Assembly (NCBI GenBank): GCA_964187785.1
Contig: OZ076409.1
Coordinates: 77,626,001-77,690,000 of the forward strand
Length of the DNA: 64,000 nt
Source of the DNA: Amphiscolops sp. MND2022
Lineage: Eukaryota
Direction of reading: 5' to 3'
The notes beneath the pieces are model-generated. The model saw only the letters and a list, made by a program, of their open reading frames with translations, was not told where the DNA came from and made no database searches. Below, in pieces: positions 1 to 64,000 of this stretch. Every line of letters starts with the position of its first letter. Positions within the stretch are counted from its first letter, which is position 1. Position numbers and translations under genes: made by a program.

Positions 1-664
1 TAAATCTAAATATAAAAAGTTGAATTATGTGTCAAATAAAACAAATAAAAATGATTTCAAGGTCACTTTAGTTAGTTGAATGTATGTTCTAACTAAATTA
101 ATGCTTTAAACAGATAGATAAAACAACGTGCTAAGTGGAGGTAATATCCATAGTCCTATTCACAGTGATTAGGAATTGCGCTGTCTGATTGGTTACCGTA
201 GTCTGGGGACCACCCTTCAACTGAGTCCAGCTTTGGAAAAATATATTGTATTAAAATATATTGACAATAAACAAAGAAAATGTATTAATTTTTAGTTTTG
301 TACAATACAATATATTCATCCCAGTGTAAAAACTTTAGCAAATCTTGATAAGAATGTAGGATATTCCTGGATTTCTTGGTAAGAATCTTGCCAAGAGTCT
401 TACCAAGAAGTCCACGAATTTGCAAGATCTTGCAAGATCGTGCCAAGAAATTAAAGAGATGAACTGACAAAAGTGAATGAAAACAATTAAAAACTGACCC
501 CAATAGCAGCTTGACCAGCGTACCTATTATGCCGCAGCTTTACGCGCTACCAACCAAGCTATCACGCTCTGAAATTCACTACACTTTCTGTTGTCCTATA
601 TCCAATACTTCAAAGAATGATAGTGTAGCTGGTAGTGCGAACACAGAAAAATACTTGTAAACAA

Positions 665-725
<61 letters not shown>

Positions 726-3255
726 TAGACTCTTTAGACGCTCGTTGGCTTTGGGACCTTGTTTTTGGTCTTTTCGGGTGATTTGAGGAATCGGTTAAGA
801 CTCCTGTCACCATGTTACGACTTACGTTCGTATCGTTGTTTTGGGTAGAATTAATTCTAACTGATTTTGTAGGGGTGTAGAAACTCCTCGTTTCATTCTC
901 CGTTTCTTCTTCGACATTTTCTCTTACGTTTTCTCTTGTTTCAGGTTTAAGAAGCCTTAGCATTTCCCTTTCAGACTCTACAAGGAAATTCTTGATTTCG
1001 GAAGTAATCTCTTCTTTTAAAGAAGCCTTAGACGTTCCAAGAAACTGTCTTCAATTCTGGTGGATTTTGGTTTAGACGGTCCCGCAACACTTACGTCCGG
1101 GTCTAAAGGACAAAAAGTTTCCACTACAACTGGTGAAAGAAAACCTTCACTTACACTTTCAATAGCTTCTTGTTTGTTGTTTCTTCTCTTTTGGCTTCTT
1201 GTAGTCGACATTTTGATGAAAAAAGATTTGTTTCAGATGAATTCAATTTATCTTCTGAGTATTTTTCAACAAAGTTGAATGATGTTAATTGAGAAAGAAT
1301 TAACAAGGTATAGAGCAACTAATTTTCGCAATTAGAAAAGACTGAGTCCCTTGATCAACAAAATGCATCGAATTTATATCCCCCTAGCATCATTTGATCA
1401 CAACTACGTTCCTAATATCCTTCAAACAAGTAGTCATTTTCTGTTTTTTCGGTGAAAAAATCATTATGTTCCCAAATTTGAGTCGACATTTTGTCAAATT
1501 TTGAGACACGGCAATCTTAATCTAGTATTAGTCATCAACCGTGATCATATCATTTCATTCCGGCGTCCTTTTGCTTCCTCCCAAGCAGGAAGTAGATATT
1601 ACCTTAGTCTGTCAAACCGGAAATATCGTTGAGAAGAGCACCTGTTCACATTTTCTACCATATCTATAAATCTAAATATAAAAAGTTGAATTATGTGTCA
1701 AATAAAACAAATAAAAATGATTTCAAGGTCACTTTAGTTAGTTGAATGTATGTTCTAACTAAATTAATGCTTTAAACAGATAGATAAAACAACGTGCTAA
1801 GTGGAGGTAATATCCATAGTCCTATTCACAGTGATTAGGAATTGCGCTGTCTGATTGGTTACCGTAGTCTGGGGACCACCCTTCAACTGAGTCCAGCTTT
1901 GGAAAACTATATTGTATTAAAATATATTGACAATAAACAAAGAAAATGTATTAATTTTTAGTTTTGTACAATACAATATATTCATCCCAGTGTAAAAAAC
2001 TTTAGCAAATCTTGATAAGAATGTAGGATATTCCTGGATTTCTTGGTAAGAATCTTGCCAAGAGTCTTACCAAGAAGTCCACGAATTTGCAAGATCTTGC
2101 AAGATCGTGCCAAGAAATTCAAGAGATGAACTGACAAAAGTGAATGAAAACAATTAAAAACTGACCCCAATAGCAGCTTGACCAGCGTACTTATTATGCC
2201 GCAGCTTTACGCGCTACCAACCAAGCTATCACGCTCTGAAATTCACTACACTTTCTGTTGTCCTATATCCAATACTTCAAAGAATGATAGTGTAGCTGGT
2301 AGTGCGAACACAGAAAAATACTTGTAAACAAAATTTTATATATATATATATATGAATAGACTCTTTAGACGCTCGTTGGCTTTGGGACCTTGTTTTTGGT
2401 CTTTTCGGGTGATTTGAGGAATCGGTTAAGACTCCTGTCACCATGTTACGACTTACGTTCGTATCGTTGTTTTGGGTAGAATTAATTCTAACTGATTTTG
2501 TAGGGGTGTAGAAACTCCTCGTTTCATTCTCCGTTTCTTCTTCGACATTTTCTCTTACGTTTTCTCTTGTTTCAGGTTTAAGAAGCCTTAGCATTTCCCT
2601 TTCAGACTCTACAAGGAAATTCTTGATTTCGGAAGTAATCTCTTCTTTTAAAGAAGCCTTAGACGTTCCAAGAAACTGTCTTCAATTCTGGTGGATTTTG
2701 GTTTAGACGGTCCCGCAACACTTACGTCCGGGTCTAAAGGACAAAAAGTTTCCACTACAACTGGTGAAAGAAAACCTTCACTTACACTTTTAATAGCTTC
2801 TTGTTTGTTGTTTCTTCTCTTTTGGCTTCTTGTAGTCGACATTTTGATGAAAAAAGATTTGTTTCAGATGAATTCAATTTATCTTCTGAGTATTTTTCAA
2901 CAAAGTTGAATGATGTTAATTGAGAAAGAATTAACAAGGTATAGAGCAACTAATTTTCGCAATTAGAAAAGACTGAGTCCCTTGATCAACAAAATGCATC
3001 GTATTTATATCCCTTTAGCATCATTTGATCACAACTACGTTCCTAATATCCTTCAAACAAGTAGTCATTTTCTGTTTTTGCGGTGAAAAAATCATTATGT
3101 TCCCAAATTTGAGTCGACATTTTGTCAAATTTTGAGACACGGCAATCTTAATCTAGTATTAGTCATCAACCGTGATCATATCATTTCATTCCGGCGTCCT
3201 TTTGCTTCCTCCCAAGCAGGAAGTAGATATTACCTTAGTCTGTCAAACCGGAAAT
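1..3255. repeat. Near-identical ~1.63-1.67 kb tandem duplication (flank + (TA)n + gag fragment/PBS + part of family-1 LTR)
   Basis: TAAATCTAAATATAAAAAGTTG at 1 recurs at 1667. The ORF track is duplicated (610-963 vs 2277-2594; 1017-1211 vs 2648-2842). Copy 1 breaks off at GTCAAACCGGAAAT ~1624, while copy 2 continues into the full LTR. Confidence 0.92.
670..722. repeat. (TA)n microsatellite; shorter copy at ~2337-2353
   Basis: Perfect TA dinucleotide run. It marks the point where the gag fragment downstream of the PBS is cut off. Confidence 0.97.
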
Positions 3256-4768
3256 GTTTCCCTGTTTTTCTGCTTTGGTTTGTAGGAAAATTGACGCGGA
3301 GATGACCCTGACGTGAACAACTAATACCTGATTTTGAAATTCAACTTGAGAAATTATGACTAATTATCATGATTCAGGCAATTTGATGATGCTAAGAGAG
3401 TAAAAGGGATCAGATTTCCGTTAACTGTAAAAGGGATCAGATTTCCGTTAACTGTATTTAATTTAACAAATTAGCACGCATAGTCCCTATTTTTAAATAG
3501 GTAAAATCATAGTCAAACGTATTGATAACGTCAAATTAGGTCAGCTTCAACAATAACGTCAAACAGTAACAGCAACTCCAAACGATAATACACTTGGTTA
3601 AAGTCCTAAATATGTAATCGCAACAACACTAGATAAAAGCGTATCAAAATACAAATGCAGCACTATAAAAATATGGTTCCATCTCCAGAATATTAAAGCA
3701 TTGAATTTCTTTGGGACTTTAAGACGACGTTTGTTTGTATGAAATAGCGCCAGGAGTTTACATTGAGTATTACAAAATACACATTTATGAAGTGTTCTTC
3801 GGAATAAACTGTGACTTCTATCTTGAATGATATGGGAAAGTTCCATTCAAACTATATCTTAATAATAATATCTCAGTTGGAAATTTAGTTGACGGCAGTC
3901 GGATGTTATCTCGAATGTCTTTTCCTTCTATCCTAATTTTGATCGAATCTATAACTGCATGACGCTCCCAAGCCTAGACCATTAAAAACAGCGTTTACTT
4001 CATCATTCTAGTTGGATCAAATCGGTTATTTCGATAGATTGTGGACCTAACGTGGACGTACGTATTAGTATTAGCCTTAGTCCACCAGTACACAAGACGT
4101 AGCGTGGACGTAAATTTGGAATGAAAATCAGTTGTCTACCATCGCTGTGACGTCATATTGGCGGAAAGCTGGAATGATTTCTAATAAGGACAGTAATATA
4201 GGCGGATAAATCTCTAGTGAGCATAGTGACGTCAATTGGTATACCTTCAAATCTTATCTGCGTCTTACTGACGACAAATGTACATGTATCCTTGTTTCTA
4301 CCGCCGCCTTGTTTACTTAACGCAATATTGTCGTCCTAAACCACACTAATTGCTGTTCAAAGTGCAATTAAGCTGCCTTTCTTAGAAAAGGCTCAATTTC
4401 CTCGGCGTGATATCTCAATGTAATTTCTGTTTTAGATCTGATTGATGTTCTTTTGGAAATTATTTTGGATTTGTTTTCATTTAGAATAGCTTATGATCTC
4501 CTTACTTTAAAACGTGTATTAATTTAGTTTTCAGGTGACGAATGTTACTATTTTGACGTGACTGAAACGTCTTGCCGGAAATTATTTTAGTTCATTTTAC
4601 TTTCTATTTTCATTTTCGTTTGAGATTTGCGCAATGCGGACATATATTTTGCATTCCTAGTCACAGTTTATTTTAAATTCAAGTTTAAAGTTTTTAGTTA
4701 ATAACCGAAATACCATCTTGGGAAACGTAGGCTGCAGCAACATCCCAGACCGGGAGCGGGCTGTGACA
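2444..4768 (-). repeat. 3' LTR of element A (2325 bp)
   Basis: On the minus strand it begins TGTCACAGCCCGCTCCCGG (element B: TGTCACGACCCGCTCCCGG) and ends AGTCGTAACA. It is preceded by purine-rich GAGGAGTGGCCC and matches 16161-17526. Confidence 0.88.
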
Positions 4769-5408
4769 GGGCCACTCCTCTGGGGAAAACACCTCTTCCA
4801 GGCAGACGAGGCAAGAGCGTCATTGAAGATGATTCTGTCCTGGGGGCTGTTGTTACGTCTGGTTCGCGTGGTTCCTCTAGGTCGTTCACCGGGCTTGCGT
4901 GCAAAAAAAAATCATCTTCTTTGATGTGCCAGGCGGGGTTTCGAAGTATGAGGTCGAGTCTTCCTGTCTGACTTGCTCCAAGTATTCTAACACCCTGCTA
5001 CTTGTTTTTGACTCTTCGTGGTTGGAGGGTTCTTCTTCCACAATGAACACATCGGAACACAAGCCCTCATCTGGACTTTCTGGGCTGTCTCGTAGTCCTT
5101 CATCTCGGCGTTTATCATGATTTGCTTCGGGAACGCTGGGCTGGGTTTCTAGGGTGTCTAGGCTGGAGTTGAGTCTCATCCATTTACAGCTCGACTCGAG
5201 GGAGTCCGTCGAAATGTCGAAGCATTCTTCTTCGTCTGCTGTCGCCTCTGCTGGAGAGTGTGGCACGAATGTGGAAAATCTCAAGCACTATCCTGTAGTT
5301 AGGGATATATTTTCGTGAGAGGGGCGTAGAGGCTCTCTCCAAGAAGTCTTCTTCATCTTCACTCGAAGTAATATCTGTTAGCTCGAAGACATTTTCATAG
5401 CTGTTCAT
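4698..5408 (-). pseudogene. Frameshifted acidic/Ser-rich sense ORF ('ORF3') of element A, running through the PPT into the LTR
   Basis: Overlapping ORF pieces 5408-5184, 5284-4886 and 4904-4698. The start MNSYENVFELTDITSSEDEE resembles MNNYSLVIDISSDEE at the same position in B. Confidence 0.5.
4769..4780 (-). promoter_or_regulatory. Polypurine tract of element A
   Basis: GAGGAGTGGCCC lies immediately 5' of the LTR TG. The equivalent in B is AAGAGGGGCCC. Confidence 0.65.
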
Positions 5409-5879
5409 CTTTGTATTTGTTCCTTTTGCCTTGAAGATGTACTAGTCAATGCGATAAATTGTTCCACAATGAATTTAGGATTATTTAGGAGAAGGAGAAT
5501 ATTGGGATAAATCCCTCTATTCTGATTGGTTGAACAATCATTTTAATCATTTCCTAATCCCAGGTATTAACGCTTTGCCAACGTCGCGTTTTAATTGGCT
5601 GCAAATTAAATATTTCGCTTGACCAATTTTGTCAACTTTATGCTGAGGTCAATTTCGTTAGCTTAGCTAACTTTTGGATCTGTTACCGTTTTGACGACGT
5701 CATTTTAGATTATAGCATTAATTTCTTAACCCTAATAACCTTTTTGTCGACGTAATGCCGACTTCATTTTCGTTGGTTATTTTCCAACTTTTGGTTTTTG
5801 TCACCGTTTTGATGACGTCGATTTTGAAGGTCGTTTTCACTTTAATTTGTTTCTGTTCCAGATTCTCAGTCATCTTACG

Positions 5880-8800
5880 ATGAGTTCCCGTCCTGGTACT
5901 CCCCCGGCCTTCAATCCCGGTGCACAAAGCGGTCACGCGACACAGTTTGTGTTTTCGGAGAGTGATATGCGGCACAGTGATGCAGATAAAGTTCATCTTG
6001 TTACGGCTGGTAGGTTCATCATTCCCTGATCCATTAGGCTTTTGTGAAATATACACTGTAACAGATGGGCCTTCTCTGTAGTTGTATTCTCACAGCTTAG
6101 ATTTTCTTGACATGTAGATTATGGGAATGAGTTCTTTGAGCTTCCAGTGCAGGTTTAGTTTCTTCTGTCCGCAATGATGACGTTATTGCCGCTCCTGGTT
6201 TGGCTACAGCTCTGCTTTCTGGTGTTGTTGAGACTTTCAGTGAGATGCTTTCTCCAGCTGTTGAGCGTGAAGCTCCCAACACAACAGCACCAATTCAGGG
6301 CAGTTCCGATTCGTCTCCGTTAGTTCTTGCTTCTGGTACCGGACAATCGGCCCCTCAGGTCGCCTGCTTGGTTTCTCTCGTTGATTCTTCTCATGGAGGT
6401 GAGGTTGTTTGCCCCCACCCCGGAGAAGGAGGCAAAACTCCCAAGGGGCGGGACAAGGGCGACGAAGAAGGGGTGACAGCCAAAGTGTCCTGTACGATAG
6501 GTTCTCCACGTTTCACTTCTTTTATCCCGGAATTCACGGAGACTGTTTATAAATTAGCTGCCTCTAGAGCTGCAAAGCAAGGTTCTTTGGATATTTTATG
6601 TTTGAGTATAGTCTGTCTTTATTTATTGTCATTTGGCATTGTGATGTATTGTGTCCGGTTTTGTAAGATAGACGCCATGTCCCAAGGATGTTGTTGCTGA
6701 GTCGGCAACTGGAAAGCAACGACGTACCGTTCACCTGACGTTTGGCTCTCAGCCTGCGCAACACCGGTCTCATTCAAGTCACGAGCAGGAGACTGGGGGA
6801 ATGACGTCATTTTGTACGCCCCAACAAGCAGCGAAGTTTGGAGAGTTGGTTGGCACGGAGGACGGAGCCCGAGCAGTAGAGCCATTTGTCGCCCGTTAGT
6901 ATATTTCATGATTCGCTGCTCGTTTGGATGTTGTTTGTGTGAGATCGTTGTTAATACGTGTTGCAGTGTCGGGGGTCATAATCATTGGTATTTCTCTTGT
7001 TTAACCCTTATTGTTGTGTTGCAGGTTTTGAAGAGTTATTGTCGCAGGTAGAGACGAGTCTGGAAGGTGCTGGATCTTCACGACGTCGGACACACGTCTA
7101 TAGTTCGCGGAATCGACTCCGCCGCAATATGGTAGCAAACCACCCTGTGTTCGAATTGTTCGTTAGTGGATCCAGTACTGGAGTGGATACTGCCTTTTAT
7201 TGTACGATCTGCCAGCGTGATGTCTCAATTGAATCCAAGGGCTTGAGAGGTCACTCGTCATTTTTCGAGTGATAGTCATTGGCAACGCGATATTTCTTAT
7301 CGTGTGCACTCAGGGTTGCCAGTGTTCAACAAATTGCTCGATCCCATGGTGATGTCGCCAGCTCAGGAGAACGGATACCTAGCGCGTCCTTTCAGGGAGA
7401 AGCCTGAAGGTTTCAGTTTTCCCGAGGACTTGATACCGTCTTGCAGTCGTGAGGACTCGAGTGTGCCGCTGATGACAATGGTAAGTTGTCTTGTGGAGTT
7501 GCTCCGCTGTGGAGGCAGTTATCTTCTGCTCCGTAAACTATGGGGGTATTTCCGGCTACCCTGAGCAGTGGGAATCCTCTGTACAATCTGGCGTGGAGTC
7601 GACAAGAATCCTTGGTGAGTAAGATATTTGTTTAATTTCGATGTTTCCGCTTTACCATCGTGGGCTTTCTCTTGTCATGTTGCGGATTTCTTTGTTGTTT
7701 TAACAGGCGTTGATTTGTCGTGCCTTGTACCCGTGTGTGTTGCGTGCGTTATTCGCCAGAGTTGATACTTTTGGGCAGTACAGTGTCTGTTTCGAGGATC
7801 ACGATGATGGTCAGTATTGTATTGTACGCACATGGGAGAAAAATGTCTTGCTGGAGGTATGTGCGAGTGTGGAGCCTCTTGGTCAGGTCATTCCTGCTGC
7901 TGAATTTGCTGCTCTTTCTCGCGTTGTCAGTTGTTTGCCTCCATCTCAGATGCCTGTTGCTATTCTCGGCGTCAGTCAGTCGATCACCCGTGTCTTAAGC
8001 GACAACCGCGAAGATGGCCAACGATTTGTGTTCTGTAGGGAGTTCACTTGTGATATTTTCATGCGTTGCTTCCGACAGGCACAACAAGAAATCTTTGGCA
8101 TGTTAGAAGTGACTACCATGGTAGACTTTCTTATGCTCCGATTAAAAGGCGCTTTATACGAGCCCTGGATGGAAGATGTACCTCAAATCCGTCGCTGTGT
8201 CATCGCTGGACGGGTGCTGTTGGATGAGCTCAAAGGGGTCGTCAAGAAGCTGATTGAAGTGTGGAACTCAGTTCGTGAAATTGTTCGCTTCACTGGACCT
8301 CGGCATATCAAGAGCGAATATGATCGAGTAAGTCCTTTGGTTTCTCTTTCTCTTTGTTTTTTTTTGTTCAGGGATAACGGTCGGCAGTCGTCAGAGTAGT
8401 GGATCGTAGATGGTTCTAGTGGGATGGGGGGCTGATTATATTGTACGGCTTTGGTTATGCTATTGTCTTTGTATTTGATTTAGATGCGAGGCACTGACTG
8501 TTTGGTCAATTCGGAGACGACGAACAAGTTCCGGCTGAGTCTTCTTCTACACATTCTAGAATTGTGTTAGTGAATTACACTTGTTTATTTGTTTGTGTCG
8601 TCGTCTGCTTTCGTTATGGGTGAGGCTTGTCATGGCAAGTGGGGGAGGGAGGAGAAAGGAAAAAAGGAAAGGCCAACAAGGGTTCTGTTGGGATTGATTG
8701 TAATTTGGGTTTGTTAGTTATATTTGTAAAAGTAGGGCAATTAGGTGGTTGTGTATATGTAGTCCTCTTTCCTTTAGTTCGTTATGTGTTGTTTTAGATC

Positions 8801-10065
8801 ATTGTACTTTCAAAAAACAGCGGGCAGCTCGGACAGATTACGGGTTCCATTGTTACATGGAGTTGTGTCAGTTTGTCTTCTGTTTGCTTTCTCGAAGTCG
8901 TAAGATAAGCGCCATGCCAAATATGAACGACTGGGATGCCTATATGAGCGTAGAAAAAAGTTGCCAGCATCGATAAAGTGAGCACCGATGACTTTTTGAC
9001 TTCCCACGAGTTTGGTGAAGAACTGCGACGTTGTGGGACTGAAAGTGCTCGAGAGTTTCTGAACCGGAGCCGTGAGTTTATCGATCGTTTGGTAGACCTC
9101 ATCTTGGAGTTTCTTCTGGTATCGGCTGATTTACTGCAGGGCGTTTATGCTTTCTGCCCCGAGCTTATGTTGGAAGGTGACAACCAGAGTGTTTTTCAAT
9201 TTTTCAGCAAATTATTGCGTGAATTTGAGCGAAGTGGAAGTTTGTCATCAGAGGTTGATAATGCCAGTTCCGAAGAGTTTACGACGTACGTCATTGCTGT
9301 CCGAGCTCGTCATTGTGATTCTGGGGCTCTTGCTGAGGAAATATCTGATGTGGTTCAGTATCTTCTGAACGACTATTGTTTTGCTGCTCGACGTCACTTG
9401 TGCCAGGTATTGAAACTGTGCTGCCTGGTGTTGGACAGACCTCATTCTGCTCCTCCGCGAGTCATGATCGATTTGTCTGGATGTAAGGTGTCTCCGATTG
9501 TCATTTCGTCCGCGTTATCTTGTGTAAAGAGTTATGTGTTGTCGTCGAGTTATCAGCAAGGGGCATTTTTTACTCAAGCTACTATGGTTGCCGTTCGAGG
9601 TGCTTTATCCGATACACGCAGTTTTATGTCAGATGCAGATTTTGATCCATGGTCTGCTATTTAGATTACTGATCGGAATATTTTTGTCTCTCGTTACTCT
9701 GTTCTGTTCGAGAAGTATCTTGCCAAGAAGAAGAAGGAAGTCGATTCATAAATTTATGAGTCTAATCGCCGTAGTCGGCAGTCTGGTACTTCTGCAGTAC
9801 GATCTGGCTCCGGCAAGTCTCAGTCAGGCGCTGAGGCTAGTGCTGCTGAATCTGTTGTAGCGTCTTCATGTGATCCGTCTAGTTGCGTTGCGTCAGTGGT
9901 TTCTGGATCTGGGGAGGAAAACGGAAGAAGGTGCGTGACAGCTTATCCACATTGCTTGGCCAGAAGAGATCTGAAAAGGAAGTCGGTGGGTCTGCGTTAA
10001 AGACTGTAGTTAAGCGGAAAGGAGGAATTTCAAAGAAGTCGGGAGGTAGTCAGAAATCGAAATAA
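5880..10065 (+). pseudogene. Antisense, intron-containing zinc-finger protein gene carried by element A (frameshifted)
   Basis: Exon-by-exon similarity to 27625-31455 of B. GT-AG introns at 7615-7706, 8328-8483 and 8566-8797, plus an acceptor TTGCAG at 7024. Motif FYCTICQRDVSIESKG...H. Lys-rich C-terminus. AATAAA at ~10219. Confidence 0.8.
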
Positions 10066-10266
10066 CTGTAGTTGGCTGTTGTAATTTTGTGACGAACTTG
10101 GTATTGTGTAGTTTGTATTTATCACTTGTTACAATTTTGTTCCTGTTTTCCTCTTGGGTGGTGCCTGTTGGCATGTTGGTGCCGAAAAACAACATTAGAT
10201 GGGCCGTAGTATGGTTATAAATAAAAATTGTCAAGTCGGTTCGGTTTGGACTCCTGATACTATCTT

Positions 10267-13200
10267 TTATTGAGTCGTAGCCATAGCGTCAAGTCGTCTG
10301 TGGTCAGGATTAGCATTAGGTTGAGGAGTAGGTCTCAAGTTGTACTTTGCTATTTTTCTCGGGTTATATCCGACGGTTGTAGGTGGCGATCTTGGGGGAA
10401 CAGGTGGACTCTCAATGGTTGGGGGCCGTCGTATGTATGGATTATCCCCCACGTCTGTAGTAAGGTTCGAAAAATCCGGGGGCGACGGCGCTGCGTCATT
10501 TGTGTCTTCAGTCGGATTGTTTGGTACTTGTTGCGTCTTCGTTTCGTCATGTGTGTTGGCCACTTCTTGTGTCACTCCGTGTTGGTTGTGTTCCGCACAT
10601 TCTAGCGTCTCATGTTCGTCAATCTGCTTTCCAAAATCCATTTCCCACGAAACTGCGTACTCACTCATTGTGCGACACCTTGACGTCTGGATCGGGAAGA
10701 TATTCGTTTGCTCGTACAGTGACGTCAGGCATCCATTGTTCTGGTACGTAAGGTCGTATACGGATTCTGTGTAGTATTGTGTTTTTGAGTAGTATTGTTT
10801 GTGTTATCTCGTGCTAATTTTTCGTATTGTGTAGTTATTATTTGAGAGCACTTTTATCACTACGTACCTCCCTGTCCAGATGCAATCTTGAAATGCGAAT
10901 TTTGTCGATTGATTGTCGGCCTTCGGATTATGGATGTAGCAGTAATCGTTTATTTTGAGCGGAGCTGAAGACGCTTTGCGGTCGTAGTATTTTTTGTATT
11001 TGAGGTAAGACAGCATGATATTGTCCTTTGCTGTCGCTCGCACTTCGTCAAATTTTTTTTGTAGTCGCTCTGCTATATCTGATTAAGGCGTAGTTTTCAA
11101 CTTTGGCTTGATGCCTAACTTTAGGTCAAGAACGTTGTAGGGTATGCGTCCGTGGAATATCGTGGATGGTTCGGACCTTAGAGTTTCATGATACGTTGTA
11201 TTATAGTTCATGACTGCAATTTGTACATATTTGTGCCACATTGAACGTCTTTCATCTGTCGATATTTTTAGTGCGGTTTTGATTGAGGCGTGTGTTCTTT
11301 CCAAAATTCCAATCGTTTGGGCATGTTTTGTAGACGCGTGGCTGATTTGGATTTCGAGTATTTGCGTTATTTCTGTGACGACTTCTGATCTGAATTGTGA
11401 ACCTTTATCTGATAGAATCAGTGTTGGTAGGTATGCATGTCTTGTCATGACGTCGACAATGCATCGTCTAACTGTTCGTGCTGTGGCATTCTGTGCTGGA
11501 TATGCGAATAAGTATCGCGAAAATTCATCGATCAACGTTACGATGTTCTGGTATCCCGCAGAATTCGATAGATTCGGCAGTATGTCGATTTCGAGAATGT
11601 CTTTCGGTCCAAGACGTGTTCTGTATTGTTGATCATTTTCGGTCGGATTTGGCTTTTGTGGATTCTTTTGTATTTGATGCAGTCTTCACTTTGCATTACC
11701 CACTGTTTGATTTTTTTTGCTAGTCCGAGGTGATAATATTTTGATCTGCATTCCTGGATCATTTTTGTGATCCCAGGGTGTTTTCCCATTTGTCCGTGAA
11801 TGGCTTTCAGAAGTTCTATGATTAGATGTTCAGGGATTAATATTTGGTGATGTGTGACTTGTCCACATTCCCCGTAGTATTTGAGCATTAGGATGCCATC
11901 TTTGACTATTAGTCTATTTTCGTGGACTAAAAGACGCTTGGTTGTCGGATCAGTTTGTAGGAGATGTTTGTCATGTTCTTCACATATCAGTTTCCTTTCT
12001 ATTGTTTTGAAGACTAGGTCTGAGTCTTGTTCTACTCTGATGCGCGCATCTTCTTTTATTGCCCCAAAGGTGTATGATGCCTTGTATATCGGAATGGGGT
12101 GGTTTCTTGTGTGGCCAGTTTTATTTTTGTCGTTATTTTGTCGCGCGCATTTTGTCTAGCTTGCTCTTCCTGCAAAAGGATTTCTTCTTCAGTTTCAATT
12201 GTTTCATCTGGAAGGAAGAAAAGTTGTTCTTCATCTGCGACGTCTGTAAATTGCAGGTTTACTTGGATTGGTTGAATTGTGACGTCGTCTCTGATCTTTA
12301 GTCCAACTCTTTCTTTGGGGTTGAGGTCAATCCTTGATAGAAAATCAGCCGTTGTATTTTGCGTTCCCGCTACGTGCATGATGTGAAAATTGAATTGGAG
12401 CACGTAATCGCATGCATTCCATAGTGTCGGAGAATCGCTTTTGTTTAGAAAAACCTCGTTACCGATCTATTGTCGGTCATTACAAGAGTTCGTAGAGTTG
12501 TTTCTAACAAGATATGGCTGTATTCTAGAAAAACATGGTAGATTGCCAAGAATTCTTTACAGTAAATTGACATTTTCAGTTGTGCTAGTGAAAACACCTT
12601 TGAACCGAATGCTACAGGGGCAAAAATTTTCTTTTTGGAATTGAGTTTTTTGTCTTTGTCTTCTTCAATCAAAAGTGCATACCCTGAGGCGCGAAAGCTA
12701 GCGTCCGTCATTCGGACGTATTGGCGTCCTGTGATTGGTTGTTTGAGGGCCGATCAGCAGGCTTCCGCTAGCGCTGCGTTGATCGCTATGTAGTTGTCTA
12801 GCAATTCCTCTGTTACTTTGATCTGTTTGTCTGCTTCCAGTAGTTCGTAGAAGCCAAGAAATTTTTCTGACAACCGCGGGATGTAGTTGCGGCAATAGTT
12901 AACAAAGCCTATGTATCTTTGCACTTTTTTCTTGGATTTCGGGAATCGCACGTTTGCTAAGAATTTTATGATTTTATGGTGTTGGGGGCGATCCCTTGCG
13001 TGTTATGGTGCTATGGTCCTTCCAAGAAATTCGACCTCGGTTACTCCAAAATGGCATTTGTCGATGGATAGTTTGAGTCCTGCTTGTCTGATGCATTCGA
13101 AGACAGCTCGTATGTTTCGTATCAGTTGCGTCACCGAATTGGCGGCTATTCCAATGTCATCCACGTATTGCGCGCACTGGTCGGCTTTAATTACTTTTTC

Positions 13201-15128
13201 CAGGTATTCTCTCATGAAGCTCGAAAATGCTTCTAAACCGTGCTCAGTCCTTGTGCTAAACGCTTGTAGGCGAACGTCCTACTTGCGAAGTTGAAAGCTA
13301 GCATTTCGATTGACCTCTGATCTGCCATTTGCAGGCAATGGTATACCTGAGAGCAGTCTAAGTTACAAAACAGTTTCTTCCCAGCTAAATGTTGAGCTGC
13401 GTCTGACAAACGAAAACTGGGCTTGCATATTTTGAAAATGGCAGTGTCGTGATTATTCCGTACCTGTGCATTAGTGCCAACTCGACTGTTATATCTTATT
13501 CAAGTTGATTGGTACTGGTAAGCTTTGTGTATAGATTGGACGCTAGTCTTTCGGCGTCAGTTTCACTTTGAAGCTGTTGTTAATGCCGATGTCAAGTCGA
13601 TGACGTGCAAAAATGTCATTACAATCGATTATCGTTTGTTCAAGCTGTTTTCTGTCGTTTCCTTTGATTTGTGATCCCTCCCATTGGAACATGTCAAGAA
13701 ATATCATTCTTGACGCTTGATCTATTGTCGGATCTAACTCCTCCTTTTTGATGAGTTCAGGTTTTTCTTTTAGAATTCGTCGTTGTATTGTGTGTGCTCT
13801 TCTTCGTTTCCTGGGTTCTCAGGTGTAGGGAACCAAAAATTTTCACTGTTTTGTTCATTTTCATTGTATTTCATGAGCTCATTCACATACATGTGGGTAT
13901 CATCAGGGTCTTGTAGTAGTTTGAGTGCGGCAGCGTCAATGGGTCGTATTTGCTTTGTTTCTTCAGGCTTAAGGATTTGTAACGCTGCCAGTTTGGTGTG
14001 ATTTTTTTTGTATGTGGGAGATCCGTGAGATTGGCTAATCGGGGATATTGATTCTTTTGTTGTGGGCTGTGGCCAACGCTGGTGCGACGATGATGGTAGC
14101 TGTCTCGCCGAATTGTGGCAAAGGCTGTACCGTCCCAGTGACGTGGTTTGTGTTCGTGGTGATCACTATTGCACTCACTCTTGTTGTTTGTTGTGGCGAT
14201 AGCGCTTGATTTTCTTCTGCCATTATTTGGAGCGGTTTTGGATTACAGTTTTTCATTTCTTCCGTCATGGCCAACGTTATTTCGACGTGCGGGAAGTTGA
14301 TGGTACCGTTGGTCGTATCTAGTACCGTTTGGTGATTTCTCATGAAATTCAGCCCTATTATTGGGAAAGACGTCTTCGAAAGGAGGACGAAGGTGTCAGT
14401 GAACGTGTACGTCCCTATGTTGAATTTTATATCGGCGGTGACTATTGGTTGTTCTAGCTGGGCGTTTGCAAATTCAATTTTGAAAGGAGGTCGGGATACT
14501 CCTTTATGATGCAGTTATCACTGTTCATTTTGATTGCGTTGTAATCTGACCATGACATTGCGTTGATGAATGCTCCTGAGTCGACAAGTCCGTCCATTGT
14601 GATTTCACCGAACTCAAGTGGTAGATAGTGCCTCCGTCGTCGCTTTTTGAGCGGTATTGTCAAATGTAGTGGTATACAAGTGCTTCCGTCTTTTTCGGTT
14701 ACGTACTTTTTGACTGGATTGAGTGAGGTGGGGAAATTGTCTGGGAAGATGGATTTCTTGGTGGAGCCGTAATTATCTTCCTCTAATGATTGTGACGATA
14801 GCTGTTCGTCAGGGGCATTTTCATTTTGTTCTGCTTGTGTTGCAACTGATTGGTCTTTGGTAGTGTGAGGAGACTGGACGAGAGGGTTTATGTGATGTGT
14901 ACGGTCACCTCTATAGCCTTTGTCTTGGGCATTGCGTTCCTCCTTTTCTGGTTGTGAGAGTGGTCTTCTTATTGAGCCGAGTGCTTGTCGTCTTAACCAG
15001 TCTTTGGTTGGTGTACCATTGCATTCTATTGTTGTGTCATTAGCGTATGTGGTAGGGGGATCTTCTGTTGAATACGCCCCCGCGTCTACTGTTTTCCCGA
15101 AGCGCAGGCGCGGCGTAATTAGTTTTTT
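10267..15128 (-). pseudogene. pol: pol of element A (PR-RT-RNase H-IN), many frameshifts and stops
   Basis: PR LVDSGA (14454-14663), RT QYVDDIG (13003-13215), RH MTDASF (12445-12711), IN HPG..C..C and SDKGSQF (11083-11888). A ~100-bp RT deletion near 13410 relative to B. Confidence 0.93.
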
Positions 15129-16509
15129 GATTCATCTCCAAATTTAGCTGTCGATTGTTGGGCGGAATTTCGTTCTTGTTGGAAGTGTTGCTTAGGCCTC
15201 GGATCGATGGCCGAGTTGGCTCTATTCCAACAATCTTCCGTTTTATGAGGTTTGCCGCAAGTTTCGCATTTGACCGTGGTGCCTGTACTATTTTTGGTTT
15301 GCTCGTTGTTTCTCCGTGTCTGTTGCCCTTTATCTCGTCTCATTTTTCGACATTCTGCTTTGAAGTGGCCGAATTTATTGCAGTAACACAGTATCTTTTT
15401 TTGGTATTGTGAGTAGTAGTTTGAGCAATAATTTAAGCTGATTTGACTTCAGGTTTTGTTTGAGCAGGTTCTATTTTATTTAAAGGGACCAAGGTGACCT
15501 CGTCTGGTGCTCCAAGGCCATCGAGTCGCATCTCTCTTTCCAAGTGGAGCACGATGTCGTTGTACAGTTTGTCTTCGAGGTATGCCCTGTTAAATATCTT
15601 CTTAAGGTGATCGGGCATCTTGGCATATGTTGCCTTTTCGATGAATTGTTGGGCCTCTGATCTGAAGGCTTCCTTGGCGGTTTTTTGGAGGACGTCCAAA
15701 CATTTGTGTAATTTTTGTGTGGAGGGATCAAATCTAAGTGCGTCCCATTCGCATCTGTCTTTTGCCATTGATAAGTAGTCGCCAAAACGGCGTTTGAAAA
15801 TCGTCATGATTTCCCCTAACGAGTCTTTTTTCGAATGTTCTATGTTGCAAAACGCTTGTAGTGCATATCCACGGAGTAGGGAATGAAAGTATTTTGTTTT
15901 TTGGAGTTCCGTGAGGAGTGGGTACATGATGTTGTTGCGGAAAAGATCCTCAAAAAGTTCGAAGTTTTCGAATTTCCCGTCAAACGTTGGGAGTGATGCC
16001 GTTACGGCTTTTGGCATAGGTAGCAAGTGGTTGTCGTTCTTTTCCGCTCCAAAAAGTGTTCTGGCTACCACAGGACGCTCTTTAGACGCTGTTTGGCTTC
16101 GGGACCTTATTTTTGATCTTTTCGGGTAATTTGAGGAATCGGTTAAGACTCCTGTCACCATGTTACGACTTACGTTCGTATCGTTGTTTTAGGTAAAATT
16201 AATTCTAACTGATTTTGTAGGAGTGTAGAAACTTCACGTTAGTGTAAGAAGCCTTATCATTTCCCTTTGAGACTCTACTAGGCGATTCTTGATTTCGGAA
16301 GTATTCTCTTCTTTCAAAGACGCTCCTAAACTTTCCAAGAAACTGCCTTCAATTCTGGTGGATTTTGAATTAGACGGTCCCGCAACACTTACGTCCCGGT
16401 CTAAAGGACAAGAATTTTCCACTACAACTGGTGAAACAAAACCTTCACTTACACTTTCAATAGCTTCTTGTTGGTTGTTTCTTCTCTTTTGGCTTCTTTT
16501 AGTCGACAT
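15119..16509 (-). pseudogene. gag: gag of element A, starting inside the 5' LTR
   Basis: MSTKRSQKRR start at 16509, LPTFDGK capsid-like motif, Zn knuckle CETCGKPHKTEDC, ends ESKN* at 15119. Homologous to the 20072 ORF. Confidence 0.88.
16146..16160 (-). promoter_or_regulatory. Primer-binding site of element A
   Basis: TGGTGACAGGAGTCT directly abuts the LTR end ...TAACA. It resembles tRNA-Leu-type PBSs (TGGTGTCAGGAGT); the primer tRNA is not verified. Confidence 0.8.
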
Positions 16510-17526
16510 TTTGATGAAGAAAGATTTATTTCAGATGAATTCGATATATCTTCTGAGTATTTTTCAACAAAGTTGAATGAGGTTAAATGAGAAAAAATGA
16601 ACAAGTTTTTGAGCAACTAATTTTCGCAACTAGAAAAGACTGAGTCTCTTGATCAACAAAATGCATCGTAGTTATACCCTCCTAGCATCATTTGATCACA
16701 ACTATGTTCCTAATTTCTTTCAAACAATTAATCAATTCTCGTTTTTTCGGTGAAAAAATCATTATGCTCCCAAATTTGTGTCAACATTTCGTCAAATTTT
16801 AAGGCACGGCAATCTTAATCTAGAATTAGTCATCAACCATGATCATATCATTTCATTCCGGCGTCTTTTGCTTCCTCCCAAGGAGGAAGTAGATATTACT
16901 TCAGTCTGTCAAACCGGAAATGTTTCCCTGTTTTTGTGCTTTGGTTCGTAGGAAAATTGACGCAGAGATGACGCTGACGTGAACAACTAATACCTGATTT
17001 TGAATTTCAACTTGAGAAATTATGACCAATTATCATGATTTAGCCAGTTTGATGATGCTAAGAGAACTAAAGGGATCAGATTTTCGTTAACTCTATTTTT
17101 TTAAACAAATTAGCACGCATAGTCCCTTTTGTTAATGAGGTAAAATCATAGTCAAACGTATTGATAACGTCAAATTAGGTAAGCTTCAACAAAAACGTCA
17201 AACAGTAACAGCAATTCCAAACGATAATAGACTTTGTTAAAATCCAAAATGTATTTTCTGTTTTAGATCTGATTGATGTTCTTTTGGAGATGATTTTGGA
17301 TATGTTTTCATTTAGATTAGCTTATGATTTCTTTACTTTAAAACGTGTTTTAATTTTGTTTTCAGGTGACGAATGTTACTATTTTGACGTGACTGAAACG
17401 TCTTGCCGGAAATGCGTGAAAATTATTTTAGTTCATTTTACTTTCTGTTTTCATTCTCGTTTGAGAGTTGCGCAAAGCGGACGTATATTTTGCATTCCTA
17501 GTCACAGTTTATCTTAAATTCAAGTT
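16161..17526 (-). repeat. 5' LTR of element A (internal ~0.8 kb segment missing; cut by gap)
   Basis: Aligns to 2444-~3610, jumps to ~4418-4686, then runs into the N gap. Confidence 0.85.
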
Positions 17527-17726
17527 NNNNNNNNNNNNNNNNNNNNNNNNNNNNNNNNNNNNNNNNNNNNNNNNNNNNNNNNNNNNNNNNNNNNNNNNNN
17601 NNNNNNNNNNNNNNNNNNNNNNNNNNNNNNNNNNNNNNNNNNNNNNNNNNNNNNNNNNNNNNNNNNNNNNNNNNNNNNNNNNNNNNNNNNNNNNNNNNNN
17701 NNNNNNNNNNNNNNNNNNNNNNNNNN
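17527..17726. other. Assembly gap (200 N)
   Basis: Run of N. Confidence 1.
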
Positions 17727-18098
17727 CATCACTCGTTGTTAAACCATTTCATTCCCGCGTGGCATCTTTTCCCACAGACAGGAATTAGATTTTACTTTGC
17801 GTCTGCAAAAAAAGTTTTGAGAACCCTTTCAATAATTCAGCAACTTGCAAACCACCAAAGTTTCCGGCAACTAACATTCATCATCAGTGACAACGCAATG
17901 CCGAAGAATAATTATAGAGAGATGTAAAGGTATTTACATGAGAGAGAGGTTTTTTCATGCATTTTTGCAGGAGAAACATATCAACATTGTTATCAAGTTC
18001 AACTAATGGGTTGAAAGTATCACAAAAGATATAAAAACGTCAAAAATGTTCATAAGGTATGAAAAAAAATCAGAAAAATCATTTTTCACAAAAATGGC

Positions 18099-20450
18099 TG
18101 TCACGACCCGCTCCCGGTCGTAATTTTACTTGCTGCTCTGGAATACCTGGATTCGGCAGAGAACATGGACAAAGGCAGAGTAAATACCTTTAAACTTTGT
18201 TAAACTAATCAAATTCTACTTACAGTACAGTTAAATAAGTGCGAATAACTTTCCAAATACGGAATTCAACGTATGCGTTACGGAAGATTTCCAGAAATGA
18301 CTTTAAACTAGCTAAAACTTCCGGTCTAATGTTTTCACACACAACACCGTTTTACTTCCGGTTTTATCTTCTGAGTTTTGCCACTCCAATCTAAATATTA
18401 AAACAATTTTGCAGACGGGATCGTTTTGGCGCTCCACACTTAAATAAAAACACAGAATCGACATTTAACTCCGAGATCTCAACGGAGTCCATAAGATCTA
18501 AAATGAAAGAACATACAAAAATAGAGTGGAAATGTATTCCAAAACAAGAGTAGTTGTTAAATATCCACTTAAAACCGTAGTCAAGTGATTTTAAGCAAAC
18601 GTTTACAATGTAATGACATCGTCACTCAACTAGGCAAGCAACGGGCGCTCCTATTTTCACGGGCCAATAGCGTCACTCGTTGGCAGAATTATCTGAGTTA
18701 ATACCAATAGATTTACGCTTGGTTGCCCTTAGCAACGCTTACTAGCTAAGAAAAGAGAATAGAATTGCTTACGCTCTCCGTTTTCACTCCGCCTGCTGCT
18801 GCTGCTCAGCTATAAGCAACCTTAATACATGCGGAACGCTTACGGAGCAAATTGTAAAATTGTATTCCGCCGCTCAGCTATACCTAATCTTGATACGTAC
18901 GGAACATCTACGGAGCGAATTATAAAATCGCAAATGAGAAATACTGGTCCAAACGAAATCAAAATGAAGCTTTTCTAAATCGATTCGCTTGAAAGATTTA
19001 AGAGTTAAGATTCTAATATAAGGAAAACTGTACTGTAAGGAAGGATGATAGAAATTACAATGGTATTTTTATGTTTTGGATTTGTATCATCATGGTAAAT
19101 CACTAAATCGCGTTGACATTATGCTTTGTTTAGTACTTCCTTAATGGAACAAATCTACTTGGTTTACTATGGCAATTAAAATATCTTTATAATAATCCTA
19201 ATGCAAGACGTAAAGTCAACGCTAATTCCTTATTTTCAAGCCAGTAGTAACGGCTGTATTTTGTGGTAACAACAATCAGGCTAATGACCAAACTATGATT
19301 ATGTTCTGACAAATTTTACGGTCATCATGTAAAATGTTGAAGTTGCTTTCCATTTGATATTACAAATATGTTGCGCTCATCTAGTTAGCAGTATAACCAT
19401 TGTTACATTCCGTTAAAGTCCCGTTTGGACTTAATTTGTGTTCAAAATGAATGATGTAGTATGTCATTAGCAGATAATTCATATGTTTGAATTTGGGATT
19501 ACCGTTTCAGCATCGTTTGTTCTTTCATACCAAATTTCCATATTTTTCTTCCGCTTCCAAGTTAACTCATTTCGTATTGATTACGTCGCCATTTTTGAGT
19601 GTCATTCTTTTACTTCGAACTTCAATTTCCTAACTTGAACGCTGACTAATTGATCACGCCGGCGTGCCTACGCTGATGAAAATGTCAGCTAGACTTCTAT
19701 TTTGCCGCAATTTTGAAGCTCAAACAGGAAATGAATCGCTTGAACAAAAATGATTTCAACCAAGTTTTACGGAACACTGACGCAACTAGGAATTTTGATA
19801 CCTGATTTTACGACGCGGAACTGAAATAATATGAATCATTAGCGCGTTTTGTTGAACGAACCCGATTTTTGTGATACCTAGGAATTTTTAGGTGAGGAAC
19901 AAATGATGCTGGGAAGGTATAAATATGTAAAACATACATGTAAATCAGTTAGTTTTTAACCGTCTTTGTAACAATTAGTTCTGTTCCGTTATCATAACGT
20001 GTTCAAAAGAAAACTTAAACCTTTGAAGAATTCAACTTTTCCAAAGATACTTTCTCTCTCTCTCGACCGAAATGACAACCAGAAGCCAGAAAAGGAAAGC
20101 TGTAGCCGAGTTAATCTCTGGTGATTTTGAAACCTCTGTAACCGAAAACTTTACGTCTGAAACCCTTGTAGCTAGTTCTAGCAAAAGTCCTAGGATAGAG
20201 CCAGAAGGTTTGGCTGAGATAAAAACGTCACTAAGAAAGGAGATTATGTCTGATCTGTCTAAAATACTTGCGGAAAACCAAAAGGAAATGCTTAAACTGA
20301 TAGCACCTTTAAACAAGAAACAAACAGTCCACATGAATGTTCAAGACTCAGACTCTGAACCAGAGAATGTTTCCGTACCAAGGACGTCTACCCCCGTCAA
20401 AACTCATATAGCGACTAACTCTAAAACAACTCCGGTTAAAAGTCCTAACA
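18099..20450 (+). repeat. 5' LTR of element B (2352 bp)
   Basis: Direct repeat of 33412-35788 with TG...CA ends, followed immediately by a TGG PBS. Confidence 0.95.
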
Positions 20451-21480
20451 TGGTGACAGGAGTCCTCAATGACTCTACCAACCAACCCACGAAAAGATCG
20501 AAACAACAACGCGCATCCAATGAGCAAACACAAGACCATCCTTCCACATCTAAAATACTGTTCGCGCCACAACCGCAAACATTTCCAGCTACCAACCTAC
20601 TTCCGATGCCGAAAGCACTCATTGCTTTGCTTCCAGTCTTCGATGGTAAGTCCGAAAAGTTTGAACTTTTTGAGGACCTATTCCGAAATAATATCAAAAT
20701 GTACCCTCACCTAACCGAGATACAAAAGATCAACTACTTCCATTTACTCCTACGCGGAAACGCGCCACAAGCGTATTGTAATCTAGATGACGCTAAAAAA
20801 GACAACCTAGAAGAAGTCATAACGGCATTCAAACGTCGCTTTGGCGATTTCCAATCATCTGCTAAAGCGAGATGCGAGTGGGATGCGCTGCATTTTGACC
20901 CCACTAAACAGAAACTCCATGAGTTCCTTGACGCCCTGCAAAAAACTGCAAAAGAAGCATTCGGCTCAGAAGTACAAAGATTCATTGATAAAGCAATCTA
21001 CGCCAAAATGCCGGACCACGTCAAGAAGATCCTCAACAGAGCATATTTGGAAGATAAGCACTACAATGACATAGCTTTGCATCTTGAGAGGGAAATGAGG
21101 TTAAACGGAATAGGTGCGCCCGACGAAACAACCCTAGTCCCACTCAACACAGTGGACGCCGTAGTGACGGACGATAAAAAAGACCAACAACAACGAGGTC
21201 ATTGCTTTCACTGTGGCAAATATGGCCACTATAAAGCACAGTGTCGCAGACTTCAACGAGAGCGTTACAATATCGCCAGAACAACCACAAAAGACCCAGC
21301 CCAAAACGAAGTACCCAAAACCAAGTGTGATACATGTGGCAAGATGCACAAAACTGAGAACTGCTGGATAGAGCCAATGCAGCAAATGACCCCAGAAGGA
21401 AGAAACGAGAATTCACCATTCAAACCAACAAAATCAGTGAACAACCCGTACCCACACTGTCCTCCCAGCCAAAAAACTGA
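20072..21480 (+). CDS. gag: gag of element B (starts in the LTR; probable 1-nt lesion near 21367; native stop TGA 21478-21480)
   Basis: LPVFDGK motif and two Zn knuckles, CFHCGKYGHYKAQC and CDTCGKMHKTENC. Comparison with A (CWNRANSAIDP...KN*) places the true end at PKN*. Confidence 0.85.
20451..20465 (+). promoter_or_regulatory. Primer-binding site of element B
   Basis: TGGTGACAGGAGTCC directly follows the LTR terminal CA. It is absent after the 3' LTR. Confidence 0.85.
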
Positions 21481-21547
21481 AATCGACGCGCCTACGATTT
21501 GGGGAAAAAGTAGACGCGAGGGCGTACACGATAGAGGACCCCCAAAC
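21471..21547 (+). promoter_or_regulatory. -1 ribosomal frameshift signal (A_AAA_AAC + stem-loop/pseudoknot)
   Basis: The heptamer directly precedes the gag stop in both A (15122-15128, minus) and B. The -1 frame peptide is conserved (RLRFGEKVDARAYTIEDP vs RLRFGKTVDAGAYSTEDP). Confidence 0.8.
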
Positions 21548-22896
21548 AGGTCTAAGAAAGATTTTTTAACCGAATGTAATGAAGAACCAACTCAAGACTG
21601 GCAACGCCGTTGGAACGTAGGCATGATTCTCAGACATAACGCCAGACACCCAGAAGAACCAACGCCACTACCCCAGTCGATAACGGAGTCGCCCGATAAC
21701 TATGCGACACTCAAAAGACCGTTGCCGGAATCAAAAACAGAACGAATTTATATATACGACAGAGACTGCAGGTGTGACCCCTGGGATGAACCAACTATCT
21801 ATGATACAAATAAACTAGCCTTCAAAATCCAAGTCTCAAACCATCAAGCTCAATCTACGGAGATCACAAACCTACCATCACCACTGTCACCGATCCTGAA
21901 AAGAACAACACCATCCCCAACAGTACCCGTCACCATCACGTCCACACCGATAGACGCAGAGAATATCATCTGCATTGAAGATAAAACAATATGGGCACAA
22001 CAGGAAAGAAGAAAACGAGAGAATGCCGACCCTCCAGCAACCCCTCCAAAAACCGCGCCCGTCACAGCACCGACGAACGACGACGTAGAAATCACGGAAT
22101 GTCCCTCAAAACTGCCTGAAGATCTGGATGCCATCAAAGAATTCATCCAACATGACAAAGACGACGACTACTTTCCGCTAATGTCTGCCATCGCTACCAA
22201 TCGAATTCAACATAGTCAAAATCGACGCCCTAGTCGACTCAGGTGCGTACATTAACGCTATTAGTGAAAGGGACGCCGAAAAACTCCGACAGCACGCTAA
22301 CCAGTGCATCGTCAATAAGGCACCCCCACCCCCTTTCAAAGTGCAGTATGCCAATGCGAATTAGAACAACCACTCGCCACGTACACCCTACGTTTCAAAA
22401 TAGGGGATTACACCTTTGAAGAAACATTCATCATCATGAATCAAACGTCATTCTCCATAATCGGACTAGCGTTCCTACGTAAACACGCCGCAATTCTCGA
22501 CACTGCACAAGTAACCATCGACTTCCCTAAGATCCAAATCACGATGGCACTCACAGATGAGAGACAAAAGTGCAATCCCAAGCCCATCACAATAAAGACC
22601 GAAGCCAAGCACACAATTCCAGCGCACTCTACCCGAATCATTTACGCAACAATCCCTGTGAGCACAGAACACTCAATAACTGGCACAATACAACCCTTAC
22701 CACAATTTGACGAATGCGCAAAAGTAATAGTAGCCCCAGCAATCACAACATCCAGAGATAAAAAGATACCAATTAAAATCGCCAATACCACGGATTTCCC
22801 ATACACAATAGCCACCGACACCAAAATGGCCGAACTACAAATCCTAAAACCCGAAGAAACGAAGATGATCCGCCCAGTTGACATAGCCGCCCTGAA

Positions 22897-23636
22897 CATT
22901 ACGATACATATCCCCGCAAGCAAGTTCCCAGATCTTGCGACTTGCAATAATAACCAATCACAGTGAGTTATTACGATGTTGACTGTTTTACACTTTTCTC
23001 TTATTACACCAAGTGATAATTAGTTACACTGAATGACTAAAATTCACTAATTGACTGGTTTACACTATTTTCCGGTCCATAAATTTACACTAATTGACTG
23101 AATTACGCACTGATGCAGTACTACGCACTTTGACTAAATTACGCGATTTTCCACTACGCATTTTGATTGAATTACGCCGTCTTACTAACGCCGGTACGTA
23201 TGCGTTAATTGTTTAATCGCGTAATTCAGTCAAAGTTAATGCGTAATTTAGTCAAAGTATTTAAACTCCAAGCAACTATCCAATGTAAATTTATGTGTTT
23301 GAAGCAATTATTAGATTGCCGTAAACTAGTCAAACTTTGACTACTTTACACTTTTCGGTAGTTTAGTAAATGAATACCTCATTAAAAGTGGAATTTAATC
23401 AAACTTTGACTGAATAACACCTTACTAAATTAGCTTGTAAATTTTGACTGTTTTACACTATTTACTAACTACGCATTTTGACTGGAATTCACCGCGTTCA
23501 TATTACACTGTGCTGCACCACTACACGAGTGGATTACTACAGTCTTTGACCAACTTACAGTAATTGACTATTTTACCCAAAATACTATTTACACCAAGTG
23601 ATCACTTTCCACTTTTGCGGGACATGTATCGTAATG
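22897..23636. mobile_element. Non-autonomous DNA transposon (CACTA/EnSpm-like MITE, 740 bp) inserted in pol of B
   Basis: TIRs CATTACGATACATATCCCCGCAA / TTGCGGGACATGTATCGTAATG, 2-bp AA duplication, and many internal TTGACT..TTAC(A/G)C repeats in both orientations. Removing it restores DIAALNLLTD. Confidence 0.85.
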
Positions 23637-26600
23637 AATCTTCTCACTGACCATGACGATGTGGTCACGTACATTAGTGCACTAATGCAAGTAGAGCGGC
23701 CCAAAGATAATGAAGAGAAATTCTGGTTCCCGACTCCAGAACACCCAGGCAACGAACAAGAACATTCGCCCATACAAAAGCGAATCTTGAAAGAACTACG
23801 ACACCTTGCCCAACTAGAAAAACTTGATCCAACCGAAAAGGAAGAGTCTCGCAACAAATTCCTATCCATGTTCAAATGGACAGATTCACTGATCGCGGGC
23901 AAAGACCGTGAAAACCTTGAGGACACCATTGTCGAATTCAACGACATCTTCGCTCGACACCGACTAGACATCGGGATGAACACACAATTCAAAGTTAGCC
24001 TAACACCACAAGACGGTAAACCAGTCTACACACAAAGCCTACCAGTCCCCATCAACCTCAAAGAAGATCTAACTGTGGAACTGGCCCTCATGCACCGATA
24101 CGGTATCATCACGACACTCCCCTTCTCCAAGTACGCCAGCCCCATATTTGCACAACGGAAACCCAACGGCAAGCTGAGACTACTGGTGGATCTGCGCAAA
24201 ATCAACGCACTCATAGCAGATGACTACATCAACAACAACCACCCTGTCAGCACCCTCTCAGACGCGGCACAACACCTAGCAGGGAAAAAACTATTTTGCA
24301 ATCTTGACTGCTCCCAGGCGTACCACTGCCTCCAAATGGCAAATCAAAGGTCAGTAGAATTACTTGCTTTCAATTTTGCTAGTAGGACGTTCGCCTACCG
24401 TCGCCTGGCACAAGGACTAAGCAGAGCTCTATCAGCCTTTTCGAGCTTTATGCGTGAGTATCTGGATTCAGTCATCAAAGCAGACCAATGTGCACAATAC
24501 GTAGATGACATTGGCATCGCCGCAAATACAACGGAATAGCTCATAAAGAACATCAGAGCAGTTTTCAAGTGCATTAGAGAGGCAGGACTAAAACTAACCT
24601 TTGAAAAATGTCACTTTGGAGTAACCCAAATTGAATTTCTTGGCCGAACCATCACCTGACGGAGTGGCCCCGCAAGACCAAAAAGTCAAAAGTTTCCTCT
24701 CCAAAGTTCGCTTCCCCAAATCCAAAAAACAAGTTCAAAAATACATTGGCTTTGTTAACTATTACCGCAATTACATACCGCGCTTGTCAGAAAAAGTCAT
24801 TGGCATGTACGAACTTCTCAAAGCAGACTCCAAAATCAGAATTTCAGAAGAACTTGTCGATAACATTAAAGAAATTAACGCCAATTTAGCGGAAGCTTGT
24901 GGAATCGCACTCAGACAGCCCAAAGCAGGGAAACAATACGTTCTAATGACGGATGCAAGCTTTCGTGCATCAGGCTACGCCCTCATGATCGAGGAGAACG
25001 ACGAACGCAAAATACTCTCCAAACGGAAAACTTTCGCACCAGTAGCGTTCGGATCACGAGTTTTCTCACCTGCACAACTGAAAATGTCCATCTACTGCAA
25101 GGAATTCTTAGCAATCTACCACGCCTTCCTCGAATACAGCCACATACTATGGGAAACAACAATTCCAACGCTGGTCTTAACAGACAACCGCTCAGTAACT
25201 AGATTCTTCCAGACGAAAACGACACCTCCTGCACTCTGGAATGCCTGTGACTACGTACTACAATTCAAGTTCCGAATTATGCACGTAGCAGGCTCCCAGA
25301 ACACGGCAGCAGATTTTCTCTCAAGACTTGAACAAACACCGAAAGAAAAGGTACAACTTAAACTACGAGACGACATCCTAACGTCCCCAATTGAGGTTAA
25401 TCTACAATCATCAGATGTAGCTGACGAGGAACAACTTTTCTTTCTACCAGACGAAGAAGATGAATATGAACAAGAAATTTTTGCCCGAAGAGCACTCAGC
25501 AAGCGACGTGCCCTAGACGAACATGAGAGAGAACTATCAACAAAAGTAACCGAAGTCATCAAGATACCACTCAACTCAGCAGTCTACTCCTTCGGTGCAA
25601 TTAAGGAAAATGCACGGATCAGAAACGAACAAGATGCAGACCCTCTCCTCAAAGCACTGAAACAACGGATCTCACACGAAGATTATGACAAACACCTCCT
25701 CAAAACTGAACCACGAGGACGAAACCTATTACGCCACGAAGAAAGAATCATAATGAAAGATGGAGTCCTGATGCGAAAGTACTACGGAGAAGACGGATCA
25801 GTCACCCATAACCAAATCATAATTCCAAAACACCTCGATCCAGAACTCTTGTCTACTCTACATGGGAAAACAAATAAACACCCAGGAATTACCAAAATGA
25901 TACAAGAATGCAGAGCGAAATACTACTTCCCGGGTCTTGCACGCAAAATCAGAGCTTGAGTAACCAGTTGTCAGGATTGCATTACCAATAAAAGAATCGA
26001 CACGACACAGATACGTCCCAAAATGCTAAGCAACACTGAATTCACAATGGGACGACAAGACTGTCTAGAAGTAGACATCCTTCCGAATCTACCTTCCTCA
26101 AATGGATACCAACACATCATAACGATGATGGATGTTTTTTCGCGTTACCTTTTCGCTTACCCGACACTGGATATGACAGCAAAAACAGTCGCACGATGCA
26201 TAATAGACGTCATGACACGACACTGCTACCTACCGACCGTCATTCTAACGGATAAAGGATCACAATTCAGGTCAGAAAAAGTCAACCAAATAGCACAAAC
26301 ACTGGATATACGGATAAGCCACGCGTCGACGAAACACGCTCAAACGATTGGCATCCTAGAAAGGACTCATGCCTCTTTGAAAACCTCCCTAAAGATATCA
26401 ACGGGAGAAAGACGCTCTCTGTGGCACAAATACGTCCAGATTGCAGTCATGAATTACAATACAAGCTACCATGAAGGCCTAGGTTGTGAACCTACAACAG
26501 TGTTTCACGGACGCATTCCGTACAATATTTTGGACATAAAACTTGGATTGAAACCTAACTGGGAAAAAGATAGCATCGAAGAACTAACGGCCCAACTACA

Positions 26601-27087
26601 GAAACAAATAGCCGAAATACAACAAGCTGCCAAAGAGAACCTAATGCAGTCTTACCTCAAATACAAACAGTATTATGACAAGAAAGCAACGGCTACACCG
26701 CTCAAAGTCAACGACTACTGCTACGTCCTTAATCCGAAGGCAGACAATCAGTCAATGAACTTCGCCTTTAAAGATTGCATTTGGACTGGACCCTACATAG
26801 TAGTCAAAGTACTCTCGAACAACAACTACGTCGTACGTCGCACAGGAACTAGGTATACTCAAACCCTCCATAGAATTCGCCTAAGGCTATATGCGCCCAA
26901 TCAGCGAGTACCTGACGTAACAGTCAGAAGGGAAGATTACCTTCCAGATCCAGAGGTTAAAACAACCCACAATGATTGGTACGCGCAAGCTTGGGAAACC
27001 GAATTCGGAGAAGTTCTGTTCGGAAACAATACGGAAAACGCCGCCGAAGAAGCTACAGTTATAGAAATCGCAGACACAACAGGAAAC

Positions 27088-27222
27088 GACGAAATTACAA
27101 CGGAAAATGATGTGGTTAAAACAATCACAAACGAAATTACAGCGGAAAATGACGTGGTTAAAACAACCACAAGCGAAGATATAACGGAAAATGACGTGGC
27201 TCAAACAGCCACAAATGAAAAT
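27088..27222 (+). repeat. ~42-bp coding tandem repeat (x3) in the integrase C-terminal tail
   Basis: EITTENDVVKTITN / EITAENDVVKTTTS / EDITENDVAQTATN. Confidence 0.75.
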
Positions 27223-27624
27223 ACTGCAGAAGATAAAACACCCTCCGACAATATAACGTCATTTAACTTGGACGTCAGCGACAACCCCTATATTTTTACA
27301 CCGCCGCCTATAGAAAGCCCTCCCAAAACACCCGAACTAACGCCAATAGTCATTGGATATAATCCTAGAAAAGTGGGCCGATACAATTTGAGACCTAATC
27401 CGAGACCCAAAGTGGATCCTGACTTCAGAATGCTAGACTCAGCTACTACGGAAAATCTGAGTCAAACTCAAAACTAAATGAAAACGATCAACAGGCTAAA
27501 CCGAACCGGAGTAGCTACGTAAAAGTATCATCTAAACTAAAAGGAGCATCAACAAAGCCAAAATTATCGCTCCTTCAGAATCATCAAAACATAACAAAAG
27601 TCTACAAAATTGTCACAACACAAG

Positions 27625-30600
27625 TTATTTGGCGTGATGATATACGAGAGGATCAGTATCTTTCTTCGACTTCTTCTTCGGAGTCGTCTTACTACCACCA
27701 GCTTGCACATTAGATTTTTTCGATTTCCCGACTTGCTTCACATCAGTGCTCTTCTCACCAACTTTACTTCCACCACTTTTCCCTTTTCCACTAGTAGAAC
27801 TGGAACTACTCTGCACAACGGAACTGCTACGAGACCCCTGCTCTGCACGAGACAAACGATTGACCCGATTACACTCAGTATAATGCTCATCTTTGGATTG
27901 TCGTCGCTTTGCTAAAAATTCCTTATACAGCTCGCAAAAAGCCGCAATAAATGAGTTCACGCCAGAATCACACAGATCTTTCCACACATTAAAATCAGAG
28001 CCAATATAGAAGAGCCCAGCATCAGAAACAGCATCTCGAATTAGGCCCATCGTCGACTCAGTAAACAATGACTGCGGAGAATAACCGTCACTCAAAACAT
28101 AGGATTGGACAACCCTGCAGCACAAAAGCACACTCCCTTCAACCTGCTTACAGCCAGCCAGATCAAGAGTAAATGGAGGACTAACACGATTGGGCTCACC
28201 AACGAGCAGGCAACATAACTTGAAGACACGCATTACATGTCGTCGTGATTGAAACCCAAAATCATCCAGCAAATAACGACGAACGTCCGAAATAGAACTG
28301 GCAGAACGCTCCAATTGACTATGATGCCTGCGTTTCTCAATCACGTATGCGCTGTATTCATCCACAGCGGCATTGCATTCTTCTCGGGATAAAGCGCCGC
28401 ACCTCATCAGATCATCACACAGCTCAGAGAACAAATCAAACGCACACTTATCGTCACCTTCTAACATCAGTTCAGGGCAAAAACTGCACAGACCTTTCGA
28501 CACAACGGAACGGGTGCCAGCGCTCTCTACTAACAAGAAGGCGAGACGATCGACAAATTCTCTACAGCGACCACGAAACTTTGGCATTTCACTCGACTTT
28601 GAGGATAGAAGAGACTTCCCATACTCACAGTGGGCCAAGAATTCCTCCACAGGTGCAACAGGGAAACTTGCCGCCTTTTCCACGTTCATGTACGCATCCC
28701 AAACGTGAATATCTGGGAGACTTGACAACTGGCGTGGCTTCATCAACAAGCAGTATATGAAATTGCACAATTCGCCAAAGCCATGGAACGCATAATCGCT
28801 GCGGCTCTGTCTCAATTTCGGCAAATGAATATGGAAAGTATCCAGCATCAATTGCAACAGTCCAAAACGATACGGCATCAGTCCGTCCGAGATCACAGTT
28901 GAATCCATCCCTCTCAACTAAACAACAACACACAATAATCAAGCAGACGGGAAATAATAGATGATTAACAAAACGACCCTGAAGAACCCTTCACAAAAAA
29001 AAATCATGCAACAAACTTACACTATTGGCTTGATCCTTCACATGAGGCAACCCAGTACACCGAATGAACAGACGAATTGAAGGCCACAGATCCACCAAAT
29101 CAGTCAGAACCTCACGAAGATCCTGGAAGGCAACGAAACCTTGACGAATGGCCTCACGCAGCAACACCTTGCCGTCTGTCCAGTCCTTATAGACAGCGCT
29201 CTTCAGTCTTAAAATGACATAGTTCATCAAACATCTTGATGTGCCTGACGCACACACTGCAGGAACACCTCTCCGGAAAACTGTTGATGCATAACAAACC
29301 GCTTCCCATCAGAACGATTGTCCTCTATCCCTCTATCACTAGAAGCAGCACCGGACTAGCGCCGCTAATACAAAAGGGAAGACGCGCATTTTGCACACCG
29401 TGGACGAACTGCGCCAAAGGAACCAACTCAGATTTGGGCATAGGCTGATCCAAAACTTCCTGACCAATACAGATTTTCCGTAGAGCAGTGTCCAACCAGC
29501 ACACAACAAAGCACCGTTCCACATCCGCGTCCTTCTCATAAAACAATGCGTATTCATTGCGTGTCCCGACCGCATTGAGAACCAGACGCAACACCCGAGG
29601 AGCAAGACCACGACACAGCAAGGACTGAAACAATACGCAACTACCATGACTACAAAATCGTACTATTACAGATCCCCCCCCAAAAAAAACAAAATGAGAC
29701 AAAGAGAGAAAACAAAGAGCTCATAAACCCAAAGGCCACACAAAATATGTAATATTCCTACTTACCACCGTCTCAGTACGACTCCAACTCAGCTGATATT
29801 CAGGCGCTCTCTCACCCAAAGAAGCACGAAAACACGCCCATAAACGTCGTAACAATGTGAAGTCGCCGCCACTCCGGAGCCACTCACAGACAGATGAGAT
29901 TATCGTCATAAATGGGACCTTCGAATCAACTTGAGCATGCTTGGGTACCAAATCTTCCGGAAAAGGGAACCCCTCTGCTAAGTCCACAAAAAGTTGAGCT
30001 TTATACTCCGCAATCTGGTCGGCAGTTAGTTCCATAGGCTCTAACCACCTATTGTATACGGGCAACCCCGAATGCACCCTGTAGCGCACATCACGAAACC
30101 AGTGTCCATCAGATGAGAAGTGACGTTTAAACTCGCCAGATCCTTGAGCTTTCATCCGCACATCTCGGTGGCACACTCGACAGAAGAAAAACGTAGGCTC
30201 CCCGCACTTAGGGCCACTGACGAAGTCGGAATATGCAGGATGCAGGGACAACATGCGTCTTTTTAAATGCTTGCGATTTCCATAAGTCCTAACTCAACGC
30301 TGACAACGATCTCCAATCTTCTCAGACAATTTCGTAAAACCTGCAAACAATAACAAAACCATCTATTAACACGATACATAATACTAAAACTCCAAGGCCC
30401 CAACCAAACCTAAAGAACCCCCCATTCACTATGAGATACCAACGTACATGTCTCGATACTTTGTACTGCCCGAGTCTCTACCTCCGAAATCAGATGACGA
30501 CCAAACTGCGCCAAATCAATGGGACTCAACGGAGTATTGCCGGGGAAAGCTAACACCTCCCCCTCCTCCGCTTCTTTGTCACCTATAACAAGCACCAAAT

Positions 30601-31455
30601 AATTCGACGGAAACAAAACGGACGCCCGAGCTAACCAGAGAAAACACAAGCAGAAGACTAAGTCGTACAACTCCATACAAGCATCCTTCACAACAAAGAG
30701 AAGAGAAAGGAAAAGGATGAACGAAAAAAAAAGAAAAAAAAGAAACAACTAACTGCTCCATCCTTCAGCCATGAGATCCTGTAAGGTAGGTGAATGACCA
30801 CCTTGACGTCGCTGTGGAGGAGTCGAAAATTTAACAGCCTGCTCACGGGAACAATCCGGCTCCATGACATCCACAGCCGCAGCCTGGGCACCATTTTTTT
30901 CCCTCACGTTTTCTTTCGGGGAGGCCGGACCGGCCTCGCCTCCACGAGGCTCATTGGCAACGGTAGCATCTTGAAGATGAGAATCAACTCCTGTGGCATC
31001 TTGTGAAACACCAGCACTGACGTCGGGAGCCTCTAACAAAGAAGAGGAACCAGGCGGGAAAGAAGCAGCATGCCCGGAACCAGCAAGAACAGTTGTCAAG
31101 ATAGCACTAACAGAAGCAACCGGAAATGTCTCGGTAATGGAAGGAAGGCCCGCGGGAACGAAGGAACGACTAGCATCCGTATTGGTACTAAGCCCGGGCA
31201 GCGCAATGGGTTGAGTTACTGAAAATCAGATCTGGTTCAGACGCGTCAGAGTTACGGGTAAGACTATAAGAGGCTGATCACCAAAACAATAGTCCTATTA
31301 CACAGGAAGTCAGAAAGAATTTACCAACCCGAAGCAGAACGAGAAATATCTACATCAGAAGGGACGACGTCATCATCAGTAAAATTGAAGGTTGTCTCGT
31401 TCCCGCTGACGAACCCTGTGCCAATACCAGCAGGCGGAGCAGAACTATCATCCAT
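27625..31455 (-). CDS. Antisense, intron-containing zinc-finger protein gene carried by element B (some lesions)
   Basis: ATG at 31455 (MDDSSAPPAG...). ZnF exon FFCRVCHRDVRMKAQGSGEFKRHFSSDGH. GT-AG introns at 29765-29625 and 29020-28918, acceptor TTGCAG at 30341. Open 430-aa last exon at 28917-27625. Confidence 0.8.
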
Positions 31456-31699
31456 TCAGAATAACAACACAAGAAATCTAAAACAAAGAAAACAATCAAG
31501 AGAAAAACTACGCAAGGTGAATGCAATACCCAAGAAAAGGATAAACAGCACCATCTTTACGAGAGGGGAAAATTATTTATGTTTCAACTTCCCTTTCCCT
31601 TTAAAACCTATTATGGTATTGACGGAACAAAATGTTTCCAAAAATTCTACAAATGAATAAAAATTCACCAAGAAATGCTAAAAAAGAATTCGAAAAATC

Positions 31700-31900
31700 A
31701 TCAGGAGATTACGGAATACAGGCGTAATTCACCGATGAAGCTCTGTGACGTCATTACGCCATTAACCGAAAAGAGGACGGAAACTAAAATTAAGTATTTC
31801 GACCAATCACAACACAGCAAGAAAGAATTCGTTTCCTTCAACTCGGGACGAACCGGAACGAAAACGGAAAATCGACCAATAGGAATTCGACGAAAATCGC
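31700..31900. promoter_or_regulatory. Candidate internal bidirectional promoter
   Basis: TGACGTCA at ~31747 and GACCAAT at ~31801 and ~31874 lie between divergent ATGs (31455 minus, 32059 plus). A similar ATTGG/CCAAT/GACGTC cluster sits at 5520-5820 in A. Confidence 0.45.
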
Positions 31901-32256
31901 GAAAGGAAAGAATTTGAAACGTTCACTTGTCGTCCAATTTTCGCAGAAGCTTGACCAGCTTAAAACTATCTGAATTTTCTGAAGTGTCACAAGAAATCTT
32001 TGCTAACAAACTGCCTGCAACCTCTCCAAAACAGTTCTCAGCAATTTCTCCCACTAAAATGAACAACTATTCGCTAGTTATCGACATCTCGTCAGACGAA
32101 GAAATCAATAAAATCAAGCACGCCGATAAAAACGCTGCCTCTTAATATGGTGGGATATATGAGCGATTCCTCCGTCGAAGTTTATCGCGGAAGCGATGCG
32201 GAAATGGTTTCCACTTCCGAGTCACCCGAAACGACACCGACACCTAAGAAGAAAAG

Positions 32257-32866
32257 AACAAGACGGGAACGTCTAAAGTCGGCGCTACATCTAAGGCTCA
32301 AAAAGCTCAGTTTTCTAAATATGCCCAGGATGTATTCATGAAAAGCTTTGAAAACACTTTCGAGACACCCAAAGTGTGCCTTTCATGCTCGATATGACTG
32401 GAAAATCACTTTTCTCGACTGGAAACAAAAAAATTTTTGAAAATTTTTTTTGAAAAAAAATTTTTGAAAAAACTTCGAAAACGTCGCATAGTGCCGAAAA
32501 ATGAAAAGGGGGGACCCTTTGGGATTCATTAACATACTTTCTGTTGCAAAATATCAAAAAATCCGAAGGGGGGACTCTTTTGAAAAATTAAAAATTTTCG
32601 AAAAAAAAATTCGCACAGTGCCGAAAAAAATTGAAAGGGGGGACCCTTTGGAGTCTTCCGGTTTTGTAGGTTACGTAAAAAAGGTAAAAAACGAAAGGGG
32701 GGACCCTTTGCAGTAAGTTTGCATTGGTGGAACTTGGCCTGAGTGAACTTATCAGTTTCTGTAAAAAGTGGTACATACGCGATGAGCTCTGTGGTCTGAC
32801 GAAAAAAAAAACTAGCCACTGTAATAGTCGGGCTTTTTTCCTTAAAGGAAAATGCGCGGACTAAAA
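32257..32866 (+). mobile_element. Non-autonomous Helentron/DINE-1-like element
   Basis: 5' subterminal AGTCGGCGC (32277). 3' hairpin AGTCGGGCTTTTTTCC..GGAAAATGCGCGGACT whose arm is inverted to the 5' motif. Internal GAAAGGGGGGACCCTTTG repeats. Inserted in an A-run with no clear TSD. Confidence 0.6.
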
Positions 32867-33400
32867 ACAGGAAGAGTCACGTTCAATCTGCCGTCAGCCG
32901 ACTCCGACACGGACTACTATGAAGAGCCAGACTCCCTGCAACGCCTACCTTCCCCAATATAACGTACTCCTGTCCTAAAGGAGACGGAAAATATCCCTGT
33001 TCTGGGAAATGAAAGAATGCCAAACACGGGAAAATTGAACGACTTGAATGAGCCTTCCTTGGCGGAATTGGAAGCTCTGTACGGCCTGGACTTAGAGGAC
33101 CAAAATTACCTCGCATCCGTAGGCCGTGGACGCGGGCGACACGCAACAAATATAAATCAGCCGCACTTAAAAGAAAATCTGTGTCCTAACATCATAATTA
33201 GACCCTCCGAGTGTTGTCCGGAGGAAGTAGAACGACTAGAGAAGGAAGTCTGTGAGTTGGACGAAGAAGAAAGGAAAATTAGGGACATGAAGGCTGGAAG
33301 AGGACGTGGCCCCCTCCAATCAAGAAAATACAATGGTCGCCCCCCGTGACAATAAAGAAAAAATCCCGCACTGCCACGCTTTACCCCTGTCACTCTCATC

Positions 33401-33411
33401 AAGAGGGGCCC
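33401..33411 (+). promoter_or_regulatory. Polypurine tract of element B
   Basis: AAGAGGGGCCC immediately precedes the 3' LTR TGTCAC. Confidence 0.7.
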
Positions 33412-35788
33412 TGTCACGACCCGCTCACGGTCGTAATTTTACTTGCTGCTCTGGAATACCGGGATTCGGCAGAGGACATGGACAAAGGCAGAGTAAATAC
33501 CTTTAAACTTTGTTAAACTAATCAAATTCTACTTACAGTACAGTTAAATAAGTGCGAATAATTTTTCAAATACGGAATTCAACGTATGCGTTACGGAAGA
33601 TTTTCAGAAATGACTTTAAACTAGCTAAAACTTCCGCTCTAATGTTTTCACACACAACACCGTTTTACTTCCGGTTTTATCTTCTGAGTTTTTCCATTCC
33701 AATCTAAATATTAAAACATTTTTGCAGACGGGATCGTTTTGGCGCTCCACACTTAAACAAAAACACAGAATCGACATTTAACTCCGAGATCCCAACAGAG
33801 TCCATAAGTTCTAAAATGAAAGAACATACAAAAATAGAGTGGAAATGTATTCCAAAATTAGAGTAGTTGTTAAATATCCACTTAAAACCGTAGTCAAGTG
33901 ATTTTAAGCAAATGTTTACAACGTAATGACAGCGTCACTCAACTAGGCAAGCAACGGGCGCTCCTATTTTCACGGGTCAATAGCGTCACTCGTTGGCAGA
34001 ATTATCTGAGTTAATACCAATAGATTTACGCTTGGTTGCCCTTGGCAACGCTTACTAGCTAAGAAAAGAGAAGAGAATCGCCTACGCTCTCCGTTTTCAC
34101 TCCGCCTGCTGCTGCTGCTGCTCAGCTATAAGCAACCTTAATACATACGGAACGCTTACGGAGCAAATTGTAAAATTGTATTCCGCCGCTCAGCTATACC
34201 TAATCTTGATACGTACGGAACATCTACGGAGCGAATTACAAAATCGCAAATGAGAAATACTGGTCCAAACGAAATCCAAATGAAGCTTTTCTAAATCGAT
34301 GCGCTTGAAAGATTTAAGAGTTAAGATTCTAATATAAGGAAAACTGTACTGTAAGGAAGGTTGATAGAAATTACAATGTAATTTTTATGTTTTGGATTTG
34401 TATCATCATGGTAAATCACTAAATCGCGTTGACATTATGCTTTATTTAGTACTTCCTTAATGGAACAAATCTACTTGGTTTACTATGGCAACTAAAATAT
34501 CTTAATAATAATCCTAATGCAAGACGTAAAGTCAACGCTAATTCCTTATTTTCAAGCCAGTAGTAACGGCTGTATTTTGTGATAACAACAATCAGGCTAA
34601 TGACCAAACTATGATTCTGTGTTCTGACTATCCAAACTATGTTCTGACAAACTTTACGGTCATCATGCAAAATGTTGAAGTTGCTTTCCATTTGATATTA
34701 CAAATATGTTTCGCTCATCTAATTAGCAGTATAACCATTGTTACATTCCGTTAAAGTCCCGTTTGGACTTAATTTGTGTTCAATATGAATGATGTAGTAT
34801 GTCATTAGCAGATAATTCATATGTTTGAATTTGGGCTTACCGTTTCAGCATCGTTTGTTCTTTTATACCAAATTTCCATATTTTTCTTCCGCTTCCAAGT
34901 TAACTCATTTCGTATTGATTCCGTCGCCATTTATGAGTGTCATTCTTTTACTTCGAACTTCAGTTTCCTAACTTGAACGCTGACTAATTGATCACGCCGG
35001 CGTGCCTACGCTGATGAAAATGTCAGCTAGACTTCTATTTTGCCGCAATTTTGAAGCTCAAACAGGAAATGAATCGCCTGAACAAAAATGATTTCAACGA
35101 AGTTTTACGGAACACTGACTCAACTAGGAATTTGGATACCTGATTTTACGACGCGGGACTGAAATAATATGAATCATTAGCGCTTTTTGTTGAACGAACC
35201 CGATTTTTGTGATACCTAGGAATTTTTAGGTGAGGAACAAATAATGCTGGGAAGGTATAAATATGTAAAACATACATGTAAATCAGTTAGTTTTTAACCT
35301 GCTTTGTAACAATTAGTTCTGTTCCGTTATCATAACGTGTTCAAAAGAAAACTTAAATCTTTGAAGAATTCAACTTTTCCAAAGATACTTTCTCTCTCTC
35401 TCGACCGAAATGACAACCAGAAGCCAGAAAAGGAAAGCTGTAGCCGAGTTAATCTCTGGTGATTTTGAAACCTCTGTAACCGAAAACTTTCCGCCTGGAA
35501 CCCTTGTAGCTAGTTCTAGCAAAATTCCTAGGATAGAGCCAGAAGGTTTGGCTGAGATAAAAACGTCACTAAGAAAGGAGATTATGTCTGATCTGACTAA
35601 AATACTTGCGGAAAACCAAAAGGAAATGCTTAAACTGATAGCACCTTTAAACAAGAAACAAACAGTCCACATGAATGTTCAAGACTCAGACTCTGAACCA
35701 GAGAATGTTTCCGTAGCAAGGACGTCTACCCCCGTCAAAACTCATATTGCGCCTAACTCTAAAACAACTCCGGTTAATAGTCGTAACA
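33412..35788 (+). repeat. 3' LTR of element B (2377 bp), includes a copy of the gag N-terminus (35410-35788)
   Basis: Direct repeat of 18099-20450 with scattered substitutions and small indels, followed by TSD ATGGC. Confidence 0.95.
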
Positions 35789-36262
35789 ATGGCGTTGTTT
35801 GAAGCCAATATCCAAAATACGTTTTACTTCATAGCTGTATTTCATTCAAAAAGGAACCTTTTGTTCAGTTTCCTTTATGAATTATTTCTCCAAAAATATC
35901 CTTTTACACCAGCTCGGAAAATCCTGACTCAAAAATTAGTTCTCATTTAGTCGTAATCATTTTTGACGCAATGACAACGTAACCTTATATTCTTTCCATG
36001 ACGTACATTCAGACAGGCGCGGCTGCATAAATTTGATGTCAAATCGACGTAATTTGATATCCCAGTTAAGCCTTGACAAGATTGTGAGGTATTTGGATTA
36101 TTATTTGAATTCTGTATGCACGCTAGTAAGCACGTGAAAAGTAAACATTCTGTAAGCATGTGAAAAGGGTGACTATTCAAATCGTAGAATATTCAAACTG
36201 TCGAAAAAATCAAAGCTATTGAAAGCGTCGAAAGAATTCCATAGCAGCGATTATTTTCAGGT

Positions 36263-36849
36263 TATAATTTGAAGAGGTGGGCATATTTTGTTGTATGGCT
36301 CGGTCGCTTCGCTCCCTTCGCCAAGTAGCAACATTGAGGCATGGCCATATGGCACGTCGCTCCGCTTCGCTTCGCTCCTGCATTTAGGGCACTAGGAGTA
36401 TGTGGACATAGATGACTACGTTATCGTAATTAGTTCGTCGCTTGTGCTGTATTCATTTTACTGAATTTGATTGGTTCATTGAATGAACGTTTGGTCACGT
36501 GACTATGAGGCGCAGTATTTACTGCGTGTAAACTGCTTTCGACGCTTTGAATGTTCCACGATTTGAACCGTCCCCATGTGAAAAGATTTAACCCAATTTA
36601 AGGGGCAGAGACGTTTTGTCACCAGCCATTTGGGCGACAAAAATTTCAGCCCATTTCGGCGACAATAATGTCGCCCAAATGTCCCGTAGACTAAATGGCT
36701 AAATATGTTCACATACCCCTAGTACCCTAAATGCAGGAGCGAAGCGAAGCGGAGCGACGTGCCATATGGTCATGCCTCAATGTTGCTACTTGGCGAAGGG
36801 AGCGAAGCGACCGAGCCATACAACAAATATGCTAACCTCTTTAAATATA
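36263..36849. repeat. ~145-bp inverted repeat pair (MITE-like)
   Basis: 36263-36410 (GAAGAGGTGGGCATA...CGCTTCGCTTCGCTCCTGCATTTAGGG) is the near-perfect reverse complement of 36703-36849. Confidence 0.85.
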
Positions 36850-36958
36850 TCAGTTAATTGATCAATTTGATCAACCCATTTGGTCGACACTTTTGTCGCC
36901 CATGTGACCGACGCCATATTGTCGCCCAAATGGCTGGTGACGAAAAGTCACTGACCCC
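36602..36958. mobile_element. Small MITE with ~40-bp TIRs and 9-10-bp flanking direct repeat (Mutator-like)
   Basis: GGGGCAGAGACGTTTTGTCACCAGCCATTTGGGCGACAA ... TTGTCGCCCAAATGGCTGGTGACGAAAAGTCACTGACC, with CCAATTTAA on both sides. Confidence 0.65.
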
Positions 36959-37447
36959 AATTTAATTGCTTTTTAAACTGTAATTAAACCATTCTAAATG
37001 GTGCTTGTTTTTTTTCAAATCTTTGAAATGTTTTCTTACTTTCTTCTTCTTAGATCTGATTATGTTTGTTCCCAAATGTGTTTTCAATCATGTTTTCCGG
37101 TAGATCAACTTTGTTTCCGCGGTAATTAGAACGTCTTGGCAGTAATGCGTGGAATTTATTTAGAGATAAATTTTCTCAGTCTTTGTTTATATTTTAGATT
37201 TCATGATTCTAACTGGTCACAGTTAATTTGTTTACTCGAATAATGTTAACTCGAATAATCATCTGACTTGATACTTCCTGAATCAGTGATTTCTTCCGAT
37301 TTGGCGATTTGGACATTTAGGCAATCGCAGTCTGGTAGTGATGCGAACTGTGACAAGCGTACTAAGTAACTGACATCGCAAATTGACATCGTCGTTGAAT
37401 TGTGACCTTCTTCTTTCGAAACGTTCTTGGAACTTTGAACAAATGGA

Positions 37448-38291
37448 ATTAAGCCGGGAACGGCTCAAGTCGGTGCCTCGCTCGATGTTCAAACACGCAA
37501 TGTTTTTTACATATGCAAAAGTACACTTCTGGTAAACTTCCATCAATTTTAGTGTGCCAAACTATACCTCAAGGAATACGCATAAGACTCGAAATTCACT
37601 TTTTCTCCAACTGGAGACAACGAAACCATTCACAAAAAAGAAAACTGAGGAAAAAGTTTTACTAAACTTTTATGAATTCTCCGGTAAGTCACACAGTGCC
37701 AAAAACCCTAAGGAATCCTCTATCTATGCTCCCAAACATTTTCGTTTTTAGTAAAAACTGAGAAGGGGTTTCGATGAAAACAAACTGGAAAGTCGCATGG
37801 GAAAAAAGCCGGTCTTAGAAAAAACAAAATTCGGTTATACCGTGCTGAGAAAACCCGAGAAAATTGTAAGACGGAAATTGAATAAATCTCACAATGCCAA
37901 AAACTTGAACAGGGGGCTTTGGGCTTTTTGAATGTTCAATTCGACGCAAAATATCAACTAAAATAAAGGGAAATCTCCTTTCGGAGACAATAAAAGATTT
38001 TCTTTAAAAAATTGAAAAATGAAAATTTCGAAGTCTCATAGTGTCGAAAAATGTTAAAGGGATTTTTTCAACATCCCTTTGGAATTTTTTGAAGATCCAA
38101 TCTCTTGCAAAATATCAGAACAATTGACGTGGTACCATTTGGAGACATTCAAACATTTGCGAAGAAAGTCTCACAAACCCGAAAAAAAACATGCAAAAAC
38201 TTTTGGTCAAGTTCAAGACTCGAACGCGCGTCCTTCTGCTTCGCAGACCTCAAAAATTCCTAAATAACTTCAGTGCTAAATGGCAGTAGAA
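37448..38291 (+). mobile_element. Second Helentron/DINE-like element, interrupted by the element D LTR
   Basis: Its 5' end AAGCCGGGAACGGCTCAAGTCGGTGC resembles AAGACGGGAACGTCTAAAGTCGGCGC at 32260. It shares internal CA(C/T)AGTG(C/T)C(G/A)AAAA motifs. Confidence 0.5.
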
Positions 38292-38755
38292 TGTGATGCC
38301 ATGATGCATGTCCTCAAGAACTTTCAAATATGTATGTAAACTTGAAGTCATCCACCTTTGGAAAGATATAAGTCACTTCATTTTGTAGTTAATTGAAGTT
38401 GACTAGATTGCTGACACTTGAAGATAACTTAACTAATACTTTGTGACAAAATAATTAGTAACCCATTTATTTCACCTTACTGTTGTCGCTCTTGATTAAT
38501 TAGCATGTCAATATAACTAATTGCAATCATTGATGAGTTTGTAGAATATATCTACTCAGAGAAAATTAGAATATTAACTGAAGAACGGTTTCACTTTGAA
38601 AGAAGACCTTAACTGAGATCTCAGAGATATTGCAAGATAGCTAGCTAGTCAGTCAACTTGGTACCCTAGACGAATTTCCTGTTAAGAATTGCAGACTTCT
38701 TATGTGCTCAATAAAACAAACAAGAACTACTACAACATACATTTTCAACTGCTCA
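38292..38755 (+). repeat. 5' LTR of element D (464 bp)
   Basis: TGTGATGCCATGATGCATG...CTGCTCA. Its termini match the solo LTR at 47162-47562. AATAAA at ~38710; followed by AT + TGGTGCTGCGG. Confidence 0.8.
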
Positions 38756-38757
38756 AT

Positions 38758-38773
38758 TGGTGCTGCGGTCACG
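38758..38773 (+). promoter_or_regulatory. Putative PBS of element D (duplicated at ~41558)
   Basis: TGGTGCTGCGGTCACG lies 2 nt after the LTR end. The tRNA is not identified. Confidence 0.6.
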
Positions 38774-38953
38774 AAAATTCTCTTTTCTCTCCCTCTAGTA
38801 CCCCAACTTCATTCTTCTTGTACATCTTTTCTCGACTTTCTCATCAGATACCTCATTGTTCGACAAAGTGTCTCACCTCCTCTCTGTATAGTACATAGCT
38901 ACCAACTCAACGTTGCAACCAATTTCTCCTGAAATTGATTCATGTTGTTATGG

Positions 38954-39090
38954 TTCTGACTGCGTCACAAAACGTAATTCCTGTCAGTTAAATTTCTTCG
39001 GATCTGACTGCGTACACAACGTTATTCCTGTAAGTTAAATTTTTCTGATTCTGACTGCGTCCTAAACGTAATTCTTGTCAGTTGAAAAGT
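38954..39090 (+). repeat. Three ~48-bp tandem repeats in the 5' leader of D (copy at ~41754-41890)
   Basis: TCTGACTGCGT..AACGT(A/T)ATTC(C/T)TGT(C/A)AGTT occurs three times. Confidence 0.8.
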
Positions 39091-42000
39091 TTTTCGTTCC
39101 AACCACCATTGATTGAATTCATCTTGGTATTTCCTTCTCTTTTTTCAGTTCCAACCGCAGACGTGCGATACGTGTTGGCCTTTCTACAGTGCTATCCAGC
39201 AATTTCTGCTGGTAAAAATACTTTGATTCTAGTTGCTTGGATCAACTTCAACGTTGGCACACCTACAATACATAAAACTACAACACTTCTTTTCATAAAC
39301 CTCTTTCGAACATTTTCAGTAAATTCTCACGACAATATTTTTCCAAAACAAAGCTTAACGGATCCAAATATTTTACATGAACATTTAAATTAATACACTA
39401 ATCCTAAATAACCTCTTATATATTTCACTATCGTACATCATATATTACAACTTCTAAAATAGAACTTCCCATCCCAATGACAAATGCCTTCAGCTGATGA
39501 TATACTTAGGTTCATCATTTTTTTTGTTTCGCTTCTGCATTCCTTGCTGGTATTGCTCTTTTCTTTGACAAATTTTTACTACCTTTTAGAACCAAGTTCT
39601 AAGACACAACTCCCATCTTTATGCTTCCAAGTAAAGTACTACCTCTTTTCGGACTACTTAGTATATATCATACGTTTTATACACTTATTCCTTACATCCC
39701 GAATAAATTCCTTCTTTTTCTTTCTACAGTACTTACAATATTTTTCCAAATTGTCTTTGTCGACCAAATCATACCATATAACTATAACATTACTTCCCAA
39801 AATCTTATTATACACTACATATATCTATTACGGAAAACCTATTATTCCAAATAATCATTCAGAAACACAATGCTCCCTCCTCCATTTTTACTATCTACAG
39901 AACAACGTCAAAAACGTTCTTTAACTCAAGATGTAATACCATTTTTAAACAACATTATATTTCAATACACAAATCCACTCTCATTTGAAACAGAACCTCA
40001 AAACATACATACCAATCCTTTGGTAAGAGAACATTGTGATTCTTATCTATATTACTTCCAATACAAGACACTAGAACCTTTACGTTCACAAAATCCATTC
40101 CAAATTATTTTTAACCCAGTTCCAGGCATAAATACAGAAACATATTATAAAACAATTCACCCACAAAATATAACTTTATCTATACATGATGTTTTTATTA
40201 CTTACATGAACAAACTTATAAAACATAATGGAAATCCAGACTCAACGGTATATCATCCTTCACATCTAGAAAGTCTCAAACAGAAACATGAATATTTCGA
40301 AGTACAAGATCTTGGAACCAAGATATCACGACATAATAATCCTCCTTTTTGCTTACAACAAGATATACTACAAATTAAACAATTTCAAAACAGATTTTTT
40401 CAAAACATTATACTTAATGAAGATACAGTACCACTAATCAAAGTCTTTTCACATTTTATGTTAAAATTTTCCCGATTTCTATACCAATTAATATGGGAAC
40501 AACAAGATCAAACTGCTTACATTAACTTCCATCAAGTACTAACAGAAACTGAATTACTACCATTCTTAATTAGAAATACAAAAAACATGTACAATACAGA
40601 GAGCCTACCTCATTTAACATCACTTCTTTTGAATTATTCAATTTCGATAATAATTTCATTATAGAACATTCTGAAACATCAGATAATCGCGCATATACTA
40701 CTTCCAATCTCATTTATGAACCTTTGCTTGACGAATATAATCCTAATATATTACAACATGATACTGGACTGAATATTTTATATCCCAAACAAAATCACAC
40801 AACTTTACAACTTAATAATATACCAGACCCTTGTGACACAGCTACAATACAAAATGTATCAGAATTATCTGAGGAAACTACAAATAATCCACAAAGTATT
40901 ACAATAACTGATGATTCAAATATAGTACAAATTCCTGTTCATAACATAACACAAAATCTAATCCATGATCAAACTCGAATTGATACTACTCAAAATACAA
41001 ACCGAGACAATACTTCATCATTAAATACTCAAACACTCAGATAACTCAAGAATTTCAAACACAACAACCCTTACCACAAAATTATGACCCACCTCCACCT
41101 CATTGACAATACTCTCTTCAAAAACTACTCCACATAATTCTCCTCAACAAGGATCTTCTAATACCCAAATCACAAATAGAGTACAAATTCAAACAACAAC
41201 TCCAACAACACAAGATACACAAGATAACTTAACTAATACTTTGTGACCAAATAATTAGTAACCCATTTATTTCACCTTACTGTTGTCGCTCTTGATTAAT
41301 TAGCATGTCAATATAACTAATTGCAATCATTGATGAGTTTGTAGAATATATCTACTCAGAGAAAATTAGAATATTAACTGAAGAACGGTTTCACTTTGAA
41401 AGAAGACCTTAACTGAGATCTCAGAGATATTGCAAGATAGCTAGCTAGTCAGTCAACTTGGTACCCTAGACGAATTTCCTGTTAAGAATTGCAGACTTCT
41501 TATGTGCTCAATAAAACAAACAAGAACTACTACAACATACATTTTCAACTGCTCAATTGGTGCTGCGGTCACGAAAATTCTCTTTTCTCTCCCTCTAGTA
41601 CCCCAACTTCATTCTTCTTGTACATCTTTTCTCGACTTTCTCATCAGATACCTCATTGTTCGACAAAGTGTCTCACCTCCTCTCTGTATAGTACATAGCT
41701 ACCAACTCAACGTTGCAACCAATTTCTCCTGAAATTGATTCATGTTGTTATGGTTCTGACTGCGTCACAAAACGTAATTCCTGTCAGTTAAATTTCTTCG
41801 GATCTGACTGCGTACACAACGTTATTCCTGTAAGTTAAATTTTTCTGATTCTGACTGCGTCCTAAACGTAATTCTTGTCAGTTGAAAAGTTTTTCGTTCC
41901 AACCACCATTGATTGAATTCATCTTGGTATTTCCTTCTCTTTTTTCAGTTCCAACCGCAGACGTGCGATACGTGTTGGCCTTTCTACAGTGCTATCCAGC

Positions 42001-42283
42001 AATTTCTGCTGGTAAAAATACTTTGATTCTAGTTGCTTGGATCAACTTTAACGTTGGCACACCTACAATACATAAAACTACAACACTTCTTTTCATAAAC
42101 CTCTTTCGAACATTTTCAGTAAATTCTCACGACAATATTTTTCCAAAACAAAGCTTAACGGATCCAAATATTTTACATGAACATTTAAATTAATACACTA
42201 ATCCTAAATAACCTCTTATATATTTCACTATCGTACATCATATATTACAACTTCTAAAATAGAACTTCCCATCCCAATGACAA

Positions 42284-45200
42284 ATGCCTTCAGCTGATGA
42301 TATAGTTAGGTTCATCATTTTTTTTTGTTTCGCTTCTGCATTCCTTGCTGGTATTGCTCTTTTCTTTGACAAATTTTTACTACCTTTTAGAACCAAGTTC
42401 TAAGACACAACTCCCATCTTTATGCTTCCAAGTATAGTACTACCTCTTTTCGGACTACTTAGTATATATCATACGTTTTATACACTTATTCCTTACATCC
42501 CGAATAAATTCCTTCTTTTTCTTTCTACAGTACTTACAATATTTTTCCAAATTGTCTTTGTCGACCAAATCATACCATATAACTATAACATTACTTCCCA
42601 AAATCTTATTATACACTACATATATCTATTACGGAAAACCTATTATTCCAAATAATCATTCAGAAACACAATGCTCCCTCTTCCATTTATACTATCTACA
42701 GAACAACGTCAAAAACGTTCTTTAACTCAAGATGTAATACCATTTTTAAACAACATTATATTTCAATACACAAATCCACTCTCATTTGAAACAGAACCTC
42801 AAAACATACATACCAATCCTTTGGTAAGAGAACATTGTGATTCTTATCTATATTACTTCCAATACAAGACACTAGAACCTTTACGTTCACAAAATCCATT
42901 CCAAATTATTTTTAACCCAGTTCCAGGCATAAATACAGAAACATATTATAAAACAATTCACCCACAAAATATAACTTTATCTATACATGATGTTTTTATT
43001 ACTTACATGAACAAACTTATAAAACATAATGGAAATCCAGACTCAACGGTATATCATCCTTCACATCTAGAAAGTCTCAAACAGAAACATGAATATTTCG
43101 AAGTACAAGATCTTGGAACCAAGATATCACGACATAATAATCCTCCTTTTTGGTTACAACAAGATATACTACAAATTAAACAATTTCAAAACAGATTTTT
43201 CAAAACATTATACTTAATGAAGATACAGTACCACTAATCAAAGTCTTTTCACATTTTATGTTAAAATTTTCCCGATTTCTATACCAATTAATATGGGAAC
43301 AACAAGATCAAACTGCTTACATTAACTTCCATCAAGTACTAACAGAAACTGAATTACTACCATTCTTAATTAGAAATACAAAAAACATGTACAATACAGA
43401 GAGCCTACCTCATTTAACATCACTTCTTTTGAATTATTCAATTTCGATAATAATTTCATTATAGAACATTCTGAAACATCAGATAATCGCGCATATACTA
43501 CTTCCAATCTCATTTATGTACCTTTGCTTGACGAATATAATCCTAATATATTACAACATGATACTGGACTGAATATTTTATATCCCAAACAAAATCACAC
43601 AACTTTACAACTTAATAATATACCAGACCCTTGTGAAACAGCTACAATACAAAATGTATCAGAATTATCTGAGGAAACTACAAATAATCCACAAAGTATT
43701 ACAATAACTGATGATTCAAATATAGTACAAATTCCTGTTCATAACATAACACAAAATCTAATCCATGATCAAACTCGAATTGATACTACTCAAAATACAA
43801 ACCGAGACAATACTTCATCATTAAATACTCAAACACTCAGATAACTCAAGAATTTCAAACACAACAACCCTTACCACAAAATTATGACCCACCTCCACCT
43901 CATTGACAATACTCTCTTCAAAAACTACTCCACATAATTCTCCTCAACAAGGATCTTCTAATACCCAAATCACAAATAGAGTACAAATTCAAACAACAAC
44001 TCCAACAACACAAGATACACCAACCTCCGCGTATGCCCCAGCTCAAAATACTCGAACACAAAATATGCAAACTGCATTAACAAATACGACCCTTCATTCC
44101 AGTCCATCACCCATTTACACTACCTCTAGAAATCTCTCTAGACCTCCATTGCAAACTATTCCACCTAACCCATTATCGTATAGCCTTACTAGTACGAACC
44201 CTAACAATACACAACCAACTATAACAAACAACAACCGACTCAATACTCAAAATCCTTTTTCCAAATCTCAACAATCAAATACATCACGAAAAATGCTAAA
44301 AACACTCATTATCAGATACCTAATCCTCCTTCTACAACAATTAGAACTAATCCTCACATAAATGCTACATATACACAACCTGTTACAAATCCATCCCATA
44401 TGTCGTCAAATGTCTTCAATATACGTATGAACAATACCGCTCCTCCATATACAATACATCAGTCTTGCACAACCAACATACATAACTTCTTCTGATTCAA
44501 ACTCTGAACCTTTTAAACCCTTTGATGGCTTAGATCATAACTATACACCTGAAGAATACTTACAACATATTGAGGCACGTGTGACCTTCTCACTCGGTTT
44601 TCAACCTACGTCTGACTATGAACATTAATTTTAGCACGCTCGAATAATGGCTTTCATACAATGATCTTTAACTGGAACAGCTCTTAGCTGGTACATCCGT
44701 TTAAACGACACCTATAAACAAGATTGGCAAGCTTTTGTACAAGCCTTTAAAAAACAATTCTCATCACAGAAAAACGCTTACTATGCTCAAGTTGAAGCCC
44801 TTAACCTAACTAAAAAAGATAACGAAACAGTATGTCATTTTGCACTCAAAATTCAACAGCTAGTTGTAACGAAAACGCCTATACAATCAATTTAAATTGT
44901 AATTAAACTTTCACAGAAGGACTACCCAAAAATCTCAAAGACTTTGCTAACAAGCGACAAGTAAAACACTCCTCTACTGTTTTAGAACCTTCTATTCTTT
45001 TTCATACACTCGTAAAACTTGTTGATACCGAGGACATTGCATCAACTCACTCCATAGAACGCCGAGGTCATTGAACAAATCACTCCATCTCTGCTTGTTT
45101 CAAAAAACAACGAGATGATGAAGATAAAAGAGATGCTGATGAAAATAAAAGAGATGCTTATGCTAGGCCGAAATCTCTTCCGAAGTCTTTTGTACAGTAC

Positions 45201-48143
45201 TTTTTTCTCCCTCAAACGAAAGAACAAAAAGATATTATACACGCCATAGAAGCAGAAGTACTTCACGAAAAAATTATTATAACAAAAATACAAACTCACA
45301 AAACAGATATCGCTCTACATCCAGAGACCGATTCAGTTTAGACAAAAATACTACCCCTCCACAATACACTCGATCACGATATGACGATTATAAACGGGAT
45401 TCATGATCCTATCGCTTCCTTTACAGATCTTCGTACAGATCCCCTTATAGACATGACTCTCGCCATAGATAGAGATCATGTTCATAATCAAGAAATAACA
45501 ACAATTTTACAAGATACACATCGTCCTAAAGAACACCTTCAAGACCAAGAGATTCCAGTTACTCTAGATCACGTTCACATTCAAAAACAAGAAATAAACT
45601 TAATACAATACAACCACAAGACCAAAATGACCCAATCAACTTTGAAGTACACATGTATCACCCGACTGAAATGGCAAATGTTGTAACACCTACAAGTCGG
45701 TTCTATTGTCTTTACATACATACACCATCAAATCAAATTAAAACGAGACAACCCATCAAGATATGAAATATCACTCGTTTTAGATAGTGGTGCTTCTATA
45801 TCAGTATTTACCTATCCCACCTATATTACTAATGCAAAACTCCTCAATATCAAACAGAACAATCCACCTAATCCCTCAAAAACCTTAACTGTTGCAAATC
45901 AAACTGAAGTACCCATACTACATTATGTTACTATAACTTTAAACACAACGATAGAAGATGACTCTTGTCAATTTACAAAACCTTTTGCAGTAGCAGATAA
46001 AAAATACAATGTTCTTGGTACACCCTTCTTTGAAGAAAGGATACAGAATATAAACATACAAGATCTTACACTACAGTTTAAACACCAATCAACAGTACAC
46101 CCTAACTATACAAAAGTTACATCATTGTTATCCAAAGATTACCCAAATTTTTCATACATTCATAGAATAAATTCTAAAACACAAATACGTTTGAAACCTA
46201 AATCTTCAAAACATTGCACAATTTTAAAACCACACCACTTCTCCACTAAGATTCGTACAACATTCACTTTTATAGAAGTTTTCCCAGAAGATAAACCAGA
46301 CACCCGTGCAACTCCTATACAAAACTCTACGAATCATATTGCAACACTACCTACAGGACTTATTGGATTTATTGAAATTCCGATTACAAACGGAAAACCC
46401 AAATATCATCATGTTTATGATATTAACACTTTAATACACAATGTAACCCATACATAACATCCTGAAATAACAGAAATTATTCCACAAACTAACTACTCGT
46501 CACAATATAAAGTTGACACAGTCCCTTCCATCAATTTTCAATACACCAAGTGTACATGACAAATTCTGATATACCAACAAAAACTTCCTCTCTGTACAAT
46601 GTACAACCTACTTCACATACTTCAAAACATCGATCTTTCAATTCATTACCGTGCACTACAGAAAATCTCAACTTTATTAACAAGTTCAATTTTCAGTTCT
46701 CTGACCTTACCGATACCGAATACATTACACTTTGCAATTTATTACTTAATACAAAACATGTTATGCAACCCATAAAAATGGTGTTGGCAAAATTGCAACT
46801 CCCCTTCGAATCAGATTAAAACCCAATGCACAACTTATTACACAACGTCCTTCTAAAGTACCAATACAGAGACAAACTCAATACTCTTCTTAAAGAACTA
46901 GAAAAATATAACAATATATAACAAATTGGTTCATCTCCACACGACAAACCAGTTTATGGTACAACTTATCTAAACCCTTTCGTTTTTATACCTAAAGGAG
47001 ACTCCATTAAATACGTTTTAGATGATTCTTGGCCTACTGAACCCCTTGCTCCTCAATTAGCACGCGCAAATAAAAAGTACAAATGTGAAATAGATCTAAC
47101 AGATCTTATGTACGCATAAGCCCATGATGAAGAAACACCACTTGATGAAGAAACGATTAAATGAGCTGTTAAAAAGTTGTGTGGTGGTTTCTTTTAGAAG
47201 TTTTATTACTGACATAAGAAGTCTAAGATTTTAACAGCAGCGTCATCTTATCTTATATCTGGTAGCTAGCTAGTTCTGAGTACAATCTATTTCTGAGATC
47301 TCAGTTCTTGAAGTGCGGGAGGAAGACCGATTGTTAGGATGAATTCTCAATTTCTCCGAGTAGATATATTCTATTAACTAGGGTAGGTTTCATCAATTAA
47401 CAATGTGACAGCAACAGGATGAATCGGGGAAACTTGGTACAGGATATATTAAATGAAGTTTCTTAGCTTCCAAATTAGATTCCATTTACTAATTGCTTTG
47501 GTTAAGAGTTCAGAGTATTTCAGATTTATAGAATCGTTGAGGACATGCATCATGGCATCACATAAACTCACAAGTTTCTCCGCAGGTGATAAACTCTTCG
47601 CTTTCATACGAGGCTTCTATGGTCTTGAAGGAATGCCCAATTTTTTTTTATAAAACAAATGTCAACTTTCTTTAAAACTCTATCAGAACAAGGTTTTGCT
47701 CTTGTTTACATCGATGACAATTTACTTTCATCGAATTCTAAAGAACATAAGTTTCGACTTCTAAAACAATTGCATATCAGTAAAATTATCTCCTGGGAAA
47801 TTTTTTTTATGATCCTTAAGGTTAATTTCCTTGGACATGAAATTGGCCACAATACAATTAAACCTATCCACTCAAAAATTGCCGCTATCCACAAAATTCC
47901 TTCTCCTACTGGAAAAGTAGCTCTAATGAGTTTCATTGGCGCACTTAACTTTCACACCAAATTGATTGAAAAATTGAATATAAACCTCAAACCATTTTAC
48001 GATCTTTTACCTGAAGATACCCCATGGAAATGGACAAACGAACAAAAAACTCTTTTTCAAAAACTCAAAATGTCCCTTACTTCTGAAACAGAACTTACCA
48101 TACCAAATACCAAACATCCATTTTTCATTACAGTAGATGCTTG
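42284..48143 (+). pseudogene. gag-pol: gag-pol remnant of element D
   Basis: PFDGLDHNYTPEEYL (~44520), LDSGAS (~45780), RT ALVYIDD (47659 ORF). Many stops and frameshifts. Confidence 0.85.
47162..47562 (-). mobile_element. Solo LTR (401 bp) of a family-2 relative inserted antisense in RT of D, TSD TAAA
   Basis: Minus strand reads TGTGATGCCATGATGCATGTCCTCAA...AACAGCTCA. TAAA flanks both sides, and removal restores EETIKLTSFS. Confidence 0.88.
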
Positions 48144-49158
48144 CAGTAGACCAAAAGTGAAGAAGTTTCGAAAAGTCAAGGTTCGAGTGAGAGTTCATTT
48201 TCAACGAAAGTGAAGAGTAGAGCAGAGGCAAAAGTTGAAAAAAATTTTTGGCAATTTCAAGTTTCAAACATTAGAAAACGAGAAGTGACATTTTTTAAGA
48301 GTTCTAAAGAAAAATTTTGAAATTTTTTGGGAATGCTTTTGGGGATTAAAACAAAGGTGTAGAACATGTTTTGTAAAAGAAAAATTTTTGTCCAAAAATC
48401 TTAGAAAATTTCTTGTGCTGTAGGTAGGACTTGTGTTCTGTAAAAGATGGGTATTAGAGATATATTTTTGAAATGTATTATAGATGTAACAACATAATTA
48501 GATAAGATTAAGTCAATGTACTATACACAAGACAATAGGAGGAGCAGATAATATTGTGGTTACAAAGATAATTATCGGTAGAATTTTGAAGGGATTTTGC
48601 AATATAGGGGTAATTATAATACGATTACAGAAGATTAAGATTAGATAAGAGTATATAGCACTGAAGATTAGATAAGGGTATATAGCACTATACTGTATTA
48701 AAGTTATAATTTGATTAAAATAAGTTACAATAAGTTACAAGTTATATTTGTTAAAATTGATTATATAACTCAGTTTGAAAATTGACTCAAGTTTTGATTA
48801 CAATGTTTGAAATTTGGAGTATAGTCCATTGGAGTATGAAGGCCAGTCAAGAAGTCAGCATTAGAGGTGTGAAGACCAGTCAAGAAGTCAACATTTGAGG
48901 ATGAAGACCAGTCAAGAAGTCATCGTGGAGTGTGACGAGGACAAAGTTTGGCAACGTCGATGAACCCAAAGTGTAAATGGATGTTGTTAACCATCGTGTG
49001 TGGGTGGAGTGAAGAGTGTCAGCATGTGTAGGAGAAGTTTTTTGGAGGAGTGATCAGCAACCACATTTCAATGCATCATCGAAAGAAGATGAAAGATTTG
49101 GAGACGAAATGCAGTTGAAGAGTGAAATAGAAGTAAGTAGAAGATTTTGTTATAGAGA

Positions 49159-49611
49159 TTATTGAAAGAGAGGATTTTGCGATGGATGATGAGTTTGGTG
49201 TTGGATCGGGTCGTAGAGTTCTAATTTTTGCGTATACCCGAAATCTTTCAGCATATTATTAAAAGCGACTGTGGCTTCTTGGAGAGCAGTACGAAAATAC
49301 TGATCCTTTGAAATAAAGGAAGAATTTAGGACGAAAACAACATTAGATGCCGTTTCGCAAATGGCAATTTTAGGTCCTTGAAGATGAATCCGCGAGTATT
49401 GCTCAAAAGTGATTTTTTTCTTCTTTATTTGCGTGACATTGTAGAGTACTTTTAAGAAAGCGATGAGACATTTTGGCGTAATTTTGTTTTTGTGAATTTC
49501 AAGTGAGAGTTTGAATGCCATTGTGTGAAAAATGGCGGCTTTGAGACTATGCACTTTCGAAAACTCTGAGGTCATTGTGATAATATCGTTTGTTTCAGCA
49601 TTTGGAGCCAT
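49159..49611 (-). CDS. 150-aa accessory ORF, unknown function
   Basis: ATG in a favourable context (ATCATGG), open 150 codons, same strand as element C. Confidence 0.5.
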   Translation of the reverse strand: MAPNAETNDIITMTSEFSKVHSLKAAIFHTMAFKLSLEIHKNKITPKCLIAFLKVLYNVTQIKKKKITFEQYSRIHLQGPKIAICETASNVVFVLNSSFISKDQYFRTALQEATVAFNNMLKDFGYTQKLELYDPIQHQTHHPSQNPLFQ

Positions 49612-50031
49612 GATGACGAGGGTTGGAAGAATGCGAAGAAAGAGAAGTTGGGATGTTCTGAAAGAATTTGGATAGAGGAGGAAGAAAAATAGATGTTTCT
49701 AAAACAGAGGAAGTGTAAGAAAAATGTCAATATCAAGTCAAAGATGTACAACAAAATTTGGAGCTGGAATGTATCATATTTAGTGTTGTGCTATATTGTT
49801 TTGTATGTCTTGTATTGTAGTTGTTTTTTTGATAGAAGTAGTTATCTGTTTTACATGTACTGTAGGAAAGAATAATATACGTGAAAGATAGTCCTGAGAT
49901 TTCATTCAGAAGGAAGATTTTAATTTAAAAAGTAAGCAAAAGTAAAAATACCTTTGATATTGTGCCAAAGATGTATCATAAAATGTACCAGAGAAGAAAA
50001 ATTAAAAACTTTATATTACCTGTATAAGAGT

Positions 50032-51419
50032 TTAATGAAGATTAGTTGAGTTAAAAAGAGTAGTTATAGTTTCCAAAGCAGATTGAATTGCTTGGGATGA
50101 TTGAGTGATGCGTTGAGAGTCTAAATCGAGTGCTTGAAGGAGTTTGTGTGTTCTGTCATAACAGTGTAGTATATGTGTGAGTGTTGTGATAGGTGTTTCA
50201 GAAGAGTTTCGTTTATAGGGTTCAAGTAAATTTGTTATGTCGCGAAGTGTTCTGTTGTTTAATACAGAGGCGAGTTTGTCAGGTGCGATTTTTATAGGTG
50301 AAGCGTGTGATTTATGTTCAGTTTTTTGTTCAGCTTGTACCATGAAAGAGATAGTTTTGGCAGATATAAAGAGAAGTTCGTTGTAGGAATACGTTTGCTT
50401 GTAGAGTGCTGTATAGTACGTTCTATCTTTATCGTCAAGTGGAGAAGATAATAGGTGTTTAATAACAGTAAGAGGTTTGGCAATTTGAGTAGGAATGTTG
50501 CAAGGCAACAAAAAATCATCGTAATGTATGAGATATTCTTGAGGTACAATAAGTGGGCGTGAAGTATTGTTGTATGGAAGCAAACAGAAGTATTGTTTTA
50601 TAGGGTCATAGTTTCGAAGGTAGCCTGTTATACAGGAGTGGTCCAGAGTGTACATATTTGTCATTGTGAACGGTGATGTATATTTGTAATTGACAAAAAT
50701 GTGATTTTGTGGTTTCGTGTATTGCAGAAACTTAGTGTATGTTTGATGATGAGTAGCTCTTTGTGCTATAGAGAGAAAAGATGGAATGGATCAGATTCAT
50801 CTGTTTTGAGATCCTAGATAGACGGTCGAAGAAAATTGAATTGGAGAGAGAAAATTTTAACTCCATTATCGAGCCAATATTGGTATGGACCCATTATTTT
50901 AGAGGCAATGGATGTGAAGAAGTCTTGATTTTTGTCATATAAGCGAAATGAATAGTCAGTAGGATGCATATATAGAGAAGTTAGCTGTGCTTCAAAGACG
51001 AAATCGTCTGTAGAAAGGAGTGGGATCAAATGATCATCACGATTTGTGCACAGTGAAATTTTTGAAGGTATTGAGGGATGATATACTGGTGACGAAAGAA
51101 AGATTGGACCTTTCATAATTTCATATCGTTTATTTGGAGGAGGTGGTGTCGGTTGTGTATGATCAGTATCATCTTGTGAAGGAGTAGGTTTTGAATTTTC
51201 TTGTTCAACTTTTGTGTGTTCCATTTGTTCAAGAAAAGTTGGAGGTGTTTGTTCAGAAGTCTCAATATAGAGAACAGGAGAATCATTTGAAAGTGGTCTA
51301 GTTATAAGATCTGTTGGGGTTGCTTGTTCAAGCTGTGTTTGTAGATCAATTTGTGCTTGTGTTATTGTTTTAAAAACATCAACAATCACAGTGTTATCTA
51401 TTCCAAGAGGCCTTAGCAC
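50032..51419 (-). CDS. Accessory ORF(s) downstream of env, unknown function (201 aa + 210 aa, probably one frameshifted ORF)
   Basis: Two long same-strand ORFs in AT-rich DNA separated by ~150 nt that is readable with a frameshift. Strand composition matches gag-pol. Confidence 0.55.
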
Positions 51420-51657
51420 TTTAAAGTGAAAGTACTATAAACTACACTAACGAGTGGATTTATCAACTTTACTTGAAGAGTTTTTGAAGACGGTTATTAT
51501 TAGAGAAGTATTATTGGGCTGAGGAAGATGAACTTCTGCAAGAGTTTCGAGCGGTGGAGGAGTAGCAATTGTGAAGAGATAGTAGGCAAGTGTGCTGAAA
51601 GAGAGTTACAGAAAAACTGAGAGAGTGTTTAAGAAGATGGAGGAGGAAAAGGATAGT

Positions 51658-54328
51658 TTATCCGCGAATAGATTTTATTTGTGTATCCGTTGTAGAAGTG
51701 ACAGGATTGTTAAATAAAGTGTCATGTTGAGTAGTTAGATTGTCATTCGGGTGAAAGTTTTTATGAGTATAATTAGGAAGTGAAGGATGTTGAACAGGAG
51801 AGAAAGGAAGTGGAGCTGTTTTATGGTGAGAATTGTGGTGTCGTTTCGGAAACAAGTTGAATTTAGGAAATTGGATTTTGTTAGGACGTTTAGTATAGAA
51901 AGGTGGAGGGGAAGTAACATCTGTAGAATGGTTAATTAAATTTGGAGAATTGTCAATAAAATTATCTAAAGATTTGGATTTTAAAAGTGTACTTTTGGGT
52001 TTTTTGTTTTGAGTCTCATGGAGGTCACTGACCATTCGTGCTGTAAGAACATTAAAAAAACCATGTGCTATAGAACTAAATAAAGTAATATTATTTTTGT
52101 GATTATATTTAATAGATATTGTTTTGTAAAGTTTGACAATGAATGTAAAACAAAAGCTTGTACAAAAAGAAATGTGGAAAAGTATATACCACATTGTGTG
52201 AGAATGTAACAAGGGTATCCAAAAAGTGCAATAAAAGCATCTGAAAACCATGTAGGTGTAAAAAGAGGAGTTAAATTCAAGAGTTTATCATGGAGTCCTA
52301 TACGTAATGTATTGTAAGGATTACCAGAGTCTTGAGGGGAATCTGCATCGCTTTGCCTAGTAAGTGGAGTGTAGAATCAGAATGTTTAGAAAATAAAATA
52401 CGGTTCCAAAATTGATCAAGTTCTGCATTTGAATATATACCAGCATCTTGGGCTGTAAAAGTATTAGGACGTATTGTAGTTGTGATTTGTGAAGGTGTAA
52501 ACATTAGTGGAGGTTTGCGTTTAATAGGTTCAGGTCCAAGAATGTAAAAGTCTTGATCATCTGAATCAGGATCTAGTTCAATAATGTTTCGTGGATTATT
52601 ATCACATGTAATTGGTGTAGCATAATCATAAGTTTGTCTTGTAATAGGATCAACGTACATTAAGGTATCTTTAAAATGTATGGGGATACGGTCAAAGCAT
52701 CTATCTGCTTTGTATAAAGGAGATAAAAATGAGGACAGTCATAAAAGCCAGGCGGTTGAGCCTTCAACGTATAAGAAGTTACTTCTATTACCGGTTAAAA
52801 GGAAACCAGCAAGTTGAGGGTTTTGTACTGACATTGCGAGTATTGTAAGGAGTTGGTATCGTTCTAGTTCACATATTGTATGAACAGTATTTAGTTCTTG
52901 TAATGTCATTGATCTGAAAACATGATTAATAGTATAATCTATTTTGGTGTTTATATGGGCATCATAATCAATAGTAGCAAAATTGTTTGATACATTTAAT
53001 GCAGGGAATACAAATTTATTGTTTGAGGTGTCCAATACTATTTTACCAGAAATATATTCATCAATCATGGAATGAGGATTGGGTTGTCCTGTATGCATAT
53101 TGAAACCATCAGTGTAGGTAACAAAAAGGTCTGAATATTGTGTAGAATAGAGAGGGTCTGGTTTACCACAAAAGGTTTGTGCTGTAGGAAAAACTTCAAA
53201 TCTTGAAAGACTTGGGTTATTTGGATGTTGTGTATGAGGAGCATAAACATAGGGATATTCTGTACCTTTGATACCAGAAGCTGTTTTAGATTTTATTGGA
53301 TGTGGAGAATGTACAAAAGAGTCTGTTTCAATCCAATACCTATCTTCAATTTTAGTCATACGTCCAATAAAGTCTTGTAAGGTAAAAATTAGACAATAAT
53401 CATCATTGAACCAAACAAGAGTAAAAGGGGTTTTTGTAGTGGGTTTACAGAAACCATCTGCAAAGTAGCAGGGTAAGGTATGTCCATCGATTATCATTTC
53501 ATTAGATGTGTCATCATATGTAAGTTATACTACAGAAATTTCTAGTCGCCAACTAACTATGTTGACTTCGAATTGGTGATGAGCAGGACAGTTATGATAA
53601 GGGTTTTGAGTAGGGACTATCCAGTTTTTATCAGCAGGCATAAATGTAGATGTACCTGTATACATTTTGTTCAGTTGATATACAGTGAAAGGAGTTTGAT
53701 ATTGTTCTAAACGTTCTTGAAAATATTGATCTTCTAAGAGTGTAAGGGTTTTGTTGTATTGAAGGTTATTCAGTATTTTATCATTTGTACCATTTAAATG
53801 TCTTATAATGTTTTTACATTCTACTGGATCAAGAGTAACAGGGAGCGGTAATGTATTATGATTCCATACATTTCGATCAACACGACGGTATTTTACGGAA
53901 CCTTGAAAGCATATTTTCCTTTCTTTCTTTGCATAAGCAACACATTTGAAAGCTTTGATGCGTTTAGCTTTTGCTCGAACATTTACACGGGCTTTAACAC
54001 TTGCATGTTTAATGTCGGAAGGAGCTTCAGTGCATTGTTTTACATTGAGTAGATTTAATTGTCTCAGATTGTGTTGTTTTGCACAGTCATAATGAGAAAC
54101 CATGAGATTTGTAATATTTGGGTCATCCGATGGAAGATAGTTGTCTGTGTCAGAGGGTGTTATGGGTATGGAAAAGGTAGAGTTAAATAAATGTAAATAA
54201 AGTATTAAATTTGTTATGTAAAAGGTTGTGTAGGGTTTAAAAGGATGTTGTATACTTAAGACCGGAATATGAGTTACAGAAGACAATTTTGCCATATGTG
54301 ATAGTGGGTATATTAAGATCGCGTTCAA
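51658..54328 (-). pseudogene. env: env-like glycoprotein, chuvirus/gB-like class III fusion type (frameshifted; may extend upstream to ~55.5 kb)
   Basis: Hydrophobic signal-like stretch, then SHYDC...NLLNVKQC, ICELER, AGFLL..EGSTAWL(YDC), CFDRIP..YVDPITR..ITC and GIYSNAEL. C-terminal TM-like region near 52250-52100 and a cytoplasmic tail. Confidence 0.72.
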
Positions 54329-55568
54329 ATTGAATATGTACTACTTCAAAAAGTGCAGGAGAGGTTTTATGTTCTATTTTAGAAACGTGAAATATTGGGT
54401 GTGGATTTAATCCTTGAAATTTGACTTTGACTTCAAATTTAAGTTCTAGATTTGATGTCTGAAGGCGTTTTAGTTCTGTTTCGTTGCGTTTGTGAGATAA
54501 GGGGTCGTTGTTATTAATGAAACGTTCTGCAAGAATTGGAAATCGGGAATCGTTTTGTGGGTCGTAGATGGTTATACCATCGACTCTAAGTGGATAGTCA
54601 GCAAAATTTGGAGTTGGGGGTCTAGAGTGTTCTGCAGTATAGTATTCGGGTAGTTCAATATGTGCAATGTGCAGGAACAGGAGTAGGGATTACTACTTGT
54701 GAAAAAAGATCTCCTGATAGAAATGCAGTCTGTGGGTTAGGTGAGAGTAATGAAGCGGTTTCAAAACCAGAAGTAAAATAGGGAGATTGAAAGAGTTCTG
54801 AAGATGGTGTGTCAGAGGACAATGGTTGAGCGTGTTGTCGTACAAGTCGTAGTGCAGAATTGCTAGAAAGAGCGGAAAAATTGAGTGTTGAAGAGTCTGT
54901 ACTAAGTCTACGTGATGGGAGGTCACGAAGATTATATACTTTGTTCAGGTACAAAAAGTGAGCTTGTGTCTTGTGATGGAGCGTAATCTGAAGTATTGTC
55001 TAAGAGATTTGAGAGTGATGTAGAAGGTTTTCGAAGAGGTTTTAATAGTGGATAAAGTTTTGAAGAAGTAGTGCTAAGTTCTGATGGTAATTTCAGTGAA
55101 GGTAGCTTTGTATATTCAGTATCAGGGATTTGTACAAGATTAAGTTGAGGTTGTAGTCTAACAGTTTTGATAGCTGTAGGATGTTTGTATGTTACGTATT
55201 GTTCAACACTTTCAGGGTTTGGTATGTGTATAATAGGAAAGTTAATAGGAGTTTGTTGAGGACGAGTGTTTTAGGGATTTCAGTTATAAGTGGTCTGTGA
55301 AGAAGCGATGAAGAGGTTGTTTCAGAGATGTATGATCTTGGTCTTTTAGAAGGAGTAGTAGGAGTTACATTACTAGAGTTTGTAGTGCCTGATACTGAAG
55401 ATTCAGGTGTAGAAGGAATACTTGGAGCTGATGGAGATATATCAGAGGGAGGATCCAGGATTGTTGAAGTGTTTTCAACAGGTTATCTTTGAGATAACTT
55501 CTTATGGGTTATATTTCATTCAACTGGAGTGACTAGTTTTGAATGAGCCAACGGATAGAATGACTGGA

Positions 55569-58500
55569 TTACAGTTTTGAAGGTGTAATAAAAAGTCTAT
55601 AATCTAATTTGGGTCGTTGTCGTAGTTTATAAGTAGTTTTTGTGGTTCTGTCAATTAAAGGAGGAAGTGAAGTTGTTTGGTTATTAGATGAGTATCTTGA
55701 TCTGTCACTAGAGACATTTGTGTGAGGGGTATCAATTATATGTCTATATAAGGAGTTGTCATTGGTTGAGGGAGTCAAAGACTTGTCATTGGATAGTATA
55801 GATGGTGTATTCTGATTGGATGTACTAAATGATGATGGCGTTACAAATGTTTGAGAATCTTCTTCTGACAAGGATTCGTCTGAGTTAAAAGGAGAAGAAT
55901 CACTGTTTGCATATTTGGTAGGTTGTGGAATTTGGAATTGAGTTGTGTCTGAAAAGCGCATAAAACTACGCAGGTGTGGATATAAGAGTGGTTCTTTTGG
56001 ATAATATGGGATTAAATGATTTCTGTGGACGTGTACTGTAGAGCCATCTTGTGCAAGTAGTTCATATGTGACATCTGATAATCTATCAAGAATTTTGTAT
56101 GGTCCAATCCGAAGGGGTTTTAGTTTGTCAGAAAAATGAACGTGTGTAAAATTGCGTTTTAAAACAAAGGTACCAATAGGAAGGGGTTTACCTTCATGGT
56201 AAGTTTTTGTAATGTATGCGTGTGAATTGATTTTTCTTAGAGTGTTTTCGTATACTGTAGAATAAATTTGTAACATAGCAGTTTCTACAGCGAGAAACCG
56301 CTGGGGAATGGGTTTTGAAAGGGTTTTATAGAAAAATGGGTTTAAATCTGATTTATCATAATGGTAGTGTGCTGGAAGTTGAGAGCAATATCGTGAAATA
56401 CAAGTTTTAGAGGTGTCTCGGTTAAGGTTCAAATCAAATTTAAGGGGTATTCTGTGTTGGGTGTGGAAAACAATTTCGTGAGGTGAAATGTTGAGTTCTG
56501 AAAGTGGTTGTGAATTATGTGCATAAGCGTACATATGGACTTGGAATGCCCAATCTTCAGGTGTGTCATGTAAGAACATTCGTAGATGGGTACCAAGATT
56601 TCTGTTTTGTACTTCAACCAGGCCGTTTGTCCAAGGAGAATAAGCTGTTCGAGGAGAATGACGAATTCCCATAAGTGTGCAAAGGTGTGCCATTTCTTTA
56701 TTAACATATTCTGATCCACGATCAGTGACAAGATATATGGGTGGTCCAAATTTAATAATCAAATGGTGTAGGAGAGTTTTGATAGCAGTCTTTGCGTTGT
56801 TTGATTTAATGGGTACTGTAACAACAAAGTGACTAAAAGCATCAATTATGACATGTATGTAGGATTTGTTGTGAGAAGGAGGATTAATAGGTCCTTTAGT
56901 GTCCATTGAAATTCGATAGTTGAAAGATGGAGCATGTTTTGAAAATGATTGTGTAGGAGCAGTTTGAATTTTCATATTGAAGTGTTTGTTACGTTGACAT
57001 TCAATACAGTCATGTATGAAAATGGAAAGCCATTTTTCAAGGAATGGAATGTAGTAATATTGTTTGAATGTGTTGTATGTAATTTTCGTACCAGTGTGAG
57101 AGTGTTCATGGAGTTTGTTAAAGACAGTTTTGAACATTCGAAAAGGAAGACATGTACGAATAGTGTCTTGTACAATATTTGGAGTAGGGGGTTGGTTTAT
57201 AACAGTAGGGTTTGTAATATATAGACTAATAAGGTTTGTGGATTCGTCAATGAAAAGTTGTGAAAATCTTTTGTAATATACATGTAAAAATGGAGTACCA
57301 GTGATAAGAGGTGTTACAAATTCGGGTTTTTCATTGTTTAATAACCACGAATAAACAGTTCTAAGAACCGGATCTTGGGATTGTTGTTGTTGAAGAGTTT
57401 TTATGTCTAATGAGTAATCATCTGGAAGGAAGAAACCTTGAAAATAGTTTTTGTACTTAAAAAATGATGTATCATAGAAAGGTATGATTTGTTGACAGTG
57501 TGTGAGAGATGGTAAATTTGGTTGTACATTTATTGCAGAAACTGATTTTTGTGAGGTAGTGTGAGTTGATTGGTTAAGAGTAGAATAATTTTCTGTTTGT
57601 AATGTTGTGTCTTGTAAGAAGGAAGAGTCAGATTTTGGAATTCTGGTGTATATATGATCTTCGTCATCACTTGTAACGTCAGTATCATTAAGTAAGAGAG
57701 ATTGTTGATGAAGGGTTTTATTGTTCTTTTTTATAGGTGTCTTGTACTTAGTTTGAAAAGGAGTTATGGATTTGAATGAGAAGGATTGTAACGGTTTGAC
57801 AACAATGTCATTTCCTTTATCATTGATACGAATAGAGAATTGATCTGTGCCATAATCAGCGAGAATTGGATGAGAGTCATGTTTTTGATGAGGTAAAATT
57901 TCTTCATGTTTAATTAAGTAATGTACAGGTTTAAGAGTGTTATCTTGTAAAAGTGCAAAATCGATTTGTGGTGGGAGCTGTTTATGTTTTAATTGGTTTA
58001 GTTGTAATTCAGCTTTTGTAAAAAAGCGACTCAACATATCGGCAACAGAAAGATTTTTTCCAGGAGTATGAATTATTTTGAGTTTTGAAAATTTTGTCGA
58101 TTGCATTTGAGCTCTGTAGAAACGAGGACTGAGATTACTTTTCTTTGTAAAAGAATGTAATAAAAGTTTGTGATCAGTAAAAATGTGTATTGGATGGGGA
58201 GAACCTATGATGAGAAATTCATAGATTTGGAGTGCGTGTACTATACCAAGAAGTTCTCTATCAAGTGTGGAAAGTTTTTGTTCTTGTGGATTAAGTATAC
58301 GAGAGTTGTATGATATGACTTTCATTTTGTTTTGTTCATTTAATTGAAATAAGACAGCGCCTAATCCAATAAGGGAAGCGTCAACTGTAATGAAAAATGG
58401 ATGTTTTGTATTTGGTATTGTTAATTCTGTTTCAGAAGTGAGAGACAATTTAAGTTTTTGGAATAGACTTTCGTGTTCGTCTGTCCATTTCCAAGGAGTG

Positions 58501-61500
58501 TTCTCATGTAAAAGATTTGAGGTTAATATGTAGTTTTTCAATAAATTTGGTGTAAAAATTGAGTGCGCCAATGAAACTCATTAGGGCAACTTTGCCAGTT
58601 GGAGAAGGGATTTTATGAATAGCTGCAATTTTTGAATGGATTGGTTTAATTGTATTGTAACCAATTTCATGTCCAAGGAATTTGACTTTAAGAAGCATGA
58701 AAAAGGATTTTTCAGGGGCTAGTTTAAGATTGTTTTTTGTACTAATAATGTGTAGTTGTTCTATGAGTTGGAACTTGTGTTCTTTAGAATCAGATAAAAG
58801 TAATATATCGTCAATGTAGACAAGAGCGAAACCTTGTTCTATAAGAGTTTTAAAGAAAGTAGACATTTGTTTTGTAAAGAAGTTTGGTAGTCCTTTCAGA
58901 CCATAAAAGCCTCGGATAAAAGCGAAAAGTTTATCTCCGGAAGAGAAACTAGTAAGTTTTATAGTGTCTTCATCAAGAGGTGTATGTGCATAGGCATACA
59001 TAAGGTCAATAGCAGATTTGTACTTTTTATTTGCGCGTGCTAGTTGTGGAGCAAGAGGTTCAATAGGCCAAGATTCATCAGATTGTTCTGTATTGGAGTT
59101 AAGGTGTCGAGCGTCTAATACACATTTTATTGTATCTCCCTTGGGGATTATAATAAGATGATTTAAATGAGTTGTGCCATAAACGGGTTTGTCTTGAGGA
59201 GAGGAACCAATTTGTTTGATAATGTTATATTTTTCGAGTTCTTTGAGAAGTACGTTAAGTTTGTCTCGGTAGTGAATAGGGACTTTGGAAGGGCGTTGTG
59301 TCATAAGTTGAGCATTTGGTTTAAGTCGTATACGAAATGGTGTTGAAATTTTCCCAACATCGTTTTTATGAGTTGCATAACATGTTTTATACTTGAGTAA
59401 CATATTGCAAAGAGTAATGTATTCTGAATCTGTAAGGTCAGAAAATTGGAAGTAAAAATTTATTAATAAATTTCAGATTTTCAGAAGTATATTGTAGAGA
59501 AGGGAAAATGCGTTTTTCGGAAGTATGAGAAGTAGGCTGAACGTTATATAGAGGAGAAGTTTGATTTGGAATGTCGTTATTTGTCATATAAACTTGATGT
59601 AGAGAGAATTGAGGAGGAGGGGTTGTAGGATCATCATATTGTACGATATAGTTGGTTTGTGGAAGTGGTTCTGTAATATCAGGATGATAAGTATGAGTAA
59701 CATTATGTATTAAAGTATTAATGTCGTTAACTTGGAAGAATTTAGGTTTTTCATTAGTAATTGGAACTTCAATGTATCCAATATGTCCTGTCGGTAATGT
59801 TGCAACATGTTTTGAAGTGTTTTGAATAATAGTTGCACAAATATCTGGCTTGTCATCTGTGAATACTTCAATGAAATTGAAATTTGTACGAAATTTGGTA
59901 GCAAAATAGGTATGAGGTACTGAAGGAAAGAAGTGGTTTTTTGGTGTAGTTGTAAAATGAAGTTTATGATAATTTTTAATTGCAAAGTGTGCAATTTTTG
60001 AAGACTTGGGTTTTAAACGTATTTGAGTTTTTGAGTTAATTCTAAAAATGTAAGAGAAGTATGGATAATCTTTAGATAGGAGTGTTGTGAACTTTGTATA
60101 ATTTGGGTGTGTTTTTGATTGGTATTTAAATTTGAGTGTAAAATCTTGTATGTTTATGTTTTGTATATTGTCTTCAAAGAATGGTGTGCCAAGGATGTTG
60201 TATTTGATATCAGCTACTGCGAAAGGTACTGAAAAGTAACGAGAGTTTTCATCATCAGTGGTGTTCAAAATTATATTTGCATAATGTAAAATAGGAACTT
60301 CAGTTTGGTTTGCAACGGTTAATGTTTTGGAATTTCGAGTTGGTCCAACATCAGAGGTGTGATTTGATCTAATATCTAGAAGTTTTGTAAGAGTTATGTA
60401 TGTTGGGTAATTGAGTACAGAAATGGAAGCACCGCTATCTAGGAGGAATGCAATTTCTAATCTAGATGGGTTGTCTCTTTGTACTATACTTGATGGGGTA
60501 TGTACATATAGTGTATAAAACCAACTTGTAGGTGTGACCGCATTTGCCATTGCTGTTGGGTGATACATGTGTACTTCAAATTTGATAGGGTCAGCTTGGT
60601 CTCGTTGTTGTATCAAATTGATTTTATTTCTAGAATTGGAGTGTGAGCGAGATCTAGAAAATCTAGAGTCTCTTGGTCTTGAAGGTGGTCTATATGAATT
60701 TGTGTACTTTGTGAATTTGTTGTCTCCTGAATAGGAGCGTGATCTATATCTAGGACGAGAGTTTTGTCGATATGGGGATCTATAAGAAGATCTGTAAGAA
60801 GAACGGTAAGATCGAGAATCACGTTTATATGTATCATATCTTGATCTAGAGTAGTGTGGAGGAGTAGTACTTTTGTCATAACGAAGTCTATCTCTATCTC
60901 GAGATGTAGAACGGTATCGGTTTTGTGAATAATTTTTGTGGTAAGAGTTGTCTCGTGAGGTACTTCGATTTCGATATCGATTATCATATTGTTTTGTTCT
61001 GTCATTGGAAGGAGAACGAAAGTACTGAACGAATGATTTTTGTGGCGATTTTGATCGAGCATATGCATCTCGTTTATCTTCATCATCTCGTTGTTTTTTG
61101 AAACAAGCAGAAATGGAGTGATTTGTTCTATGACAGTTTGAGCAATATTTTTTATATGCAGGTTTATTTTTGTTATTTGGGTCTTTGGGTTGTGTATACA
61201 TAAGTTGTTCTTGAGATGAGTGATCAAGAGTTTGAGTGTTCAATTGTTTGTAATATTATTAATTTCAAGTGCAAGATCATGTGTTCTGATTTTGTCGTTT
61301 GCTATATCTTCAGCGTCAACAAGTTTTACTAATGTATGAAAAGGAATTGTAGGTTCTAGAACAGTGGAAGTGTGTTTTACTTGCATTTTATTTGCAAAGT
61401 CTTTAAGATTTTTTGGGAGTCCTTTTGTAAAGATTTCATTACATTTAAGGTTTATAGTGGATGCATTCTCATTACACCAGCCTTTTTCAACCAGCAGTTG

Positions 61501-63999
61501 AACTTTGAGTGCAAAATGACGTACTGTTTCATTATCTTTTTTGGTTAAATTAAGGGCTTCAACTTAAGCATAATAAGCGTTCTTTTGTGAGGAAAATTGT
61601 TTTGTGAAAGCTTGTACAAAAGCGTGCCAATCATGTTTATAAGTGTCGTTTAAACGAATGTACCAGCTGAGTGCTGTACCTGTTAAAGAGCATTGTATGA
61701 AAGCCATGCGACGGGCGTGTCAAAATTTATATTCATGTTCCGATGTAGTTTGTAAACCTAAGGAAAATGTAACACGCGCCTCAATATGTTGTAAATATTC
61801 TTCAGGTGTATAGTTGTGATCGAGCCCATCAAAAGGTTTAATGGGTTCTGATATAGAAGTAGAAGAAATAATATATGTTGGGTGTGACATAGTGTTATGA
61901 GATATAGTAGATGGGGGTGTTGTATTGTACGTAGGATTATTTGAAATATTAGGTAAAGAAGTAGTTGAAGTACTATGAAAGTGAGGGTTAGTTCTAATTG
62001 TTGTTGAAGGAGGATGTGGTATATGAAATTGAGAAGTTTGTAATGTAGGAGTGATTGTATTGGATGTATGTTGAGAAGAAAGAGTATTTAATGGATTGGA
62101 TGTGTTGTAATTTATCTGAGATTGTTGTTTATGACTTGGATTAGTACTGGTGAGACTGTATGATAATGGGTTAGTTAATATAGGTTGTAATGGAGGTCGA
62201 GAAAGATGTCTGGCAGTGGTATAATTTGTAGATGGGTTGGAATGGATGGTGTTAATGTTTAAGGTAGGTTGTGTAGTTTGTACTGAGTTGGTTTGAGCTG
62301 GAGTATAAGTCGAAGTTTGTATTTCAGAAGCTGATGGTGGAGTTGGTGTTTGAAAATGTACTGTATTAGTGTTCTGTGCAATGTAGGGTGTATTTGATGA
62401 GCTTTGTTGAGGAGAGTCATGGATGTTTATCTGAGTTGAGAATTGAGGTGGAACAGAAGGTGGATTATAATTTCGAGGAGATCGTATTTGTGTCTGAGAG
62501 GGTTGTGTAATATTAGTATTAGATGTAGACAAAATAGAAGTATTGTCTGGGTTTGAATTTGAAGTGTTGTCTTGATTTTGGTTTGTAAATTCGTTTTGTG
62601 TGATATTGTGGGTAGGAATTATTACAAGATTTGAATCATCGGTTATTGTAAAACTTCGTGTATTTTGTACTGTTTCTTCAGAAAATTCTGTTGTATTGTG
62701 AATTGTATTTGTTTCAGAAGGATTTGGTTGTTGCATATCTGAGATTTGTGATAATGGTGGGTATAATGGTTGTTCTTGAGGAGGATCAGGATTTTGAAAA
62801 AGATTAACAAGGGCTTCTTGTTCTGGGGATTCTTCTTCTGATTGTTCTGATTGTTGTCTTGTATATGAAGGTTCAACACTAGAGGTTTGTTCTTCAGGAG
62901 TTGTTTCATGAGAAGTATCAGGTGTAATAAAAGGTCTGTTATCTGATGTTTCAGAATGTTCAAGTACAAAGTTGTGGTCTAAGTTTATTTGTTCAAAATA
63001 AATAACATTTAATGAAGTAAGATCTCTGTAATGTAAATGTTTGTTTTCATTTTTTATGACGTATGGTAAGAGTTCTATATGTGTTAATATTTGAGGGAAG
63101 TTAACATAAGCTTGTTGGTCTTTTTGTTCCCAAAGTAGTTGATAATTAAATCTAAGAAACTTTAATAAGAATTGTGTAAAAATTTTGACTTGAGGTATAG
63201 TGTCATCTGTAAGGATAATGTTGTTTAAAAATCTGTACTGGAAATGTTTTATTTGTAAGATATCTCGTTGTAACCAATAATGAAGATTATCATGTCTTTG
63301 GACTTTCGTGTCAAGATCTGGGACCTCGAAATATTCAAATTTGTGTTTTAGTTCTTGTAAATGAGAAGGACGATAAGGTGGTGTGTCTTGGTTTTCATTG
63401 AATTCGATGAATTTTTGCATGTATGTGTGAAAAACATCTTGTGTAGAAAGTGTAATATTTTTTGGGTGTATAGTTCTATAAAATGTTCCAAGGTTTATTC
63501 CTTTAACAGGATTAAAAATAACTTGAAAAGGGGTTTGTGATGGTATAATATCAAGTGTTTTATATTGGATATAATATAGATAAGAATCACATTGTTCTCG
63601 TACTAATGGAATAGTATGAAGTATATGGGGTTCTGTTTCAAATGGAAGTGGGTTTGTGTACTGAAAGATAATGTTATGTAGAAAAGGTGTTAGATCTTGT
63701 ATAAGAGAAAGATTTTGTCTTTTTTCAGTAGTGAATGTAAATGGAGTGGGAAGCATTATATGATATTAAGTTTGGTTAGTACAATAAGATTGCCATAAAG
63801 GATAGATGTATCGGAAAAGAAGATATTTTGTATTGAATTGTGAATTATATGGTAAAATTTGATCTATGAAAACAACTTGTAAGAAAATAGTAAGTGCAAT
63901 ACTTATAGAGAGAAGGAATGGGTTTTGTATAAATTGGATAAGTGTATGGAAAGTGTGGTAAATACTAAGTAGTCCAAAAAGAGGTAGTACTATACTTGT
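55569..63999 (-). pseudogene. gag-pol: gag-pol polyprotein of element C (apparently one ORF, few lesions)
   Basis: PIKPFDGLD capsid-like motif, Zn knuckle CSNCHRTNHSISAC, RS-rich tract, PR LLDSGAS, RT LVYIDDILL, Ty3-type RH TVDASLIGLGAVL, IN HSHTG..CIEC / SMDTKGP / TDRGSEY / GPY. Confidence 0.93.
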
Positions 64000-64000
64000 T

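Follow-up and report, generated by a model that had tools for sequence, protein, structure and literature searches.

The gag reading frame of a Ty3/gypsy clade, represented here by element B, opens within the LTR and runs on in frame across the LTR end and the primer-binding site (PBS). Transcription would probably be driven by a TATA/Inr-like block about 500 nt before the LTR end, translation would probably begin at the first ATG, and the last 379 nt of the LTR would then encode the N-terminal 126 residues of Gag.

Structure of Element B

The window, i.e., the whole stretch of 64,000 nucleotides that was analysed, contains several LTR retrotransposons and has a GC content of 38%. Element B was recognized by self-comparison of the window as a direct repeat of positions 18099–20450 and 33412–35788, with 96.2% identity between the two copies. 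The following features were assigned to it:

18094..18098, + strand: left TSD, ATGGC
18099..20450, + strand: 5' LTR, 2352 nt, TGTCAC...TAACA (TG...CA ends)
20451..20464, + strand: PBS TGGTGACAGGAGTC, Leu-tRNA type, adjoining the 5' LTR end and read as M-V-T-G-V
20451..21480, + strand: internal part of gag, with linker, PNMA/Arc-like capsid and two zinc knuckles
22076..27477, + strand: pol, with protease, RT, RNase H and integrase in Ty3/gypsy order
33400..33411, + strand: polypurine-tract-like sequence just 5' of the 3' LTR
33412..35788, + strand: 3' LTR, 2377 nt
35789..35793, + strand: right TSD, ATGGC

The assignment to Ty3/gypsy was based on direct LTRs with TG...CA ends and a short TSD, a tRNA-type PBS after the 5' LTR and a polypurine tract before the 3' LTR, the pol order protease–RT–RNase H–integrase, and a Gag with a two-lobed capsid and zinc knuckle. 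The pol domains of relative P0345 (protease 47–153, RT 458–623, RNase H 693–823, integrase 1014–1183) were mapped onto the window. Integrase comes after RNase H and not before RT, as it would in Ty1/copia; element B resembles Ty1 and Tca5 in the placement of gag, yet it is not a Ty1/copia member.

When compared with the Leu tRNA ends tabulated in the PMC13524379 supplement, the PBS showed 2 mismatches in 12 positions. A tRNA gene was sought within the window, and none was found. No sense-strand env ORF was present 3' of the element B pol, and the antisense ORFs located there had no Pfam match. F-type env-like ORFs do occur in the window, at 52739–54340, where they belong to a different element; the presence of that neighbour makes an invertebrate host likely.

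Element B is a dead, decayed Ty3/gypsy copy. Its pol is broken by frameshifts and by an interruption near 22900–23630. Its Gag follows the 469-aa Gag of the family up to residue 432, after which the frame shifts near 21370; because of this frame change, the 727-aa ORF of element B was rejected as a genuine Gag and is regarded as an artefact of decay.

Reading Frame at the LTR End

Three features describe the frame at the boundary and its copy in the 3' LTR:

20072..20450, + strand: LTR-encoded 5' portion of gag, made up of 126 codons and the first base (A) of the junction ATG
20450..20452, + strand: in-frame junction ATG, composed of the LTR's last A and the TG of the PBS, context AACATGG
35410..35802, + strand: 3' LTR copy of the Gag-N ORF, 126 codons followed by NGVV (4 residues from flanking DNA) and a stop

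The sequence-only reading had claimed that gag starts 379 nt ahead of the 5' LTR end and crosses it in frame as N-M-V-T-G-V, that the junction ATG is formed by the last LTR base together with the PBS, and that these 126 codons recur as an open frame in the 3' LTR, beginning at 35410 and running into the flank. All three claims were confirmed in element B, with the gag ATG at 20072 and the junction reading ...KSPN-MVTGV (DNA ...AAC A/TG GTG ACA GGA, the slash marking the LTR end). As in the Ty1/Tca5 style of layout, the frame is open from the LTR ATG across the PBS.

In the remainder of the element B LTR, stops occurred at 7.7–8.8 per 126 codons in each frame, and the longest open runs measured 42–59 codons. 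With about eight stops expected from the rest of the LTR, an open frame of 126 codons is not a matter of chance. The two LTRs of element B differ in 10 of these codons, just one of the differences being synonymous; this is expected from neutral decay after insertion and lends no support to coding.

Comparison with Element A

A related element, designated A, lies on the minus strand and is represented in the window by three LTR copies:

16161..17526, − strand: 5' LTR of element A, cut by an N gap at 17527–17726
2444..4768, − strand: downstream LTR of A type that contains the TATA block and a Gag-N ORF, the ATG being at 2842 and the frame breaking near 2672; a PBS comes after it
813..1624, − strand: third LTR of A type, incomplete and lying within a local duplication; its ATG is at 1211, its frame breaks near 1041, and a PBS comes after it

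Element A had been read as having the same design. This held for the start of gag inside the 5' LTR (ATG at 16509, MSTKRSQKRR) and for the junction peptide (SRNMVTGVL at 16161), but not for the integrity of the frame: the 5' LTR ORF carries two in-frame stops and a deletion ahead of the junction, and all three A LTR ORFs in the window are broken.

At the DNA level, the A and B LTRs matched best at the LTR start, with E 0.005, and weakly at the TATA block, with E 0.19; elsewhere their DNA did not align. The LTR ORFs, translated, aligned as protein with a local score of 98, compared to a maximum of 59 in 1000 shuffles, while the other two frames scored 23 and 33 and contained 8–15 stops. Identity by codon position was 0.47/0.50/0.33 over 105 LTR codons and 0.78/0.83/0.38 in the capsid, and 18/20/11 of 28 positions matched in the predicted helix; all these figures come from protein-guided alignments, which are biased toward positions 1 and 2 and inflate the contrast.

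Predicted Promoter and Start Codons

Two promoter-like features were located upstream of the gag ATG of element B:

19918..19925, + strand: TATA-like TATAAATA, in a block common to the element A LTRs, predicted promoter
19945..19950, + strand: TCAGTT, which we take to be Inr-like, 27 nt downstream of where the TATA begins; TSS predicted near 19947

The block shared by the A and B LTRs has the form AAATGATGCT-N6-7-TATAAAT and lies about 500 nt before the LTR end. Downstream of the Inr-like TCAGT, no ATG precedes that of gag in any of the five LTR copies present in the window, and the block supports a transcription start upstream of the gag ATG. When the predicted 5' 614 nt were folded as RNA, the result was no better than for shuffled sequences (z +0.74). 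A pairing of the first bases of the predicted RNA with the LTR end was also considered, and was rejected as it is poorly kept in the 3' LTR copy.

The junction ATG has the stronger start context (AACATGG) compared to the LTR ATG (GAAATGA). Both ATGs might be used, the LTR ATG for a long Gag and the junction ATG for a short one produced by leaky scanning or from a shorter RNA. Such a refinement would be compatible with the main explanation, and we consider it unlikely rather than far-fetched. The junction ATG is in frame in all lineages, its −3 and +4 positions being A and G, residue M127 shows little or no variation, and Ty1 reportedly has a truncated Gag restriction factor, p22, which was counted in favour of dual initiation. 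On the other hand, a CA abutting TGG yields the junction ATG automatically, so its conservation needs no start function, and the five in- or out-of-frame ATGs between the two starts in element B speak against simple leaky scanning.

Distribution among Homologues

Four protein searches yielded a set of 458 predicted proteins, which are copies of roughly 6–8 lineages and do not count as independent cases. The capsid-start motif was present in 316 of them; the remaining 142 had no capsid start and comprised fragments and LTR-only ORFs. Upstream of the capsid, M[VA]T[GE] was found in 276 of the 316 proteins, with 40 lacking the exact motif.

Among these 276 proteins, which are predicted ORFs ranked by a score that favours long ones, 237 start at least 100 residues before the junction, 25 start 3–99 residues before it and 14 start at the junction itself. 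For unranked cluster members, the share starting at least 100 residues before the junction was 41 of 49. The junction falls at residues 127–128 in family B and 132–134 in family A. Lineages with 43–54% capsid identity place it at 115, 127, 182–198 and 200–224, which corresponds to 114–223 upstream residues, and they resemble one another in the basic tip (TTRSQK, TTRKQK, STRRQK, STRQKR) and in having a helix-like stretch at the centre. The sequence-only reading had named beforehand a loss of the LTR frame among intact copies as the result that would speak against it; the frame was kept across many copies and across distant lineages.

These counts bear on the reading in which Gag starts only at the junction ATG and the LTR ORF is an untranslated relic of gag sequence that the LTR took in at some earlier time. 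The 14 proteins called from the junction, which include the distant-branch representatives P0202 and P0204, are in its favour, as are the broken LTR parts of all A copies in the window and a sponge element whose PBS, in the PMC13524379 supplement, lies near the annotated reference point, an ambiguous case. An untranslated frame of 126 codons should, however, gain about eight stops, and it stays open; length changes comprise whole codons in lineages whose third codon positions are saturated, and scanning ribosomes would take the upstream in-frame ATG, the earliest one on the predicted RNA. We judge a junction-only start to be very improbable.

The position of the LTR end was also reflected in the proteins themselves. 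All 262 of the proteins that start ahead of the junction had N, D, Y or H immediately before its M, compared to a background of 15%. These residues are chemically unlike, yet they are exactly those for which the four xAC codons stand, as is needed if the LTR ends in xACA. LTR-only ORFs, consisting of Gag-N alone, numbered 35; their end could be located in 30, in each of which the next residue is T, I, N, K, R or S, all of which A-initial codons can encode (chance 0.43 each). They represent 3' or solo LTRs reading into their flanks, with unrelated tails. Together, the two codon signatures place the LTR end within the gag frame without any use of DNA. The LTR DNA was examined for A and B, and the LTR ends of distant lineages were deduced from the N/D/Y/H peptide signature alone. 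A metagenome scan for related loci gave 156 pattern matches, none of which was confirmed.

The LTR end could also have been misplaced, with the repeat including a duplicated piece of gag and the true U5 and PBS lying upstream of 20072. The LTRs are indeed unusually long (2.35 kb), and the A region has local duplications as well as an LTR followed by a PBS at its downstream end. Against this, the TG...CA ends, the matching 5-bp TSD, the PBS and the purine tract all occur at the assigned ends, no further TGGTG[AT]CAG[GA]AGT site exists in element B, and the 30 LTR-only ORFs from elsewhere all diverge at this very base. The TSD and the ends of the LTR-only ORFs already refute such a displacement, and its probability is close to nil.

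The frame crosses the LTR end throughout the clade; the observation is real, and dual coding is well supported at the sequence level. The earlier claim that U5, the att site and the PBS are all dual-coding stands, by the junction codon signature, for the 3' part of the LTR, the att site and the PBS. Its U5 label does not stand in the same way: no poly(A) hexamer downstream of the TATA block was conserved among the LTR copies compared in the window, and the coding segment may be partly R rather than U5.

Properties of the LTR-Encoded Segment

Two parts of the LTR-encoded segment were distinguished by conservation or predicted structure:

20072..20101, + strand: conserved basic N-terminal tip MTTRSQKRK, mean pairwise identity 0.94–0.96
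20201..20302, + strand: predicted amphipathic helix, residues 44–77 (34 residues), the sole ordered part of the LTR-coded segment

In the structure model of relative P0002, one helix was predicted at residues 44–77 with modest confidence (pLDDT 56–68), and the rest of the LTR part was disordered. Beyond the LTR part, the model contained a two-lobed capsid followed by the knuckles. The top Foldseek matches of the capsid were PNMA2, BLV and dArc1 (probability 0.91–1.00, E 0.02–0.13), and no fold match had an E below 0.001. In profile searches, Gag matched DUF1759 above the cut-off and Retrotrans_gag and zf-CCHC weakly, and its Atlas similarity to Gag clusters was 0.93–0.94. A prediction of three associated helix copies scored 0.02, which speaks neither for nor against self-association.

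Within families, mean identity was 0.94–0.96 for the first 10 residues, 0.85–0.89 for the helix, 0.63–0.71 for the flanks and 0.95–0.96 for the capsid. The rest of the LTR-coded part, tip and helix aside, changes at the same pace as other linkers. Private changes, i.e., those arising after insertion, were distributed fairly evenly over the segments in families A and B. In family B (49 sequences), shared changes were depleted in the tip and helix, with 11 shared and 26 private changes compared to 107 and 65 in the flanks (p = 0.0004); in family A (36 sequences), no significant depletion was found (p = 0.56). Conversely, shared changes were more conservative than private ones in family A (p = 0.002), and this comparison was not significant in family B (p = 0.72). 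The selection tests are supportive but mixed, each passing in one family only. The LTR probably codes for a genuine piece of protein that includes a predicted helix.

Discussion

According to the preferred explanation, a capped RNA would start near 19947, and the ribosome would scan about 125 ATG-free bases to reach 20072. The product would be a Gag of 469–480 aa with a basic tip, a predicted helix, a disordered linker, the capsid and two zinc knuckles; by analogy, the helix may be a matrix-like or oligomerising segment. The same stretch of RNA, about 500 nt long, would template minus-strand strong-stop DNA from a Leu-type primer, by which the coding segment would be copied into both LTRs at every transposition. 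The [NDHY]-M-V-T-G peptide could be understood as a by-product of two DNA constraints, the att end xACA and the PBS TGGTGACAGG, and these constraints would fall in a tolerant, flexible linker between helix and capsid.

Each 3' or solo LTR would consequently possess a promoter and a Gag-N ORF that extends to the first stop in the flank; in all likelihood this is a by-product. It had been proposed that such LTRs could produce fusions of Gag-N with flanking sequence. As ORFs these fusions do exist, but their tails are random and mostly short (4 aa in element B): tail lengths were 1–35 residues in 8 cluster members and 9–87 residues in representatives, a set biased to long tails. A stronger version, which we regard as doubtful, would treat each LTR as a gene cassette complete in itself, which comprises a promoter and a start codon together with the basic tip and an oligomerising helix. 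Transcription of the very many 3' and solo LTRs would then give Gag-N peptides devoid of a capsid, which either join full Gag in assembly and keep copy number down or become the seeds of new host proteins with flank-derived tails. Since recombination leaves solo LTRs with a promoter and a Gag-N ORF, the clade would lend itself to testing whether such remnants hold back their own family or give rise to new genes.

The results suggest that the LTR end, the integrase attachment site and the tRNA primer site can sit within a long, conserved coding segment across a large Ty3/gypsy clade, and such placement would thus not be confined to a few yeast copia-type elements. If LTR and internal parts are annotated separately, a quarter to a third of the length of these Gags would be lost and their start miscalled at the junction ATG. 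The [NDHY]MVTG signature, in turn, allows the LTR end to be read from protein alone.

In the standard gypsy layout, gag lies between the LTRs, as described in a survey of invertebrate env-bearing gypsy elements (PMC13524379). The word "overlap" has no match in the main text of that survey, where an LTR–gag overlap goes unmentioned, and parts 1 and 34 of the 34 parts of its supplement hold no gag start coordinates. A choanoflagellate survey mentions codons overlapping LTRs without detail (PMC6875170). No description of a gag–LTR overlap in a tRNA-primed gypsy clade of this size was found in the openly searchable papers. A start of gag within the LTR is noted for some gypsy entries of Repbase, so that such a layout may already have been described. 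The sequence-only reading had taken a gag start downstream of the PBS as the norm; this is correct for the standard layout, but Ty1 and Tca5 are published exceptions, and the present arrangement is for that reason less surprising than had been assumed.

Ty1 of Saccharomyces cerevisiae belongs to the Ty1/copia group, whereas the element B clade is Ty3/gypsy. Only about 14 codons of Ty1 lie in its LTR, and to our knowledge no folded LTR-coded element has been described for it. Two reports place the PBS of Ty1 inside the GAG ORF (PMC4974528) and give a 5' UTR of just 53 nt (PMC3592414), from which it follows that GAG starts in the LTR.

Tca5 of Candida albicans is closer in its long LTR-coded stretch and in a frame that crosses the PBS. 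Its ORF opens at base 382 of the 685-bp left LTR, about 100 codons lying in the LTR, and its start in vivo is described as unproven (PMC4139406). Tca5 is a Ty5-like Ty1/copia element of a fungus, with a single gag-pol ORF, an initiator-Met primer, low copy number and few solo LTRs. In contrast, the element B clade has the Ty3/gypsy order, separate gag and pol frames, a Leu-type PBS and a 2.35-kb LTR, together with 114–223 upstream residues, very many copies and evidence of conservation across lineages.

With the invertebrate Ty3/gypsy elements (Metaviridae), the clade shares the pol order PR-RT-RH-IN, the CCHC knuckles and the Leu-type PBS, and PNMA2 and dArc have the closest fold to the family capsid. 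The layout is known in kind; here it is longer (114–223 residues), occurs in Ty3/gypsy elements at high copy number, and includes a conserved predicted helix.

Probable LTR-Encoded Gag Segments, and Pol

In both families, the linker encoded by the LTR retained S/T-P-x-K/R-like motifs (KSPR, TPVK, TPTK). These motifs resemble proline-directed kinase sites. The segments concerned, together with a further stretch located in Pol, were as follows:

20072-20450 and 16162-16509: LTR-coded segments with S/T-P-x-K/R-like motifs
22319-22966: weak dUTPase-like stretch, equivalent of residues 187-265 of P0002 (Gag relative) in Pol (relative P0345)

The weak dUTPase-like stretch (E 0.15 in P0345) came after the protease, and two Pol relatives carried a PF00692 entry.

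Within some distant Gag proteins (P0237, P0276, and P0232), the junction peptide was repeated imperfectly several times, with the variants HVVTG, HMMTE, and HMVTG, and DMVIG, DMVTG, and DMVVG, hinting at tandem copies of LTR-end/PBS sequence. Another relative, P0140, was a 611-aa ORF in which two LTR-coded Gag-N copies, linked by a 15-residue in-frame connection, were located ahead of the junction; this doubling may have originated in adjacent or partly duplicated LTRs.

Surrounding Elements

730-4768, minus strand: downstream A-type LTR region
49159-63765, minus strand: different gypsy-type element, broken at several points
38421-48142, plus strand: relative of the preceding element (72% DNA identity)

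The LTR pair flanking element A was only 86% identical, which suggests that this region is recombinant, arranged in tandem, or misassembled. The downstream A-type LTR was in turn followed by a PBS, a stretch of gag approximately 80 nt long, and an (AT)n run, and positions 1-1624 repeated 1667-3255 at 97%.

The element at 49159-63765 carried F-type fusion-protein-like ORFs at 52739-54340, with weak Monjiviricetes_fusion matches (E 0.001-0.009), and more ORFs beyond them. Its relative contained a 2.8-kb tandem duplication (38421-41220 and 41221-44020, 99.6% identity), which is possibly an assembly artefact.

Antisense ORFs

Elements A and B both carried antisense ORFs between pol and the 3' LTR:

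27625-30293, minus strand: element B
7247-9664, plus strand: element A

Protein identity between the ORFs of A and B was 27-54%, and a CxxC...HxxxxH stretch was found at their start in both elements. A Pfam search of these ORFs gave no match, and the 427-aa antisense ORF had no Atlas match of at least 0.9. They appear to represent a conserved accessory gene. Additional ORFs have been reported from plant elements (PMC7264820).

Follow-up and report, generated by a model that had tools for sequence, protein, structure and literature searches.

A spliced antisense accessory gene, likely of hAT origin, in a Ty3/gypsy retrotransposon family of Amphiscolops

A Ty3/gypsy retrotransposon family in the genome of Amphiscolops sp. 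MND2022 carries a spliced accessory gene, here termed the cargo, on the strand opposite to its pol genes. On balance, and with moderate confidence for the reading as a whole, the cargo is regarded as likely hAT-derived, retaining a zinc finger and a transposase scaffold without the cutting residues, and as likely encoding a DNA-binding regulator or protector of its own element. If true, one transposon class has been domesticated by another. A Class I element would have disarmed a Class II transposase and kept it under selection, the introns of the gene being preserved by its orientation.

The cargo gene and its element

The window, the whole stretch of 64,000 nucleotides that was analysed, lay in a eukaryote genome of 1.07 Gb and was made up of nested LTR retrotransposons. 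Element B showed the gene order of Ty3/gypsy, with LTRs, a target duplication and gag followed by protease, reverse transcriptase (RT), RNase H (RH) and integrase. The 5-bp duplication ATGGC flanked it at both ends and a primer-binding-site-like TGGTGACAGGAG followed the 5′ LTR. Between pol and the 3′ LTR, the cargo gene occupied 31455-27625 on the minus strand, comprising six exons and about 1,070 codons. The features were as follows.

18098-20450, plus strand: 5′ LTR of element B, TG...CA, LTR-LTR identity 96.2%
20027-27477, plus strand: element B gag (DUF1759, zinc knuckle), protease, weak dUTPase-like piece, RT, RNase H and integrase
31329-31455, minus strand: cargo exon 1, beginning with the ATG at 31455 and encoding a short acidic leader; matched in 25 of 60 loci
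30754-31218, minus strand: cargo exon 2, low-complexity and fast-evolving; matches in 14 of 60 loci
30448-30582, minus strand: cargo exon 3, a short segment that is conserved; matched in 22 of 60 loci
29766-30340, minus strand: cargo exon 4, C-x2-C-x16-H-x5-H zinc finger and helical region, where hAT has its BED finger and dimerisation domain
29021-29624, minus strand: cargo exon 5, RNase H-like core by prediction (b1-b2-b3-a-b4-a-[b5]-a), with the beginning of the helical insertion domain
27625-28917, minus strand: cargo exon 6, predicted helical insertion domain (all helix), C-terminal hAT-like helices and tail; open frame of 430 aa
32061-33470, plus strand: remains of a sense-strand ORF reaching into the 3′ LTR; about 250-310 aa in other copies
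33411-35788, plus strand: 3′ LTR of element B, with a purine tract just before it
7108-9739, plus strand: cargo homologue of element A, exons 4-7, more decayed and antisense to element A's own pol

The five introns of the window copy were GT..AG introns of 103-171 nt, and their phases agreed up to exon 5. Exon 6 is two ancestral exons fused through precise intron loss. Its C-terminal tail of 85 aa was Ser/Lys-rich and basic, with 19 K/R. An earlier note, made from the letters of the window, had described an antisense cargo at 27625-30340 and quoted several motifs from it, all of which were present on the minus strand. The zinc finger motif CRVCHRDVRMKAQGSGEFKRHFSSDGH (C-x2-C-x16-H-x5-H) was located at about 30180-30100, YALFYEKD..CFVVCW at about 29550-29495, CISGAS at about 29372-29355 and DEYSAYV..RHVMRVFKLCCLL at about 28360-28205. 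The counterparts quoted from element A, YSVCFEDH..CIVRTW and ILGVS, were found as well. The motifs of that span are thus real, but it covers exons 4-6 only; three further exons lie 5′ of these, and the start of the gene is at 31455. The window copy was broken by an in-frame stop in exon 4 (30294-30296) and by two frameshifting indels in exon 5, near 29335 and 29230. Since pol was likewise interrupted by stops and frame changes, element B is an old, dead insertion.

The sense-strand ORF and the cargo gene were divergently oriented, and the 600-bp spacer between them may be a two-way promoter. In other loci (L032:9164-9976, L047:9034-9870 and L049:8902-9837), the sense ORF spanned the purine tract into the start of the 3′ LTR. 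It was conserved and of low complexity, with 34-96% identity between subfamilies, and had no significant match in Pfam. In the window copy it was split by an insert of about 550 bp (about 32280-32840) with A-runs and four GGGGGACCC-like repeats. Within pol, weak dUTPase-like matches (E 0.019-0.1) followed the protease piece at 22319-22966 (plus strand), and a 42-nt repeat was present three times in the integrase tail at 27090-27234 (plus strand).

Element A (about 4500-17500) was a diverged relative of element B in the opposite orientation. A different gypsy family was present at about 48000-64000, with an env-like gene in pieces at 52742-54340 (minus strand) whose weak matches to Monjiviricetes fusion glycoproteins (E 0.001 and 0.009) were below the cut-off. 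A related inverted copy of this element was located at 39600-48100. The window also held a 2.8-kb tandem duplication at 38421-44020 with 99.6% identity, and 1-1624 and 1667-3255 were duplicated with 97% identity.

Conservation, exchange and intron loss

The family itself is not dead, and matches to the last cargo exon were frequent in the genome. At least 124 were obtained and 113 of these had no stop within the match, as counted among the best-scoring candidates (123 of 7,090 candidates were scored). Sixty loci were taken from the match lists to span identity classes; they were best-scoring or hand-picked and not random. The cargo was antisense and tail-to-tail with the integrase in 59 of these 60 cargo-picked loci, the remaining locus having no integrase in its stretch. 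When loci were picked by integrase, the cargo was antisense in 30 of the 30 best matches, the window included. Within the 60 loci, exon 4 was stop-free in 46, exon 5 in 44 and the last exon in 55, compared with integrase in 37 and RT-RH in 33. The donor after exon 4 was GT in 54 of 55 loci and the following acceptor AG in 52 of 53, and the donor after exon 5 was GT in 55 of 56. These splice sites were kept across subfamilies that were about 40% identical in protein.

Summed dN/dS for the cargo was 0.095-0.228 over three exons and three dS bins, compared with 0.037-0.19 for integrase and 0.03-0.067 for RT-RH; the pairs were not independent and those that were saturated or had dS above 1.5 were left out (963 of 1,035, 853 of 946 and 1,359 of 1,485). 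The genome-wide matches without stops, the kept GT/AG sites and dN/dS of 0.10-0.23 argue that the cargo motifs did not arise by chance. At the level of sequence, the cargo is a spliced gene under purifying selection throughout the family. Part of the cargo gene was tandemly duplicated within the gene at L031:6093-8383.

At E 0.001, a search of 1.84 billion representatives gave 448 relatives of the cargo protein. The longest of the 150 relatives listed had 443 aa, and those with sources shown came from ENA, with one from Logan. Two divergent relatives had no close match when searched in the Amphiscolops genome, and the cargo family is therefore probably present in other genomes too. Metagenome contigs with P0089 gave no cargo relative with genomic context outside this genome. 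Longer or fused relatives were absent from 7,608 candidates of 754-2150 aa, which is a weak test. P0083, P0089, P0100, P0127 and P0141 were very divergent relatives of the last exon, with 25-35% identity, and several of them lost similarity at a common point, as if an extra intron were present. P0272 and P0318 were rejected as spliced products, as both read through an intron.

Trees of the cargo and of RT-RH were built from the 32 of 60 loci in which both regions were intact. Two main clades were common to both trees, with conflict within the clades. AU tests rejected three forced clades with p values of 1.5e-5, 1.1e-4 and 5e-17, the groups having been named after the trees were viewed. Pairwise comparisons pointed the same way. 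L042 and L113 were 98-99% identical in pol and 47-60% in the cargo, where dS was saturated, and L042 and L033 were 92% identical in pol and 64-79% in the cargo. Overall, cargo identity was 38-60% against 70-90% for pol, the cargo diverging far faster. In L042 and L047, the sense ORF (82%) tracked pol and not the cargo, so both flanks can stay while the cargo is replaced. These comparisons indicate that the cargo is swapped between near-identical pol backbones. Elements with near-identical pol and a cargo only about 50% alike offer natural comparisons for expression, silencing and target choice.

A sixth cargo intron had its donor in 38 of 53 loci and a mutated donor in two. It was absent with an exact in-frame junction in the clade of the window (10 loci and the window itself). 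Separately, it was absent with an exact junction in L105, L118 and L119, whose relative L116 still had the frame interrupted at this place. By this distribution, intron 6 was lost precisely, twice, in separate clades. A spliced antisense cargo mRNA would have been made, reverse-transcribed and recombined back twice, and the two precise losses would form a clean record of cDNA-mediated intron loss within a mobile element.

Relationship to hAT transposases

The earlier note had recognised a hAT-like layout by eye and had named profile and structure searches for an RNase H-like fold or hAT similarity as the means to judge it. On the side of sequence and profiles, the searches were negative. Neither Pfam nor a PDB sequence search with the cargo gave a hAT match. 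None of 135 last-exon rows and none of 86 exon-5 rows matched Dimer_Tnp_hAT (PF05699) or other hAT profiles at E 0.1. Comparison with 13 host Ac-type hATs in hhalign gave a probability below 1%, and local profiles (hhalign and HMMER) gave no match to 133 ORFs from hAT loci. Atlas features on the cargo gave nothing at 0.9. The cargo did not match a Tip-type hAT, one host family being compared, and PF14291 and PF25431 had no match anywhere, controls included. A search for Tip-type hATs in viral contigs gave no relative with context. Several cargo motifs look nearer to ZNF862/Tip-type hATs. Host hAT frames of about 500-700 aa with D, D and E motifs were present in L083-L088 and L091, together with a Tip-type family, and none was like the cargo in sequence. 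Sampling of the host hATs yielded no catalytically intact donor.

Structure prediction was positive, at modest strength. The N-terminal half was modelled on the natural frame of L033, with exons 4 and 5 and the intron between them read through, using 63 rows. The model was middling, with pLDDT 61.9 and pTM 0.32, and strand 5 was not called. Its layout was finger, helices, three strands, helix, strand, helix and long helix. In Foldseek, Hermes chains held ranks 1-4 and 7 of the top 10, with a best E of 8.8e-4 and prob 0.89. In VIA, residues 26-447 of the model were aligned to Hermes 21-347 over 243 residues, at rank 7 of 48,161 with Z 5.5 and rmsd 16.4. The core fell among RNase H-like folds (Hsp70, actin-like, Argonaute, integrases) with Z 4.7-6.4, and Hermes alone was aligned over the whole length. 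The last-exon model, based on 135 rows, was all helix with pLDDT 83.7. VIA aligned its residues 1-279 to Hermes 281-609 over 209 residues, at rank 2 of 48,161 with Z 6.1 and rmsd 8.3, the aligned length being about twice that of any other row among the matches listed. Foldseek of this model found nothing at E 0.001 in PDB or BFVD; a 693-aa viral transposase was at rank 3 in BFVD with a non-significant E of 0.79. The Hermes scores, Z 5.5-6.1, fall below the caution level of Z 8 set by VIA itself, and the rmsd values are high.

The predicted order was alike in the cargo and in Hermes (PDB 8edg, 4d1q, 2bw3), namely zinc finger, helical domain, RNase H-like core, helical insertion and C-terminal helices. 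An RNase H-like core with a large hAT-type helical insertion is thereby predicted at modest strength. Both separately folded halves matched Hermes in colinear order, though each score is weak alone, and for this reason the cargo protein very probably has a hAT fold and a hAT origin. The hAT-like layout of the earlier note was upheld by the structure models of both halves but not by the sequence and profile searches, and the hAT idea survived through structure. In the alternative, the RNase H-like core and the helical domains would have come from elsewhere and would resemble Hermes through a common fold. The uniformly negative sequence and profile tests and Z values below 8 suit this explanation, and on the core alone Hsp70, actin-like, Argonaute and integrase chains match as well as Hermes, the Hsp70/actin-type folds equalling or exceeding it in VIA. 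It is nevertheless very unlikely. Hermes alone spans the finger, the core and the start of the insertion in order, the separately folded last exon again picks Hermes and continues from residue 281, and the spacing of 14 residues in F...W equals that of W319-W333 in Hermes.

The residues of the putative hAT scaffold were mapped to Hermes by strand positions, offsets and alignment ends, as VIA gives range ends only; the register is inferred accordingly. D180, D248 and E572 are required for Hermes activity (PMC2533014). In the column of D180 (model residue 276), E was present in 20 of 32 rows and D in 0 of 32, and the adjacent column held D or E in 23 of 32. In the column of D248 (model residue 333 or 332), D was present in 0 of 35 rows in either register and E in 9 of 35, followed by G in 34 of 35. 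CxxH after strand 5 was absent from the cargo alignment. The place of W319 was taken by F in 35 of 35 rows, with W 14 residues on in 34 of 34. The last helices had neither ERxFS nor a column with a conserved E. Elsewhere in exon 5, five acids were conserved at 91-100%. The loss of the catalytic Asp positions and of ERxFS, which had been claimed before, is borne out on this inferred mapping, and given a hAT fold, loss of catalysis is highly probable. The zinc ligands C, C, H and H were kept in 24, 24, 22 and 24 of 24 rows. The finger matched Pfam only weakly, to U1/matrin-type fingers and not to zf-BED, and its CCHH form with x16/x5 spacing differs from the CCHC finger of Hermes (PMC10368747).

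Terminal inverted repeats beyond chance were not found around the cargo gene in 5 of 5 loci. hAT-type ends, with terminal inverted repeats and an 8-bp duplication, were thus not seen; the element has LTRs and a 5-bp duplication. Unlike Hermes, the cargo has no conserved D180, D248, E572, CxxH or ERxFS and no terminal inverted repeats, and it moves only within the LTR element. From the models, its product would work like a domesticated hAT protein and fall outside the active hAT transposases. Retained nuclease or transposase activity from a rebuilt active site is highly improbable, and so is a passively nested hAT. The E in the D180 column in 20 of 32 rows and the invariant acids elsewhere in exon 5 could form a rebuilt site, but D was missing from both D248 registers in 35 rows. 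As for a nested hAT, the inverted repeats are missing in all five loci, the position in the element is constant, and a passive insert would not hold dN/dS of about 0.1-0.2 and splice sites at 40% identity.

Known systems and proposed function

Antisense accessory ORFs at the position of the cargo are already known. The aORF-3R genes of plant Ty3/gypsy elements (Retand TRP28/Transposase_28 PF04195, maize Grande gene23 and rice RIRE2) share with the cargo both the place between pol and the 3′ LTR and the antisense orientation (PMC7264820; PMC11963269). They are described as conserved and present in nearly all copies, a nuclear or DNA-binding role has been proposed, and Grande gene23 has its own promoter (PMC7264820; PMC11963269). 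The cargo likewise was antisense in 59 of 60 and 30 of 30 loci, at dN/dS 0.10-0.23. In contrast to aORF-3R, it has 5-6 spliceosomal introns, about 1,070 codons and the predicted layout of a whole hAT transposase, and PF04195 had no Pfam match in it. The plant aORFs are presented in PMC7264820 as without similarity to other transposable elements and mostly of unknown origin, and a regulatory role has been proposed for them there. ORFs captured by LTR retrotransposons have been reviewed (PMC6431247). In reviews, the origin and role of antisense accessory genes of LTR retrotransposons are open; for the cargo, a candidate origin can be named, a Class II transposase. A hAT-derived, intron-bearing gene in an LTR retrotransposon was not found in the open-access literature searched, and within that literature an intron-bearing case of putative hAT origin would be new. 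Host-domesticated hAT genes of the ZBED family reuse a transposase as a DNA-binding regulator. There, the domesticator is the host, whereas for the cargo it would be another transposon class.

In the proposed scenario, an ancestral hAT gene was inserted backwards behind pol of an ancestral element. The antisense orientation would leave the genomic RNA undisturbed by the introns and poly(A) signal of the cargo, which would be copied intact; the introns would survive because the genomic RNA is the opposite strand and is unspliced at them. The inserted hAT would then have lost its ends and its catalysis and retained the finger and the scaffold. Transcription would start in the spacer between the cargo start and the sense ORF, and recombination with reverse-transcribed spliced mRNA would account for the intron losses. 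The basic tail may import the protein into the nucleus, and the swapping of cargo variants may reflect conflict with the host or other elements.

DNA binding by the cargo protein, also suggested in the earlier note, is plausible. A regulatory role is favoured by analogy with VANC of the VANDAL transposons, an accessory gene with a sequence-specific anti-silencing role (PMC13547354), and with the plant antisense ORFs (PMC7264820). VANC is taken as the functional model, although it derives from a MAIN-like cellular protein and belongs to DNA transposons (PMC13547354). By this analogy, the cargo protein could be nuclear, bind sites in the element and raise its expression or shield it from silencing, for which the chances are put slightly short of even. 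More tentatively, a whole hAT transposase may have been domesticated as a DNA-binding module, sequence-specific and swappable, through which the element controls or de-silences its own copies, with variants exchanged like specificity cassettes.

Two other functions were weighed against a regulator of the own element. As a decoy, the protein would titrate a host silencing factor or poison competing hAT transposases and not bind its own element. The cargo diverges much faster than pol and swaps as a cassette, and the genome contains hATs with long open frames, all of which a decoy would fit. It is quite unlikely, as the cargo had no sequence similarity to the sampled host hATs and its dN/dS is well below 1. 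A protein of the same hAT origin could instead tether the integrase complex to preferred target sites, one of the roles suggested in the earlier note. Binding of target DNA by a zinc finger and a transposase scaffold is conceivable, as the BED finger of Hermes binds DNA specifically (PMC10368747), and one of 17 insertions lay in a tRNA-Pro array. However, the flanks of these 17 insertions, a small sample from one subfamily, had no common junction sequence and revealed no target preference. Matches among the flanks, and between them and hAT loci, lay at short and long distances from the junction alike, the pattern expected of common repeats. Tethering thus gained no support from the flanks. The cargo is moreover exchanged independently of the integrase, which is awkward for a dedicated integrase partner, and tethering is considered unlikely. 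At L173:426-1470, four tRNA-Pro(CGG) genes formed an array with a spacing of 321-326 bp, and an LTR had inserted 30 bp away from it.

Follow-up and report, generated by a model that had tools for sequence, protein, structure and literature searches.

The gene examined here is very probably the broken env of a Ty3/Gypsy-type LTR element of an estimated 18 kb that occurs in many copies, this one being dead. Active members of the family likely moved between cells by means of a class III (gB/chuvirus-G-like) fusion protein. The gene lies in a 64,000-nucleotide stretch of the Amphiscolops sp. MND2022 assembly (contig OZ076409.1, hereafter the window). The copy is dead, with gag, pol and env all broken, and the layout of the element is LTR, primer site, gag-pol, ORF-X, env, ORF4, ORF5 and LTR (Table 1). 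Its length was estimated by assembling this copy with the 5' end of a sister copy and the 3' end of an element from another run.

Table 1. Features of the element and of its truncated sister copy in the window.
Feature	Positions	Strand	Remarks
Truncated sister copy, ~72% identical	38292..48144	+	pol ends in RNase H; gag from 39870
Solo LTR of this family, 401 bp, TG...CA	47162..47562	-	4-bp target duplication; sits in the RT of the sister copy
3' part of the element, free of long ORFs	48150..49158	-	copy stops here, before its 3' LTR
ORF5, uninterrupted 150-aa ORF	49159..49611	-	cluster of 590 at 90% (fragments and whole genes)
ORF4, post-env gene in two pieces	50032..51419	-	family protein 460 aa; no known family
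env, class III fusion glycoprotein gene (predicted)	51629..54295	-	2 stops and 3 frame changes; Pfam, P0122 comparison, fold of P0122
ORF-X, a broken gene of ~430 codons that separates pol from env	54237..55540	-	no known family; start approximate
Ty3/Gypsy-type RNase H, ~320-aa bridge, integrase (H2C2 finger, core, GPY/SH3 tail)	55569..58517	-	Pfam
Reverse transcriptase (YIDD)	58510..59457	-	RVT_1 E 3e-13
Aspartic protease (LDSG) and ~270-aa insert ahead of RT	59457..60469	-	boundaries approximate
gag	60470..63756	-	interrupted by stops and one frame change; 83-93% to natural P0089; 3' boundary approximate

The env span was set by alignment to P0122, a natural uninterrupted relative of 901 aa that is 91% identical to the broken env and served as guide. 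On the minus strand it runs from an ATG at 54295 to a stop codon at 51629-51631, so that the span of 51658-54328 proposed in the earlier note was nearly right. In-frame stops lie at 53525-53527 and 52739-52741, and the frame changes near 52350, 52150 and 51676. All of the glycoprotein motifs listed previously were found on the minus strand: HYDCAKQ..LNLLNVKQC, TICELERYQ, CFDRIPIH..YVDPITRQ..ITC, NPQLAGFLLTGNRSNFLYVEGSTAWL, after which the DC falls in another frame, and GIYSNAELDQFWNRILF, after which come a hydrophobic segment and the tail. The order of env downstream of integrase was also as proposed, but the two are separated by 1.28 kb that hold another broken gene. Three successive, collinear pieces of env matched PF24664 in Pfam (E 0.001, 0.009 and 8e-11), and a 680-residue frame with its two in-frame stops read as X matched this family (Monjiviricetes_fusion) at E 8.4e-22 and 77 bits, for a Pfam cut-off of 27 bits. 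The top ESM Atlas clusters for env were PF24664 at 0.93, and a PDB search with the env sequence gave no match. The protein has a signal-like segment (27-45), an ectodomain with 14 Cys and 10 sequons, and a TM-like segment (715-735).

An AlphaFold2 model of P0122, built on a 65-sequence alignment, had a mean pLDDT of 69, with values of at least 70 in 520 of the 901 residues. Ranks 1-9 of a BFVD fold search with this model were glycoproteins of chu-like, xinmo and qin viruses. The model matched a chu-like virus G at E 4e-30 with 13% identity and herpes gB at E 5e-13 with a VIA Z of 11.3; for domain IV alone, the rmsd to gB was 3.5 over 155-161 residues. Whole-chain TM-scores against viral G and gB were low (0.15-0.34) and the rmsd was about 15-16 A, so the class III call rests on E-values and domain-level overlap. 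Baculovirus F and paramyxovirus F were absent among the fold matches listed for P0122, where every positive match was class III. The class III envelope proposed in the earlier note is thus supported by the PF24664 match and by the matches of the P0122 model to chu-like G and herpes gB, class III fusion homology being found in both, and we assign env to the chuvirus-G/herpes-gB-like glycoproteins by predicted fold. It shares this fold, a Cys series and a central helix with the Monjiviricetes glycoproteins (PF24664) and herpes gB, but differs in its 9-16% identity to them, its 165-aa low-complexity tail and its being encoded by a retroelement.

Full-length envs of 857-923 aa, falling into four subfamilies, are 91, 83, 61 and 53% identical to the env of this copy, and full-length proteins across such diverged subfamilies imply that env, together with ORF4, has been kept by selection. 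This also bears on the reading that the family is now an ordinary intracellular retrotransposon in which env and the extra ORFs are passengers or have a non-entry role, which we consider unlikely. This copy and most database matches are broken or partial, as such a reading would have it (most of the env database proteins listed cover less than 80% of the query), but gag and pol are here broken to the same degree as env, and the conserved Cys of full-length envs in all four subfamilies, down to 53%, imply purifying selection. No RX[KR]R cleavage site was found in env, although a furin site is not always kept in gB-type env, according to the accessible text of PMC13524379. Infectivity, for its part, is not needed for high copy number.

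In gag, we recognized a long N-terminal region, a capsid region, a zinc knuckle (CX2CX3HX4C) and an Arg/Ser-rich stretch. The natural relatives P0089 and P0104 contain the Pfam domain Retrotrans_gag, and P0089 continues in one frame from gag into RT; long uninterrupted natural proteins occur separately (P0089, P0025 and P0122). Pfam matches in the 3' part of pol were RT_RNaseH_2 (3e-25), RT_RNaseH (5e-23), rve (8e-18), Integrase_H2C2 (1e-8) and SH3_Tf2-1 (5e-6), and a GPY motif is present. The first RNase H retains TVDAS, DRELL and FTDHK, presumably the catalytic acidic motifs of the enzyme, and Pfam detected no second RNase H at the sequence level in the bridge. Peptidase_A17, DUF5641 and DUF1758/1759 are the signature markers of Bel/Pao elements, and none of them was matched by Pfam in the pol of this element, for which the Ty3/Gypsy domains exceeded their cut-offs. 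DUF1759 did match the gag of a further Gypsy-type element within the window and is therefore not exclusive to Bel/Pao.

A Ty3/Gypsy-type rather than a Bel/Pao-type pol, as proposed earlier, is supported by this Pfam set and by the Ty3 RT as best PDB match. Neither refuting outcome named in the earlier note was observed, the RT tree being built from 22 unnamed rows. As in Metaviridae, pol is ordered PR-RT-RNase H-IN, with a Ty3/Gypsy-type RNase H, an H2C2 integrase with a GPY/F tail and a Retrotrans_gag capsid (the gag domain being seen in natural relatives). TG...CA ends with a 4-bp duplication, within the 4-6 bp typical of the group, were found at the solo LTR, and a primer-binding-like site next to the 5' LTR of the sister copy. 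The clade could instead be a separate retroelement lineage outside Metaviridae proper, comparable to Troyka, Odin and the lokiretroviruses. We regard this as quite unlikely, even with the long RT stem (1.39 changes per column), an identity of at most 31% to other RTs found, an Arg/Ser-rich gag and a large genome with accessory genes on its side, given the Ty3/Gypsy Pfam set that includes Retrotrans_gag, RT_RNaseH_2 and GPY/SH3. In the PDB search, the Ty3 RT (E 1e-20) also ranked above entries that we take to be caulimovirus-type, foamy and HIV RT. Troyka resembles our family as a divergent Gypsy-like animal lineage with gag-pol in one frame, but in the accessible text of its description (Kojima 2025, PMC12440569) it ends in CG...CG, makes 3-bp duplications and lacks both GPY and env; membership was rejected for our family, which has a GPY motif, an env and, excluding Troyka in themselves, TG...CA ends with a 4-bp duplication.

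Related envs outside this host were compared together with their pols. Envs on other contigs are 22-30% identical to the env of this copy, and several env relatives sit on contigs of 10-12 kb and could be free RNA viruses. The 20 distant full-length env relatives and 7 further relatives looked up are all annotated simply as 'hypothetical protein'. Of the candidate stretches that IMG/VR scans gave for two env alignments (15 and 27) and for an RT alignment (100), none was a relative. A pol was present in only 2 of the 10 related env loci, the other eight being 1-6 kb long and without pol. In these two loci (L001 and L004), the envs are 22-27% identical to ours and adjoin pols with 44-45% RT identity, and the RT tree placed both with our RT in one 100/100 clade (10 of the 22 rows). 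Since the nearest outside envs found are, in these two loci, next to pols whose RT belongs to our clade, env and pol are likely old partners that have been together since long before the copies of this host diverged. That an env-less Gypsy element recently acquired a chuvirus glycoprotein in this lineage alone, much as in Anakin, is on the same grounds (2 of 10 loci) very unlikely. Such a capture would fit the closest named structural matches, which are chu-like, xinmo and qin virus glycoproteins, the chuvirus-like size of some contigs and the wide gap between envs of the same host (at least 53%) and full-length outside envs (at most 34%). The best chu-like viral proteins, however, are only 13-16% identical to env, compared with the 22-27% of envs on related pols; the L001 and L004 envs fall among the same relatives in the env tree, in which deep forks are poorly supported; and env has the codon bias of the element. 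The accessible text of PMC13524379 also argues that the env-pol association is ancient.

Three further genes accompany env, and none of them (ORF-X, ORF4 and ORF5) matched a Pfam family. ORF-X consists of a Pro/Ser/Thr-rich N-terminal part and a C-terminal part of ~130 aa that overlaps the start of env and is 71% identical over 89 aa to P0237, from another copy. Its codon-frame signal was similar to that of env (z 2.9-5.4 in 4 of 4 pieces). ORF4, with codon signals of z 4.3 and 6.2 in its two pieces, is without TM and has, by eye, a C-terminal heptad-like helix. Its relatives include P0415 (90-95% identical, cluster of 1,036) and P0432 (71%, 502 members), cluster sizes that take in fragments and whole genes and mirror recent amplification rather than function, as well as P0441-P0443 (40-44% over the matched part). 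These proteins are 447-505 aa long, with whole-protein identity down to 32-37% and a conserved core; no match to ORF4 was found in Pfam, PHROGs or the Atlas, and no credible one in the PDB. ORF5 is probably a family gene judging from its sequence cluster, in which 14 of the 15 members listed are of 150 aa, on weaker evidence than ORF-X and ORF4; its codon signal (z 1.3) was at background level. Two candidate identities of ORF5 were rejected: a macrodomain, suggested by eye (141 of 1,000 shuffles scored equally high; hhalign 0.3%), and phrog_13579 (E 0.002), which a phage search (best E 3), Pfam and the PDB did not support. A hydrophobic 146-aa ORF upstream of the sister gag (39484-39921) was likewise rejected as a gene (z -1.7, singleton).

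Distant relatives have in common a post-env domain of ~80 aa, present in all five loci with more than 1 kb after env and duplicated in L004. Held-out matches to this domain had E-values of 1e-14, 1e-6 and 2e-5 among 1,015 sequences, and it had no match in Pfam or the PDB. Compared with ORF4, its best E was 0.3, which is not significant; hhalign gave 10-15%, where a window of env taken as control reached 6%, and 0.8% in another comparison.

The position of these genes is repeated in contig X1-1 (9.9 kb), which comes from another run and is collinear with our copy through integrase, env, ORF4, ORF5 and LTR, ORF-X included. Its element runs 4 kb beyond env to its LTR; collinearity extends down to 48150, followed by 435 other letters and the LTR, which differs from the solo LTR at 28 of 401 positions. 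The LTRs of our copy itself are missing or beyond the window. In the sister copy, which holds a 2.8-kb tandem duplication, the 5' LTR is 464 bp long (38292-38755), and a TGG-starting primer-binding-like site begins at 38758. Env, ORF-X and ORF4 belong to the element: they share the codon-frame signal of pol and have a fixed order in X1-1. Although PMC10084718 reported Gypsy fragments near such arthropod glycoproteins without clear capture and took the arthropod cases for stand-alone insertions, a stand-alone chuvirus-derived endogenous viral element merely lying beside Gypsy fragments is most improbable here, as X1-1 independently repeats pol-env-ORF4-ORF5-LTR, env-ORF4 and ORF-X-env fusion proteins occur naturally in other copies (P0154, P0428 and P0237), and L004 has the same gag-pol-env order, so that the glycoprotein, unlike that of Jingchuvirales elements of this kind, is fixed in position in independent copies and relatives. 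The pol of L004 also resembles the protease region of our copy and matches gag-asp_proteas.

Dezordi et al. in 2020 reportedly described Anakin, mosquito BEL/Pao elements carrying a chuvirus glycoprotein. Anakin is cited as such in the accessible parts of PMC13524379, PMC10084718 and PMC12440569, and set beside it by description only, our family is likewise an LTR retrotransposon with a chuvirus-like class III glycoprotein; it differs in its Ty3/Gypsy RNase H and GPY/SH3 integrase and in the low identity of its env to named chuvirus proteins (13-16%). The combination of a Gypsy pol with a chuvirus-like env, put forward in the earlier note as an independent capture, is present but is not new, being already published across metazoans: according to the accessible text of Chary & Hayashi (eLife 2026, PMC13524379), Ty3/gypsy elements across animals have gB-type envelopes, including chuvirus-like ones, and the glycoprotein of Chuviridae type known from mosquito BEL/Pao elements is found beside gypsy pol as well (114 elements). 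As in the 'ancient errantiviruses' of that paper, we found a Ty3/gypsy pol, gag-pol-env order, an env that follows pol and has its class III ectodomain flanked by signal peptide and TM, LTRs with a primer site and many copies. The estimated ~18 kb of our element compares with 8.2-12.1 kb from LTR to LTR in those gB-type rows for ctenophores and tunicates that list LTR coordinates, 7 of 25 in the accessible tables; the windows used there were 9-17 kb and could have clipped longer elements. Extra genes flank env here, and the word 'accessory' occurs 0 times in the accessible main text. The primer-site core of our family was found in 0 of its 7 supplements, and Xenacoelomorpha, Acoela, Chaetognatha and Placozoa had 0 matches in its accessible genome list, which places them outside the survey.

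Genes beyond gag, pol and env are also known from bdelloid rotifer LTR retrotransposons, whose ORF3s are env-like or encode GDSL esterases or DEDDy nucleases (PMC5408684, accessible text), and from C. elegans Cer1, in which CERV shows that an extra gene can be a Rev-like RNA-export factor (PMC10309623, accessible text). Unlike the rotifer ORF3s, up to three extra genes without Pfam family occur here together with env. A literature search, with most subscription journals and Repbase Reports outside its range, turned up no report of accessory genes in gB-type Gypsy elements and none of a TARG1-like domain within a Gypsy pol, and the accessible text of PMC6338049 makes no mention of macrodomains.

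In an active member, gag-pol would build particles and carry out reverse transcription, and env would probably be expressed from a spliced or subgenomic RNA as a type I membrane protein, glycosylated and trimeric, through which the particle or the producer cell would fuse with a target cell. No RNA dataset was among the listed sources with matching sequence. By analogy with Drosophila errantiviruses, transfer would most likely run from soma to germline. ORF-X, ORF4 and ORF5 would be accessory proteins, and our best guess, after Cer1 CERV and the complex retroviruses, is that they may act as regulators of RNA export or expression or as host-defence antagonists. Tentatively, and with somewhat less than an even chance, the family may represent a deep, as yet undescribed clade of 'complex' endogenous retroviruses of invertebrates, 13 to more than 18 kb long and related to Ty3/Gypsy, with an ancient class III env and its own accessory genes (the ~80-aa post-env domain, possibly surviving as ORF4), and with thousands of copies in one genome, possibly of a phylum absent from the published survey. 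If true, these genes would correspond, among invertebrates, to the accessory genes of lentiviruses or foamy viruses.

The pairing alone is one more example, and the added value lies in the anatomy, that is, the unusual length and the extra genes by env. Invertebrate elements with env are usually drawn as gag-pol-env, and conserved extra genes seem to be clade-wide here, which would make this family the closest invertebrate parallel to complex retroviruses. These genes would offer new candidate regulators or host-defence antagonists, and the several diverged subfamilies of high copy number would allow selection on them and on env to be measured directly.

Every motif of the glycoprotein series described in the earlier note was found, on the minus strand of the window, and three consecutive pieces of env matched the Pfam family PF24664 (Monjiviricetes_fusion) in collinear order; the 680-residue env frame, with its two stops read as X, matched it at E 8.4e-22. 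At a cut-off of E<=0.001, this frame retrieved 171 of 2,952 candidate proteins, and the 120 matches listed were all from ENA. The best of those listed was P0122, a natural, uninterrupted protein of 901 aa with 91% identity to env, which heads a cluster of 1,758 sequences, fragments counted too. P0122 has hydrophobic (residues 27-45) and TM-like (715-735) segments, 14 cysteines N-terminal of the latter, a long tail and 10 N-glycosylation sequons; its sequence has no RX[KR]R site. Because gag and pol are broken like env, the window copy is dead. In P0511, another natural protein (1,323 aa), the larger part of the env ectodomain together with TM and tail occurs twice in tandem, probably a duplication or an assembly artefact confined to one copy.

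An env profile, searched against 1.84 billion representatives, matched 2,568 of them at E<=0.001; of the 150 matches listed, the full-length relatives outside the element family were 22-34% identical. AlphaFold2 reached a pLDDT of 33 with 14 close env sequences, and a mean of 69 for P0122 with 65 sequences (at least 70 in 520 of 901 residues). The best Foldseek matches of the P0122 model in BFVD were glycoproteins of chu-like, xinmo- and qin-related viruses (E 4e-30 to 1e-25; identity 12-16%; TM-scores 0.25-0.34), and all PDB matches listed were herpesvirus gB (best E 5e-13). With VIA, the model aligned to gB with a Z of 11.3 and an rmsd of 15.8 over 402 residues, and gB domain IV by itself gave a Z of 8.8 and an rmsd of 3.5 across 155-161 residues. 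The high whole-chain rmsd is a weak point, probably due to domain orientation in the monomer model. The Atlas agreed (PF24664 clusters at 0.93). PF24664 and the BFVD, gB, VIA and Atlas matches bear out the class III env proposed earlier, and the predicted fold of env is class III.

The pol is likewise Gypsy-type and not Bel/Pao, as had been proposed. It carries RVT_1, RT_RNaseH, RT_RNaseH_2, Integrase_H2C2, rve and SH3_Tf2-1 domains plus GPY, and Retrotrans_gag is present in natural relatives. The best PDB match of its RT was Ty3 (E 1e-20), and none of the Bel/Pao markers Peptidase_A17, DUF5641 and DUF1758/1759 was matched in pol with Pfam; DUF1759 is not exclusive to Bel/Pao, as it matched the gag of another Gypsy-type element in the window. 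An RT search found 140 proteins among 2,164 candidates, almost all from a single high-copy family, whose subfamilies show about 93, 75, 69 and 44% identity. In a tree of 22 rows, with no named reference and one clade row just 17% filled, the window RT, these subfamilies and the pols of two metagenome loci (L001, L004) formed one 10-row clade (support 100/100, stem 1.39). The protease-RT interval of the window copy holds a beta-rich-looking insert with no Pfam match, which we take to resemble the dUTPase-like inserts of other Gypsy elements. The sister pol family at 44% RT identity has an OARD1/TARG1-like macrodomain at this place (PDB match E 3.5e-10) in P0086, at residues ~212-355, P0087 and 12 cluster members (14 proteins). 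This macrodomain is missing from the window copy, L001 and L004 pols, and a literature search on TARG1-like domains in Gypsy pol found nothing. The gag N-terminal region, 64% identical to that of the sister copy (a truncated plus-strand relative), had no match in Pfam or PHROGs and is matrix-like in position only.

Features of the window and of related metagenome loci (L numbers)
Feature	Position	Strand	Remarks
env	54295-51629	minus	bounds from P0122 alignment
env in-frame stops	53525-53527; 52739-52741	minus	P0122 alignment
env frame changes	near 52350, 52150, 51676	minus	P0122 alignment
protease-RT insert	59457-60350	minus	~270 aa
gag N-terminal region	63040-63756	minus	~240 aa, conserved; precedes long low-complexity linker
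sister copy 5' LTR	38292-38755	plus	464 bp, TG...CA
sister copy primer-like site	38758	plus	
tandem duplication	38421-44020		2.8 kb, 99.6% identical; most of sister 5' LTR, leader, gag start
solo LTR	47162-47562		401 bp; 4-bp duplication; inside sister copy RT
second Gypsy-type element	18098-35788		~17.7 kb, bounded by direct repeats of 2.35 kb (96% identity)
its gag-pol	20027-27477	plus	
its antisense ORF	27625-28917		430 aa, downstream of gag-pol
its antisense ORF	29721-30293		downstream of gag-pol; Cys/His finger-like motif
related copy	~7700-16200		similar antisense ORF 8954-9664 (judged by eye)
near-identical tandem repeats; scaffold gap	1-3600; about 17500-17730		1.63-1.67 kb, gag-start/LTR-like fragment; 200 N
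L001 pol-env spacer	5959-9880		given as 4.9 kb; contains 295-aa and 1,032-aa ORFs
post-env domain, L001	14118-14372		~80 aa
post-env domain, L002	3002-3247		~80 aa
post-env domain, L004	10275-10526; 11577-11852		~80 aa, duplicated
post-env domain, L005	2772-3035		~80 aa
post-env domain, L008	5742-5930		~80 aa

The sister copy gag begins 1,578 nt past the LTR start; its 2.8-kb tandem duplication is either a recent event or an assembly artefact. A 9.9-kb contig from another sequencing run, X1-1, follows window positions 56543 to 48150 collinearly and then has 435 other letters before the same LTR as the window solo LTR (28 differences in 401). Hence, the stretch from integrase to 48150 all belongs to the element. 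The window copy appears to have lost its own 3' end, and we estimate the element at ~18 kb by summing three sources.

A codon model trained on gag and pol of the window copy gave z 5.7-7.3 for env pieces, 4.3 and 6.2 for those of ORF4 (behind env), 2.9-5.4 in all four pieces of the pol-env spacer, only 1.3 for ORF5 (also post-env) and -0.9 to 2.4 for four stretches lacking long ORFs. ORF-X, the gene in the spacer, has about 430 codons and shares 71% identity with another copy across 89 residues. Of 1,644 candidates searched with ORF4, 30 were relatives longer than it, headed by a 460-aa protein (1,036 members), and including a 71% subfamily (502 members) and three proteins (447-505 aa) with 32-37% whole-protein identity and a conserved core. 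Judged from these sequences, ORF4 is a real gene of the element family. The ORF5 cluster has 590 members, chiefly 150-aa proteins, a size for which amplification alone might account. No known family was found for ORF-X, ORF4 (Pfam, PHROGs, Atlas, PDB) or ORF5 (Pfam, PDB); a match of ORF5 to phrog_13579 in PHROGs (E 0.002) gained no support from a phage search (best E 3).

A metagenome scan yielded 10 loci from 39 candidate stretches, two with pol (L001, L004) and eight of 1-6 kb without it. L004 (13.2 kb) encodes gag, pol, env and two more ORFs; L001 encodes pol, 295- and 1,032-aa ORFs, env and an ORF of at least 617 aa, and its element is probably >20 kb since the contig begins within pol. 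Neither spacer ORF of L001 matched Pfam, nor the longer one PHROGs. Both RTs are 44-45% identical to the window element family, and the envs 27% (L004) and 22% (L001). A profile of three post-env ORFs, searched against 1,015 sequences, recovered held-out ORFs of L004 (E 1e-14) and L005 (E 1e-6), and with five members L008 (E 2e-5). The resulting ~80-aa domain, with invariant Y, N, W and Y and often a coiled-coil-like stretch after it, occurs in all five loci having >1 kb behind env and had no match in Pfam or PDB. The ORF4 core would at best be a remote member: its E-values were 0.3-0.6, and hhalign gave it 10-15% (0.8% in another run) where an env control window scored 6%. Because L001 and L004 pair related pol with related env, pol and env seem to be long-standing partners, and their clade seems commonly to bear extra genes given the domain in five of five loci. 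Counting against an old partnership, some env relatives lie on contigs of RNA-virus size and the deeper branching of the env tree is poorly resolved.

What the sequences show is the order of the genes, the identities of their domains, the structure of the LTR and several subfamilies with full-length env and ORF4. From established retroelement biology, the LTR would drive genomic RNA, and gag-pol, a single frame in natural relatives, would make particles and reverse-transcribe in them. Env would be made from subgenomic RNA and act as a trimer that fuses membranes, giving particles access to other cells, of which germ cells are the most plausible. The ORF-X, ORF4 and ORF5 products are likely accessory factors; RNA export/expression control or defence antagonism is our best guess at their role, with about equal chances of being right or wrong.

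Chary & Hayashi describe 1,512 Ty3/gypsy elements bearing env, among which F-type and gB-type env are equally widespread, report that the mosquito BEL/Pao Chuviridae-like glycoprotein also adjoins gypsy pol (114 elements), and argue for ancient env acquisition (PMC13524379). Since that report places such env beside gypsy pol, the pairing is already known. The interpretation in the earlier note is supported in part: the class III env on a Gypsy-type pol stands, and the env capture that it proposed is unlikely to be a recent one. An earlier, narrower view concluded that arthropods had no clear Gypsy capture (PMC10084718). Identity with Troyka, as described in PMC12440569, is excluded by the ends, duplication length, GPY and env of the window element. 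Extra ORFs as such are known from rotifer (PMC5408684) and nematode (PMC10309623) LTR elements. However, the window element is estimated at ~18 kb, whereas seven gB-type rows with LTRs, a small and possibly window-limited sample, span 8.2-12.1 kb, and it carries extra genes that the main text of the same report does not discuss (PMC13524379). The novelty of the window element thus lies in its length and extra genes, not in the Gypsy pol and env pairing, and it may, though we hold this only tentatively, represent a clade, as yet undescribed, of complex endogenous retroviruses of invertebrates that carry accessory genes.
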